A program made the position numbers and the translations under genes. The notes under the pieces are model-generated. The model had not been told where the DNA came from, did no database searches, and saw only the letters and a list, made by a program, of their open reading frames with translations. This document shows positions 1-64,000 of a stretch of DNA of 64,000 nucleotides, piece by piece (within the stretch, counting starts at the first letter, position 1; the number at the start of each line of letters is the position of its first letter). Where the stretch lies: assembly GCA_024704765.1 (NCBI GenBank), contig JAKMXF010000066.1, forward strand, positions 627,854 through 691,853, read 5' to 3'. This DNA comes from Oopsacas minuta (lineage: Eukaryota > Animalia > Porifera).

Positions 1-40
1 TTGTTTGTTTGTGGTTGGTTGTGGTTCAACAATGAATTAC

Positions 41-1079
41 CCCAGTGACAGAAATCTGAAGATATCACAAACAAGTTATCAGGATTCTCTAAATAAGGAG
101 ATAAGATCTTCCCATACTGTATACCCTTATCACCCTTCAGTTCTCCAACCATAATAGGAACTAATGTAAAGCTAGACTTCTTGCTATAGAATAATATATT
201 ATAATTAATACGAAGGAGACATTTCTTAGAACAGTCAACTCCCGTGATATCTGTACAATATAATACTTCTATATAAACGGGTAATTGGATATAAAGTGAG
301 TTAGCTGTATAATACCTTTCCATAACTTTAGCTATGAATGATAACTGCATTTCTATACTGTGTTCTTCCTCATCAACAGATAAATCTAATCTCTTAAATT
401 CTCCAGTCTTAATTAATACATCAATTACTGAAGGAATATAAATGTCAATGCAAAGTTATAACTTAATTATGAATTAGTACCTTCTGTATCTATTTTTAGA
501 TCGTATAAAGGTGTTTGGTATACTTCAGCAGGAGTAATCCCACAACCTGTAAGATACACGTGGTGAGATGGTCCTAGTATAAACACTCTCTTCCTATACA
601 CAAACAAAATATATGGAATTGAAACTAAATAACAAAATGCACTTGTGTGAACTCAATAATTATACTCACACAGATTCTGGGATTATTTGTTTGAATGCGA
701 ATGCTGCTGTAGCTCCACAGAAACGGTAGCCAGCATGACTTTATAGAGTTAAGGAAACAAACATAGAACAGCACATATACACAGTTTATCTTATGAATGA
801 CATAATAAATCGGAGCAGAAATTACTTTCAAATAATTAAAAAACAGTCAACTCCTGTTAAATCAAAATACCCGCTTATTTCTAAGTAATTATTGCGGTTC
901 CTATACTGTGAGTTGATAGGAGGATACGGTGATATAATAGCTCTAGCAGGAGACAGAGTTAATTCTGCTTGATTCAACCATTGAGTCAGCTCGTTATCAA
1001 GACTACGAGCATCTGATTGATACCAGCTCCCTGCATGTGTAGCTCTTCTACAGATTAGCTTACCTTCTCTACTTGCCAT
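41..1079 (-). CDS. MEMO1: Protein MEMO1, exons 1-5 (3' end lies beyond window start)
   Basis: Hand-spliced with GT-AG boundaries. Reads [20 protein letters not shown]...[14 protein letters not shown].../[11 protein letters not shown]...[11 protein letters not shown]/...[11 protein letters not shown].../...[12 protein letters not shown], which contains the diagnostic MEMO1 motifs. Confidence 0.95.
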
Positions 1080-1366
1080 TAAGCTACAGTATTATTATAC
1101 AGCGGATGTTGGTTATAAGAATATGTATTGCTACTCCCAGGGGCGACAACGGTCCATTCTCAATCAATAATATATAAATAATCATTTAGTGATTAATTAC
1201 AAACATTTCTAATCACACTATAATACAAATAACAACAATCATAAGCCAGTCAGAATTAAAGACAAGAATTTGTATATACAAATATACAATCAGTAAAATA
1301 ATACGTATCTCCTGACAGAGATCAAACTCTTGAGTGGGACAGGTATAGTAGAAATGAAAAGTCTAT

Positions 1367-17480
<16,114 letters not shown>

Positions 17481-17960
17481 CAATAGTCAACAACAACAAA
17501 TAATTTCTAATGAATTTTAGGATCAATATTTCTATTAGATTTATACAAGTTTATTATTAGGCAACAGTCCTACTCAATTTAACCTAATTGTAATCGATAC
17601 ATCTAGTCTAGGCCTAGAGATTCTAGTTATCATTTTGAAATATTAGTAGATCAATTCTTTCCATTGAAAGCAAGTTGTTAGGAACCTTATTTGGTGCTAT
17701 AATTCAAATGTAAGACATTTATGTGAGAATAGCAACTTCTTTAAGTCAAATATTGAGCAATTCTTTAGCTATTGTAGTTTCTGTATTGTTATTACTCAAT
17801 ATATGTTAGAGCAATTTTAAGCAATTATACGACCTTTAAAATATGTCAATCCTGGTTTCGATCCTATTAATGTCCTTAAGGAATTTCTATGTTCTAAAGT
17901 CTCTTCTTGTCTAATTATACTTAAATCACATAAATATCAAGTTTATTAAATGTTACAATA

Positions 17961-18063
17961 GAGTCAACTCCTGCTTATATTGAATCTCAATTGTCCGGGA
18001 TAATTACTTCAATATAAGCAGGTATTTCCATGTATATGTATTCAATATAACTGGAGTTGACTG
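17961..18063. mobile_element. MITE (CAGTCAACTCC family)
   Basis: Inverted ends GAGTCAACTCCTGCTTATATTGAA / TTCAATATAACTGGAGTTGACTG. Confidence 0.7.
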
Positions 18064-18178
18064 GATTTCTAAATGAAACTATTAAACTGCAATTTCTTCA
18101 TTTCTAATTCTATTATCCAATAATACAAGTAAATTGAGTGTTTGCCCATGCAATACAATTATCAAATAGTATTGTAGA

Positions 18179-19252
18179 CTATAGCAAATAATCTTCCTGA
18201 TGATATAACTCAGTCAAATATCTGTAAACATAAAAAGGAGCAATACCTTCCTTCTGATTAATATACAGCTGTACTAGATCAGGAGGGACATAGTCAAACA
18301 CAGGATTATATACTTGTACACCGTTCATACGAGCATGCTGACCCTCACTCATAATATCCATTGGACTAACACATTTATTGAATGAATCATGGTTATAGTA
18401 GCAAGGATAATCTGGCGATAGTTTATGCAATGCAGCACATACTATTACTGGTACTGAATGGAATTTGGCAGCCATTGCAAGAGTATGTGCGCCATTTAAT
18501 GCTTTCAATCCTCCGTCAGCAAGTACTGTATGTGTGCCTATTATAACTTTATTGACACGAGACATCATAGCGAATATTGCACTGTCAGTCATCAGTGTAG
18601 TCTCAATATTAGCTTCAGCTAGCTTAGCAGCCATTTCTTGCCCTTGGTATGTAGGAGCACATTCCGCAACCATCACTTGAAAATGTCTCTTTTTGGAAGC
18701 TTTCATCAGAAATGCCAAAACAGTTTTGGAGTAACCTAGTGTCATAATAATTTCCCCCGCGTGAATATGCTCAAATGCTTGTTGTGCTATATTAGCAGTA
18801 GAGTCATTAATCTCATCGATAAGATCTTGTATTTGATTTATAATTATGCCAGCTGGTATACCCATTTTATACTCTTCAACTACTTCCGGTTGACTTAAGC
18901 TGTGAAGAGAGAAAGTCTCCATTTCATCTGGTTTAGTTCCTTTTTGTATTGTTTGATATTCTTCCTTCATTAACTTTAAAATACGTCTAATTACGTTAGC
19001 AGTATGTGTTTCGGATGGTTGAGCTTCTAGCAACACACGGCCAAGTGTACGGAGCTTATCGAGTAGGTCTTTCGTCGATTCCCATTTAGTTTTCTTCCCT
19101 ACAAGTTCTCGAACAAGCTTCAATGTATCTAGAGCTACAACCTGCGAGCTCTTGAAACGATCTTTGTATTTTAGTTTTTGAATTAGATCTTGTAATCCGT
19201 CAGATATATTCTCCAAACATGAAGGCACTATTGTATTACTCTCAGCACACAT
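18179..19252 (-). CDS. EIF2B2: Translation initiation factor eIF2B subunit beta, intronless
   Basis: QPSETHTANVIRRILK, QAFEHIHAGEIIMTLGYSKTVLAFL, VMVAECAP, DSAIFAMMSRVNKVIIGTHTVLADGGL, NPVFDYVPP. Confidence 0.95.
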   Translation of the reverse strand: MCAESNTIVPSCLENISDGLQDLIQKLKYKDRFKSSQVVALDTLKLVRELVGKKTKWESTKDLLDKLRTLGRVLLEAQPSETHTANVIRRILKLMKEEYQTIQKGTKPDEMETFSLHSLSQPEVVEEYKMGIPAGIIINQIQDLIDEINDSTANIAQQAFEHIHAGEIIMTLGYSKTVLAFLMKASKKRHFQVMVAECAPTYQGQEMAAKLAEANIETTLMTDSAIFAMMSRVNKVIIGTHTVLADGGLKALNGAHTLAMAAKFHSVPVIVCAALHKLSPDYPCYYNHDSFNKCVSPMDIMSEGQHARMNGVQVYNPVFDYVPPDLVQLYINQKEGIAPFYVYRYLTELYHQEDYLL

Positions 19253-19311
19253 TTACTCTGAAAATAAAGTCAATACAGAAATCATGGAGAAATACACATA
19301 TATTGAGTGTA

Positions 19312-19386
19312 TAGGGGTGTTCGCCTAATAGCAAGTTGGCGTATTAGCAAGGGAAAATACGACTTGCTAATAGGTGAACTCCACAG
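19312..19386. mobile_element. Short MITE (GGAGTTCACCTATTAGCAAG family)
   Basis: Imperfect inverted ends GTTCGCCTAATAGCAAG / CTTGCTAATAGGTGAAC. A related copy lies at about 13885-13945. Confidence 0.6.
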
Positions 19387-19521
19387 TTGTATCAAATTCG
19401 AAACGATAATATTAACAAATAAAATTATAGGTTATTCTAACATGTAAAAATAGTTAAGTGAAGCGTTATTAACTGGTACAAGTAAGGATGCTAGAGATTA
19501 GTCTTTTATTAGAAATAAATA

Positions 19522-22206
19522 TTATCTGTGTTTATCAATAACTTCCTTCTTAAGTTTAGCAGATAAAGCTCTTCTAAATCTCTTTGCATCTTCTGCCATC
19601 GCTCTATTTTTCTCGTCTTCTTGGAGGGTAGAGGTAGAGCTGTCTGAAACAAGAGGAATATTTTGAGGAGAAGCAATTTGTTCTGGTTGCTGATCTTTGT
19701 CCGGTTTTCTTTTATTTCTTAAGAGATCACGTTGTCTTTTGAAATGATCTTCTCTGAGAGCTAGATCTTCTTTCGAAGGTTCAGACTAAGAAAATATGAT
19801 TTATACTATATCAGTTATCCTTTTTGCAATGATTCAAAGTTATTAAATATTTTAACGTAAATTTTGTGTAAGTTACGAACTAAAATTATACAGAAAGATG
19901 TCAATTAATACTTCTCCAATATTTTCATATCCAATTATCCCTAGTCAATATTAAATCAGTTACAAAACAACGGTTACTACGAATGGACAAAGGTATGTAC
20001 AAATGGCCCTTATAAAGGTGGATTATGTGGCGTAGCACCGTGATTGTTACCCTCTTAACCTGTTTCCCATATCATGATTGTACCTTTCCTATAGGAGCAA
20101 TTTTCTTAGAAGATTTCCATATACTCTGCTGATCTCTAGCATACTCCACCCATTGTGAAGTTAAGCTATCGGCTGCTTCTACTGGAGATTGTACACGATT
20201 ATCTTCTGCTGTAATGTCTGATAATAGCTCTTTCTCTTCATTGAGCATATCAATGTGCTTCTCTGGAAAATGATCAGTATATTGTTGTTGTTGTTGTTGT
20301 GTTGAATGTATTTTGGGTAAAACTTGACTTGTGAGTTTTTCTGTAGAGATAGGAGGGATGCTTTTATCAGGAACCTTTGTTTGATTTTCAGTTTCTATGA
20401 AGAAATCAAAATCTTCTGAGATATTTTTAACAGATTCAACTTTTTCTTGTTGATAAGAAATTTCTTCATTAGGAGCTGTTGGGGCAAAAGGTTCGATTTC
20501 TGACTGATCCAAAGTTGGATATAGCTTATTCTGTTGTATTGGCTTATCTATGAAAAAACCAACCATCTTAAAATATAAAAAGTATGAAAACTCAATTTAG
20601 AAAATTTCATCCAGGTGCATGACTACTTCAAGTTAAAATATTACCTGTATGTTCGAAGAGATTTAACTGATCAATCTGTAATCTACTATCTTCCAGTTCA
20701 ACACCTATATTACACTTGATAGCTTCCTGTTGTTCCCTCACTTCATTATCAAATTGCTGTGGATCAGTTGATAATTGTGTTACAAATGTCTCTACAGCTT
20801 CAAAGCTAATCAGCTGTTTAGGTCTTATCGTGTCTTCTATAAAGTAATTAGAGTTAGAAAAATGTCTATATTTTTGTTCAATCATTAATTTTCGGCTTAC
20901 GATTAGTTCGTGTCTGCAGCAAGCGCCCCTCAGGCATCTGCTTAGATATCTTTAAACTCTCTGATATGTCAGACATTTTACCTTTCACTAGAGAGTTTGA
21001 GAGATATCGTTTAGATATTAGAAACGGTCTATATTTTATCACAATCTACACACATATTTCAAGTTTATAGCTCTTACCAGTTCCTCAATCAATTCGAAAA
21101 ATAAGGTTCAAATAATTCTATTAACATACTCACCTTGATATTCCTCTTGTTCAGGATAAGGAGGCGGTGGCGTGTCTATATTCCTGATATCAGAAGGATT
21201 AGAGCTCATAGCTTGTTGTTGTTGACGTGAGGAAGGAGTTAACATTCCATAACGCTCAAGAATGTCCATAGCACTGTTATTCAGCTCTATATTTTTCTGA
21301 ACCATGGTGTCCTTGAATTTCAAGAAGTTATCCACAGCTTCTATGTGCTTAAACGCATTCTATAACAAATTTGATTGATATATATCACTGGTGATAATCA
21401 ATAATTGTATCCCAGATATAATAGTATAATATATATAATTATCTCCTCTACGTTTCAATTGCAGATGTATTCATGTATGTATTTGAAGGGTTATATATTA
21501 CTAAAAAGAAATGTACTATGGATTGACTATGGATACTATTGGATAGGAAAATAACTTACTTTGAGAGCCAGCTTATTGACACCTTGATGTTCGTTAATAT
21601 CTAAAGATAGCGCAGATGCGAAATCATTTGGATGTATTCCTGTATCATTCATAAATTTTCCAAGTTGAGAGTCAATCTAAATATTATATACATTTACAGA
21701 CACATGCTTTACATATGTAAAGTATTGCAATAGTTATATACACGTAAATACGTATGGAAAATGAACATTATAATATGATACAGAAAAACCGAATATTTTA
21801 GAGTCCTTGCACGGAAAATTGTCAAAATATCAGTTTTTATTGTAGTAAATAGCTCACAAGTTTCCCGTAATCCTGGTGCACTTCTGTATAAGAGAATTTA
21901 TTCTCTTCGCTTGAATCAAACACTAAAATGCATAAATATCGGACATTAAATGAATAATAATATACACAATATAGTGAATGCTGGTTATAAGAACCTGTAT
22001 TGCTACTCTCAAGGGTTCTCATGACCAGTATCTCAAGGGTTCTTTATAACCAGCACTCTACTGTACTGTATTCAGTCATTACCTAAGCATCGATCCTCAA
22101 TGAATTGCAAGATAGGTTCAGAGAAGAGAGAAGAGCAAATATATTGAATTACACTATCAATTACCCAATCCTGAAGTTTGCTTTCTTTTGGCTTAAAAAT
22201 ATTCAT
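19522..22206 (-). CDS. CFAP36: Cilia- and flagella-associated protein 36 (BART domain), 7 exons
   Basis: Spliced MNIFKP...DWVIDSVIQY...PILQFIEDRCL/VFDSSEENKFSYTEVHQDYGKL/IDSQLGKF.../...DNFLKFKDTMVQKNIEL...; last exon ...REDHFKRQRD...RRALSAKLKKEVIDKHR*. Intron phases are consistent. Confidence 0.9.
21972..22063. mobile_element. MITE (CAGTGGATGCTGGTTATAAG family) in CFAP36 intron 1
   Basis: Inverted ends GTGAATGCTGGTTATAA / TTATAACCAGCACTCTAC. Related copies or fragments at 1100, 39567, 44851 and 53610. Confidence 0.7.
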
Positions 22207-22647
22207 CTAGAATTACAAACAAAAACAACTTACTGATTAGGCACATTTTTGTGACAATCATAGGGTCAATCATAGAACCAGACAATTTGGAATTATCTCA
22301 TTTATTATTAGCTATTTTACTAATAATCAGTTTAACTCCCATAATTCGACATAAACTCTAACCTCAGGAATATTAGGGAATTACAATAAATATACCTACC
22401 ATAATTAGGGGCATTATACTTACAATAAATACGGAGTATTTATTTTAGAAATATTTTGAAAATGTGACTGACGCGTTGCTAATTAATATTTAAATATATA
22501 CTAATACTTAATAGGATAAATAATATGAATAATCTTCAATTTACAACATATAAACATATCTGTTTACAAGATTTCTAAAATTCAAACGAATAAACAAAAA
22601 TAAAAGCTTTTAACCAAATTTGAAATGAAGAGTCATAGAATTGTAAT

Positions 22648-25600
22648 TCATAATTTGTCGAAGTCAACTGATCTCACGTTTGCCATCTGAGAATATTCAC
22701 TAAACCGAAATAAATATAATAAAAGTGAAATAGAAGACACAGTTATAACAAACGTACATTATATAACAGGTAACTATAATCGTGAAAGCGTTAATTGGCC
22801 GCACATATGTTAAAACAGAAATTCAAAATATTCACGCGAGGAACGTTTCTATTTCAAAATAATCATAATATTTTGGCGGGCATTCTAATTACAATAGAAC
22901 CTCTTAATACGAATTTCCGGAATAGAGGACTATCCGCTGGTGTTAACGAGATACAAGTACATCTATTAGGAAGCTAGGAGAAAGCGGATTTCTCTACAAT
23001 ATGTGAGAACATGAATAAACTTACCGAATTATCATTTCTACCATTTCATCAGCTGTTCTAAATTTATCATAATTAACTCTTATAACCGGAATAATCCGAC
23101 TAATATCTTCAATAAACGATTCATAAGCTATATACAATCTCTGTAGATAATCCAGTGTAATTCCTGACTCACAATCTCTACTACGAGCTTCTATACGTCT
23201 CTTACTCTCTTCTGGTCGTACATCCAGATGGATAATTAAATTTGGCTTTTTCCTAAAGTAAGAATGCAAATAATCGCAGAGAAATTATATGTGTTTTAAA
23301 ATCTATAAAAATTGCATTACTCATTAGACTTTAAAGGATTATTACGTGTTAATAACAACTAATATTAATCTATCTACTATTTCCAATTTTAGAATGATAT
23401 TTACAGCAATTGAATTATCTAAAAATAGTATCAAAAGAAATCTTGCGATTTTGTATATGCCAGTAATATATGTTTGAACGATTATGAAGATTTTCGATTT
23501 TTCCTGGTCATCTGCTGAGGATAAACTGAGATTTGATTAACAAACCAAAAATTATGTATTTGGAAAACAACGTGTCCCCAGTAGGATTATGAATAATATT
23601 ATAAAATACAATTGGAATATTGTTATGTGGGGAAGTATGTAGGAAGTAAACGCAGGAAAGGAATTTTTATACACACATAAAATTGGACATATTGCTAAAG
23701 AGAGATCTGTAAGTATGATATTCCCTCTCTTCCATAAGCCCATCGTCTTTAAGGACTTTAGCAAATACAGAATCTTCATAAATTGTTCTATCTTGTACGC
23801 CGCCTTGTCCTTGCCAAATAATCTGTTGATGTTGTTGAAACCTTCTATTCAGGAGATATACCTACAAAATATGAATAATAGTAAAAAATATGATGCAACG
23901 AATATCAACATTCGTAATTTCAATACATTTACAGCTTAAAATAGGAATTGAATGTACTTTTCAGTTCAATGATATTAGGGATCTCTAGGCCAGTGTTTCC
24001 TAAAGTTTATTCAGGTTAATAGTTGTAATTAATAAACTGAATAATTCAGCCAAAATCGGGTCGGATATACCGATACTCCGTTATAATGAAGTGATTCTTT
24101 ATCCCTATAGCTCGAAAGTAATTGATTTTACTCCGCTTATAGCGAAATGAAACCGGGGTCCCGAGCACTCCGTTACGACGCGAGTTGACTGTACAAAAAA
24201 TAACTACTATTTTCTACTTGTAAGGGGAAACTATATCTTTTGGGATCTTTGTAGAAATCTGCTAAATAGGCATTGTCAATAACAGGTTCATTAAAGCAGG
24301 GTAAAGACATCTTCTCGGCAAGTTTGGTGGCCAAAGTTGTTTTGCCAGCACCTAATTAAAGATGGATAGAATTAATAAATTACCAAAAAAGGAAATCCTG
24401 AGAAATATTTTTGGAAATGAAAGCACATTTAAATGGTCATTAATGAATTAGATAAATCCACAAAGGTAAAAATATGAAAATATAAACTAAGGAAGCGGAA
24501 ACTTGTTTAGTTCCAATTTATAGTTTCAATTATATTTACAGAGTTATTATCGCTTAAAAGAACGAAAAAGGATTACAAGTTATTGTAGGTTATTCCTATT
24601 ACAGTACAACCATATACTGATGGATAGACTTTGTATTATATTACAAGTAGATCAAGTTTTATCATAAACTAATGGTTGTGGTTATGTTAATAAGCTGGGA
24701 AAGCCCTGAGGGTATGTCACCTGGACATGCAAACGAGAAGTTACAAAAAAAGATTGAAATATTGGGTAAGTTAATTTTCAGGTTAATAGATTAATCTGAA
24801 AATTATTTAATTTCTCTAACCCTAACTAATGTTTGCTTCATAGGTAAGTAAGGTCATAAACTTAATGATTAATTAAGATATCAGAGAGCTTAGCGGGTTA
24901 TTAATAAAATTCTTATATTGCGCGATTTCCTTAAATAATTTTGCTAACGAGCATTTTAAAGCTTCTCAGAATAGATTTCTTTATACATTTTGTGATATTA
25001 TAGGAGGTAAGATTCTTGGAAAATGGGACGTGGATTGTGAAGTATACTCCTCACTGAATGGAATAGTTGGACTAAGTGATACACAAACTACACAACCAGC
25101 AAATCTAGGTGGTGCTACTGCCCCCCAGCAAGCTATATACGTGCTTCACAATTCGAATTATAGCCTTTCAACCTTTGCAATTCTAGAAGACAACACTGTA
25201 CTAATTGCTGATTCTAGTTTTGATCAGTTTATGCCTCACATGAAAGTATTCTACAAAAAAGGTAAACGTACCGATCAAAAGAAATTCTTTGCCTTGAAAT
25301 TGTACATTATTCTAGATAATTTATATAGGACAGAGGAGCGATGCAAAGGGAAACCGATACGAATTGAATGAATTCATAATAAAGACAGGAGTAGCAACAT
25401 TCGGTGGAAGTCAACAAAAAATACTGCTATTAGAAATAACATATCTACTGAGTGACTATGTGCATGAAAGTATTGGGATTATTAGGGAATTGGCAAAGTT
25501 GTTACTTGACAATTCATTTCCTGGAATAGAAACTCCAATAACTGTGAGAGAAGATAAGAAATTCTCTCCTTCAGACTTGTTGCTACAATATAAAGCTCTA

Positions 25601-25943
25601 TTCTCACACGTCAAAAAGCCGAGTACTGTCAAATAACATATTTGAAGAACTTAGAGTTTGATTATTATTTACATAGAAATGTTAATTACTTTGTTATGTC
25701 AATAAATAAAATGCATCTAAATTGCACTAACTTGGGTGTTACGAGCAATGTACTAATCTTCTAGGAATAAATTTATAACATTCGGTCAATAACAACAACT
25801 ACAAACTTACCAATTAATCCTGATATGGAGATAAATATATCTTTTGTGCTTGCCACTTGATCGAGTGTCAAGAGATCTGAAGATCTGGGAATTGCAGAAT
25901 CTGAAATAGTTGGAGTATTTTCTTCAGGTTTTTCTGCTGTCAT
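22648..25943 (-). CDS. Deoxynucleoside kinase (dNK family, DRTIYED type), 5 exons
   Basis: ISISGLIG/AGKTTLATKLA (P-loop split by intron 1), FNEPVIDNAYLADFYKDPKRYSFPLQ/VYLLNRRF...QDRTIYEDSVFAK.../KPNLIIHLDV...IEARSRDCE (lid).../EYSQMANVRSVDFDKL*. Confidence 0.9.
24672..25636 (+). CDS. MED20: Mediator subunit 20, 3 exons, nested antisense in intron 1 (24352-25810) of the kinase gene
   Basis: MVVVMLISWESPEG...KKIEILG/GKILGKWDVDCEVY...IYVLHNSNYSLSTFAILE...LIADSSFD...K/GQRSDAKGNRYELNEFIIKTGVAT...LLLQYKALF. Confidence 0.9.
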
Positions 25944-26447
25944 TATAACTAATACGTATTCAAAATGTTGTATAATAATCAGTCGAGCTTCCTCGGGGAA
26001 CAAAACTTAGCACATACTAACCAAGGTACGTTTTATCTTTGATTATCCGCTTTGGAGAAAAGTACGTACTAATCAAGGCTGAAACCAACCGAACCGAAAA
26101 TCAATATTCATGAATTGTTGTCTTACCGAATACGAATACTGATATTCGGCAATTAATCAAAAGTACTTCTTAAGCAGAGTTCGTACTAACAGAGTTCTAT
26201 TGTATTAAAGTCAATTGAGGAGGGAAAGATCTCTAACTACATTATTTGTGCTAATGTAAAAGTGATAGATACATAATACATTGAGTAAATTATCTATTTT
26301 AATATGTACAAGAAGAATATAGAAATGCTAATGCATCAATTTTGGATATATTAGAATAGATAATATTATAATCTTTCAGATAATGAATCAATTTTGATTT
26401 CCGATATTCAAGTTTAGCACTCATCAAGAAACACAAAATTAATCAAG

Positions 26448-27290
26448 CTATGTAGATGGATGGATGGGATCAATCCTATCAGGATGGCTTAATACCTGGT
26501 TTGGCTCTTGAGGACTTGTAAATGAAAAGTAGTTAGTTGGCGTCGCTTCAGTATGTAATGCAGATTGCATTGAAGGATGTGGTTGAATTTGGGCAGGATG
26601 TCCGAACTGATTTACTGGAGGCAATTGGTTCTGAAATACGATTGGAGTCATAAATGAAGAGTAATGAGGATGAAGCAACTCTGGTTGCATTGACGGGTGA
26701 GGCTCAATTTGGGTAGAATGTTGGATATTGATGAAATGAGGTATATGCTGTAAGTCAGACATTGCTCGTTTTAGGTGAAATTCATTGTAGAATTTATTTT
26801 CACGTTCGTCCATGTATCTACACACATAAACACCAAAATGGAGATCTTTAATATTACGGATGTCTAAAAAGTTTCTTGTAACATTGGTCAGGTGAAAATC
26901 GTCTTTAGACCAGAAATAATTAATAGCAGACGAGAAAATTCTGAAACTAACATTATCACCAATGAATTTGGTATATATTTGGACGTTCTTTTCGAAAGGC
27001 ATCTTTTCAATCTGTTACTTTAGTCTGTGATAATTATATATCCATTAAGTATTTATAGGAATTACTCATATTGTAACATTGAAAATACAGCAATACACTT
27101 GTTGCTGCTTCTAAATTATTAGCTAATATCTATTTTTGGAACATTGAATCATTGTGAAGCATTTCCATAGTGAGACATTGCCTAGTTTGTGTGTTGTTTG
27201 TAGTTTCAAAATACTGCTGAAAAGACAAAATTATTTCAACCACCAGCAAACCATAAAATTGTTCGAGGATTGTGCAGACGTAATTTTCAT
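26448..27290 (-). pseudogene. Probable decayed gene with an Ig-like domain exon
   Basis: Acceptor-led ORF reads ...NYFWSKDD...FLDIRNIKDLHFGVYVCRY (Ig C-terminal D-x-G-x-Y-x-C-like strand) followed by a P/Q/H-rich tail. The upstream reading frame (27015-27235) contains in-frame stops. Confidence 0.4.
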
Positions 27291-27330
27291 TAAATTAATA
27301 CAGAGTAATTAGGCTATGTAATTTTATATA

Positions 27331-27604
27331 CTTGTTTCTCATCCCCGCCCGTCCCAATTTTTGTCCCCCTTCTGGAAAGATTTTATTTGTATTTTTTCCA
27401 AATTTATGCATAATTCTTTGCTCACAGTGCAATCCACATTTTGCTCCTGTGTATTTAAAAATTCAATATTTTTAAGCCAGAAAGAATGTGATTAGATAAT
27501 CGTAGGGGTGATTTTATTTCACATATTAACTGGCACATAAAAATTACAAATAAAAATACCGTCCGCCGTCCCAGTTTCTGAAGAAATTCCGGATGAGAAA
27601 CAAG
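27331..27604. mobile_element. MITE with TA target duplication
   Basis: Perfect 14-bp TIR CTTGTTTCTCATCC / GGATGAGAAACAAG flanked by TA on both sides. Confidence 0.85.
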
Positions 27605-28080
27605 TAATTAATTCTACATGGCCTTATTGAAAAATAATATTCAACGAATAATTCATTTGAGAAATTTTTCATATTTTAAAACCTGTAAATTATAAAGTTA
27701 GACACTCCATATACACAATGGATATTAATTAAAGCAAATTCGCTTTCCAAAACGTTATACACATTTTGACATGAAGAAAGCGCCAAACAGAAATTCGCCT
27801 CTGAGATAGAATTTGATCTAAAAATATTCGGAATTATAATTCAATTAAATTTCAATAAAGTATTGAAGAGTATTAAATTCCTGAAATATTAACAACTAAT
27901 TAGATTATTTCATAAAGATATGTAATATTCATAATAGTGTCAGTTTATATTGTGTCTCACAGGAAAGTTGTTAAATAGTATTTATGGCCTTTGTGATAAT
28001 ATGAATAATTAACAAACATGTGCGAACTAACCTTTAAGAAGTATAAATAGCAGTTTGAAAGTAATAAATAATACTAAATT

Positions 28081-29895
28081 ATGGACATTGCTTTAGAAGA
28101 ATTGGAATTCGGGAAATCTCTAGCGAGTTGTGTTCAATGCGAATTGCTTAATGATTCGACAAGGCTTTTGCCTTGTAGCCATGTTCTATGTGAAGATTGC
28201 TACAAAAGCTTAGGCAGTTTAAGTAACTTTATTTGCCCTGAATGCGATCATGATGTTAAAGAAGATGAATACGTTGAAGAAAACTATTTTGCTGAGCTTT
28301 TTATCCGATCAGAAAAAGTTTTGGAGAAATTAAAAGCAAATCATCCTTGCTCAAAATGCAAACATTTAATTTCCAGCATTTATTGCATTACTTGTGAAAG
28401 TTTTCTATGTTCAGTTGACTTTCATATTGAACATAAAGAAGATGGTGACCTCTCTCAACACGATTATATCTGTGTTAATAAACCTAAGAAAGTAATAAAC
28501 GCATTTGAGGAAAATAGAAACGTATTGAGGGACATTTTCGTGAAGTCGAGAGAGTTCAAAAATAATGAAAAAGTGAATATTTTGTATCAAGATTTGACGG
28601 TTTATGAGCATTTGTTGGAAATTTGGCGTCAGCGATATCAAAATATTGAATTTAGCTTTGATGAAACTAAGTTTCAAGAAATTCAGTGTGTTAGCGAGAT
28701 CAATACATACTACGGAAGCATAATAGAGGAGGCGAGAACAGCTATGATAGAGCAATCGAAGGAAGTAGCAATGTATTATGACAATCAGCGGAAAAAGCTT
28801 CAAAAGAAGTTGTCACAAACTACGCAGTTTTTGAAGAAACTTGAACAAACGAAAGGATTAATCGATATTTACATTCAGTTCTCAGATTCCTACGAGTTAA
28901 TTGATAAAAGCTCAGCGTTGATTGGCCGGATCGAAAGGATTGGGAAGGAAATTGTGGAAACAAAATGGCAATTTCCAGATGTGGTCCCTGTCAAGTTTGA
29001 AAAGAGTCTCGTAAGCGATGTGACAAGCAATTTCGGAGTTTTGAAGCAATATAGAAATTTCCAAGGTGCTTTCTATCCGAACATTTCCTTTGGTTCTTAC
29101 GGAAAAACGAAGGGTCAATTCAAAACACTTCAAGACTTAGCACTTTATCGAAATAATACTCTCTTCATACTAGACAGCGGAAATAAATGTGTTAATGCAT
29201 TCTTAACAAACGGATTGTTCCTCTTTAAATTCGGCTCGCCTGGCACCAGGTCAGGTCAATTCTTAGACCCACGATATATAACAACAGATGGGGATCTGGT
29301 CTATGTCACTGATACTGGAAAAGGAGACGTACAAATATTCAGCTGCAAGAACGGGAAATGGATTGAGAAATTTGGAAATATTGGAAACCAAACCGAAAGG
29401 TTAGCTTCACCACACGGAATAGCAATCTCAAAGAAAACGAATAAAATATTCGTAGTAGACAGGCCGAAGCAGTGTATAAAAGTCTACTCCCCTGGTTACG
29501 AATTCATGACAGAAATATGCAAGAATTATTTAGTGGAGCCGTGTGATATAGCGATCGGTTCTAATGGTGAAATATTTGTACTGGATTGCTCTAGTAAATG
29601 TGTACATGTATTCGATGACGAAGGGAAACTTTTACGTGAATTTGGGAGTCTCGGAGAAAATCAAGATCTCTTAAATCCATGCTACTTAACACTAGATACA
29701 CAACATCACGTAATCCTTAGCGACAGAATTGGTCATAAGATATGTGTGTATACAACACACGGAGAACTAGTGACAGTATTCGGTGGACATGGTAGTCAGC
29801 CTGGGAAAGTGAATTTTGCAAATGGAATCGCAGTAGACACCGAGGGAAATATCTTTGTTTGTGACACAGCGAATCACAGAATACAGAAATTCTAA
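28081..29895 (+). CDS. TRIM-NHL-type E3 ligase (RING, B-box, coiled coil, NHL repeats), intronless
   Basis: CVQC...LLPCSHVLCEDC...CPEC RING; CSKC...YCITCESFLC B-box; coiled coil; about 6 NHL repeats (FGSPGTRSGQFLDP, ANGIAVDTEGNIFVCDTANHRIQKF). Confidence 0.9.
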   Translation: MDIALEELEFGKSLASCVQCELLNDSTRLLPCSHVLCEDCYKSLGSLSNFICPECDHDVKEDEYVEENYFAELFIRSEKVLEKLKANHPCSKCKHLISSIYCITCESFLCSVDFHIEHKEDGDLSQHDYICVNKPKKVINAFEENRNVLRDIFVKSREFKNNEKVNILYQDLTVYEHLLEIWRQRYQNIEFSFDETKFQEIQCVSEINTYYGSIIEEARTAMIEQSKEVAMYYDNQRKKLQKKLSQTTQFLKKLEQTKGLIDIYIQFSDSYELIDKSSALIGRIERIGKEIVETKWQFPDVVPVKFEKSLVSDVTSNFGVLKQYRNFQGAFYPNISFGSYGKTKGQFKTLQDLALYRNNTLFILDSGNKCVNAFLTNGLFLFKFGSPGTRSGQFLDPRYITTDGDLVYVTDTGKGDVQIFSCKNGKWIEKFGNIGNQTERLASPHGIAISKKTNKIFVVDRPKQCIKVYSPGYEFMTEICKNYLVEPCDIAIGSNGEIFVLDCSSKCVHVFDDEGKLLREFGSLGENQDLLNPCYLTLDTQHHVILSDRIGHKICVYTTHGELVTVFGGHGSQPGKVNFANGIAVDTEGNIFVCDTANHRIQKF

Positions 29896-29988
29896 TTATA
29901 ATAACAATTACGTAATTCTAATAAACCCACATTTATTAAATAGAAAGGATAATTATTAATAATTTTATAGTTTAATAAAGTTGACACA

Positions 29989-30252
29989 ATGACTGATAAA
30001 ATAGAAGCACTAGAATTCATTCTCCCTAAACAAGGACATATCTACAGTGAGCAAATACCAAATATGGTATTATGCAAACCGAAATTATTGCCTTTGAAGT
30101 CAATCACACTTCAGAAATTAGAACAAATGCAAAAAGAAGCAGGAAAGCAAGCAAAATTCCAAACAGAAATGATAGCAAGGCAGATACTCGCTGAGGAGAA
30201 TGAGCTACCGAATTGGCCCAGCCAAGGCCAAGAGAGAAATGAAAATAATTAA
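29989..30252 (+). CDS. BBIP1: BBSome-interacting protein 1 (BBIP10)
   Basis: ILPKQGHIYSEQIPNMVLCKPKLLPLKSITLQKLEQMQ matches the BBIP1 core. Confidence 0.9.
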   Translation: MTDKIEALEFILPKQGHIYSEQIPNMVLCKPKLLPLKSITLQKLEQMQKEAGKQAKFQTEMIARQILAEENELPNWPSQGQERNENN

Positions 30253-30378
30253 CTGTATTCTATTGTTAGTCTTATTAAACAAACAAATCAAACAATATTA
30301 TTAATAATAACTTATAGCGCACGAACATATACAGAATAATATCAGCAGTTAATTCGTATTAATAACAACCAAAGGCGA

Positions 30379-33300
30379 TTATTTTTTGTGAGCATATTGC
30401 AGTAAATATCGTTCACAGATCTCTTTAATAGCGCTGTCTCCTTTCTCAATAGCGAGTTGTCGAATTCTCTTCACTTCTTCTATCATGTTCGTTTTGACTG
30501 CAGCTAGATACGCGTTACGTAACCGTCCGAATTGAATGTTAAGTTCAACCTAGAGGGAATTTAGAAATTAGAAATTATAAATTTAAATATTTCGTTGTTA
30601 AACTTACTTTACTCTTGTCACAGATTAGAAGACTAACAACCATCTCAGGGTCCTAGATCACAAAAAGATAAAGTGTATATTTTGTCGTTTTCGTAATACG
30701 AAATACAGTGGAACCCTCGTTAATACGATTACCAACAAAGGCCAAAATTTGCTTTGTCCAGAGTTGGTATTTACGAGGTTCCATTGTAGTCAACTACTGT
30801 ACAATAGGTTTTTATTCAGGAAATACGGTCAATGAATATAACTCACCAATATGCCAACAGGTACTTCTCTTATAGCATTAATAACAACTTGATCTCTCTC
30901 TATATCAGTTACTTTATAACATTTTGAATAGTAGCGTATAGTCTCTTTCAAATCATCAGATCGCTTAGCTAGCAGTAAGCTAGTTATAGCCTCTGAAAAT
31001 ACTTCAGAAGCAACCAAGCGAAATGTCTAAATGGTAAATATACGAAAATAATTTGAGTAATAGGATAACTTAGAAATGCAAATTAGAATAGCAAAACTCT
31101 CAGTACTCATTCACCGGTAATCTGAACCCAAATTTGATGGATAGTTCACTCTCAAAATAACTCGAATTGATTACAATCCACAACATTTTCCAATAATTAC
31201 CCATAATATGCGATAGATATCAAATTTCTTGTAAGAAATATTACTACTATAAAAACCAAACTCACAAATACTACATTACTCTAACCAGTGCTAGTTATCA
31301 ACTAGTCATATATCTATCAATTGTATTCACAGTATAGATTTCAAGGACATAGTACACAATGGAAGAACCTGGGAAAATAATCAATATGGTGTTAAAGAAA
31401 GGTAACTTCGAAAAGAAAATATTCATAGTAACGCTAGCCTTTGCATTTGGGTTAGTATCATTATGGTTTTTTGGATATCTCCATGGGAGCATTGCATTTG
31501 ACCAATTACAAATCCACATAGATAACGTGCCTATAAACGTAGATACTCCCATCCAATTTGATATGGAAGATTGTCCTTACGCTTTTCCTTACATTTCCAA
31601 ACTCTATATCAACTTTAACGTGGATGAACATTCAAATACTGATATTTCCATCTCATACTATAAGTATAAAGATGAGTATGAAGGGAAATACATGAATAGG
31701 ATTAATAATTGTTTCGCTACAGTAGGTCAATCGTGCTCATTAGAAGTTCCAAGGTATGAAGAAGGCAAGTACTTGGTGGTTAGAGCTGATGAAGTCCAAA
31801 AAGAGGAAAAAGAAATAAAAGGAAAGTTCTTTTGGAGATGCGAGAAACAGTACAACGTAATCTTTACAATAATTGGATACATGCTAACTAGTCTGATATT
31901 ATTTGTATTTCCTCTCGGACTATTTTTGATTGACATCTAATTGACAGTAATGTTAAGAATTTTCTCTAAGATAATTATTAAAGTTAAACTCAATACTATA
32001 TTTTATATGCTGATTCGGCTCAATATATCCCAAATAATTTCTATAGGAATACTGATAATGGCAAAAACTGAATAGCATAAAATCATAAGGCAGCAAACCG
32101 CATACATAATTACAATAAGTATACAGATATACATATTTGTAAGAAATTTTCCTTACAAATACATTGCTTGTATGAAGTTTTTCCTAAAATAGATGGCATT
32201 AAAATGGCTGAAAATCACACCCAGAATAACCGAGGCTAAAATGAATATTGAGAGGAAAATTCTAACAATTACAGTCTACACAATTCTAATTATTTGTATT
32301 GTAATCGCAATTCCGACTGTAATAATATTAATTCTAGCCAAGGTAGGGGAAGAGCCCGCGACAGTGTTTCACTCTACAGTAGATGAGGGCGGGAGCACTC
32401 GTTTAGAATTCACAACAGAGAATTGTCCAAAGATTTCATATTTCTACTCAAACCCCTCTGAACTGAATTTGTACCTCAAAATATTCCCAGATACTCTCTC
32501 AAAAGCTGGGATTACTCTATCTTTCTACACATCACGTTCCTCAAATGATTCTAACATATATTTCGGTCGTTTAGCGCTATGCTATGCTTCTCCAGGATCC
32601 CAATGTTCATTATTAATCCCCAAACACGTATTATTCTATCCGATAGTAACAGCAGATTCAAATCTTGATGGAGACATAGATACAATAATATTTCGATGGG
32701 AATGTTTATACACAATGAATGATCCTCTCATCGTTACTACAGTACTATTCACACTGTGTTTATACGTAATATTTACAATATTAACGTTCTTATACTTCAG
32801 AAAAAGAATTATTGGAACTATTACGAATTGTTTTGAGAATATTCATGCGTTTATAAGAGCAGCGCAAAATGAAGAAAAGGTGCTGAAAACTCCTACTGAG
32901 TTAACTATTGATGAAATGTTCAGAACAGATACTACTATTAGTTAGGAAATATAAGTGATAATAATAGCTATGAGATTCCCAATTGTGATTTATAATAGCT
33001 GGACTATACGTATTAGTAATACAGGTAACTCCCATTATATCGAAGCTCAACGGACAGTGGTAAGAACTTCGATCTAACCGATGACATATATGTTACTTTG
33101 ATGGTTTAGGAACATATTTGTATTATTTCAGACTCGATATAAGCGGGTATTTTGATATTACGGGAGTTGATCGTATTACAATTTACAAATATCTCAAACA
33201 CTTCAAAAAATAAATCTCACCTTTATTACTTGAAGCATCAATTCAATACCAAGGCTGACTGTATTTCCTGCTACGATTATCTAAAGAAGTAAACTCTATC

Positions 33301-36300
33301 ATTTCAATATTTACCATACAAAGATTAAACATACTTCAGCAGCTAGCTTTGTTTTGAGTGCCGGAGACCCGAATAGTGTCGGGGTTTGAGTTAAAGGCTG
33401 TTTGCCAAGCTTTAAGTTAGAAGCAAATAGATTTTTGTTCTGACATAGATGGAAGAATTGTGTTACTTCAATTTGTAGTTTTATATTTTCTAGGTAAGCG
33501 TTGAGGTCTGCTATCGGTTTAGATTCTTGTTTAACCTAAAAGCCACAAAATAAGATATTTCTCTCTGAATGAAATCACAGAAAAGTTGAAATACACTTCC
33601 ATATTTGGGCATAAATATCGTTATTTAATTAGGACACAGAATAATTTGAATTTTTAGAAATCTACTCGAATAGAGCTGTAAATAGCAAAAGTATAATTAA
33701 GGACTTCACTTAGGCGTTATACAAACAAAGAAGCCCTGAGGTCATTTGGTTGGCTCCATTGTGTCATTGAACTTTGTCCGGTGGGTATTCGCTAGTGCAT
33801 GAAAATAGAAGCCAATTATACGTAAAGTAACATTAGATAACGCATAACTACAGACTCATTGCTGAAGTATAAAACCCAAGAAAAATGGAAAGACTTAAAA
33901 CAAGCGCTAATAAATAGAGATGGGAAGTGGATGTGAAAATTGCTATAGGAAAAATAGAAGTTGTATTCTATGTTTCTGCATGTTTCTATTTATTCTTTCA
34001 TCGATTGCAATCGCTGTCGTTTTAATTTCTGGTATCTTAATGATAATACAGGTATTTCAACTGATAGGCGATGCACGAGTTGATGACAGCCAAATTACAA
34101 GAGCTGAATTAATCGATAACTTTAGTGATCACTGGCTAGTCATGACTTCATCGTTTTTCCTACTTATAATTATCTCCATTTTGTATCTTTGCATGCATTT
34201 ATCATGTATTTGTCACTTGATAAGGAGGAATAAACAGTACGATAAACAAAAGAAACAGAATGAGAAGGGGACTGAATCAAGTCCCTTACTTAAGAAGAAA
34301 GGAAAATTAGTTGTTGGAAAGGATAGAGGAGTTATTGACATGGATCATGCAAGAGAAGAGTTTTACTAGATATTTGTTTTGTTGATTATTTATTTATCTT
34401 TATAATATATTTGGAGGTTTAATTGTAGAAGAGATAATTCTTTGTCTTCATTCCTGTTTTTCTAGCATAGATAGCCTTGAGGCATATTAAAACTGTAAGC
34501 AATGCAATCGCCGATTCAAATACTTTATACAAATCTCTTACTTCATTTAATAAACACCAAAATATATTTGGCTATTTATTCGTATTTCACATTTGTAGAA
34601 AGAGGTTTAATGAGTCATTACATGCAAATACAATAGAATAGGTATGCTTAGCATTATTATTATACACATAATAATAGACACATATTTATAATATCAGTAT
34701 ATACCACTAAAACCCTCTCTTCTTTCGCAATAAACGAGACAAATGTCTGAGTGAGCGTAAGGCTACACAACACAAACAGAGCAGACCACCAGAGGTAGCA
34801 AGGAATACAAAAATAGAACCAGGAAATATAAAAAATATAAAAAACATAGTACAAGCACAAATAGAAAGTAAAACAATTACTACACAAATAACGAAAGACG
34901 ATGAAGCTACTGTTGAGATAGCGATACAGCCACAAATACAAATTACACTAACAACGCTCACAAAAACAAAGAAAGACACCGAAGTTACTCCTGCAGTTGA
35001 GATACAAGCACAAAGACATAATACACTAATAACTACACCAATAATTACAAAAACAACCAAGGATGATTGAATTGATAGCGCGATACTTACACCTGCTATC
35101 GTCCAAGTTATCGGATCATTTAAGAAGAAATAAAATGAGATTACTCTGGTCATATTATAGTGTCTATATTAGCACACAGTAAGCCTACAATGCTATTATC
35201 TCAGCATCGGATTACAAGAAATACAAAGCTTTAATAATAATAGACAAATATGATAAGGAAGAAAACAATAACAAGAACTGATAGCAATTATACACAAAGT
35301 TAAACGGATACTACGACGTAGTTCATTATTACTGCTATTAGTTATCATCTGGAGCACCTAATAATGTAGGGTATTCATGTGGGAATAGAGTATTATAAGC
35401 AGGCGGATGTGACATTGTGCTGGCTACATCATTTCGTATGGAAGTACGACTTTCCTGGCTCGGTAAGTTTGGCATATGCAAATCTGAATAGTAGCGTTTC
35501 GTTATGAATGGAAATTTGACACATAACTTCACACAAGAATAGAGGAGAAAAGCAAATATGAAAAGGAGGATGAAAAGGAGGATAAGGATAATAAAAGCAA
35601 AACTAGAAAGCAATAGAAATAGAAGAGTAGCAAAAAGCGAAGATGTAACAACTACTCCTGAGATCGCAATTATTGGAAGTACGAATATGCTGAAACATAT
35701 GTAAGAGCATTTGTTGTAGGACCTCATTAATAACCTAGCAAAATTATAGAAATTAATTAGTTTCATACTTTATATCGCCAAAAGGTACATACACAAAGCC
35801 TACAATCATATTAAGCATCAAATTACACCTGACAATAATATTGAACAACAAGTCATGCATAGAGCGGTAATCTTATTAAAAGAATAAGTGAGACAATAAT
35901 AATAATAACAAAACTTCCAAATCCTCACAATGTATTTGATAATAATATTCTATTTATAAAAATACACATTAAAACACGATAATAATGGCATATACAAACA
36001 CTATACTACCACTTCACTAGCTGGTACTTGATTATAAGTGGGTATTATCCTAGCTCTATCTCCAGCAGATATTGCGTTATAGGAAGGAGGAGGAGTACGT
36101 GTTGGAAATGAACCAATACCTTGTTCATGATGTGCTTGGGGGTTAATAAATGCATGCTCATCCTCATCATATGCCTGTTGTTGATGTTGGTCTTCTTCTT
36201 GTTCTTTCTTTCTCCATAAAGGTTGACGGCATTGTAAATATAAACAACAAACAAAAAATTGACAAGAACACACTGATAATATTAGTAGGAAACAAGTAGC

Positions 36301-39300
36301 AATTCCAGATAGAACAAAGTTACCATTTGATTGATCTGAGAACAAAAGTATTGCAAGTACAAATCCAGTTATTATGATAAATGGAAGAAGAGTGGTTGAC
36401 AAGCAGAGACAAGAATAGACCAAAAGTTTCTCACATATAAGGCAACTCTTTCCCATCTTAGAATAATATTAAGAATATATGGCAGTATAATATGAGATAA
36501 TTCATATATATCAAGGATTGGGCCTACCGATACAGTATCTAGGATATAATTCTAAGAAAGTATTAAATTACAATACTGAAGAAAAGATACAGATTCAAGA
36601 AGAGTATTAACCAAATAAATTCAGTAGAAATGCAGAAGAACTTTGCTAGTACTTACAGATTATAATTCTCATTCAGAACACGTATTAATCTCAATAATGT
36701 AAATTTCCTGCAAATAACAATACTATGAAATAATTAATCAACTGGAAAATAAAGATTCTCTCTCGTTGCCAGGTTCAACACGTGTTGACGTATACATAGG
36801 TGGAGGAGTAGGTCGATTAGCTAGCACACCAGAATTATAGAATCTCCTCTCAATGTTTCTGTCATTATAAGCACAATTAGTCTCATTTTCTATTCTAATA
36901 TTCTGCCTTCTATTCTCCCAACGTTCCTCTCTTAGTTTGTACATAATAGTACAGGAATAGCATATACAACCGAGTATAGATACAATTAGCAACGTAGTAG
37001 AACATATTAAATAAATCTCATCAAATGGAAGAGTCCCTGGTGTCGCGATGGATTCTCTATGAACATGATCTATTACCCCAAGACATGACACTATTATGCC
37101 AGCTATGAAACAGAAAGGTAACAGAAATGCTGTACAGCAAATAAACGATTTGATTATCGTTTCGTCTGTAGAATAGTTCTTCATAATAAGAAATACAAAA
37201 TTATTCAAAATATTATCTTTGTAGAGATGTCCATAATATGCTGATCGGGTATTATAAGTATATTATAGAGGTAATTCCATATAAGGAGGGAAATTTGAAA
37301 TAATGACTCATACAGCGTAAGAGAATATGCAGCTGATATTATTACACGACTTGTATAAAGTATAAACAAAGAGACTGTTCAATAGGGGTGTGTGGAGCCA
37401 ATGGTAGTCCATGGACGACACCAGGGGGTCCACAGAATGTGTCAAAATTGGTTGGGAACCGCTGTTTAGTGTGGTCGTGTACTTCAACTGAGAGTGGATA
37501 TTAAATTGATAACACTTCATAAGGTAATATAATATCTGATAGAACAAATAATAGAATATTATGCGTAAAGTTAACTATAAAGAAGACGATTCACATTGAT
37601 AAATGTAAAAAAATGAGGAAATTAATTTTCGCGTTTATAACAATAGCCGCAGTTATGTGGTTTGGGTTATACTTTTCATACTTACTTGTAGATGTACTTC
37701 TTCGTATTTCTGACCTTGGAACAACTTATACGTTATATTACAATGCTTCTTGTGACGTAAAGAATAGCTCAGTACCTTGCATTAACGATAGAAATGTAAC
37801 TCATGAATCGTTTTGTGATGGTATTATGCATTCATTCGTGCTAAATACTGTGAGTACTACAGTAGAAGGAGCGATTACGTGTACATGGACAGCTGTATCA
37901 TTTTTCTTTATTACGTGTACGGTCCCAATTATTGACAGAATAACTCAAGTGAATATAGTAAATAAGAAACTGAGTCTACAAGTTATAAATCTACAAAGAC
38001 AGTTATCTGAGAGAGCAAGGGTTATCGTTAGGAGAGCTGACAATGCTCTACCCCCCTATACAGAGGAAGCAGATGAAAGAGGGAGGCTGTTAACAGAGGA
38101 TCGATTGCCAAGATACGATACAGTCGATAATCCTGCAAACTAAGTGAAAGAGTCTATCAAACAAAAGAGTTTATATATCCTATTTTGTAAAAAGTATATT
38201 TCCTTGTTGTAAGTACTCAATCTTGGATTAAAATGTTAATTAAAAGTATTTTTAAGTACAGTGTGTGCAGAGGTAGTCCACGGACGACAGCAGGGGGTCC
38301 ACAGAATGTGTTATATTGCTATAATGGGACCACAGGTCAAAAGTGTTGGGAACCGCTGAGAGAGAGGGATTATCAAATTTTCATGTATTCCTTCATACGA
38401 TAAATTTCTAACTAGCATATATTGCTAATTTGAATGTATTTAAACCATGGATAATAGAGAAGAAATACAGAGGAGTATTGTATTACTAATTAGGCAATAT
38501 TGTACAAATATATAAATGAGGAATAAGCTACAAACTATATTCTCTAATTGTGTAATTAATAACCTTAAAGAATGGTTCATATAACAATTCGTGGTAAAAT
38601 TCATATATTCTATTGCATATTTATTCCCTTCACCTTAGCAACCTGGGTGCTATTAATAATAGCTATCCCATGGTCTATAATACAGCTTAATTTCCAAAAT
38701 TCATGCAATGATGCACATTGTCAACCGATAAAATATGGAGCTATTTTAAATATATTATTATCAGTGGTTATCATCCTATGTTGCTTGACAACGTTCCCGT
38801 TCATATGGTATTTAGTTCGTATCGTTACAAGCAATACAATCACAACACTACGAGAGAGTGACAACAGCACAGAGAGGGGAAATAGACCTTCATTCAGTAT
38901 CAGAGATAGTTTACTGCCTTCCTATAGGACCGCTACTGCAATAAGAAATGATAATATAGAGATTAGCAGTGGAAGAAGTGTACCTGATGAGTCATTAGTA
39001 GCAGATGGTTATAGTATGCAGAATTGAAGTAATGATTCAAAAACTTTGTTATAATTATTCACTGAGAGTTGAGGCTATTTTAATGAAATATTTTAAGATA
39101 TGAATTGTGGGTAAATTCTATAGTGGTCATATTGTTCAATCGATTGATCAAACTTTAACTGCCAAAAAGGTTTGAAAATATACACATTAGAAGAATTACC
39201 CATACACCAATTATGTCAATAGGACAACTAGATTTATGATGACAGCGCGGCACAGACGTCGTACACGTCTTCCATCTCCCTACACGTAGAAACTGTATTA

Positions 39301-42300
39301 AATAGATGAAAGTGAATTGCTATACATTTGCTGTACTAAGCAAATCCACAATACTTAGTTCACTATTTAAATGGATAGGTTATTAATATGTAACTACACA
39401 ATCACAAAATCTTATCAAATTACACGTAAGATCAGAAATATAAGAGCTTTAGGCATAAAATGCATTACTACAAGACTTGACTAATAATTCATTTAACTCT
39501 AGCATAAATATTGTATTCATATACTCCAATACTTAGGAACAGTTTTTGCAAATCATCTTTGAAATACAGTGGATGCCATACATGTTCTTATAACTGGTAT
39601 TAAATATACAGGAATATTTGGGAACCGTTTTCCAGAGGATGGTGCTTATATCCGGCATCCACTGTACATTGGGTATTTAACACTTTCAGAAGTGTTAAGT
39701 CCCAGTACATAGAGCTAATTGGAAGCTCCACTTAATTAAGGAAAACTGTTAGGATGAAAAGTTAACTAAAAACTTCCCATAAGCCATCATAATTAACATA
39801 TTTACAAAAGATTATTTTGTAATTAGCTATAAATATGTGTTCGTCTTCACTCCGTATAGTATCATTTGCCTGTGCATTCGGAGTGCTAACAATCCTTCTA
39901 ACTCTCTCAATAATATCAGGACTATATTTATTCGTCCTATCGTGGTCAGAATTCTGCCAATCTGTTCCTACAACATGTGAAGAATGTGAAACTTTATCAA
40001 CTAACTGTGATTATCTAATCGCATCTACATCCTTACTATCAGCCCAATCAGCATTAATAATCCTATGTTTCTATACGATAATATGCTTCTATGTGACTAT
40101 CAAACGAAACACAACTGATATATTGGAACCAGAACCAAGTGTTGAACTACCAACACCTTTCATAATGGCAGACACATCCAGGAACCCTGTATGCACACCA
40201 CATATCCTTCCTGAATATTCAGAGGCTCTTAGTGATAGAGAATGTTTGATCAGACCAAGACAACCTCCAAACTACGCTGACATTAACTAATATTGAATTA
40301 TCTGTGTGTGTAATCATACATTTTATTCAATTGTTTGTTTTATTAATCAAAAATACTTTTACTTAACTGTAGGCTGTAATTCTATTGGTCAATACACTTG
40401 ATTAAGTATAACTATACTAATTTATCATATGATTAATCATATTATCACCTTTTGAGGATATTTCAAAATTGTCCTCGAGATTAGCTTCCACCTGTAAGTC
40501 AGAGGTAAACAGGGCTGTAATAGTCGATTCTATCACTTGCGAAGGTCTAACACGATTATTTACTTAAGATTTGAAATTCTTACTAAAATAGAGTTTTAGT
40601 AGAATATTATAGTTCCAATAATCAAATGAAATTCATTTTAGGGAAATCAAGCAATTTTGAGATATTAAATCCTAGAAATACTAAAATACAAAAATACAAA
40701 AAGTTAACAAATAGCCCTAAACTAATGACTAGTTATTAATAATACAAGGAAACCTCTTCTGAGAGAGTAGATTATTTTCATTTGATTTAGGATCTCTTCC
40801 AACGACAGTCCCGTAATCTGGGAGATCATTTAATAGACGCTCTGTGTCCGGCGCGGATGGGGAGGTAATTGGGTCAACATGTGTTGGGGGGTCTCTTGGG
40901 ATGTATGGGCGTTGTATTTCCGGTTTAGGTATAACTCTATTGATCCTCTGTATCTCAACATGTAGTCCGGTATTCGTAGCTCGTAGATCTTCTATATCCT
41001 CCTTCAGCCTAGCTATAGCCCGATTCAACTTCCTTTTTGTACTTCGGTTCGTTTTCAAACACATGAAAAACATGAAAGTTGAAAAAACAACGAGAATGAG
41101 TGCAAATAAATTATTCAAAATAGCTGTTGATGGTAAGAAGCAATTATCCAAACCGAATTCTGTAGAGAAATGCTTGTAATTCAAACAAGTCTGTTTAATA
41201 TCACTAAAATTGATATTAGTTAGTACGAGTAGCGTGGGAGAAGATACAGATACGAAGATTAAAGATATAATCAGCGGAATAGACAATAAGATAAATAGGA
41301 TAATCTCGAATTTGATTTTACACATCTTGGGGTAAGAATAAGATTTGCTAAATAAAATATACAAACACTACAGTTTAGGCATATATAAGTATTTGAAATA
41401 TGAGATATGGGAGATTTGATATGCGTATTTCTAACAGGTATAATTAATTAATACATGGATATATATGGGACTTTTCCAGTTCACGATATTGTCATTTCAA
41501 ATATACAACCACGTATATTCTGCAACAAGACACATAACTAACTATCAAATACAGTTATATGTAAGTTTATTAAACGACTATGCTATATTACTCATGAAGA
41601 ATACACTAATGATAGATAGATGAAGTAATAACTAATTATTGGTGTTAATTAGCTAAATATTAAATATCTAAGAAATATCCCAATAAACTTATTTCACACA
41701 TAAAATACTAACTGCTTTAGGGATGTGGGTACTTATAGTATAAGAGTTGGTTCACCTGATTGGGCTGAGGTTCCTCTCCAATAACAGCCCCGTAGTTGGG
41801 AAGATGGTCGATTAAAGAGTCAGTTTCTTCACCAGTTTCTAGATCTTCTCTAGCACATGGAAGGTACTCTAATTCAGTCATTTGTTGACTTGTATTTTGC
41901 ATGTCATTTCGTATTGGATTAGTGTTTGGCTGTCCTCTCACTCTCTGAGACTCAACATGCAATGCCCCTATTTCATCATGTAACTCAGTTATTTCAAACG
42001 TGAGTAACCTCACTTCCTTTCCCCATTTCTTCTTAGTATCCGCGTAAGCGTTTCGAAATAGTAAAATGATTACAACCGAAGTAATTACAAGACAAATGCT
42101 CAACAAATTATGGAAAATCCTGAGCAATGGTAATATGCATTGATTCAAATCATCATCAGTCGTATGATTAAGATAATGAATACATATATCTTTTAAACCA
42201 TCGACATTAGTATTAGTTAATAGAAGCAATAAAACTGATGATATGGCTATGTAGAGGACGGATACAGTGAATGGTATAGCGAATATCACAATACACCATC

Positions 42301-45300
42301 TTACTTGGCAACAAGGCATTTTTATTATTGGGGATACGATCTATAGCAATCTAGTTGCTTATAAATACAGTTGTATGTTTGTTCGTTTACTAATCAGCTA
42401 CGCTATATGAGTCATAGTGTGAATAGGCTGAAAAGATTCGTAATTTATAGATGAGGTAATGACTAAATTGTGGCATTAGATTATTCTCTGATATAATTAA
42501 CAGGGGCTGACTAGAGCTTGGGGTGTCAGGGGTAATTGTTATATACAACCATAAACTGTAAGTAGTAAGTATAATTTAATAGGAATTAATCACAATACAT
42601 TCAAAACCTTAAAATTACGTATTTTAAACATAGAATCTAGCAATCACAGAATATATTATATTACTCATATTTGTAATATTTCAGGAGTTTGTTATTCAAG
42701 CTGAGTGTTATAGAGAAATTGCTAACAAATAAAAAAATAAATAAAGTTTAATGCTACATATGATTGCAGTGATTATATTGTGTCAGGATTTTCATCAATA
42801 ATATCCATATATGAAGGGGGACGAGATGTTACAGAGATGCCGGCTGTACCTTCAAAATTATAAGACGCGAGATTGCGAGAAGCTCGAGCACTATCCATAG
42901 TTCGTGGCCGCGAATGTCTACGCCTTATAGCTATTTGTTTCTTCAAAGTTCCTATTTTAAACTCCTTTTGTTGTACTGATATTATTAGTCCGCCAGATAA
43001 GGCAATGAAAAAAATCAAGCCAATAGTACTGATACCTAATACAATAGTAACGATGTACTTCCAAGGACTTCCTTCATCACAACTGATACCGGACCACACA
43101 GCGAAGAGATACACCAACTCCGTGGGGACAGAGCAAATAGTCCATATGACGAGAAGAGTAAAACAAGTGAGAGAGGTAGCGAAGCAACAACTGTGGTCAC
43201 AGTTTGGCATAATAACGATATTAAGGACCTTCAGCTAGACTTATCAGTTATTTCAGCTGGAGTATATCATCAAAAATGGTTTACAAAACGAGATAGAAAT
43301 TTTGGTTGAGTTATAATACCACAAATCCGTATGACAACAATTATGGTAATTAACTGGAGGAACATTGTGCAGTAGACTCCCGTAATATCAAACACGAATA
43401 TATCTAAATAACCACTAATATCGAAGTAAGTATTACGGTCCCTTGAGTTGTGATATAACAGGAGTTGGGTACACTTGAGATTATATTAATTTGATAATTT
43501 AGATAATTGCATTAATTATTATCAGCAAATTGAGCATAGGAAGGTGGATTTGAAAATGTATGATTTCTGCCTTCAACATACGGTGTATAACCAGGTAGGC
43601 TTGAGTGAAATCCCCGCAATCCGCTTAGCTGTAACCTGCTCTCCTCCAAAGATGAACTTGTGAAAGTGCCATCCTCATTTTGCCTCCAAGAATCGCTATA
43701 CCTAGAATTTACTGCGTGTAATTCATTCCATATGACAATAGTAAAGCAGCAACAAGTAGCTGCTAAACACACCAGCATCATGCCAAGTATAAACTGCATG
43801 AAGAGTACAATTAAGACAACTGCCAAACTCTCTCGGACTGTTCCAATTTTCGCATCTTTCTCATAGCCAGAAATTGAGAATAATATCGTCACGACCAATG
43901 AAGAAACTTCAATAAGCAACAGGCAAAAGCATAGATATATTGTACAGCATGAAATACAGTATTTACGCGATTTTGTCATTGTGTTTTCCCAAGCTAAAAT
44001 GTTTATAATTGTTTCGTACGAATTGTAATTTATACCGTAAATATTGCTGAGCCTACTGTAATTTCTAATTGAAATAGATATCAGTAGATTACCCAGCGTA
44101 AGCAATGAAAATCCTTGTAATATTATGTCATATGAAAGTGTCTGAAATAAGTGATTTGGATTTGTAAATATTTTCATGAAGATATTATTTCACAGGAAAA
44201 TTTGGTTGTTTGCATTTTAAGGAAATATGCAATATGCCATTATGGATTGCTGGTTTGGTTCAGGTGTTTTATGATGATTGTGCAAACACAGGAAGTAAAA
44301 GAATGGCAATTTGTGATCATTATTAAGCAACCAAAAATGTTATTCGTATTTACTTTAGAGGAAGAAATCGCAAAAAATATTTACGGTATACATATTTATA
44401 AATATGAATTGGTCATCAACAACTAAAAGATCTTCAACAAAAAGTGAAATTCTCCAATTGAGTCTCAGACCATATTTCCTAGGATTATATTTCATCTTCT
44501 TATGCTCAATAATTCTCATACAAATTATTATATTCTTAATAAAAGGCCAAACTTCTTCTGAAGTGAATTGTTACTTGGATATAAGTCTACTTGTCCTATT
44601 GATATTGGGGAATATCCCAATTGCATTTGTAAACCTAATTATCCTGAAGAAACTGAGAGGGGCGAATGCTACGATGAAACTTGATAAAAGAAGCTTATAC
44701 CAAACATCTGTGTATGCTCATACTCGAGTTTTGGAGTATAGAACTTCTTATCTCTAGATTATTCTATTTGTTCATATTTTTATTCTATTATTAATACATT
44801 ACACTTCTTTTTAACATATTTTCTAAGGACCGGGCTAGATATTATTAGAACAGTAAATCCCAGTTATAAGAAACCCTTGGGAGTAGGGATACATGTTCTT
44901 AAAACCAGCATAAAGTATAGAGGAATATATGAGAACCGTTTTCAGAAGAGGGTGCTTATATCCAGCATGTTCTTATAACAGGTATCCACTGTACTGCATA
45001 GCAGTACATACTAAGGTATAGCTGATGGCGAAGAAAATGAAACAAAAGAGTGTCAAATAATCTGCCATTGAAAATCATCAAACTTGAAACTCGCAAATAT
45101 TCTATTCAAATTGTTACAATCGATAAGAACTAGATAGCGTATATATATATATATAGGAGTATATAGGTTAAATAACTCCTAAAAGTTAAAGTTATCTGAA
45201 AATGCGCAAAGATATATTTTTCGCATTATTACTCTCACTCTATACAGTGATAGCAGAGATATCTCTAGACCTTGATGAGTACACATTACAAGATAAACAA

Positions 45301-48300
45301 GTAGGTCAGGGAGCTGGATTATTACTAAATTCAACTCCTTTTATAACAGGATTGATAATTTTGATTATTATAGTTTGTGTTATAATGTGTGTAGGAGTTG
45401 TGATTGGATGTTGTTGTAGTAAAATGGCTTATGATACTGAGAGAGAAGTTAAGAAAATACATTTGTGACTGTTTGATTGAAATGCTATTAAATGATATTA
45501 AATATTTTCTATTTATAAACTGGCTATTCGTACGGACTAGTGCTTATAGAAATTGAATCCATACGCACGACACCTATTAGGTTAAATTTTGGGCAAAATT
45601 AAGAGTTAGAAAATATTGACACCTCCCTAAAAAGGGGAGTAATGAATTGACCTATCAGATTTGGGGGTATACTCAGGACATGCAGGCTGATATTCTATTG
45701 GTTTAATTGAATATACAAGTTACATAGTGGGAATTGATTGAATACAAGGGCTATGCCAGCAGACAGGTTAAATGAATTGTTGCTAAATAACTTTCAAAAG
45801 AGATAGGTTATTCCAAGTCAGGAAATGTGCTAAATAAAACACAAAATAGTTGTATTATGAAGTTCTACTAAAACTGATAAATATGTTGGCAGAGCAAATA
45901 TTATTAATTAAATCATAGTAAATTCAACTATTGTGTTCTTGGAAAATATAATTATTCTCCATTCGATTACTCACAAATATTTATATGCACAATCTATCTC
46001 CCCAAAATACCAAGAAAATTACTCTTTGAAAGGTAATCTAAATACAGCAAATACAAGTATAAATATGGTGAAAAATTCCATTATCATCAACAGAATGACA
46101 TTACCAACTGTAGTTACAATAATAGTCATAACAGCCTCATTATACATAGCATATTACGTCATATATGTATCTGTACACACAGACAACTTATCTACTAACT
46201 CTTCAATTCACGTTATCCCTGATGGATACGTTATTAAAGATATTATAGTGCTTATAGTCAAAGGCTTAAGCGTGCTATGTGTTGGAGGGATAGTTTGTTG
46301 TATTATTTCTATTGCATGTGTTTTATATGATGGAAAATGTTAAATTAATATTATAGCTCAAATCAGCGGTCCCAACCTGGGTCCATTGACCTCTTGGTGG
46401 TCCAGGGAGGACAGCAGAGGATCCACACTCCACAGGATATGTTAAATTTGTGATGTTAATTAATAGCTCAAATATACTTTAATAATATCTACATAAGAAT
46501 ACACAAATATTAGTTAGGCTTATACACACGTGTAGCTTCCCTCCCCACGGCATGAGAGCCGTCGGTAGCTATCACTCTTTCCCTCTCAAGTACTTGAACA
46601 CGACCACTTTGTGTCAACCCGGCAACTCTAGTGATATGCTTATTAACCAATACCCCGTCAATAATAACTTGCTCTACTTCTTCGCCAACTATCAGAGGCT
46701 GTGCAGCTGGTTGATTACGTCTAACTACTTGATTGTTATAACTTCTTTGTTGTCGAGGTAGTCGTTCTCGTTGTTGTTGTTCTCCCTCACATAAACAACA
46801 ACAACACCCGTAGTACACACAACATACAATTAGACCCATTTTAAAGAAAACTGAGTCATTCAGACAATATATACATACATCAGTCCCATAGCCTATTAAA
46901 GTGTAACATTATATTGGGTATTATAGGAATAATACGTAATTACGTATATACAGAAATATGCTTAATCTACAGATAGGAATTCAAATATTTGAATTAATCT
47001 GGAAAAGTAGGATTGACTGAGAATTGTTAAGCTCCACCTTGAGTAATTTAAAAATCTCCGTTACAACATGCTTGGAATTTGGTATGATGTTAAATGTTCA
47101 ATAAATATTAAAATAATAATTCCTTACATGCTATGGGGTGATACAAATATACTATTAATACACACCAACTAGTTAGCTATCACTCTGTACTTCTACAAGT
47201 AACTAAACATTCCACTATTCGTCATTACTTATTAATCGAGCGATCATGCATGACAGGTTGTGCCACTTCCTCAGCAACTATCGTAGGATATGCAGGTGGT
47301 GGTGGTGTATCACATCTAAATACTGAGTTATCATGACCTCTCTGTTGTGGTTGAGATCTATGTTCTTCTTCCTTTTGAAGTCTTCGCCGTTCAAGTTGTT
47401 GTTCAATTTGATATTGCTGCTGCTGCTGCTGTAACCGTTGAATTCGTTCTCGTTCAAGTTGAAGTTGTTGTTCCAGCTCAAGTTGCTGCTGCTGCTGCAG
47501 TAGTAGTTGTTGAATTCGTTGCTGTTCCATTTGTAGTTGTTGTTCTATAATTTGTTCCTGTTGTTGTCTAATTTGACCTTGAAGTTGTACCATTTGTATT
47601 TGTTGTTCTACATGATGATCTTCTTGTTGTTGTCGTTGCTGTTGTTGAGTCTGTTGAATTTGTCGAATTTGTCGTTTGCGTTTTTTATTTTGTCGCTCTT
47701 CATCTGTCTCACAACATAAACAACAACAGCAAAGATAGTAAAGACAACACAATATACACATTTTAAAATGAAAACTGAGATATTCACATAATATATAGTA
47801 TGTATTGCCTAATTTCAGTGTAATCAATAGTGAGAGTTATAGGAATGTATAATGTGGAATAGATATGTTTGTTAATGTATTACTTACTTCTAATTCATTA
47901 CACACACAAACAAACCAAATACAAATCACAAACAAACAATTAAACTCAAATCAAGAAAACGGTGGAGTACAACTATCCTGTACAAACGGCTTACTGGGAT
48001 TATTACCTCCGAAAGCTGAATAGTGTCTGGTGACTTTAACTCCATCAACATATCCTGTCTCAGTCTTCTGTTCCTTAAACAAAGGAGTACGGTCTGTCGA
48101 CGGGTTTATTGTCCGAGGAGAATTTCTATTCCGGAATGAATGATAGGAAACCTGTGGAGTTACGAATTTAGCACCTTTGTGATTACCAAAATCTTCATCA
48201 CAGCAAGTTATACAACAACAAACAATACTAGGGATTAGGAATGTTATGAAAATACAGCTGGAGCATCCGAGGATTACTGCAGAAATCAGGAACTGAAAAT

Positions 48301-51300
48301 TAAAGAAGCGAAGAGTCCAATCTACTGTTGTGGTAACCGTAACAGATGAATTCAATGTAACATATGCATATGAACTAAGGTCCCATACCAGGACAATGCA
48401 GGTCCCGTTCGGTCCGACCGAGCAATTCATTAGCTCAGTTGGATTCGTTTTATTGCTATCATTTATGGTTATCTGTATTCCTGTCTCGTTAGGGGCAGTG
48501 GCTTGTAAAAACAGTAGTAACGGTTTAGTCTTGAAAATATTCGTGAAATAATGCGAGGAATTGATAGGGATAGGACTGACTGTAGTATTCGGAGGGAAGG
48601 AAATATCGTTGGAAGTTAAATTAGCGAGCAATTCTTTATCATGGGTAATGAAGAATATTACACAACTCGGAATGAGCACTAGTAACGCCAGGATCATAAA
48701 ACATACATTACAGAAGGCACAAATAAAACTAAAAGTCCCCATTTTAAAACGATAATCTGAGATCTTCAAGCTAGCTATATATCCGAGCCAGTGCCTACTA
48801 CAACAAGATTATTAAAGCTTAAAGTAATAGCAGACTAATTATTGTGTTTATTCAGCAGTTTACTTGGAAACATTTCTCAATGCATTGGCAGTAATATAAT
48901 ATCTGCTATCACATATATGAGTCAGAGAGCTACAAGGCCAATTGAAAGTGACGCCAATGATCTATGTGGAGACAATGTGGCCAAACATATGACCACAGGA
49001 ATGAGGAACCATGAGCATAAAGATTTCAACAATCTGTATAAAATATCATTAAGGTAACTACAATTATAATGACATACAGATACAGATAAGGACAATCTAC
49101 TTATAGAGTCAGATTTAGTTTAGCCTTGATTTCCTTCTCAGACTTATCCTGTCCAGCTTTCTTCTCTGCTAGTTTATTCTCAAAAACTTGAAAATTTGTG
49201 AGTTCTGATTTCTTCCCCTCAGCTATAATAGTATGTGAGGGTGATGTTGTGTGAACTGAATTGGTGGGGGAAGCAGTTGTTTTAGGGTTCTCCACGTCCT
49301 GATTAGGAAGTGGGACTAAGAAAAACTGGCAACTCATTATGCAAGTCATACAAAACGAAAGAAGACAGAAACCAATAGGAAATCCTATTAAAGTAACTGG
49401 AATAATATCGGTAGCAGTAGTATAATTGCAATTATTGAAAAGACAAGCGTTATGATGTGACAAACCCCGCAACAGCAAACTGCCCTCCCACGAGATCTGA
49501 TAAACTTTACTTCTAATTCTCCCATTTGAGCTCTGTAGTCTTTTGAATTTTGGGTTGAGTATTTGATTTGATTAATTTTCACAGAATTACTTCATATTTA
49601 TAATAGTAAAGCAGGACCTTACGACTATGTTAGAGACTCACCGTGGGAAGCAAACATTATCATTTTATGAATTCATTTGACTTCATGACGACACAGAGAA
49701 AGAAAATATCACGCAAGGAATGTTTTAGAAATCTCATTAAATCAGTGTGTAACACTATCTCAATTCTAAAATGCCTTCAATGTATTTACCTACTTAGCAT
49801 ATTGAAAGTGAACTGATAACAGAATTGGATTATATGCAATTATTTACTGTCAGATGTGATATTTTGAAGCACAAGCGACTGCGATAATTACAGTGGAATC
49901 TCGTTAATACGAATTTCCGGATAAGACGACCAAAAAATGTGGACGTTTCCTCCCAAAATGGATATAAAGTCTGTACTAAAGTGTCACAATGATACAGTTC
50001 GACAAAACCAAAGTTGACACAATTCCCAATTAGCCCAAGTAAGGACCAACACATATCACCACTGCATATAGCCAGAACAATAGTATACATTCTATTGCCA
50101 GTCTTCTACAGTATGTCTGCTAATAGCTAACAAGAAATAACCAGCCTACAAAAAGTACGAGCTGTTCGCCAACATGTTGTTGAATACCTAGCTATTCTCC
50201 ACGTATGTACTAGATTAGTATGTAAATTGGAATAAGCATTAAACATTAGGTAACACAGGTACGAATCCACATAACAATAACTATATTCACTCAATCACGA
50301 ATAAGTCAAGCACGCGAGTGAACTTTTGGTATAAAAATGGAATTTAGAAGTTTGTCATAAATGAAAAATCGCAATATTTTGGTGATCACTCTATTGGTGA
50401 TTGTATTTATTCTGATTTCTCTATTGGTGTCTACTGGTTTGTGTGTATTAATTCTCTCATTTGTTAATTATGGACAACTTTACAAAAAAGATATAATTAT
50501 ATCTACAAACCAAACAATCGATCTTGAAATAAATTCAGTAGATTGTCCGGTGAAATACGGCGGGGGTCAGAATCTTCTGAATCTTACAATCTCAAATCCA
50601 ACACCTTCAAGGCTGGATGTATATGTAGAAATCAAAAGCAAGGAAACAAACTTCAATAAAAGCTGTATGGCGCATCCTGGAGATAGCTGTAGTGTTAAAT
50701 TGGACGAGAGTAACGCATTTCGAGTTTCATTACAGACAAATACTTCACAAATATATTCTACAGAAACTATTGCCTTAGTCTTGTCTTGTGAAGTTAATAG
50801 TAATGCACTAGCAATCACTGGAGGTATTATTCTAAGTGTTGGGATTATTTCGGGAATAGTGTTGTTATTGTTTGTTATTGTTTGTTTAATTAATTGGAAT
50901 TGTTTTAGTGACAGCTCCAATGCATTATACGGATAAATATATTTACAAATATCTGTTGTATTATATCCATATTATAAATTCTAATTACAGTATTCATTGA
51001 AACAAAAGTATCCAGATTGGTTACGTCATCATTACCATGGCGATAATAGCAAAGAATAAATTTAATTTCTCAGTCATCATTCAACAAATCTCAAAATCTT
51101 TGAATAAATATTAAAGGCGTAAAAGTATAGCAAATAATATCTACACATATCTAATAGAGGCATTGTGGGGTGTACTCGGTTGTGTAGTGGGTAATTCTTT
51201 GAAAGGAACATTGTCAATGTAATCCAAGGGAATAGGAGAGTTTGCTTGAGGGAACGAATCAGGACTGCGTTTTTGCAAACATTTCAAAACCCAAATAGAG

Positions 51301-54300
51301 CAGCAATTATAGTAGAAAAGTGAGATAATAACTATTAATACGAGAGAGATTATTAGTGTGCAGAAGGATGCGACTTTTACTGGGTTTTCCCAGTAATCGC
51401 AGTACCAAATAAATTGTGTCTGATTATATTTGCTATTTCTAGTGGAAGGGACTACAACTGCCAAGAAATGTGTATGATGGATTGGGAAATTCAGGCTACA
51501 AGTAACACCAGGAGCTGAAGCACATGTTGAAATGAGATTTGTATAACCTTGATCATTCCTACCAGCGTAATAATGGAGTAATAGACTCTCAGTTGCACCT
51601 GAATCAGTAAGTAGATTAAGTTGTAGATAGTAGAACTTGTCATTGAATAGAAATAAACTGAACTTTGGACACATTTCTAGGTTAAAATTCAGGTCAAACT
51701 CTTCGCCATTAACTATATCGCCGATATATGTAATTGGAGAAGAAACAGATAGAATAGAAATAGCGAGTAGGACAGATGAGATTATCAAAGAAATTAATAA
51801 TAGAATGAAAATTAATGTTATAGCAAGGAAACAATATTTTATCGTGCATGTAGTGCATCCACATAGTGTTGACAAATAGCTAATGAATTTCACCATATTT
51901 GCTAGAATATTTTTATGCAACATACAGTGTATACATACATATATATATCACATGGAAATTCATACAATGCATTCATTAGCGTGTCGTAGCATACATAGTT
52001 TTGAGTGACCCAAATAGAGAAAATCTATTCAACCAAATCGATATATGAATATTACTCACTCTAGTTTTGCTATCCACAGCTTGTAATAAATGCTTCTTTG
52101 CGTCTTCCAAAAAGCGTAATCGAGAATGTAGAATTTTGTAAGTGACAAGAGGTTCATTTGGTTTTTGACTTTGATAGAATAAAATGCAAGTTTTAGCTGC
52201 ATCAATATGATCCTAGAGAATCACAAATTATGTGAATGTTACGAAAATAGTATAAATGAAAAATAATAGAAATACAGTCACATCTCATTTATCGAAGCAC
52301 AAGGGCAAACTTCCACTCCGTTGCAAGTTGAATTAGAGTAAAAATAATTCGTAACAAACCTTAATAAAATTCTGCAACTCATAAGCTATATTATAAAGAT
52401 TCCGTTTAGTGAAATAATCACAGCTCTCTTTGAAGAAAAAGCTCCAATACCTCAACGTTGGGTCATTAGTAATTATATCTTTCTTCAAATCCTCCCAGAG
52501 TCCCTGCTTCATACAAGGAATTAGCAAGCCATCGCGAAAAGTCTCAGAAGTACAATTCTAGAAAAATCAAAGGTGTCAATTGTCAAATAACAAATAAAAA
52601 AATAATGGTATACTCCAAATAATAGAGCCAGGTAATCTACAATGGTCTGGTCCCAATGTGACCCTATAAGTGGAGGCTAGTGTAATTAAATGAACTAACT
52701 TGAGCTTGCACATATAGACAGGCCTTCTTCACCATTTTATACTTAATCAAAAATTCGAGTGTTTGTTTTTGAGATCCATAAGTCTTAAGATAATACTGTA
52801 CTTCTTCAAATTGTAATTGATTCATGTGTGTGGCGTTTGTAGATTTATTTTCTGAGTCAATTATTGAGTTAAGTAATAGAATATTGTCTTTACGGAGTGA
52901 CTGGAGTATTTCGTCAGGATTCCAAATGGATAGGACTGAGTTTTCTATCTGTTCTACTATCTGAGTAATTAGTGATTGGTTCTGTTGGGAAGGAACTAAA
53001 ATGTTGGAAATAATAGTAATTACAAGAAATATATTAGTCGTTATAAGAAAATCAGCTGATAATTATGCAATATGAGAGTTTATGCCAGCTGTTCCCAACC
53101 TTGGGTTCACGGACGACAGCAGGGTCCACAAAATGTGAAAAAGGTTGGGAATCGCTGAAATAGGACAAATTCCATAGTTATACCTTGTTGCTGCGCTGTA
53201 TCCCCTATCGGTTGCAGACAATGTTTGAATTTCTCTCTGGCAGCTTCGTAACGTCCGTCTTTAAGGCAAGACAAGCCCCAAGAAACCCAAACAGAGAGAG
53301 TATCCAGCACACACTTAGTGCTAATATCAAGAGCTAAATGCCAGTAGCTGTAACGTATCAGTGTATCTCTGAGATATCTGGTCTCTTCTGTATCAGATAG
53401 TTGAGGGAGGGAAGGAATTATAATCTCACTGTCTTGCTTAGAGATTATAGACTGTATTAGACCAATCCGGTCTAGGTATAGATCACATTTATTCACCTAA
53501 GATCACTCTCATAATAATTACAAATACAGTAGACTCTCGTCAATACGAAGTTCCACATATCTACCCGAAATCAGGTCTATACAATGGTAATTGAATTGGA
53601 ATTACAGTTGCTATGGTTATAAGAACACCTTTGGAGTAGCAAATATGTTCTTATAACCGATATGAATTATACAAGAGTATGCGAGAACCGTTTTCCAGAG
53701 GATTGTCCTCATATTTCATGTTCTCAAAACCGGTGTTCGTATTTGCGAGGTTCCACTGGGATAATTAGTTCGTGACTTACCCCTTCAGCCGATTCTGTCG
53801 TTGAAAATAATAATTTGGATTTATTGAGTAGCTTCTTCATCATATCAACAACATAAATACAATCTACTTCAGTAGAGTCAAATACTTCCTTCAATTTCTC
53901 AGATAGTTTCACAGCTAAATCAAGTAGGAATATTGCTGTTTTATCGTTATCAGAATGTAGCATTGCTATATTGATACAAAGATCTGGATTAGGAGCTTGC
54001 TCGAAGTAAAAATCAGACCGAAGTTTGTTGTTTTTTTCACGATTATTCCTGTTTAGTTCCCAAAAGTAGGAATGTCTTGGTTTGAAGAGAGCATCTGGAT
54101 GTTCTCTCTCTATAAATGAAGAACTAAGACTATTCGATTTCTTATGGCCTTTCATCTTTAGGCCTGAATCTTGGACATCAGGCGAAGGCTTTGAGTAATA
54201 AGTTTTGTGACAGGAAATGCACACACGTACGAGACCTTGGTAACCATCAACGTGATATCTAATTGAAGATATCAGTAGGAATATTTCATTAATTATACAG

Positions 54301-54614
54301 CAACTCCGGCTATATCGAAGGGGCTGCGATATATAATTAATTGGATATAATGGAAGTTGAGTGTATTTCAAATTTATCACATCAAAATAATGAATAATTC
54401 ACTTACTTATTGGGTGAACAGTCTTTACATACAACTTTCCCACACTTCCTACAGTGATGTTTCCTGTTGATAATCCCAAAGCAAATGTTCCTACAAACCT
54501 GACATCTCTCCACATCATTATCCGGTGTCCATTCAGTACGTCTGGATATCTTTATACCTTGTACAGCTTCGGGCTTAACGAGTATCTGACCAACTTCCAA
54601 GACACTTTCTTGCA
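30379..54614 (-). CDS. ZFYVE26: Spastizin / ZFYVE26, FYVE domain to C-terminus (N-terminal exons not found)
   Basis: FYVE exon 54410-54614 (WTPDNDVERCQVC...RKHHCRKCGKVVCKDC). Downstream exons include WHLALDISTKC, YYLKTYG, DPTLRYW...LYNIAYELQNFIK/DHIDAAKTCILF...LEDAKKHL (52060-52212), VKQESKPIADLNAYLENIKLQIEVTQFF...PTLFG (33335-33535), IIVAGNTVSLGIELMLQVIK (33221-33280), 30847-31026, 30608-30652 and GRLRNAYLAAVK...ICERYL (30379-30549). All are collinear with the spastizin C-terminus. Confidence 0.9.
30706..30786. mobile_element. Tigger-like MITE
   Basis: TA-flanked inverted ends CAGTGGAACCCTCGTTAATAC / GTATTTACGAGGTTCCATTG. Relatives at about 22900, 49891 and 53525. Confidence 0.75.
31359..31940 (+). 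CDS. TM-ectodomain-TM family member 1 (C-x7-C)
   Basis: 193-aa ORF with two terminal hydrophobic helices. Ectodomain carries DCP...CFATVGQSCSL...FFWRC. Confidence 0.8.
   Translation: MEEPGKIINMVLKKGNFEKKIFIVTLAFAFGLVSLWFFGYLHGSIAFDQLQIHIDNVPINVDTPIQFDMEDCPYAFPYISKLYINFNVDEHSNTDISISYYKYKDEYEGKYMNRINNCFATVGQSCSLEVPRYEEGKYLVVRADEVQKEEKEIKGKFFWRCEKQYNVIFTIIGYMLTSLILFVFPLGLFLIDI
32193..32945 (+). CDS. TM-ectodomain-TM family member 2 (C-x7-C)
   Basis: 250-aa ORF: TM, NCP...CYASPGSQCSL...FRWEC, TM, cytoplasmic tail. Confidence 0.8.
   Translation: MALKWLKITPRITEAKMNIERKILTITVYTILIICIVIAIPTVIILILAKVGEEPATVFHSTVDEGGSTRLEFTTENCPKISYFYSNPSELNLYLKIFPDTLSKAGITLSFYTSRSSNDSNIYFGRLALCYASPGSQCSLLIPKHVLFYPIVTADSNLDGDIDTIIFRWECLYTMNDPLIVTTVLFTLCLYVIFTILTFLYFRKRIIGTITNCFENIHAFIRAAQNEEKVLKTPTELTIDEMFRTDTTIS
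33022..33173. mobile_element. MITE (CAGTCAACTCCC family), inverted relative to the 16578 copy
   Basis: TA-flanked, with ends CAGGTAACTCCCATTATATCG / GATATTACGGGAGTTGATCG. The internal sequence matches the 16578 copy in reverse. Confidence 0.8.
33920..34369 (+). CDS. Small 2-TM Cys-rich membrane protein with ESSPLL dileucine motif
   Basis: 149 aa, two long hydrophobic segments, juxtamembrane Cys, basic tail. TATAAAA lies 52 bp upstream. Confidence 0.75.
   Translation: MGSGCENCYRKNRSCILCFCMFLFILSSIAIAVVLISGILMIIQVFQLIGDARVDDSQITRAELIDNFSDHWLVMTSSFFLLIIISILYLCMHLSCICHLIRRNKQYDKQKKQNEKGTESSPLLKKKGKLVVGKDRGVIDMDHAREEFY
34707..35153 (-). CDS. Almost entirely hydrophobic multi-pass (about 4 TM) small protein
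   Basis: 148-aa ATG ORF of V/I/F/S/C-rich segments with tiny loops and a basic C-terminus (RHLSRLLRKKRGF). Confidence 0.65.
   Translation of the reverse strand: MTRVISFYFFLNDPITWTIAGVSIALSIQSSLVVFVIIGVVISVLCLCACISTAGVTSVSFFVFVSVVSVICICGCIAISTVASSSFVICVVIVLLSICACTMFFIFFIFPGSIFVFLATSGGLLCLCCVALRSLRHLSRLLRKKRGF
35338..35766 (-). CDS. Small 2-TM protein with PPAYNTL and EYPTLL tail
   Basis: 142 aa, long hydrophobic hairpin, PY plus YxxPhi plus acidic dileucine. Confidence 0.75.
   Translation of the reverse strand: MKLINFYNFARLLMRSYNKCSYICFSIFVLPIIAISGVVVTSSLFATLLFLLLSSFAFIILILLFILLFIFAFLLYSCVKLCVKFPFITKRYYSDLHMPNLPSQESRTSIRNDVASTMSHPPAYNTLFPHEYPTLLGAPDDN
36001..36456 (-). CDS. Small 2-TM Cys-rich protein with PPPSYNAI tail
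   Basis: 151 aa, two TMs, CSCQFFVCC cluster, PY motif. Confidence 0.75.
   Translation of the reverse strand: MGKSCLICEKLLVYSCLCLSTTLLPFIIITGFVLAILLFSDQSNGNFVLSGIATCFLLILSVCSCQFFVCCLYLQCRQPLWRKKEQEEDQHQQQAYDEDEHAFINPQAHHEQGIGSFPTRTPPPSYNAISAGDRARIIPTYNQVPASEVVV
36738..37184 (-). CDS. Small 2-TM protein with PPPMY tail
   Basis: ATG at 37184 (148 aa), two TMs with Cys clusters, PY motif. Confidence 0.75.
   Translation of the reverse strand: MKNYSTDETIIKSFICCTAFLLPFCFIAGIIVSCLGVIDHVHRESIATPGTLPFDEIYLICSTTLLIVSILGCICYSCTIMYKLREERWENRRQNIRIENETNCAYNDRNIERRFYNSGVLANRPTPPPMYTSTRVEPGNERESLFSS
37403..37464. mobile_element. hAT-like MITE fragment (GTTGGGAACCGCTG family)
   Basis: GTCCATGGACGACACCAGGGGGTCCACAGAATGTG...GTTGGGAACCGCTG. 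Confidence 0.7.
37613..38143 (+). CDS. 2-TM protein with Cys/N-glycan loop, coiled coil, and LPPY, ERGRLL, LPRYDTV tail
   Basis: 176 aa. Loop YNASCDVKNSSVPCINDRNVTHESFC carries 3 sequons. Confidence 0.8.
   Translation: MRKLIFAFITIAAVMWFGLYFSYLLVDVLLRISDLGTTYTLYYNASCDVKNSSVPCINDRNVTHESFCDGIMHSFVLNTVSTTVEGAITCTWTAVSFFFITCTVPIIDRITQVNIVNKKLSLQVINLQRQLSERARVIVRRADNALPPYTEEADERGRLLTEDRLPRYDTVDNPAN
38271..38358. mobile_element. hAT-like MITE fragment (GTTGGGAACCGCTG family)
   Basis: GTCCACGGACGACAGCAGGGGGTCCACAGAATGTG...GTTGGGAACCGCTG. Confidence 0.7.
38572..39027 (+). CDS. Small 2-TM protein with LPSY tail
   Basis: 151 aa: TM, short C-x4-C loop (SCNDAHC), TM. TATATAAA lies 63 bp upstream. Confidence 0.75.
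   Translation: MVHITIRGKIHIFYCIFIPFTLATWVLLIIAIPWSIIQLNFQNSCNDAHCQPIKYGAILNILLSVVIILCCLTTFPFIWYLVRIVTSNTITTLRESDNSTERGNRPSFSIRDSLLPSYRTATAIRNDNIEISSGRSVPDESLVADGYSMQN
39567..39664. mobile_element. Tc1/mariner-type MITE
   Basis: Perfect 11-bp TIR CAGTGGATGCC / GGCATCCACTG flanked by TA. Confidence 0.8.
39835..40290 (+). CDS. Small 2-TM protein with LPEY, DRECLI, PPNYADI tail
   Basis: 151 aa: TM, 4-Cys loop (FCQSVPTTCEECETLSTNC), TM. Confidence 0.8.
   Translation: MCSSSLRIVSFACAFGVLTILLTLSIISGLYLFVLSWSEFCQSVPTTCEECETLSTNCDYLIASTSLLSAQSALIILCFYTIICFYVTIKRNTTDILEPEPSVELPTPFIMADTSRNPVCTPHILPEYSEALSDRECLIRPRQPPNYADIN
40729..41325 (-). CDS. 2-TM coiled-coil protein with DTERLL, LPDYGTV tail (paralog of 41717)
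   Basis: ATG at 41325 (198 aa). Loop DIKQTCLNY...LDNCFLP, then heptad repeat LNRAIARLKEDIEDLRATNTGLHVEIQRI. Confidence 0.8.
   Translation of the reverse strand: MCKIKFEIILFILLSIPLIISLIFVSVSSPTLLVLTNINFSDIKQTCLNYKHFSTEFGLDNCFLPSTAILNNLFALILVVFSTFMFFMCLKTNRSTKRKLNRAIARLKEDIEDLRATNTGLHVEIQRINRVIPKPEIQRPYIPRDPPTHVDPITSPSAPDTERLLNDLPDYGTVVGRDPKSNENNLLSQKRFPCIINN
41717..42319 (-). CDS. 2-TM coiled-coil protein with ETDSLI, LPNYGAV tail (paralog of 40729)
   Basis: 200 aa. Loop GLKDICIHY...LNQCILP, then heptad repeat ...LTFEITELHDEIGALHVESQRV. Confidence 0.8.
   Translation of the reverse strand: MPCCQVRWCIVIFAIPFTVSVLYIAISSVLLLLLTNTNVDGLKDICIHYLNHTTDDDLNQCILPLLRIFHNLLSICLVITSVVIILLFRNAYADTKKKWGKEVRLLTFEITELHDEIGALHVESQRVRGQPNTNPIRNDMQNTSQQMTELEYLPCAREDLETGEETDSLIDHLPNYGAVIGEEPQPNQVNQLLYYKYPHP
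42773..43210 (-). CDS. Small 2-TM protein with PPSYMDI tail
   Basis: 145 aa, N-terminal CDHSCC, two TMs, PY motif. Confidence 0.75.
   Translation of the reverse strand: MPNCDHSCCFATSLTCFTLLVIWTICSVPTELVYLFAVWSGISCDEGSPWKYIVTIVLGISTIGLIFFIALSGGLIISVQQKEFKIGTLKKQIAIRRRHSRPRTMDSARASRNLASYNFEGTAGISVTSRPPSYMDIIDENPDTI
43370..43469. mobile_element. MITE (CAGTCAACTCCC family), degenerate
   Basis: CAGTAGACTCCCGTAATATC ... GATATAACAGGAGTTGGG. Confidence 0.65.
43512..43979 (-). CDS. Small 2-TM Cys-rich protein with LPGY and PPSYAQF tail
   Basis: 155 aa from ATG 43979; an in-frame upstream ATG at 44177 would add 66 aa. Contains YCISCC and ATCCC clusters. Confidence 0.75.
   Translation of the reverse strand: MTKSRKYCISCCTIYLCFCLLLIEVSSLVVTILFSISGYEKDAKIGTVRESLAVVLIVLFMQFILGMMLVCLAATCCCFTIVIWNELHAVNSRYSDSWRQNEDGTFTSSSLEESRLQLSGLRGFHSSLPGYTPYVEGRNHTFSNPPSYAQFADNN
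44404..44757 (+). CDS. Small 2-TM protein (no PY motif)
   Basis: 117-aa ATG ORF with two hydrophobic helices and a short loop. Confidence 0.6.
   Translation: MNWSSTTKRSSTKSEILQLSLRPYFLGLYFIFLCSIILIQIIIFLIKGQTSSEVNCYLDISLLVLLILGNIPIAFVNLIILKKLRGANATMKLDKRSLYQTSVYAHTRVLEYRTSYL
44851..44991. mobile_element. MITE (CAGTGGATGC family)
   Basis: Shares GAGAACCGTTTTCAGAAGAGGGTGCTTATATCCAGCAT and terminal ATCCACTG-TA with the 39567 copy. Confidence 0.7.
45202..45468 (+). CDS. Tiny type-I membrane protein (signal peptide, short ectodomain, TM, Cys cluster)
   Basis: 88 aa: MRKDIFFALLLSLYTVIA, about 25-aa ectodomain, TM, GCCCSK. Confidence 0.7.
   Translation: MRKDIFFALLLSLYTVIAEISLDLDEYTLQDKQVGQGAGLLLNSTPFITGLIILIIIVCVIMCVGVVIGCCCSKMAYDTEREVKKIHL
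46095..46343 (+). CDS. Very small 2-TM hairpin protein
   Basis: 82 aa from ATG 46095 (TATAAATA 37 bp upstream; alternative ATG at 46065): TM, loop with two sequons, TM with CC. Confidence 0.6.
   Translation: MTLPTVVTIIVITASLYIAYYVIYVSVHTDNLSTNSSIHVIPDGYVIKDIIVLIVKGLSVLCVGGIVCCIISIACVLYDGKC
46510..46839 (-). CDS. N-terminal Cys-cluster (CYSTM-like) protein A
   Basis: 109 aa, MGLIVCCVYYGCCCCLCE followed by a hydrophilic tail. Confidence 0.7.
   Translation of the reverse strand: MGLIVCCVYYGCCCCLCEGEQQQRERLPRQQRSYNNQVVRRNQPAAQPLIVGEEVEQVIIDGVLVNKHITRVAGLTQSGRVQVLERERVIATDGSHAVGREATRVYKPN
47225..47761 (-). CDS. N-terminal Cys-cluster (CYSTM-like) protein B with poly-Q coiled coil and PPPPAYPTI
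   Basis: 178 aa from ATG 47761, MCILCCLYYLCCCCLCCE, CAA/CAG-rich centre. Confidence 0.75.
   Translation of the reverse strand: MCILCCLYYLCCCCLCCETDEERQNKKRKRQIRQIQQTQQQQRQQQEDHHVEQQIQMVQLQGQIRQQQEQIIEQQLQMEQQRIQQLLLQQQQQLELEQQLQLERERIQRLQQQQQQYQIEQQLERRRLQKEEEHRSQPQQRGHDNSVFRCDTPPPPAYPTIVAEEVAQPVMHDRSINK
47951..48742 (-). CDS. TM-ectodomain-TM family member 3 (C-x7-C only)
   Basis: 263 aa from ATG 48742: TM, N-glycosylated ectodomain with CSVGPNGTC, TM, CCCITCC, tail. Confidence 0.8.
   Translation of the reverse strand: MGTFSFICAFCNVCFMILALLVLIPSCVIFFITHDKELLANLTSNDISFPPNTTVSPIPINSSHYFTNIFKTKPLLLFLQATAPNETGIQITINDSNKTNPTELMNCSVGPNGTCIVLVWDLSSYAYVTLNSSVTVTTTVDWTLRFFNFQFLISAVILGCSSCIFITFLIPSIVCCCITCCDEDFGNHKGAKFVTPQVSYHSFRNRNSPRTINPSTDRTPLFKEQKTETGYVDGVKVTRHYSAFGGNNPSKPFVQDSCTPPFS
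49101..49525 (-). pseudogene. Frameshifted 2-TM family member (pseudogene or sequence error)
   Basis: MGELEVK...CCCGVCHIITLVFSIIAIILLL stops at 49388, but the hydrophobic sequence continues in another frame (VTLIGFPIGFCLLSFCMTCIMSC...) to 49101. One extra base would restore a 141-aa ORF. Confidence 0.65.
50361..50936 (+). CDS. TM-ectodomain-TM family member 4 (C-x7-C)
   Basis: 191 aa: DCP...CMAHPGDSCSV...LVLSCE between two TMs. Confidence 0.8.
   Translation: MKNRNILVITLLVIVFILISLLVSTGLCVLILSFVNYGQLYKKDIIISTNQTIDLEINSVDCPVKYGGGQNLLNLTISNPTPSRLDVYVEIKSKETNFNKSCMAHPGDSCSVKLDESNAFRVSLQTNTSQIYSTETIALVLSCEVNSNALAITGGIILSVGIISGIVLLLFVIVCLINWNCFSDSSNALYG
51141..51923 (-). CDS. TM-ectodomain-TM family member 5 (C-x7-C)
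   Basis: 260 aa: MCP...CASAPGVTCSL...FIWYCD between two TMs. Confidence 0.8.
   Translation of the reverse strand: MLHKNILANMVKFISYLSTLCGCTTCTIKYCFLAITLIFILLLISLIISSVLLAISILSVSSPITYIGDIVNGEEFDLNFNLEMCPKFSLFLFNDKFYYLQLNLLTDSGATESLLLHYYAGRNDQGYTNLISTCASAPGVTCSLNFPIHHTHFLAVVVPSTRNSKYNQTQFIWYCDYWENPVKVASFCTLIISLVLIVIISLFYYNCCSIWVLKCLQKRSPDSFPQANSPIPLDYIDNVPFKELPTTQPSTPHNASIRYV
53086..53157. mobile_element. 72-bp hAT-like MITE in a ZFYVE26 intron
   Basis: Both ends present: CAGCTGTTCCCAACCTT / AAGGTTGGGAATCGCTG. Confidence 0.8.
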
Positions 54615-55600
54615 CTAAAATATAATTATTTGTGTAGAATTTGGAGTAATAATTGCACTCTTATGACATCAGATTGTTGTGTGTAATATATTTGATGACC
54701 AATATATGCAAGTTCAATAGGTTGAAATATGCTAGAGTTTTTCATAGTAGTAGTATTGTATTACAGTTATTATATTATACAACCAGAGTTTTACTATCTA
54801 TCTTATCTTATATAAAGTTTATAGAAGAAATTTATGATAATATTTTATCAAATTTATATATTTTGCTCTGTTTAGATCTTTGTTGTGTATTTTTTGATAT
54901 TTAAAGGGTAAGGCTTTTGGGAAGAGAAAGAGTTATTTGTAAGAAATTTTATACATTTATCTCCATAAATATGCAAACGGTGAATATGGCTGAAATACAC
55001 TGATTATCTCTAGAAGGAGAAAATAGTGGTAATAATAAGACATGTTCCGTAAATCTCTAATGGCCATAGCGAACGAAAGTTGAAATATGTGACCAATTTT
55101 TTGGAGTTAGTGGACCTAGCTGTTAGTTAGAATTCTTGTGGCGCCCAATGCAGAGCTCTGATTCTTGTGTCGCATATCTAGATTTCGAAATTCCTTCTTC
55201 CGTTTCTGGTTGCTAAGTTGTTCTAGTCCTAGTTGAAGTTTGTTTTGTTATAGATTATCTGCTATAATTGGTGAGAAATGCCTTGACTTCAAACATGTTG
55301 ACAAGATGAAATAATTCCAAATATTCAGTATGTAACTGGAGCTTCTTATCACTACAAAAGTGGCCAAAATAGAGATAGGAACAAATATGTCTATTGCCAA
55401 GCCTCTAGAGATGACGGTGAATCAAAAGATGAAACATTAATCGTTGCTCCCTATAAAATATTTTCCATAGCATTTGTATTAAATTAATTTTGGCTTAAAA
55501 ATGAAGTCTATTTGTTATCAACAATATTTTTGGCCTCAATAAATAGGCCTACTTTAGTAAAGTTTAATAAGAAATAAATTATTAGCTTTTGAAAGTAAAA

Positions 55601-57676
55601 ATGTATCATGACGATCGTGGTGGAGATCGGGACTACGGAGATAGTAGTTTCCATGGGAACACGAAAGGTCACAGAGGGGGGCGTCCCTATCGTGATTGGG
55701 ATCGGGACGGGGGACATAGTAGCCATGGGGGTGACCGCTCATACGATAGAGGATATAGAGGTAGAGGTCGTGGGGGTAGTCGAGGAGATCTGAGAGAAAA
55801 TCTGAGTGGAAGAAGAGGGGGATATAATCGGGACTATGATGACCGTGGTTCAAGTTCTGGTTTTCAAAGAAGGGGGCGTAGCTTCAATCGCCCGCGTCGT
55901 AGAGGTCAGACTAGTAACTACAGGTCGATAGGAGGTGATATGTTACGCTCTAGGAGCCGGAGTAGGAGCAAGTCCCCCACTGCCGGTGGCCAATGGTACA
56001 AAGTAACCATCCATGAAGGGAACAAGCATGACAAAGAATGGCTTTTCCAGCAACTTTGTTCAAATACTGGAATTGAATTCGAGCCGGTCTCATATCATGT
56101 TCTAGGCGATAAGGTCTTATTCTACATCCAAGATACAGACCTAGCACAAGCATTGAAGCTACTAACTATACACACAAATGTAGGGAAGTTATCTATAAAA
56201 GTGTGGGAGTCTGAGCCCCCGAGGGAAAGGGGGAGCCATGGGGGTGGCGGTGGGAGAATGGAGTTCCAGAATCCGAGCAGTGCAATGGGAATGGGGTCAA
56301 TGGAAGAAGATCCCACGGAGATAGTACAGGATGTCCTATACGCGTGTTACGATACGAATAATAAGACTTTAAATATGGAGAAAATCGGTCAAAATGAGAG
56401 AGCGAAACAGCACAATTTACGAGTTTTCTTCAACGACTCTGTTCTAGTGAATATCATGATGAACTTGATCGGTAGTAAATGCCCAGATTTAGCTGGTCTC
56501 AATATAAGCGGGAATTTCATTCAAAATCTAAACCATTTGATGGAGCTGCCAAGCAAAGCTCCGGAGTTGAAAGAACTAGATTTAAGTAACAATCGTTTCA
56601 CAAACCTTCAAGAACTCGAGAAACTGAAAGGTCTGTGCCAACTGAAGGCACTATCTTTCCATGATAATCCTTGCTGTAAGCGTTATAGAGACGTGAATGA
56701 GTACAGACGTGACGTAAGAGCTATATTCCCACAACTTGTCATACTCGATAACGAACAGTTATCCGAACCTATAATACTTGGAACTGAAACTATCTGTGGT
56801 TCTATTCCTTCATGTAAAGCTAGTTTCCTAGGGCCTGATAATACTAGTAAAATCGTGCTTGCTTTTATTGAGAATTATTATAAAGTTTTCGATTCTGGAA
56901 AGCGAGATGATTTAATTATGGGTTATGATTCCAACTCCTACTTCTCCGTATCTGTCAATACAGAGTCTACTGTGAGACGTGGCCCACCTTTCACTGAATT
57001 TACGAAATATTCAAGGAACTTAGTCCGCTGTAAAGACTCGAATAAACGGAGATGTCTCTTACTTTGTGGCAGAATCGATATTGTTCATCACCTACGCCAA
57101 TTTCCACAAACTCAACACAGCCCAGAATCATTCATTGTTGACGTTATGTGTGCATCTCCAAACTCAATAGTGTTTAACGTCTGGGGAGTATTCTTTGAGA
57201 CTTCCCCAGGCGTTATGCGTGGATTTTCCCGTACATTTCATATTGCCATCAATGGTGACAGTATCCTAATAAAAAACGATCAGTTAACCCTTCACCAAGC
57301 TACTGACTCCACTTCAAACACTCCTATTCGATTACAACCGAGGGAAAATGACACTCCGAATATTATAATCACACAAGGGGCTCCTACCCAATCCGCTACT
57401 GCTACTACAATTCAAACACTACCATATTCAGTGCCTACACAATCTAACTTTGACCTCATACAGACTTTACCTCAAACAAGCATGCTACCATTGATCACAC
57501 AGCCTACTATAGACCCAAAAGAACAGATGATACAAAAACTGTGTCAGGATACACGCCTAAAGCCTGACTGGGCCAATAAATGCTTAGAACAGAATGAATG
57601 GAGTTATGATAACGCTTTGGAGGCATTTAAGATTCTCCAGCAGCAAAATAACATCCCTCCTGAAGCACTAATATAA
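55601..57676 (+). CDS. NXF1: Nuclear RNA export factor 1 (TAP), intronless
   Basis: RGG-rich N-terminus, RRM (WYKVTIHEG...KEWL), LRRs (LNISGN, LDLSNN), NTF2-like domain (FIENYYKVFD...GFSRTF), C-terminal UBA (TRLKPDWANKCLEQNEWSYDNAL). Confidence 0.95.
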   Translation: MYHDDRGGDRDYGDSSFHGNTKGHRGGRPYRDWDRDGGHSSHGGDRSYDRGYRGRGRGGSRGDLRENLSGRRGGYNRDYDDRGSSSGFQRRGRSFNRPRRRGQTSNYRSIGGDMLRSRSRSRSKSPTAGGQWYKVTIHEGNKHDKEWLFQQLCSNTGIEFEPVSYHVLGDKVLFYIQDTDLAQALKLLTIHTNVGKLSIKVWESEPPRERGSHGGGGGRMEFQNPSSAMGMGSMEEDPTEIVQDVLYACYDTNNKTLNMEKIGQNERAKQHNLRVFFNDSVLVNIMMNLIGSKCPDLAGLNISGNFIQNLNHLMELPSKAPELKELDLSNNRFTNLQELEKLKGLCQLKALSFHDNPCCKRYRDVNEYRRDVRAIFPQLVILDNEQLSEPIILGTETICGSIPSCKASFLGPDNTSKIVLAFIENYYKVFDSGKRDDLIMGYDSNSYFSVSVNTESTVRRGPPFTEFTKYSRNLVRCKDSNKRRCLLLCGRIDIVHHLRQFPQTQHSPESFIVDVMCASPNSIVFNVWGVFFETSPGVMRGFSRTFHIAINGDSILIKNDQLTLHQATDSTSNTPIRLQPRENDTPNIIITQGAPTQSATATTIQTLPYSVPTQSNFDLIQTLPQTSMLPLITQPTIDPKEQMIQKLCQDTRLKPDWANKCLEQNEWSYDNALEAFKILQQQNNIPPEALI

Positions 57677-58256
57677 TCTGTCCTTGTGTATTGATAGAGA
57701 TTATTGTAGACAAAATTTGATCACATATTTTACATTACTGTATAATTTATTATAGATATTATTTGTTTTAGTTTGAAGAGTAAGGGGTAGGGGCCGACAT
57801 TTCGTTCCTAAAATTCAATTTTTCTGACCAGGGGTTTATCCAGGTACTTGGCAGGCTCTTAAAAGTATCAGTTTAGCAGCCATGAAGTACACAAAATCCC
57901 AACCGTGAGAATCGGAATAGTCCCCAGGATTAGCATGGGGCCGTCCAAAAAGTTTCTTCCAAGAAATTCCTCGATAAACACCTGCCCTTGAGGTAAAGGA
58001 GATTATGTTTTGGTGGATTATTTATGGAATGAAATGTCGGACAAAAAGCTGGAAAGTATATAAATAAACACCATTAATGCCCGGGTAACATGGGGTACCA
58101 AAGGTGTTTATTTATCTACCCTCCAGTTATGACACCTAACACAAAATTATTCAATTTATCCTGAAATTCTCTGTACTTTTAGGTTTTATTGAATAATTTT
58201 CGGATTTACTCTTACAACCTCATTCTTGGTCTTTTCAAAGCAAACTAATATAAATA

Positions 58257-58391
58257 AAGTCACCTCCCGTTATATCGAAGCTCAAGGGAACGCGATAGTT
58301 ATTTCGGTATAAAAGATGATTTTTTTGCTACTTTGACGATTTGGGACCATGTTTGTACAGTTTAAGACTTCTATATAACGGAAGTTGACTG
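58257..58391. mobile_element. MITE (CAGTCAACTCCC family)
   Basis: AAGTCACCTCCCGTTATATCGAAG ... TATATAACGGAAGTTGACTG-TA. Confidence 0.7.
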
Positions 58392-58747
58392 TAGTATATT
58401 TCACAATATAGAATCGTGAGAAACCTCGCCAATCTCGCGATTTTGAAAATTCACCGAGGGCCTCATAAAGAAGTGTAAAAATATGAATAATTCTCCTTTG
58501 AATTAATCGTATTTTCCAGATACCTGGGGTATCAAATATCGGCATTAAACAGCAGATGCTCAAAAGGAACAATGGAATTCGAATTAATAATTCCAGTAGG
58601 ATTGAATAACTGTTGAAACCAATAAATGAATGTTTACAATTGCCACAAAATTAATAATATTTAATATAATTCAATTAGGTTTTGTAATCATAACAAATTG
58701 ACTTAGAATAAATATAAACAATTATTCCAAATATTCTAAGAGTTTAA

Positions 58748-60613
58748 ATGAAAATTATTTATTTACTGGTGTGTTTGGCCACTTGGTATTTTGGGATTTT
58801 GATATTTTCTAATAACAAGAATTATGAAAAATATTTAGATAACAAAAATGTTAAGCTTCTGACAATAATCACAACTTTTGAAGATCTCAAAAGCTCAAGT
58901 GAAGACGATTACAGATTATTCGTACAATATAATTTCTTAAAGTCAACAAAATTTAAGATTCTACGCGAAAATGTTAATTTTGTGATTTACACAAATTCGA
59001 AAGAGATGAGACAATATATCAAGAAATATTATCCAAAGGTTTTTTTAAGATCAGAGCCGAAATCTAGCGTTTTCACTGTCGCAATGTTGAAACAATTATT
59101 CTTGAATGCAATGTTGGATATACAAACTCCATTCTATATGTATACCAACGGTGATATTCTCTATAACAGGAAACTCATACAAACAGTGAAACACATCAAA
59201 CAGCTGATGGACACAAAGTTAATAAGAAACAAACTTTTGATCATTGGAACAAGATCAAATCATATAATGACACAATATGTCAGTAGAGAGGGAGATATAG
59301 AGCTTTTAGCTAGACAGAGTCGTGTATTCATCAAAGACGCACAAGATTATTTCATTGTAACTCGCCACACAATAAATTGGGAAACATTCCCCGAGTATTT
59401 GGTAGGTAGATCTGGATATGATAACGCAATAGTTGATTTTTCCTTTAGAAATGAAATCGAGTTGATCGATGCTACAAACACTATTACAGCTCTCCATCAA
59501 TCAAATGTGAAAGGAGAATACCTCTGGAAGTATCATAACAACCAAGAGCACGGATGGAATGCTATATTTTGGGCGCCAATAATCCGACACCCCTCAACAA
59601 ATGAATCAAGATATTCCACAGAATTCAGAAATGGTGAAATCACTCTCTTTGACAAGTTGACGAATAAATCAATAGTTCTGGAATCTTTCCCTAATAATTG
59701 GATGAATTTCAATATGGAAACAATGCTCGATCCTTCACATAACGCACATCCAAATCTAGGCCCTGTAAAGCTAACAATTATAGTGCTAGCATATAATCGC
59801 CCTGAAAGTTTAAAAAGATTGTTATCCTCATTGCAAAGAGTTAAATTTGGCAAAGATAGAATAGATCTGAAGGTCATCCTGGATACAGATCTACACAATA
59901 GTTATGACGTAGATTGTCTTAAGGTGTTATACCAATACAAATGGATACATGGATCATTTAACATCCATAAGCATAAAACACATCAAGGAAGTTTGAATCA
60001 ATGGCTAAAAGCTTGGCAACCATCCTCAAATCGAGAGAGAGCACTGATCCTAGAAGATAATATGATAGTTTCAAGGCATTTCTACACAGCAATAGCAAGA
60101 GAGTTTGTAACACATCAAGATGACGTCACTGGAATTAGCCTAGAGCCTTCATTTATCACATATTACAAAAACAAACTCACTCCACGGGTATTTTTCAATT
60201 ACACAAACCGTGTACTGAATTTGTATAGGAATTCGGGAGCATTTATCCCAAGTACCAGTTATTGGAGAGATTTCTTAAAGTGGATGAAGAAAATTCCAAA
60301 GGATCTTGATACTGAGTTCTTAAAGCATGCTCCTGCATACCGACATCGTTTCCATGGTTACTACACGAATTGGTATGAACATGAGATTTCAGTTTGGTTT
60401 AGCTACTTTTCAGAATTCGTTCAACCTTTGTCTACTGTGTATTTGGGTAATATTGAGGGTTACCTCGCTACACGGCACTATTTCGATTCTAAATGGGAGG
60501 ATTTCTATTCTGGTCAGTGGCGTAGGGAATATTTGCTATTTAACACATCATTTTTAGACAACAACAACAACAACAACAGGATGAATCTAGAAATCTCTTA
60601 TTTGTATAAATAG
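58748..60613 (+). CDS. Type-II membrane protein with two GT-A-like glycosyltransferase domains, intronless
   Basis: N-terminal anchor. Domain 1: YMYTNGDIL...QDYFIV...GRSGYDNAIVD. Domain 2: IIVLAYNRPESLKRLLSSL...WLKAWQP...ALILEDN. Confidence 0.65.
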   Translation: MKIIYLLVCLATWYFGILIFSNNKNYEKYLDNKNVKLLTIITTFEDLKSSSEDDYRLFVQYNFLKSTKFKILRENVNFVIYTNSKEMRQYIKKYYPKVFLRSEPKSSVFTVAMLKQLFLNAMLDIQTPFYMYTNGDILYNRKLIQTVKHIKQLMDTKLIRNKLLIIGTRSNHIMTQYVSREGDIELLARQSRVFIKDAQDYFIVTRHTINWETFPEYLVGRSGYDNAIVDFSFRNEIELIDATNTITALHQSNVKGEYLWKYHNNQEHGWNAIFWAPIIRHPSTNESRYSTEFRNGEITLFDKLTNKSIVLESFPNNWMNFNMETMLDPSHNAHPNLGPVKLTIIVLAYNRPESLKRLLSSLQRVKFGKDRIDLKVILDTDLHNSYDVDCLKVLYQYKWIHGSFNIHKHKTHQGSLNQWLKAWQPSSNRERALILEDNMIVSRHFYTAIAREFVTHQDDVTGISLEPSFITYYKNKLTPRVFFNYTNRVLNLYRNSGAFIPSTSYWRDFLKWMKKIPKDLDTEFLKHAPAYRHRFHGYYTNWYEHEISVWFSYFSEFVQPLSTVYLGNIEGYLATRHYFDSKWEDFYSGQWRREYLLFNTSFLDNNNNNNRMNLEISYLYK

Positions 60614-61219
60614 AATCTGACTGAATTGTTGAAAATAAAAATTGGAAATTATTAAAACTCGTACTTCTTCCTATTTTCCAAAAATTCGTAGAATCGCTAA
60701 TACCTTACGCATACGCATAGATTCGTATCTTTTGCAATACTGGGCTATGTCAGTTATAAAGCAAGGAAAGATTTGAAAGATCATCAACCGTTGTAAATAT
60801 CAATAATTGACTACTCGAATGTTCCTTGTAAGTATGAAGCAATAACGATATTTGGACTAATCTTTTCCAGAATCAATCAAATTTATTATACTAGCTTTCT
60901 AAGCAATTTACCATTACCGGAATATATTATTGAATATTCAAAATTAACAAAATGCACATGGAATGGATAATATCTGCAATGTATGCATTGCAATATATTC
61001 TGGCAATGCTGAAGAATTTGTGGAATAAATGTATATTCAACATTCCTGAAAGGATACAAGGTGTTTATTAAAATAGCCAAGTGGTTGAGATTGAATAACA
61101 ATTAATTAGAAGATAAAAGTGATGATAAACTAATTTGTCTTTCTAAGTGTTAACTAATCAAAAATTGGAAGTATATAAGGTTTGGTATCGGTTTTTGAAA
61201 ACAAGTTTTTGAGAGAGAA

Positions 61220-61663
61220 ATGGGATTTATGACTGCAATTATTCTATATTTTGCCTTGCAAAGTGTTTACTGTTACAATGATGATGATGATGATCTTGAG
61301 CTTGTACAGAGAATATCTAGTTATGTGGGTTTAGCAATTCTCATGTTTGTTGTTATTTACATTTGTGGTTGTATTGTCGCGGTTTTGTATTTCGCATGGA
61401 AAGGTAGGTGTCGATGGGAAGAAGAGGAGGAGGAAGCAGCAGCTGACATAACGTCAGTTGTTGATATACGACCCCCGAATTATAATGATATTTTTAAAGG
61501 ACGGCAACTCAAGTGTTCGACTGATTCATCGGAACTCCCGGCATATGACGCGGTTGTTATGGGAAATTATCCATTTCCGGTCAATTCTAGATCCTTAAGA
61601 CGAGCCTCCAGAGCATCTGTGTCATCCAATCAGAATAGAAGCTCAGTTGTAATGGAAGTATGA
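61220..61663 (+). CDS. Type-I small membrane protein with PPNYNDI and LPAYDAV tail
   Basis: 147 aa: signal peptide, about 15-aa acidic ectodomain, TM, poly-E, two PY motifs. TATATAA lies 48 bp upstream. Confidence 0.8.
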   Translation: MGFMTAIILYFALQSVYCYNDDDDDLELVQRISSYVGLAILMFVVIYICGCIVAVLYFAWKGRCRWEEEEEEAAADITSVVDIRPPNYNDIFKGRQLKCSTDSSELPAYDAVVMGNYPFPVNSRSLRRASRASVSSNQNRSSVVMEV

Positions 61664-61772
61664 ATATTTTCTGGATTTATTAAATGTTATTAATATCAAA
61701 ATTTAGTTATTACAGTGAGACATCTACAAATGGGGGCTGTGGAAACGGAGTGAATAATAATAGAGCTAATTC

Positions 61773-62055
61773 CTAGTCACATACAAATGAACTTCCACAA
61801 AATGGGAAACAGGGTAGTAAATTCGGATTCCCTGGTTCCCAGTTTGTGGAGGTTACCCACTAGGATGCATTAACCAGTGAGTACTGTTATCAATCATTCC
61901 ACCAATATTGGCCTACCACGTATAGTTGGGCCAGTAGAATACTTGTACTATACGATATATACAGAGAACTTAGTTCAATAGAGGCTCCTCAATCGTGACA
62001 AGTGCATAGCGGCAGGTAGTACACTTTCCATGATAATCAAACTGGATCAAACCAA
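61773..62055 (-). pseudogene. Possible decayed C-type lectin domain
   Basis: Fragments in different frames with stops: GKCTTCRYALVTIEEPLLN*, ...WVTSTNWEPGNPN..C...FVCD*. They resemble CTLD motifs. Confidence 0.25.
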
Positions 62056-62217
62056 GTCAGCATTACGCGACACCAAATTTGCTATTCTGAAGTGATCTGC
62101 ATGATCTGAAAATATTTGGTGTAATAGATCAAGAAAAGACTACACATATTTGCTGTGAAGGTAATTTCCAACTAATATAACTTTGTTGTGTCTTGTTGAT
62201 AAGCAATAAAATAATTA

Positions 62218-63879
62218 TCAAAATATTAGATCACAAGCTAATTGCGATATAACGTCTGCAGGTATCTCTTCGCATGTCCATAATGTAGTGGGAAGATCAT
62301 TAGTAATCTCATCTCTTTGTATAATGAGAATATTCATTGAATAAAATGGACGATTATCCAATTTTCTACAATTTTTAGGATTCTGATTTTTAACTTTTTG
62401 AGGGTGATTTGGTGTATTCTTTCCTGATGGAAAAGATTTTGCTTTGTTTGCTTGAGAATTACTGATTTTTTTTAAACTAATTTTGGAATCATTTTTGCTG
62501 CGTGGTGGACTAACGTAATTTAAAATAGACAATTGCTTGCAGTCCGGAACTGAAGGTTGAGACTTCGCAACTTTTGAAATAAGCTTTTTTGAATTGTAAT
62601 CGTGTGATTGACTATAACATTTTGATTTGGTAGAAGTTTCTATTAGTTTGTTTGCAGAGAAATCTTGCGAAGAATTGGAAAATAATGCATTAGTCTGTTT
62701 CACTAGATTTGTTTCGGTTTTAAAAAAATTGTTTGGAATATTTTGTTTATCCCAAAGATCTTCATTCTTGTTTGGAGGATTGCAGCGATTGTTTTCAAGA
62801 ATTGAGTATTTATTGTTTGTTTGTTGGTTTATATATTTATCTTTGAAAGTGTGACATTTCGGATCCTGTAAAAGGGTTAATTCTTGACTTTGCGAAAATA
62901 GAAAATTTTGAGTGTCAAATTTATCGCATATTTGAGAGTTAAAGTTTTGAGTTAAGACAGGTGAATTTTGTAAATGAGTTGCCTGTGTTACAGGAATATT
63001 ATCTGAACAGTCAAACAGCATTGAAGTAAAGTTCAAATCCTCTGTTTGAGTGTTTGATAAGGACAGGGAACTTATGGGTAATGTCTCACTCAAATCAACT
63101 GAAGCAGAAGGTTGATTTTCTTGTGAAAAATATCCTGGATTATCCAATATTGTATAAGATTGTGTTGTTTGTTTGTTTACCATATTATTTTCTATGTTTA
63201 CTTCTTGAGATTTCGGCAAATGATCGTCTATCGTTGGTTCATAACTCTGATGATTATTACTACTGCAAGGTTGTTGCGTATTTTCGTGATTATCAACATT
63301 TCCGACTCTTTTTTTCCGAGTAGATTCAATCAAATTCGGTGATATATTATTAATCATAGTAGAATTCGCCTCTGATAAACTGCTTGTGGATTCCTTCCGG
63401 GGTAAAATAGGTCGATATTGTCTTTCAATAACTATTTTCCGCTTAGGGTTACGTACGGGAATCTTAGGTGTTATCATTGGATTAATACAATTTTTATCCG
63501 CTAATTGATTAGCACTTTGTAGCCTTATTACTAACTCAATTGTGTTTGTATACCATCTCTTCTTTTTCAAGAGTTTTTCCAAATCTGACTGTATTTCTAG
63601 GATAATATTAAACTGGCATTGAAAAGCTGATAGTTCTGATAGTTGTTGAGGGACTAACACATTTCTAGCGAGGTGTATACCCATGGTAGAGATCTGGAAA
63701 TCAATATCCTTAAACTTTTGTAACATAGAAGTTTGTAGCTGGAGAGCATCTTTTGTAATTTTCTCGAAAAGTTTTCTAATTTCTAAGAGAAATGATGGAG
63801 TTGATCTCAATCTTTGTTTTATTAAGGTTTCCAAGTCAAACTGACTTTTACGGATAGAATTCAACTCTCTGAGGTACAT
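62218..63879 (-). CDS. Uncharacterised protein: N-terminal helical/coiled-coil region plus disordered SQ/TQ-rich tail
   Basis: 553-aa ATG ORF. I recognise no family. Confidence 0.7.
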   Translation of the reverse strand: MYLRELNSIRKSQFDLETLIKQRLRSTPSFLLEIRKLFEKITKDALQLQTSMLQKFKDIDFQISTMGIHLARNVLVPQQLSELSAFQCQFNIILEIQSDLEKLLKKKRWYTNTIELVIRLQSANQLADKNCINPMITPKIPVRNPKRKIVIERQYRPILPRKESTSSLSEANSTMINNISPNLIESTRKKRVGNVDNHENTQQPCSSNNHQSYEPTIDDHLPKSQEVNIENNMVNKQTTQSYTILDNPGYFSQENQPSASVDLSETLPISSLSLSNTQTEDLNFTSMLFDCSDNIPVTQATHLQNSPVLTQNFNSQICDKFDTQNFLFSQSQELTLLQDPKCHTFKDKYINQQTNNKYSILENNRCNPPNKNEDLWDKQNIPNNFFKTETNLVKQTNALFSNSSQDFSANKLIETSTKSKCYSQSHDYNSKKLISKVAKSQPSVPDCKQLSILNYVSPPRSKNDSKISLKKISNSQANKAKSFPSGKNTPNHPQKVKNQNPKNCRKLDNRPFYSMNILIIQRDEITNDLPTTLWTCEEIPADVISQLACDLIF

Positions 63880-64000
63880 TTATGAATATTAACAATTCAA
63901 ATGTAGTTTGTATATTTCTGAATGTGAATTGAGTTATCTGTAATTCCATTCAAGTAAATTTGCAAAGGCCTAGTTATCAGGCGCCGAAATTCTAACCGCT

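What the first reader, a model, noticed from the sequence alone, without database searches (positions are those of the whole stretch)
35338..44177. Shared tail code: ten consecutive genes carry (L/P)PxY, mostly fused to YxxPhi and often paired with an acidic dileucine (candidate NEDD4-adaptor / IFITM-like system)
Seen: the 2-TM proteins are hardly alignable, yet all ten genes from 35338 to 44177 have PY motifs, as do 47225 and 61220. The motifs are PPAYNTL, PPSYNAI, PPMY, LPPY+LPRYDTV, LPSY, LPEY+PPNYADI, LPDYGTV, LPNYGAV, PPSYMDI, LPGY+PPSYAQF, PPAYPTI and PPNYNDI+LPAYDAV. 11 of these 16 motifs continue as YxxPhi. [DE]xxxL[LI] motifs occur in six proteins (ESSPLL, EYPTLL, ERGRLL, DRECLI, DTERLL, ETDSLI), and in four they sit 2-4 residues before the PY motif. 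Juxtamembrane Cys clusters are common. Knowledge: (L/P)PxY binds WW domains of NEDD4-family HECT ligases, while YxxPhi and [DE]xxxL[LI] bind AP adaptor complexes. The overlapping PPxYxxPhi design occurs in ENaC and IFITM3 (PPNYEML). Yeast has tandem-family PY membrane adaptors of Rsp5. Inference: this is a diversified set of palmitoylated endolysosomal proteins that bring NEDD4 ligases to membrane cargo or act as IFITM-like restriction factors. The host gene spastizin is also an endolysosomal, AP-5-associated factor.
Basis: partly seen in the sequence, partly recalled or inferred. Interest (0 to 1): 0.92.

Follow-up and report, generated by a model that had tools for sequence, protein, structure and literature searches.

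The report
Glass-sponge PY-tail membrane protein family
A tandem cluster of small two-pass membrane protein genes in the glass sponge Oopsacas minuta has diverged almost beyond alignment, yet keeps two short tail signals (a PY motif and an acidic dileucine) across at least five genome assemblies, which points to a new family of adaptors for NEDD4-type ubiquitin ligases.

Summary
All ten ORFs from 35338 to 44177 carry [LP]PxY in the C-terminal tail, as do 47225 and 61220 (joint shuffle probability for the ten: 5e-14).

The window is Oopsacas minuta (Hexactinellida). The ten genes, plus 33920, form one family of 2-TM hairpin proteins with N-in/C-in topology and a disordered cytosolic tail. An RNA-like run covers the ORFs at 10-100 times the intergenic depth.

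A profile search of 1.84 billion proteins found relatives only in four other ENA assemblies, whose organisms are not stated. Gene order there is the same. There are 64 non-identical members in all.

At orthologous PY positions, L/P is kept in 50/52 cases, P in 50/52 and Y in 52/52, while the x position varies freely. An ExxxL[LI] motif is equally conserved and usually sits exactly 4 residues before the distal PY. Motif columns are 71% identical against 34% for the rest of the tail.

The hydrophobic Y+3 residue is kept in only 18/27 cases, so the "fused YxxPhi" idea is only partly supported.

No CD225/IFITM, NDFIP or LAPTM match appeared among the listed Pfam hits. The only recurrent Pfam hit is sub-threshold Commissureless (14 of 64 members, best 25.1 bits against a cutoff of 27).

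Best reading: a new lineage-restricted family in the known class of PY-motif membrane adaptors or cargo of NEDD4-family ligases. WW-domain binding was not tested.

The scan also noted this cluster in other first-stage notes (s1-211784, s1-211978).

The parts
33920..34369 (+). Family member without a PY motif (149 aa, 2 TM). The tail has ESSPLL and ends in EEFY.
   Evidence: Joins the family HMM. The orthologue P0009 is 59% identical and keeps ERTPLV and a terminal DFY.
35338..35766 (-). Family member, 142 aa. The tail has PPAYNTL followed by EYPTLL.
   Evidence: Joins the family only with the multi-species HMM (E 5.9e-12 in a database of 119 ORFs).
36001..36456 (-). Family member, 151 aa, with a Cys-rich N-terminus and TM2. 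The tail has PPSYNAI and a distal IPTYNQ.
   Evidence: Weak Comm PF15957 hit, E 0.018.
36738..37184 (-). Family member, 148 aa from the ATG start. The tail has PPPMY.
   Evidence: Weak Comm hit, E 0.003. Orthologues have PPTY, PPVY, PPIY or PPLY.
37613..38143 (+). Family member, 176 aa. It has a long loop with Cys residues and N-glycosylation sequons, and a coiled segment after TM2. The tail module is LPPYTEE - ERGRLL - 4 aa - LPRYDTV.
   Evidence: The module is conserved in 8 relatives: LPxYxE..., E[RQ][GE]xLL, LPxYQ...
38572..39027 (+). Family member, 151 aa. The tail has LPSYRTA and a conserved C-terminal DGYSM.
   Evidence: RNA-like contigs span 38556-39073 at depth about 250-320, against 15 in the next spacer.
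39835..40290 (+). Family member, 151 aa, with a 4-Cys loop. The tail module is LPEYSEAL - DRECLI - RPRQ - PPNYADI.
   Evidence: Orthologues are 59-68% identical with the module nearly invariant. RNA-like depth is about 1600.
40729..41325 (-). Family member, 198 aa, with a coiled coil after TM2. The tail has DTERLL-ND-LPDYGTV.
   Evidence: Paralogue of 41717, E 2e-22. Orthologue P0007 is 48% identical. RNA-like depth is about 1000-1600. Of 9 allelic SNPs, 5 are synonymous and none breaks a motif.
41717..42319 (-). Family member, 200 aa. The tail has ETDSLI-DH-LPNYGAV.
   Evidence: AF2 model: helices 3-36 and 59-128, with the tail 137-199 at low pLDDT. The PY motif at 173-176 lies in a block with mean pLDDT 56. 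RNA-like depth is about 190.
42773..43210 (-). Family member, 145 aa. The tail has a degenerate LASY followed by PPSYMDI.
   Evidence: Orthologues have LPSY plus PPAY[LM]D[VI].
43512..43982 (-). Family member, about 156 aa from Met66 of the 221-aa ORF. TM2 is rich in Cys (CCC). The tail has LPGYTPY and PPSYAQF.
   Evidence: Orthologues start at the equivalent Met. The RNA-like contig ends at 43978 and depth is 0 beyond 44113. Motifs are conserved.
47225..47761 (-). PY protein outside the 2-TM family. It has an N-terminal poly-Cys hydrophobic anchor, a Gln-rich coiled coil and PPPPAYPTI.
   Evidence: Related to 46510 (E 5.6e-5) and more weakly to 47951 (E 0.012).
61220..61663 (+). PY protein outside the cluster. 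It is a single-pass protein with a signal-peptide-like N-terminus and an acidic ectodomain. The tail has PPNYNDI and LPAYDAV.
   Evidence: Its only Pfam hit is Comm PF15957, E 0.011, covering the TM segment and both PY motifs.

Best explanation
This is a tandem, birth-and-death family of small (130-200 aa) two-pass membrane proteins. It was found only in Oopsacas minuta and a few other assemblies that share the same gene order, presumably other glass sponges.

Each protein forms a helical hairpin with both ends in the cytosol. The loop is short, variable and often carries Cys residues and glycosylation sites. The TM segments and N-terminus are rich in Cys. The C-terminal tail is disordered.

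The only strongly conserved parts of the tail are short linear motifs: one or two PY motifs ([LP]PxY), and in about half the members an acidic dileucine (ExxxL[LI]), usually placed exactly 4 residues before the distal PY.

Inferred mechanism:
- The dileucine engages AP adaptor complexes and sends the protein into the endosome/lysosome system.
- The PY motifs recruit the WW domains of a NEDD4-family HECT ubiquitin ligase.
- The protein is then itself sorted into multivesicular bodies, as for yeast Sna3 and LAPTM5. Alternatively it acts as a substrate adaptor that brings the ligase to membrane cargo recognised through the variable TM and loop part, as for Commissureless, NDFIP and Bsd2.

Shown: gene reality, family membership, topology prediction, motif enrichment and cross-species motif conservation. 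Inferred: binding to WW and AP proteins, localisation and cargo.
For: - Motifs are present and enriched.
- Topology: 57 Lys/Arg in the cytosolic flanks against 9 in the loop flanks. Cys pairs and NxS/T sequons lie in the longer loops.
- The AF2 model shows a TM hairpin with TM2 running on into a long helix, and a low-confidence tail that contains the PY motif.
- Transcription: in run X4, depth follows the ORFs (190-1700, against 15-35 in the spacers) and adapters sit at contig ends. Runs X1-X3 are flat at about 100-150, as expected for DNA.
- A profile search of 1.84e9 proteins gives 24 hits, 22 of them small proteins of 132-200 aa including the window's own; the 21 fetched show the same architecture.
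- These relatives lie in syntenic clusters in ERZ20067936, ERZ25072740, ERZ25072730 and ERZ25766962. One cluster sits next to the same NHL-TRIM gene as in the window.
- An iterative HMM unites all ten genes plus 33920 into one family of 64 non-identical members: 48 with PY, 30 with a dileucine, 21 with both. The dileucine-to-PY gap is 4 aa in 14 of 18 cases.
- Orthologous positions: L/P 50/52, P 50/52, Y 52/52, with the x position free. For the dileucine: acid 14/15, L 15/15, L/I/V/M 14/15.
- Motif columns are 0.71 identical against 0.34 for the rest of the tail, p 6e-12.
- The extended motif LPEYSEAL/LPPYSEA resembles Comm GLPSYDEAL and PRRG4 GLPSYEQAV, which bind Nedd4 (PMC5578492; PMC12101832).
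- Yeast Sna3 is a small 2-TM protein whose C-terminal cytosolic PPAY binds Rsp5 and drives its sorting (PMC2171029).
- The O. minuta genome paper's supplement lists a gene (LOC99_15363) beside a best hit to NEDD4-like.
Against: - No binding, localisation or ubiquitination data exist.
- The NEDD4-family ligase of this species was not retrieved or examined here. The only evidence is a supplement table entry.
- PY motifs also bind WW domains of non-ligase proteins such as YAP, MAGI and WWOX.
- About a quarter of family members lack a canonical PY. Four of these have VPxY or IPxY instead.
- The organisms behind the ENA assemblies are not stated, so "glass sponges only" is an inference from synteny.
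- The kind of run X4 is not on record; it is called RNA-like only from its depth pattern.
- Motif columns were defined on the O. minuta sequence, which biases the conservation comparison slightly.
Confidence: 0.6

Rival explanations
1. The PY motifs are ligands for WW domains of non-ligase proteins (Yorkie/YAP, MAGI, Kibra, WWOX, dystrophin-like). On this reading the family tethers signalling or scaffold proteins to membranes and does not recruit a ubiquitin ligase.
For: PRRG4's PY motifs also bind MAGI proteins (PMC5578492). Group I WW domains of many proteins read the same [LP]PxY core (established knowledge). Nothing here tells one WW partner from another.
Against: The tightly linked acidic dileucine (gap of 4 aa in 14/18 cases) points to vesicular sorting. 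That is the setting in which NEDD4-family adaptors work. All characterised small membrane proteins with this design cited here (Comm, Sna3, Rcr1, LAPTM5, NDFIP) act with NEDD4/Rsp5.
Confidence: 0.12
2. The conserved Tyr serves mainly as a tyrosine-based sorting signal (YxxPhi for AP mu subunits) or as a phosphotyrosine signalling site. The preceding prolines would then be secondary.
For: 11 of the 16 O. minuta motifs have Phi at Y+3, p 4.5e-5. Some orthogroups keep it strictly: PPxY[EDM]D[IV], PPSY[AS]Q[FL], LPxYG[TAS][VL].
Against: Across orthologues, Phi is kept in only 18/27 cases, whereas L/P at -3 and P at -2 are each kept in 50/52. Family-wide, Y+3 is L/I/V/M/F in at most 28 of 65 motifs. 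The proximal motifs (LPxY[ST]E[AT]) have no Phi at +3. A separate dileucine already supplies an AP signal.
Confidence: 0.08
3. The proteins are IFITM-like antiviral or antimicrobial restriction factors.
For: Only a loose analogy: small proteins with two membrane segments, Cys near the membrane and a PPxY that overlaps YxxPhi, as in IFITM3.
Against: No CD225 hit appears in the ten-gene scan or among the 25 families listed for the 64 members. The PY is C-terminal and the loop is predicted to be extracytosolic, which is the opposite of the IFITM layout. No fold or feature match to IFITM was found.
Confidence: 0.03
4. The ORFs are chance reading frames or decayed copies inside an intron, and the motifs are compositional noise.
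For: The genes are small, have no introns, match no annotated domain and sit inside another gene's intron.
Against: Orthologous ORFs stay intact in four other assemblies at 30-68% identity with the same gene order. RNA-like depth follows the ORFs. Motif shuffles give 5e-14. SNPs in 40729 are 5 synonymous to 4 non-synonymous, and the motifs are spared.
Confidence: 0.01

Closest known systems
Commissureless (Drosophila Comm, Pfam PF15957) and its proposed functional relatives PRRG1-4
   Same: Short membrane proteins whose cytosolic region carries two PY motifs, including an extended LPxY[DS]E[AT] form (sponge LPEYSEAL and LPPYSEA against Comm GLPSYDEAL). There is little conservation outside the motifs, and the TM segment contains Cys. 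PF15957 is by far the commonest Pfam hit: 14 of 64 members, covering TM2 through the PY motifs.
   Different: All scores are below the Pfam cutoff (best 25.1 bits against 27). Comm is single-pass with a lumenal N-terminal domain, whereas these are 2-TM hairpins. Comm's two PY motifs begin 9 residues apart, with no dileucine reported between them. Homology cannot be told from convergence with the tools used here.
Yeast Sna3 (SNA/PMP3-like small proteins) and Rcr1/Rcr2
   Same: Sna3 is a small protein with two TM domains and a C-terminal cytosolic PPAY that binds Rsp5 WW3. The motif is needed for its endosomal and multivesicular-body sorting (PMC2171029). This is the same overall architecture, and the same motif as in 35338 (PPAY).
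   Different: No sequence relationship was detected. The SNA family is reported from fungi and plants. The sponge family adds a dileucine and often a second PY motif, and it is a large tandem array.
NDFIP1/2 and yeast Bsd2
   Same: Membrane adaptors with several PY motifs (PPxY and LPxY) that recruit and activate NEDD4-family ligases on endosomal and Golgi membranes and deliver cargo for degradation (PMC6913780, PMC12101832).
   Different: By established knowledge, NDFIP has three TM segments and its PY motifs are N-terminal. No NDFIP family appears among the listed Pfam hits.
Shisa-like STMC6 adaptors (Shisa, WBP1, VOPP1, CYYR1, TMEM92) and LAPTM4/5
   Same: Small membrane proteins with Pro-rich cytosolic tails bearing PY motifs, proposed or shown to act as NEDD4-family adaptors. 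[quoted passage not shown]
   Different: STMC6 proteins are single-pass with an N-terminal C*C*CC*CC domain, and LAPTMs have four TM segments. Only 3 of 64 members hit WBP-1, weakly (E 0.026 or worse), and no LAPTM (Mtp) hit is listed.
IFITM / CD225 dispanins
   Different: There is no CD225 match. The PY is at the opposite end of the protein, and the predicted loop topology is opposite.

Membership tests
Commissureless (Pfam PF15957) | Score at or above the Pfam gathering cutoff (27 bits) | tested here: not met
   Window members score 15.7-18.2 bits. The best relative, L005:10001-10444, scores 25.1 bits, E 2.1e-5. 14 of 64 members hit at E 0.1 or better.
Commissureless (Pfam PF15957) | Single TM segment with a lumenal/extracellular N-terminal domain | tested here: not met
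   Two hydrophobic segments with positive-inside flanks (57 against 9 Lys/Arg), and an AF2 hairpin. Only the unrelated 61220 is single-pass.
Commissureless (Pfam PF15957) | Two cytosolic PY motifs, including the extended LPSYDEAL type | tested here: met
   LPEYSEAL plus PPNYADI in 39835, with LPPYSE[AT] in its orthologues. LPPYTEE plus LPRYDTV in 37613. The motif definition comes from PMC5578492.
IFITM / CD225 | CD225 domain (PF04505) match | tested here: not met
   No CD225 hit for the ten genes at E up to 1, and none among the 25 families listed for the 64 members.
IFITM / CD225 | N-terminal cytosolic PY motif, with a cytosolic loop between the membrane segments | tested here: not met
   All PY motifs lie 4-33 residues from the C-terminus. 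The loop has few Lys/Arg and carries Cys pairs and NxS/T sequons, so it is predicted to be extracytosolic.
NDFIP / Bsd2 | Three TM segments with N-terminal PY motifs, and a sequence match to the family | tested here: not met
   The proteins have two TM segments and C-terminal PY motifs. No NDFIP family appears in the Pfam lists.
Shisa-like STMC6 / WBP1 | N-terminal six-Cys domain (C*C*CC*CC) followed by a single TM segment | tested here: not met
   The sequences show no such ectodomain. WBP-1 PF11669 gives only weak hits in 3 of 64 members, best E 0.026.
Functional class: PY-motif membrane adaptors/cargo of NEDD4-family ligases | [LP]PxY in a cytosolic, accessible region of a membrane protein | tested here: met
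   By prediction only: positive-inside topology and a low-confidence AF2 tail.
Functional class: PY-motif membrane adaptors/cargo of NEDD4-family ligases | Motif under purifying selection across orthologues | tested here: met
   L/P 50/52, P 50/52, Y 52/52, with the x position free. Motif columns are 0.71 identical against 0.34 for the rest of the tail.
Functional class: PY-motif membrane adaptors/cargo of NEDD4-family ligases | Direct binding to WW domains of a NEDD4-family ligase, and ligase-dependent sorting or ubiquitination | not testable with these tools
   This needs biochemistry. The only relevant evidence is a supplement entry that a NEDD4-like gene exists in O. minuta.

The most novel reading that the evidence does not exclude
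The sub-threshold but recurrent Commissureless similarity may be real homology. Sponges would then carry true relatives of the Comm/PRRG type of PY adaptor, and this lineage would predate bilaterians and nervous systems. In glass sponges it would have expanded into a tandem array of a dozen or more adaptors, each steering a different membrane cargo to NEDD4-dependent degradation.
Probability: 0.15. Interest if true: 0.7.

Novelty: new member of a known kind. Interest (0 to 1): 0.48.

Why it matters
This is an unusually clean natural example of motif-only conservation. A dozen paralogues and their orthologues in several genomes have diverged to 12-68% identity, yet they keep [LP]PxY and ExxxL[LI] at fixed spacing. 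That gives a ready-made set of sequences for studying how short linear motifs are maintained.

It also supplies candidate NEDD4-family adaptors in an early-branching, syncytial animal in which membrane-protein turnover has hardly been studied.

If the weak Commissureless link turns out to be homology, it would move the origin of a textbook axon-guidance regulator to before the origin of neurons. If it does not, this remains an ordinary addition to a well-known functional class.

Tried and rejected
- Word-indexed homology searches with 41717 and 36001 found nothing beyond the query itself.
- Leave-one-out HMMs built from the ten window genes alone did not recover 35338, 37613 or 39835. Family unity needed the orthologues.
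- A Foldseek search of the AF2 model of 41717 against AlphaFold/Swiss-Prot gave only coiled-coil noise, with E above 0.1 and TM-score below 0.36.
- ESM Atlas feature searches gave only leads scoring 0.81 or below: tetraspanin, LAPTM5, TMEM252, TMEM51, TMEM174 and TMEM61 clusters. I did not pursue them.
- ITAM or ITIM readings of the paired tyrosines were rejected by inspection. The proximal motif has no Phi at +3, and the -2 position is Pro.
- A foreign or viral origin was considered and rejected. The GC content of the cluster (0.31-0.35) is within the range of its surroundings, and long single-ORF genes are normal in this window (CFAP65, NXF, SLC52).
- Rfam and tRNA scans of 33000-52500 were empty.
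- The last word-indexed search, with the 64-member profile, found only members in contigs of the same ENA type, with no named proteins and no other taxa.
- I could not fetch Comm, NDFIP or NEDD4 sequences with the tools, so no profile-profile comparison or WW-peptide modelling was done.
- Pei and Grishin 2012 (PMC3295595) is not held in the library.

Full report
**Source and setting.** An exact-protein look-up places the window on contig JAKMXF010000066.1 of GCA_024704765.1. The genome paper gives JAKMXF as the whole-genome project of the glass sponge Oopsacas minuta (PMC10280926).

The window is AT-rich, with GC of 0.30-0.40 throughout. It holds ordinary animal genes as long single ORFs: CFAP65, an SLC52 riboflavin transporter, eIF2B, a RING-NHL protein and NXF.

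A FYVE exon lies at 54403-54615(-). A weak match to the end of the ZFYVE26 TPR domain lies at 30379-30486(-). These two sit on either side of the small-gene cluster, which fits the earlier notes that the cluster is nested in a spastizin intron. I did not reconstruct that gene.

**The observation.** All ten consecutive ORFs between 35338 and 44177 have at least one [LP]PxY, and every motif lies in the tail after the last hydrophobic segment, 4-33 residues from the C-terminus. 47225 and 61220 have such motifs too.
- Shuffling each protein gives P(at least one motif) of 0.02-0.11, and 5e-14 jointly. Shared ancestry inflates this figure.
- Density is 16 motifs in 962 tail residues, against 2 in 5861 residues of the large unrelated ORFs.
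- Over six loci, density is 66 motifs in 9665 family residues, against 3 in 4451 residues of non-family TM ORFs.
- Y+3 is L/I/V/M/F in 11 of 16 motifs (background 0.21, p 4.5e-5). For other tail tyrosines the figure is 3 of 18.
- Acidic dileucines in the tails: 5 seen against 1.24 expected, p 0.006. Four end 2-4 residues before a PY motif.

Three gene starts need correcting.
- The 43512 gene most likely starts at Met66 (43982).
- 36738 ends at 37184 when ATG starts are used.
- 40729 ends at 41325 when ATG starts are used.

ESSPLL belongs to 33920, which has no PY motif.

**Are they genes?** One call of read laying on 38400-44300 covered four runs from a single sample. Three runs have flat depth of about 100-150 across genes and spacers, as genomic DNA would.

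The fourth run (X4) is different:
- Depth is 15-35 in the spacers.
- Depth is about 250-320 over 38572, about 1600 over 39835, about 1000-1600 over 40729, about 190 over 41717 and 42773, and about 370 over 43512.
- Depth is zero beyond 44113.
- Sequencing adapters sit at contig ends just outside the ORFs (38556, 39073, 43978).

The run's kind is not on record, so I call it RNA-like. On that reading, the six genes in the stretch are separately transcribed at different levels.

Allelic SNPs shared by X2-X4 number 9 within 40729. Five are synonymous. One changes an x position of the dileucine (R163L), and none touches the PY motif.

**Architecture.**
- Each protein has two hydrophobic segments.
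- Lys/Arg counts are 57 in the N-terminal and post-TM2 flanks, against 9 in the loop flanks. The longer loops carry Cys pairs and NxS/T sequons. The predicted topology is therefore N-in/C-in, with a cytosolic tail.
- The AF2 model of 41717 (mean pLDDT 69) shows helices 3-36 and 59-128, the second being TM2 running on into a long helix. Residues 137-199 are mostly at low confidence. The PY motif at 173-176 lies in a block with mean pLDDT 56.
- Cys clusters occur before TM1 and inside TM2. Palmitoylation of these is plausible but untested.

**One family, found in other genomes.** Within the window only some pairs are demonstrably related:
- 40729 and 41717 (2e-22)
- 36001 and 36738 (4e-7)
- 33920 and 43512 (1.5e-5)

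Leave-one-out HMMs fail for three members. In an 11-sequence alignment, the only invariant column is the Tyr of the distal PY motif.

That profile, searched with HMMER against 1.84 billion representative proteins, gave just 24 hits at E 1e-3 or better. Two are long proteins of 1131 and 1270 aa that I did not examine. The other 22 are small proteins of 132-200 aa, including the window's own; the 21 I fetched have the same layout and the same tail motifs.

The hits lie on large contigs of four ENA assemblies: ERZ20067936, ERZ25072740 (two contigs, probably haplotypes), ERZ25072730 and ERZ25766962. Their organisms are not given.

Each locus is again a tandem cluster. Gene order matches the window: 36738-like, then 37613-like, 38572-like, 39835-like, 42773-like, 43512-like, 44404-like, 45202-like and 46065-like.

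In one locus the cluster is flanked by the orthologue of the window's NHL-RING gene, which is 71.5% identical. Family orthologues are only 30-68% identical, so the family evolves faster than its neighbour.

An iterative HMM over all 119 ORFs of at least 90 aa in the six loci converges on 69 ORFs. These include all ten window genes and 33920. It does not recruit the neighbouring 31359/32193 family or 44404, 45202, the NHL gene and others.

**Motif conservation.** After removing identical copies and three borderline recruits, 64 members remain:
- 48 have a canonical PY motif in the tail.
- 30 have an acidic dileucine.
- 21 have both.
- 4 of the PY-less members have VPxY or IPxY.
- The dileucine ends exactly 4 residues before the next PY motif in 14 of 18 cases.

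At alignment columns where O. minuta has a PY motif, its relatives keep L/P in 50/52 cases, P in 50/52 and Y in 52/52. The x position varies freely (E/P/G, N/T/V/E, S/A, R/N/D). For the dileucine, the acid is kept in 14/15, the first Leu in 15/15 and L/I/V/M in 14/15, again with free x positions.

Motif columns are the most conserved part of the proteins. Identity is 0.71 for motif columns, 0.34 for the rest of the tail, 0.54-0.60 for the TM segments and 0.47 for the loop (Mann-Whitney p 6e-12). The motif columns were defined on the reference sequence, which is a small bias.

By contrast, the hydrophobic residue at Y+3 is kept in only 18 of 27 cases, and family-wide it is L/I/V/M/F in at most 28 of 65 motifs. 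So the [LP]Px part, not YxxPhi, is the constrained element.

**Comparison with known families.** No member reaches any Pfam cutoff.
- The one recurrent hit is Commissureless PF15957: 14 of 64 members, against 4 for the next family. Scores are 15.7-25.1 bits against a cutoff of 27. The match runs from TM2 to the PY motifs. The unrelated single-pass PY protein 61220 hits the same model.
- WBP-1 is hit weakly by 3 members.
- CD225, NDFIP and LAPTM do not appear in the ten-gene scan or among the 25 families listed for the 64 members.
- Fold and feature searches gave nothing usable.

The literature describes a class of short membrane proteins defined by PY motifs: Comm, PRRG1-4, Rcr1/2, Shisa-like and CYYR1. 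It reports "remarkably low" conservation outside the motifs and an extended form, GLPSYDEAL in Comm and GLPSYEQAV in PRRG4 (PMC5578492). The sponge LPEYSEAL and LPPYSE[AT] resemble that form.

Comm uses its PY motifs to reach late endosomes and lysosomes and to bring Nedd4 to its cargo Robo1 (PMC12101832). Yeast Sna3 is the closest match in architecture: a small 2-TM protein with a C-terminal cytosolic PPAY that binds Rsp5 and is needed for its sorting (PMC2171029).

**Interpretation.** The best-supported reading is a new, lineage-restricted family in the known class of PY-motif membrane adaptors or cargo of NEDD4-family ligases, with an added AP-type dileucine signal.
- Shown: the genes and their transcription (for six of them), family unity, predicted topology, motif enrichment, conservation across assemblies, and the fixed dileucine-PY spacing.
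- Inferred: WW and AP binding, endolysosomal residence, cargo selection through the variable loop and TM part, and palmitoylation.

The only evidence for a NEDD4-like gene in this species is an entry in the genome paper's supplement.

The IFITM-like restriction-factor idea fails its membership tests. The "fused YxxPhi" code is only partly conserved. The link to the host gene's biology is untested, and I think it is coincidental.

Whether the Comm similarity is homology or convergence is open. I could not obtain Comm sequences for a profile-profile test.

**Verdict.** It is a solid and tidy finding, but it is an addition to a well-known functional class and not a new kind of system. Interest is about 0.48.

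Noticed in passing
window 31359-31940(+), 32193-32945(+), 50361-50936(+), 51141-51923(-): A second small-gene family brackets the PY cluster. Each protein has an N-terminal TM segment, a lumenal domain of about 130 aa with conserved Cys, and a C-terminal TM segment. Pairwise E-values reach about 2e-10. Orthologues occur in L004, L005 and L006. There is no Pfam match and no PY motif.
   Followed up: partly
window 46510-46839(-), 47225-47761(-), 47951-48742(-): Three neighbouring genes share poly-Cys hydrophobic stretches (for example CCVYYGCCCCLC). 47225 adds a long Gln-rich coiled coil and PPPPAY. These may be palmitoyl-anchored proteins. 46510 has an orthologue in L002 at 45% identity.
   Followed up: partly
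window 61220-61663(+): A single-pass protein with a signal-peptide-like N-terminus, a run of Asp in a short ectodomain, and two PY motifs (PPNYNDI, LPAYDAV). Its only Pfam hit is Commissureless (E 0.011). It lies outside the cluster and is not part of the 2-TM family.
   Followed up: partly
window 39578-39658 and 44889-44968; also about 40370-40566: A short dispersed repeat of about 80 nt, with copies 84-87% alike. Its depth is 10-30 times that of the flanking sequence in the DNA-like runs (about 1800-3600 against about 100-150). Many loose ends and one joint (40443 to 43376) occur at it. It is probably a high-copy element.
   Followed up: partly
window 37403-37442, 38272-38311 (95% alike), 46396-46435 (65%): A GC-rich 40-mer in an AT-rich region flanks gene 37613-38143 on both sides. 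It gave no Rfam or tRNA match, and its function is unknown.
   Followed up: partly
window 40043-41415: A dense block of 22 SNPs is shared by runs X2-X4 against the reference (about 1.6% divergence). The next 2.4 kb has none listed. This may be a divergent haplotype block over 39835-40729.
   Followed up: partly
L003:5772-6278, L003:7898-8404, L002:2987-3430, L002:4977-5390; window 33920-34369: Some family members have lost the PY motif but keep the acidic dileucine (EREHLL, EREPLL, EQRRLL, EQERLL, ESSPLL). The two signals can therefore be uncoupled. Several have Pro just before LL, as in the LIMP-II and tyrosinase type signals (my own recollection).
   Followed up: no
window 38572-39027(+) and its orthologues: This orthogroup has a conserved C-terminal DES[LM]V[AP]DGYS[MV] motif in addition to LPSY. 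Its function is unknown.
   Followed up: no

What the first reader, a model, noticed from the sequence alone, without database searches (positions are those of the whole stretch)
33536..52059. About 21 small intronless membrane-protein genes packed into one 18.5-kb intron of spastizin (ZFYVE26)
Seen: the ZFYVE26 exons at 52060-52212 and 33335-33535 join in phase 0 and are directly collinear with the spastizin C-terminus, so the 18,524 bp between them is one intron. Inside it are about 21 single-exon genes of 82-263 aa (8 on +, 13 on -), all membrane-associated, in blocks of alternating orientation and spaced about 100-900 bp apart. Two more related genes sit in a nearby 2.2-kb ZFYVE26 intron (31027-33220). 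Knowledge: nested genes are known, and I recall them being frequent in glass-sponge genomes, but usually one or a few per intron. Inference: a whole multigene family array has expanded inside a conserved lysosomal gene, and ab initio annotation would likely split ZFYVE26 or miss the array.
Basis: partly seen in the sequence, partly recalled or inferred. Interest (0 to 1): 0.9.

Follow-up and report, generated by a model that had tools for sequence, protein, structure and literature searches.

The report
Gene array nested in spastizin intron
In the glass sponge Oopsacas minuta, one 18.5-kb intron of the conserved lysosomal gene spastizin (ZFYVE26) really does hold about 21 small membrane-protein genes, and five related sponge assemblies keep the same layout; it is an extreme, undescribed case of a gene arrangement already known to be common in glass sponges.

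Summary
Observation confirmed. The window is Oopsacas minuta (JAKMXF010000066.1). The minus-strand exons 52212-52060 and 33535-33335 belong to ZFYVE26. This rests on a FYVE exon, the TPR_ZFYVE26 end and collinearity with human spastizin. A transcript contig in one public run joins 52060 directly to 33535, so the 18,524 bp between them is one spliced intron.

The intron holds 21 ORFs of 82-263 aa, 8 on + and 13 on -, and is 55% coding. It has 16 ORFs of 140 aa or more, against 0.015 expected by chance. Eighteen ORFs have counterparts, in the same order and orientation, in the same ZFYVE26 intron of five other sponge-derived assemblies. Together with O. minuta these form three deep lineages. Between the two closest relatives, most orthologues have dN/dS of 0.1-0.26.

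The array is not one expanded family. It contains at least ten sequence-unrelated families with local tandem gain and loss. Eleven proteins carry conserved cytosolic (L/P)PxY motifs, so a role as NEDD4-ligase adaptors or clients is likely but inferred. One family has a GOLD-like beta-sandwich ectodomain.

The public annotation splits ZFYVE26 at this intron, fuses pieces to nested genes, and does not list 8 of the 21 ORFs.

Nested genes are known in glass sponges, and this scan found similar nested arrays elsewhere in this genome. Novelty is therefore moderate.

The parts
33536..52059 (-). ZFYVE26 intron of 18,524 bp that holds the array
   Evidence: GT..AG ends. Junction 52060|33535 seen in a transcript contig of run X4. 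The orthologous intron is 28,027 bp in relative B.
52060..52212 (-). ZFYVE26 exon upstream of the big intron (51 codons)
   Evidence: Splice sites. X4 joint 52211>52359. 82% aa identity in relative B at the syntenic place.
33335..33535 (-). ZFYVE26 exon downstream of the big intron (67 codons)
   Evidence: Aligns to human ZFYVE26 2324-2374. 87-90% aa identity in five relatives.
52360..53496 (-). Three further ZFYVE26 exons (53184-53496, 52700-52995, 52360-52557) with two short introns
   Evidence: X4 spliced contig at depth 740. Match human 2001-2098 and 2200-2262.
54406..54660 (-). ZFYVE26 FYVE zinc-finger exon (open stretch; exact ends not set)
   Evidence: Pfam FYVE 1e-12.
30382..33280 (-). 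ZFYVE26 3' exons: 33221-33280, 30847-31026, 30608-30652 and 30382-30549, with the 2,194-bp intron 31027-33220
   Evidence: Splice sites read directly. Pfam TPR_ZFYVE26 8e-12 on the last exon. Orthologous exons found in relatives.
31359..31940 (+). Nested gene, family A (193 aa: TM, beta-sandwich ectodomain with conserved Cys, TM), in the 2.2-kb intron
   Evidence: Paralogue of 32193 (E 2e-10). One to three copies in relatives.
32193..32945 (+). Nested gene, family A (250 aa), in the 2.2-kb intron
   Evidence: Orthologues at 42-55% aa. dN/dS 0.20 for B vs C. AlphaFold model pLDDT 83. Fused with 31359 as LOD99_14852 in the public annotation.
33920..34369 (+). Nested gene (149 aa, 2 TM), the best conserved of the array; paralogue of 43512
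   Evidence: 68-74% aa in five relatives. dN/dS 0.11. Not in the public gene list.
34707..35153 (-). ORF of 148 aa, extremely hydrophobic and Cys-rich; weakest candidate
   Evidence: Open frame only. No counterpart in any relative and no family.
35338..35766 (-). Nested ORF (142 aa, TM, PPAY tail), specific to O. minuta
   Evidence: Weak similarity to the 36001 group only (E 0.008-0.03). No orthologue found.
36001..36456 (-). Nested gene (151 aa, 2 TM, PPSY tail), 'Comm-like' group
   Evidence: One to four copies per relative. PPxY invariant in 8 of 8 members. Its ATG starts a chimeric public ZFYVE26 model.
36738..37184 (-). Nested gene (148 aa, 2 TM, PPMY tail), 'Comm-like' group
   Evidence: Orthologues at 36-54% aa. 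dN/dS 0.24. Pfam Comm below threshold, 18.4 bits against 27.
37613..38143 (+). Nested gene (176 aa, TM, coiled coil, LPPY and LPRY)
   Evidence: One copy here, seven in B, three in C. Related to the 40729 group (hhalign 95%).
38572..39027 (+). Nested gene (151 aa, 2 TM, LPSY)
   Evidence: Orthologues at 43-50% aa. dN/dS 0.26. LPSY kept in all. Not in the public gene list.
39835..40290 (+). Nested gene (151 aa, 2 TM, LPEY and PPNY)
   Evidence: Orthologues at 62-68% aa. dN/dS 0.18. Both motifs kept.
40729..41325 (-). Nested gene (198 aa, 2 TM, coiled coil, LPDY)
   Evidence: Paralogue of 41717 (E 2e-22). Orthologues at 47-62% aa. dN/dS 0.16.
41717..42319 (-). Nested gene (200 aa, 2 TM, coiled coil, LPNY)
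   Evidence: Annotated protein in NCBI. Tandem paralogue of 40729.
42773..43210 (-). Nested gene (145 aa, 2 TM, PPSY)
   Evidence: Orthologues at 56-59% aa. dN/dS 0.12.
43512..44177 (-). Nested gene (221 aa from the first ATG; conserved part is about 155 aa; LPGY and PPSY)
   Evidence: Orthologue at 55-59% aa in B, both motifs kept. Not in the public gene list.
44404..44757 (+). Nested gene (117 aa, 2 TM)
   Evidence: Orthologue at 58% aa in B. Not in the public gene list.
45202..45468 (+). Nested gene (88 aa, signal-like N-terminus plus TM with a CCC motif)
   Evidence: Orthologue at 36% aa in B. Not in the public gene list.
46065..46343 (+). Nested gene (92 aa, 2 TM)
   Evidence: Orthologue at 47% aa in B. 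Not in the public gene list.
46510..46839 (-). Nested gene (109 aa, Cys-rich hydrophobic N-terminus, conserved C-terminal region)
   Evidence: Two to three copies in B at 58-63% aa. Related to 47225 and to the tail of 47951.
47225..47761 (-). Nested gene (178 aa, Cys-rich N-terminus, Q-rich coil, PPAY)
   Evidence: hhalign 97% to the 46510 group. A public model exists. No separate orthologue found.
47951..48742 (-). Nested gene (263 aa, TM, glycosylated-looking ectodomain, TM, tail); the one with clear expression
   Evidence: X4 depth 1378-4117 over the ORF, against 107 beside it and 740 on host exons. Orthologue at 47% aa in B.
49101..49591 (-). Nested gene, split here into two frames (49391-49591 and 49104-49349)
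   Evidence: Single 154-aa ORF in B. The public model is spliced, 101 aa. Intron or frameshift not resolved.
50361..50936 (+). Nested gene, family A (191 aa)
   Evidence: Orthologue at 47% aa in B. Aligns with family A. Not in the public gene list.
51141..51923 (-). Nested gene, family A (260 aa)
   Evidence: Orthologue at 52% aa in B. Paralogue of 32193 (E 2e-10).

Best explanation
This is a conserved nested gene neighbourhood. One 18.5-kb intron of the glass-sponge spastizin gene (ZFYVE26) is spliced out as a unit. It houses about 20 compact, mostly single-exon genes that are separate transcription units on both strands.

The genes belong to at least ten unrelated, glass-sponge-restricted families of small membrane proteins. 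Most have an N-terminal hydrophobic segment, a short Cys-bearing loop or a beta-sandwich ectodomain, a second TM and a cytosolic tail. The array predates the split of three deep lineages of these sponges. Since then it has changed by local tandem duplication, loss and fast sequence divergence, while order and orientation were kept.

Shown: the splice across the intron, the coding constraint, the synteny, and the separate high expression of one nested gene.

Inferred: eleven of the proteins have conserved cytosolic (L/P)PxY motifs, often followed by YxxPhi. These most likely act as WW-domain ligands, that is, as adaptors or clients of NEDD4-type ubiquitin ligases in endosomal sorting, in the manner of NDFIP, Commissureless, PRRG4 or IFITM3. 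My odds for this are about 45%. The position inside a lysosomal gene is most likely incidental, because large introns serve as gene harbours throughout this compact genome.
For: Host identity and collinearity.

Splice junctions seen in transcript contigs.

ORF excess: 16 ORFs of 140 aa or more against 0.015 expected.

Synteny: the same array lies between the same ZFYVE26 exons in ENA contigs from five other samples. Relative B was walked end to end and has a 28,027-bp intron. Relatives C, D, E and F were seen in part. The six taxa fall into three groups with 74-80% nt identity in the host exon.

Coding constraint: dN/dS is 0.11-0.26 at dS 0.5-0.86 for nine of the fourteen B-C pairs, including the best conserved array genes.

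Families.

PY motifs: 11 of 21 proteins carry 14 motifs, against 0.83 proteins expected and a maximum of 6 in 2000 shuffles. The motifs are kept in orthologues, and PPxY is invariant in 8 of 8 members of one group.

Restriction to glass-sponge-like assemblies: 11 hits among 1.84 billion representatives, and 6 hits each.

Separate expression: gene 47951-48742 has depth 1378-4117, against 107 beside it.

Background: nested genes are frequent in glass sponges (PMC10282587).
Against: Expression above the flat intron background (depth 77-107 in X4) was seen for only one of the four nested genes in the 5.6 kb that could be laid. The other 17 were not examined.

The junction rests on contigs of a single run whose library type is not on record, from the same sample as the DNA-like runs.

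Three ORFs (34707, 35338, 47225) have no orthologue in the relatives, and 49101 is broken or spliced.

No WW-domain binding was tested. The only sequence link to a known PY adaptor (Pfam Comm) stays below threshold, and the exhaustive profile search found no Comm, NDFIP or PRRG relatives.

Thirteen genes lie on the host strand. How the host polymerase passes their 3' ends is unexplained.
Confidence: 0.8

Rival explanations
1. The interval is not an intron. ZFYVE26 is really two genes here, or the assembly has joined unrelated DNA, and the small genes are simply intergenic.
For: The public annotation models two separate pieces. Contigs of the DNA-like runs break at a short repeat near 49885-49938.
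Against: A transcript contig joins 52060 to 33535. The two exons are consecutive in human spastizin coordinates. Independent assemblies from five other samples place the same array between the same two exons. Other contigs bridge the repeat (records 21 and 29).
Confidence: 0.02
2. Most of the ORFs are not genes. They are chance frames, decayed copies or transposon remnants in a large intron.
For: Eight of the 21 are not in the public annotation. No Pfam family passes threshold. Three of the four nested ORFs that were laid show no depth above background. ORF 34707-35153 has nothing but an open frame.
Against: ORF excess is about 1000-fold over shuffles. Eighteen ORFs are kept open in relatives whose synonymous sites are saturated. 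dN/dS is 0.1-0.26 between B and C. Short motifs are conserved inside otherwise divergent tails. No repeats, tRNAs or Rfam families fill the interval.
Confidence: 0.03
3. The proteins are not ligase adaptors. They are auxiliary subunits, or sorting or receptor-like surface proteins, such as two-TM channel partners like insect TipE/BK-beta or p24-like cargo receptors. The PY/YxxPhi tails would then only set their own turnover.
For: The two-TM hairpin with a Cys-bearing loop recalls TipE/Slo-beta, whose genes are also a conserved nested cluster (PMC3240667). The family A ectodomain model resembles GOLD/p24 beta-sandwiches. Ten of the 21 proteins have no PY motif.
Against: There is no sequence relation to TipE, Slo-beta or EMP24 families. 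Fold scores are modest, with TM-score 0.42 by query and 0.57 by hit. Conservation of the PY motif is the strongest shared feature of the central ten genes.
Confidence: 0.3
4. The position inside spastizin is functional. The array and the host form one regulatory unit for endolysosomal traffic, for example by shared chromatin control or by mutual transcriptional interference that sets spastizin dosage.
For: The association is conserved in six taxa. PY adaptors and spastizin both act in the endolysosomal system (established knowledge). Thirteen genes share the host strand.
Against: Other large O. minuta introns in unrelated hosts also hold gene arrays (scan notes s1-237673 and s1-290528, not re-tested here). 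Nested arrangements are generally hard to lose once formed (PMC3240667). The expressed nested gene is several-fold above the host exons, which speaks for its own promoter. The same host also carries unrelated genes such as NXF1.
Confidence: 0.12

Closest known systems
Conserved nested gene clusters of insects: GMC oxidoreductase genes in a flotillin-2 intron, and the TipE/Teh cluster in the last intron of CG18675 (PMC3240667)
   Same: Several protein-coding genes sit in one intron of a conserved host. Order is kept over long evolutionary spans, with local duplication and loss. Nested gene expression is distinct from the host. TipE proteins are also small two-TM membrane proteins.
   Different: Those clusters are each one gene family of 4 to about a dozen members in introns of 20-100 kb. 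Here there are about 21 genes of at least ten unrelated families in 18.5 kb, at 55% coding, with 13 on the host strand. No homology to either insect family was found.
Nested genes of glass sponges (Aphrocallistes vastus: 2432 nested genes, 12.4% of genes; glassin nested in both species; PMC10282587)
   Same: Same animal class and same genome style: compact, many single-exon genes, genes inside introns, conserved microsynteny. That paper also showed that automatic annotation miscalls such loci, counting only 83 nested genes in the O. minuta annotation.
   Different: That work reports counts and single examples. It does not describe an array of this size in one intron, this locus or these protein families.
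PY-motif membrane adaptors and clients of NEDD4-family ligases (NDFIP1/2, Drosophila Commissureless, PRRG4, LAPTM5, IFITM3); from established knowledge
   Same: Small membrane proteins whose cytosolic (L/P)PxY motifs bind WW domains. In IFITM3 the PPxY overlaps a YxxPhi endocytic signal; here 8 of 14 motifs read (L/P)PxYxxPhi.
   Different: No significant sequence homology. Pfam Comm reaches only 18.4 bits against a cut-off of 27, with a best E-value of 7e-5 in 7 of 8 members. The profile search of 1.84 billion proteins found no such relatives. The TM number and the position of the motifs differ from NDFIP, which has three TMs and N-terminal motifs. Binding was not tested.
p24/EMP24 GOLD-domain cargo receptors
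   Same: The family A model is a beta-sandwich followed by a helix and a TM. The top AlphaFold DB cluster hits are Emp24/GOLD proteins, and p24 GOLD domains appear among the PDB hits.
   Different: No Pfam EMP24 hit. TM-scores are only 0.42 by query and 0.57 by hit. There is an extra N-terminal TM, four conserved Cys, and no p24-type tail motif. This is a generic jelly-roll resemblance.

Membership tests
ZFYVE26/spastizin (host gene) | FYVE zinc finger in the C-terminal third | tested here: met
   Pfam FYVE 9.9e-13, 48.4 bits against cut-off 27.8, on 54406-54660.
ZFYVE26/spastizin (host gene) | C-terminal ZFYVE26-type TPR domain | tested here: met
   Pfam TPR_ZFYVE26 8.1e-12, 45.9 bits against 27, on the last exon, profile positions 75-122 of 123. 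A weak match on the exon before it covers profile positions 2-51.
ZFYVE26/spastizin (host gene) | Exons collinear with human spastizin across the big intron | tested here: met
   Human 8yad_C residues 2001-2098, 2200-2262 and 2324-2374 match in genomic order. Exon 52060-52212 fills the 2263-2323 gap by position only (one search found no hit).
Nested (intronic) gene cluster | Flanking host exons are joined in mRNA | tested here: met
   The X4 loose end at 52058 equals 33507-33533. The same run shows four other host junctions.
Nested (intronic) gene cluster | Nested ORFs are real protein-coding genes | tested here: met
   Eighteen of 21 are conserved in relatives. dN/dS is 0.11-0.26 for nine of the fourteen B-C pairs. 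Not met for 34707-35153.
Nested (intronic) gene cluster | Nested genes are transcribed on their own, not only as host intron | tested here: inconclusive
   Clear for 47951-48742, at 13-40 times the flanking depth and above the host exons. Three others in the laid stretch are at background.
   BLAST clustering gives 14 or more groups. hhalign links only 46510-47225-47951 and 37613-40729.
PY-motif NEDD4 adaptors (NDFIP/Comm/PRRG4-like) | Membrane protein with cytosolic (L/P)PxY motifs | tested here: met
   Eleven proteins carry 14 motifs, all after the last TM, against 0.83 expected. The motifs are conserved in orthologues.
PY-motif NEDD4 adaptors (NDFIP/Comm/PRRG4-like) | Sequence membership in a described family (Pfam Comm and others) | tested here: not met
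   Comm is below its gathering score in all members, with a best E-value of 7.3e-5. No such relatives appeared in the exhaustive search.
PY-motif NEDD4 adaptors (NDFIP/Comm/PRRG4-like) | Binds WW domains and recruits or activates a HECT ligase | not testable with these tools
   Needs binding and ubiquitination assays.
p24/GOLD cargo receptors (family A only) | GOLD domain recognised by sequence or by a strong fold match | tested here: inconclusive
   No Pfam hit. The best Foldseek hit is an Emp24 cluster, E 3.7e-6 and TM-score 0.42/0.57. PDB hits are generic jelly rolls.

The most novel reading that the evidence does not exclude
The intron is a long-lived 'nursery' in which glass sponges keep and diversify a private repertoire of PY-motif membrane adaptors. 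These adaptors would direct NEDD4-type ligases to different membrane cargos, for example in the syncytial tissue or in defence, as IFITM proteins do. Its fixed place on and against the strand of spastizin would couple expression of the array to that of the host through transcriptional interference and regulated read-through of 13 same-strand poly(A) sites.
Probability: 0.15. Interest if true: 0.75.

Novelty: new variant of a known kind. Interest (0 to 1): 0.55.

Why it matters
It is among the densest nested arrangements I know of: about 21 genes in one intron, 55% coding, 13 on the host strand, kept across three deep sponge lineages. That makes it a natural test case for how a polymerase and spliceosome cope with many internal promoters and 3' ends.

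It has a practical side. The public O. minuta annotation breaks a conserved gene at this intron, builds chimeras with nested genes and omits eight ORFs. Gene counts, orthologue calls and gene-loss claims for glass sponges are therefore sensitive to such loci.

It also uncovers several glass-sponge-only families of small membrane proteins whose one shared conserved feature is a ubiquitin-ligase docking motif. This gives a concrete hypothesis that can be tested at the bench.

Tried and rejected
- **Pfam on all nested proteins:** nothing passed threshold. Comm, WBP-1 and similar hits are sub-threshold leads only.
- **One superfamily for the whole array:** rejected by BLAST and hhalign.
- **ESM Atlas look-alikes** (LAPTM5, TMEM61/51/171): scores of 0.83 or less are in the range that shuffled proteins reach, so they serve only as colour.
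- **PDB sequence search with exon 52060-52212 and exon 30832-31026:** no spastizin hit. Their identity rests on position, Pfam and synteny.
- **The 553-aa open stretch 62221-63879:** no PDB hit, so whether it is a host exon stays open.
- **RNA-labelled runs:** none was listed. The four runs listed have no library record, and three behave like DNA.
- **Poly(A) signals after the ORFs:** no pattern separates same-strand from opposite-strand genes.
- **TATA-like words upstream of the ATGs:** enriched against random windows (11 of 23 against 17%), but just as frequent downstream. This reflects AT-rich spacers and is not proof of promoters.
- **tRNA and Rfam scans of 30000-54000:** empty.
- **Species names for the five ENA assemblies:** not found in the paper library.

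Full report
**Where the window comes from.** An exact look-up placed three of the small ORFs in NCBI proteins on a 1,373,672-bp contig. The contig is JAKMXF010000066.1 of assembly GCA_024704765.1. That is the Oopsacas minuta genome project (PMC10280926), a hexactinellid (glass) sponge.

**The host gene.** The minus strand carries a chain of exons that belong to ZFYVE26/spastizin.
- A FYVE finger lies at 54406-54660 (Pfam 1e-12).
- Exon 53110-53496 aligns to residues 2001-2098 of human ZFYVE26, PDB 8yad chain C (E 3e-16).
- Exon 52336-52557 aligns to residues 2200-2262.
- Exon 33335-33535 aligns to residues 2324-2374 (E 0.06, the only hit in the PDB).
- The last exon, 30382-30549, matches the end of Pfam TPR_ZFYVE26 (8e-12).
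- Exon 52060-52212 gave no hit on its own. It fills the gap between human 2262 and 2324, has an AG acceptor and a GTGAGT donor, and is 82% identical in a relative at the same place.
- Two short exons, 33221-33280 and 30608-30652, complete the 3' part.

**The intron is spliced.** No run labelled as RNA could be listed. Four runs of one sample hold the stretch. Laid on 47900-53500, three of them behave like DNA, with flat depth and contiguous contigs.

The fourth run, X4, carries a contig of depth 740 that skips 52212/13-52358/59, 52558-52699 and 52996-53183. All three skipped stretches have GT..AG ends on the minus strand, so they are host introns. X4 also has a 27-nt loose end at 52058. That 27-mer occurs once in the window, at 33507-33533. 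The next two bases, AC, are the same at both places, so the junction is 52060|33535.

A second loose end, at 53497, maps to 53782-53809, the next exon upstream. This validates the reading of loose ends as splice junctions. The 18,524 bp are therefore removed as one intron in at least some transcripts.

**The ORFs.** The interval holds 21 ATG ORFs of 82-263 aa, 8 on + and 13 on -, in alternating blocks. Spacers are 136-1011 bp and 55% of the intron is coding. Composition-matched shuffles give 0.015 ORFs of 140 aa or more, against 16 observed. All but the broken 49101 ORF have at least one strongly hydrophobic segment, and most have two.

**Conservation.** Profile searches with two of the families found almost nothing in 5.8 and 1.84 billion proteins, apart from ORFs on long contigs of ENA metagenome assemblies.

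I fetched those contigs and walked one of them, ERZ25071281 ctg49528 ('B'), for 40 kb. This showed the whole locus. The ZFYVE26 exons are 72-88% identical in protein, apart from one partial match at 60%. Between the orthologues of exons 33335-33535 and 52060-52212 lies a 28,027-bp intron. It holds counterparts of 18 of the 21 ORFs in the same order and on the same strands. The two genes in the small intron are there as well. Four further assemblies ('C' to 'F') show the same layout in the parts fetched.

By nucleotide identity of the host exon, the six taxa form three groups: O. minuta, B+C and D+E+F. The groups are 74-80% identical to each other. Between O. minuta and the others, synonymous sites are saturated. 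Between B and C, dS is 0.5-0.86 and dN/dS is 0.11-0.26 for nine of the fourteen pairs. These are therefore protein-coding genes under purifying selection, and the arrangement cannot be an assembly artefact.

Nested proteins are 31-74% identical between O. minuta and B, much less than the host exons.

**What the array is made of.** It is not one family. BLAST clustering of all ORFs from three taxa gives 14 or more groups. Profile-profile comparison adds only two links: 46510-47225-47951, and 37613-40729.

Copy numbers differ by lineage.
- The 37613 group has one member here, seven in B and three in C.
- The 36001/36738 group has two here and four in B.
- The family A genes of the small intron number two here and four in B.
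- B also has an extra NHL-repeat gene inside the intron, a paralogue of the NHL gene next to ZFYVE26.

ORFs 34707, 35338 and 47225 have no orthologue in the relatives, and 34707 has no support at all. Gene 49101 is one 154-aa ORF in B but lies in two frames here.

**What the proteins look like.**

*Family A* comprises 31359, 32193, 50361 and 51141, with 47951 as a distant member. An AlphaFold model built on 15 sequences has mean pLDDT 83. It shows a helix, an eight-stranded beta-sandwich with conserved cysteines, and a second long helix. The nearest folds are jelly rolls and GOLD/p24 domains, with modest scores.

*The ten consecutive genes 35338-44177, plus 47225,* share a different feature: (L/P)PxY motifs in the tail after the last TM. 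Eleven of 21 proteins carry 14 motifs, against 0.83 proteins expected and never more than 6 in 2000 shuffles. The motifs stay in place in orthologues whose surrounding sequence has diverged. In the 36001 group, PPxY is invariant in 8 of 8 members. Eight of the 14 motifs continue as YxxPhi.

Such motifs are the ligands of WW domains of NEDD4-type ligases in NDFIP, Commissureless, PRRG4, LAPTM5 and IFITM3 (established knowledge). Seven of eight members of the 36001 group hit Pfam Commissureless, but all below threshold (best E 7e-5). The exhaustive search found no such relatives. I therefore say they probably work like PY adaptors or clients. I do not file them in any known family.

**Expression.** In X4 the depth over 47951-48742 is 1378-4117. 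It falls to 107 just upstream of the ATG, while the host exons stand at about 740. This gene is therefore a transcription unit of its own. The other three nested genes in the laid stretch sit at the flat 77-107 background, which could be DNA or unspliced host RNA.

**Annotation.** The public gene calls around the locus include 13 of the 21 ORFs.
- A 367-aa model starts at the ATG of nested gene 36001-36456 and continues into the TPR_ZFYVE26 exons.
- A 535-aa model comes from upstream and ends at 51491, inside nested gene 51141-51923.
- Genes 31359 and 32193 are fused into LOD99_14852.

This agrees with Francis et al. (PMC10282587). They counted 2432 nested genes in Aphrocallistes vastus but only 83 in the O. 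minuta annotation, and blamed the annotation method.

**How new it is.** Nested genes are an established feature of glass sponges (PMC10282587). Conserved multi-gene clusters inside a single intron are known from insects: GMC oxidoreductases in flotillin-2, and TipE/Teh in CG18675 (PMC3240667). Earlier notes of this scan report other nested arrays in this same genome, such as eleven lectin-like genes in an ST13 intron. They also report further clusters in other spastizin introns. I did not re-test those.

What is new here is the size and density of the array, its mix of unrelated families, its conservation across three lineages, and the protein families themselves.

**Unexplained.** It is not known how the host transcript passes 13 same-strand genes. 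Searches for poly(A) and TATA words gave no usable pattern.

Noticed in passing
window 54661-62217: The DNA just upstream of the FYVE exon holds three + strand genes: a complete NXF1/TAP mRNA export factor (55589-57676; Pfam NXF_NTF2 7e-35, LRR_NXF1-5, TAP_C), a 621-aa ORF without any Pfam family (58748-60613), and another 147-aa TM protein with PPNY and LPAY motifs (61220-61663). If the host continues upstream, as scan notes say, these are nested too.
   Followed up: partly
window 49885-49938 (also 53526-53547 and 30700-30790): This is a short dispersed repeat. Depth is about 10 times the genome level in the DNA-like runs and many contigs end there. A related word occurs at 53526-53547, and a similar word forms an inverted pair inside the small host intron at 30700-30790, which looks like a MITE.
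   Followed up: partly
window 49101-49591, minus strand: The nested gene is one 154-aa ORF in relative B but lies in two reading frames in O. minuta. The public model splices it to 101 aa. Whether this is an intron, a frameshift or an assembly error is not resolved.
   Followed up: partly
L005:15665-16888 (relative B, inside its copy of the intron): An extra 407-aa NHL-repeat gene sits inside the array in relative B only. It is a paralogue of the 604-aa NHL/DUF5128 gene that lies just outside ZFYVE26. The intron therefore also takes up copies of neighbouring genes.
   Followed up: partly
window, 5-40 nt upstream of many nested ATGs (e.g. 39835, 44404, 46065, 50361): TATAAA-like words lie very close to the start codons, which would mean very short 5' leaders. 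They are just as frequent in the 3' spacers, so this may only reflect AT-rich spacers.
   Followed up: partly
window 62218-63879, minus strand: This is a 553-aa open frame, low in complexity, with no PDB or Pfam match. It may be the poorly conserved middle exon of spastizin or a separate gene.
   Followed up: partly
L002:12244-14376 versus L003:6059-6514: One orthologue pair of the 36001 group between relatives B and C has dN/dS of about 1.2 at dS 0.26. The three B copies are nearly identical in their 5' parts. This could be recent duplication with gene conversion, or positive selection.
   Followed up: no
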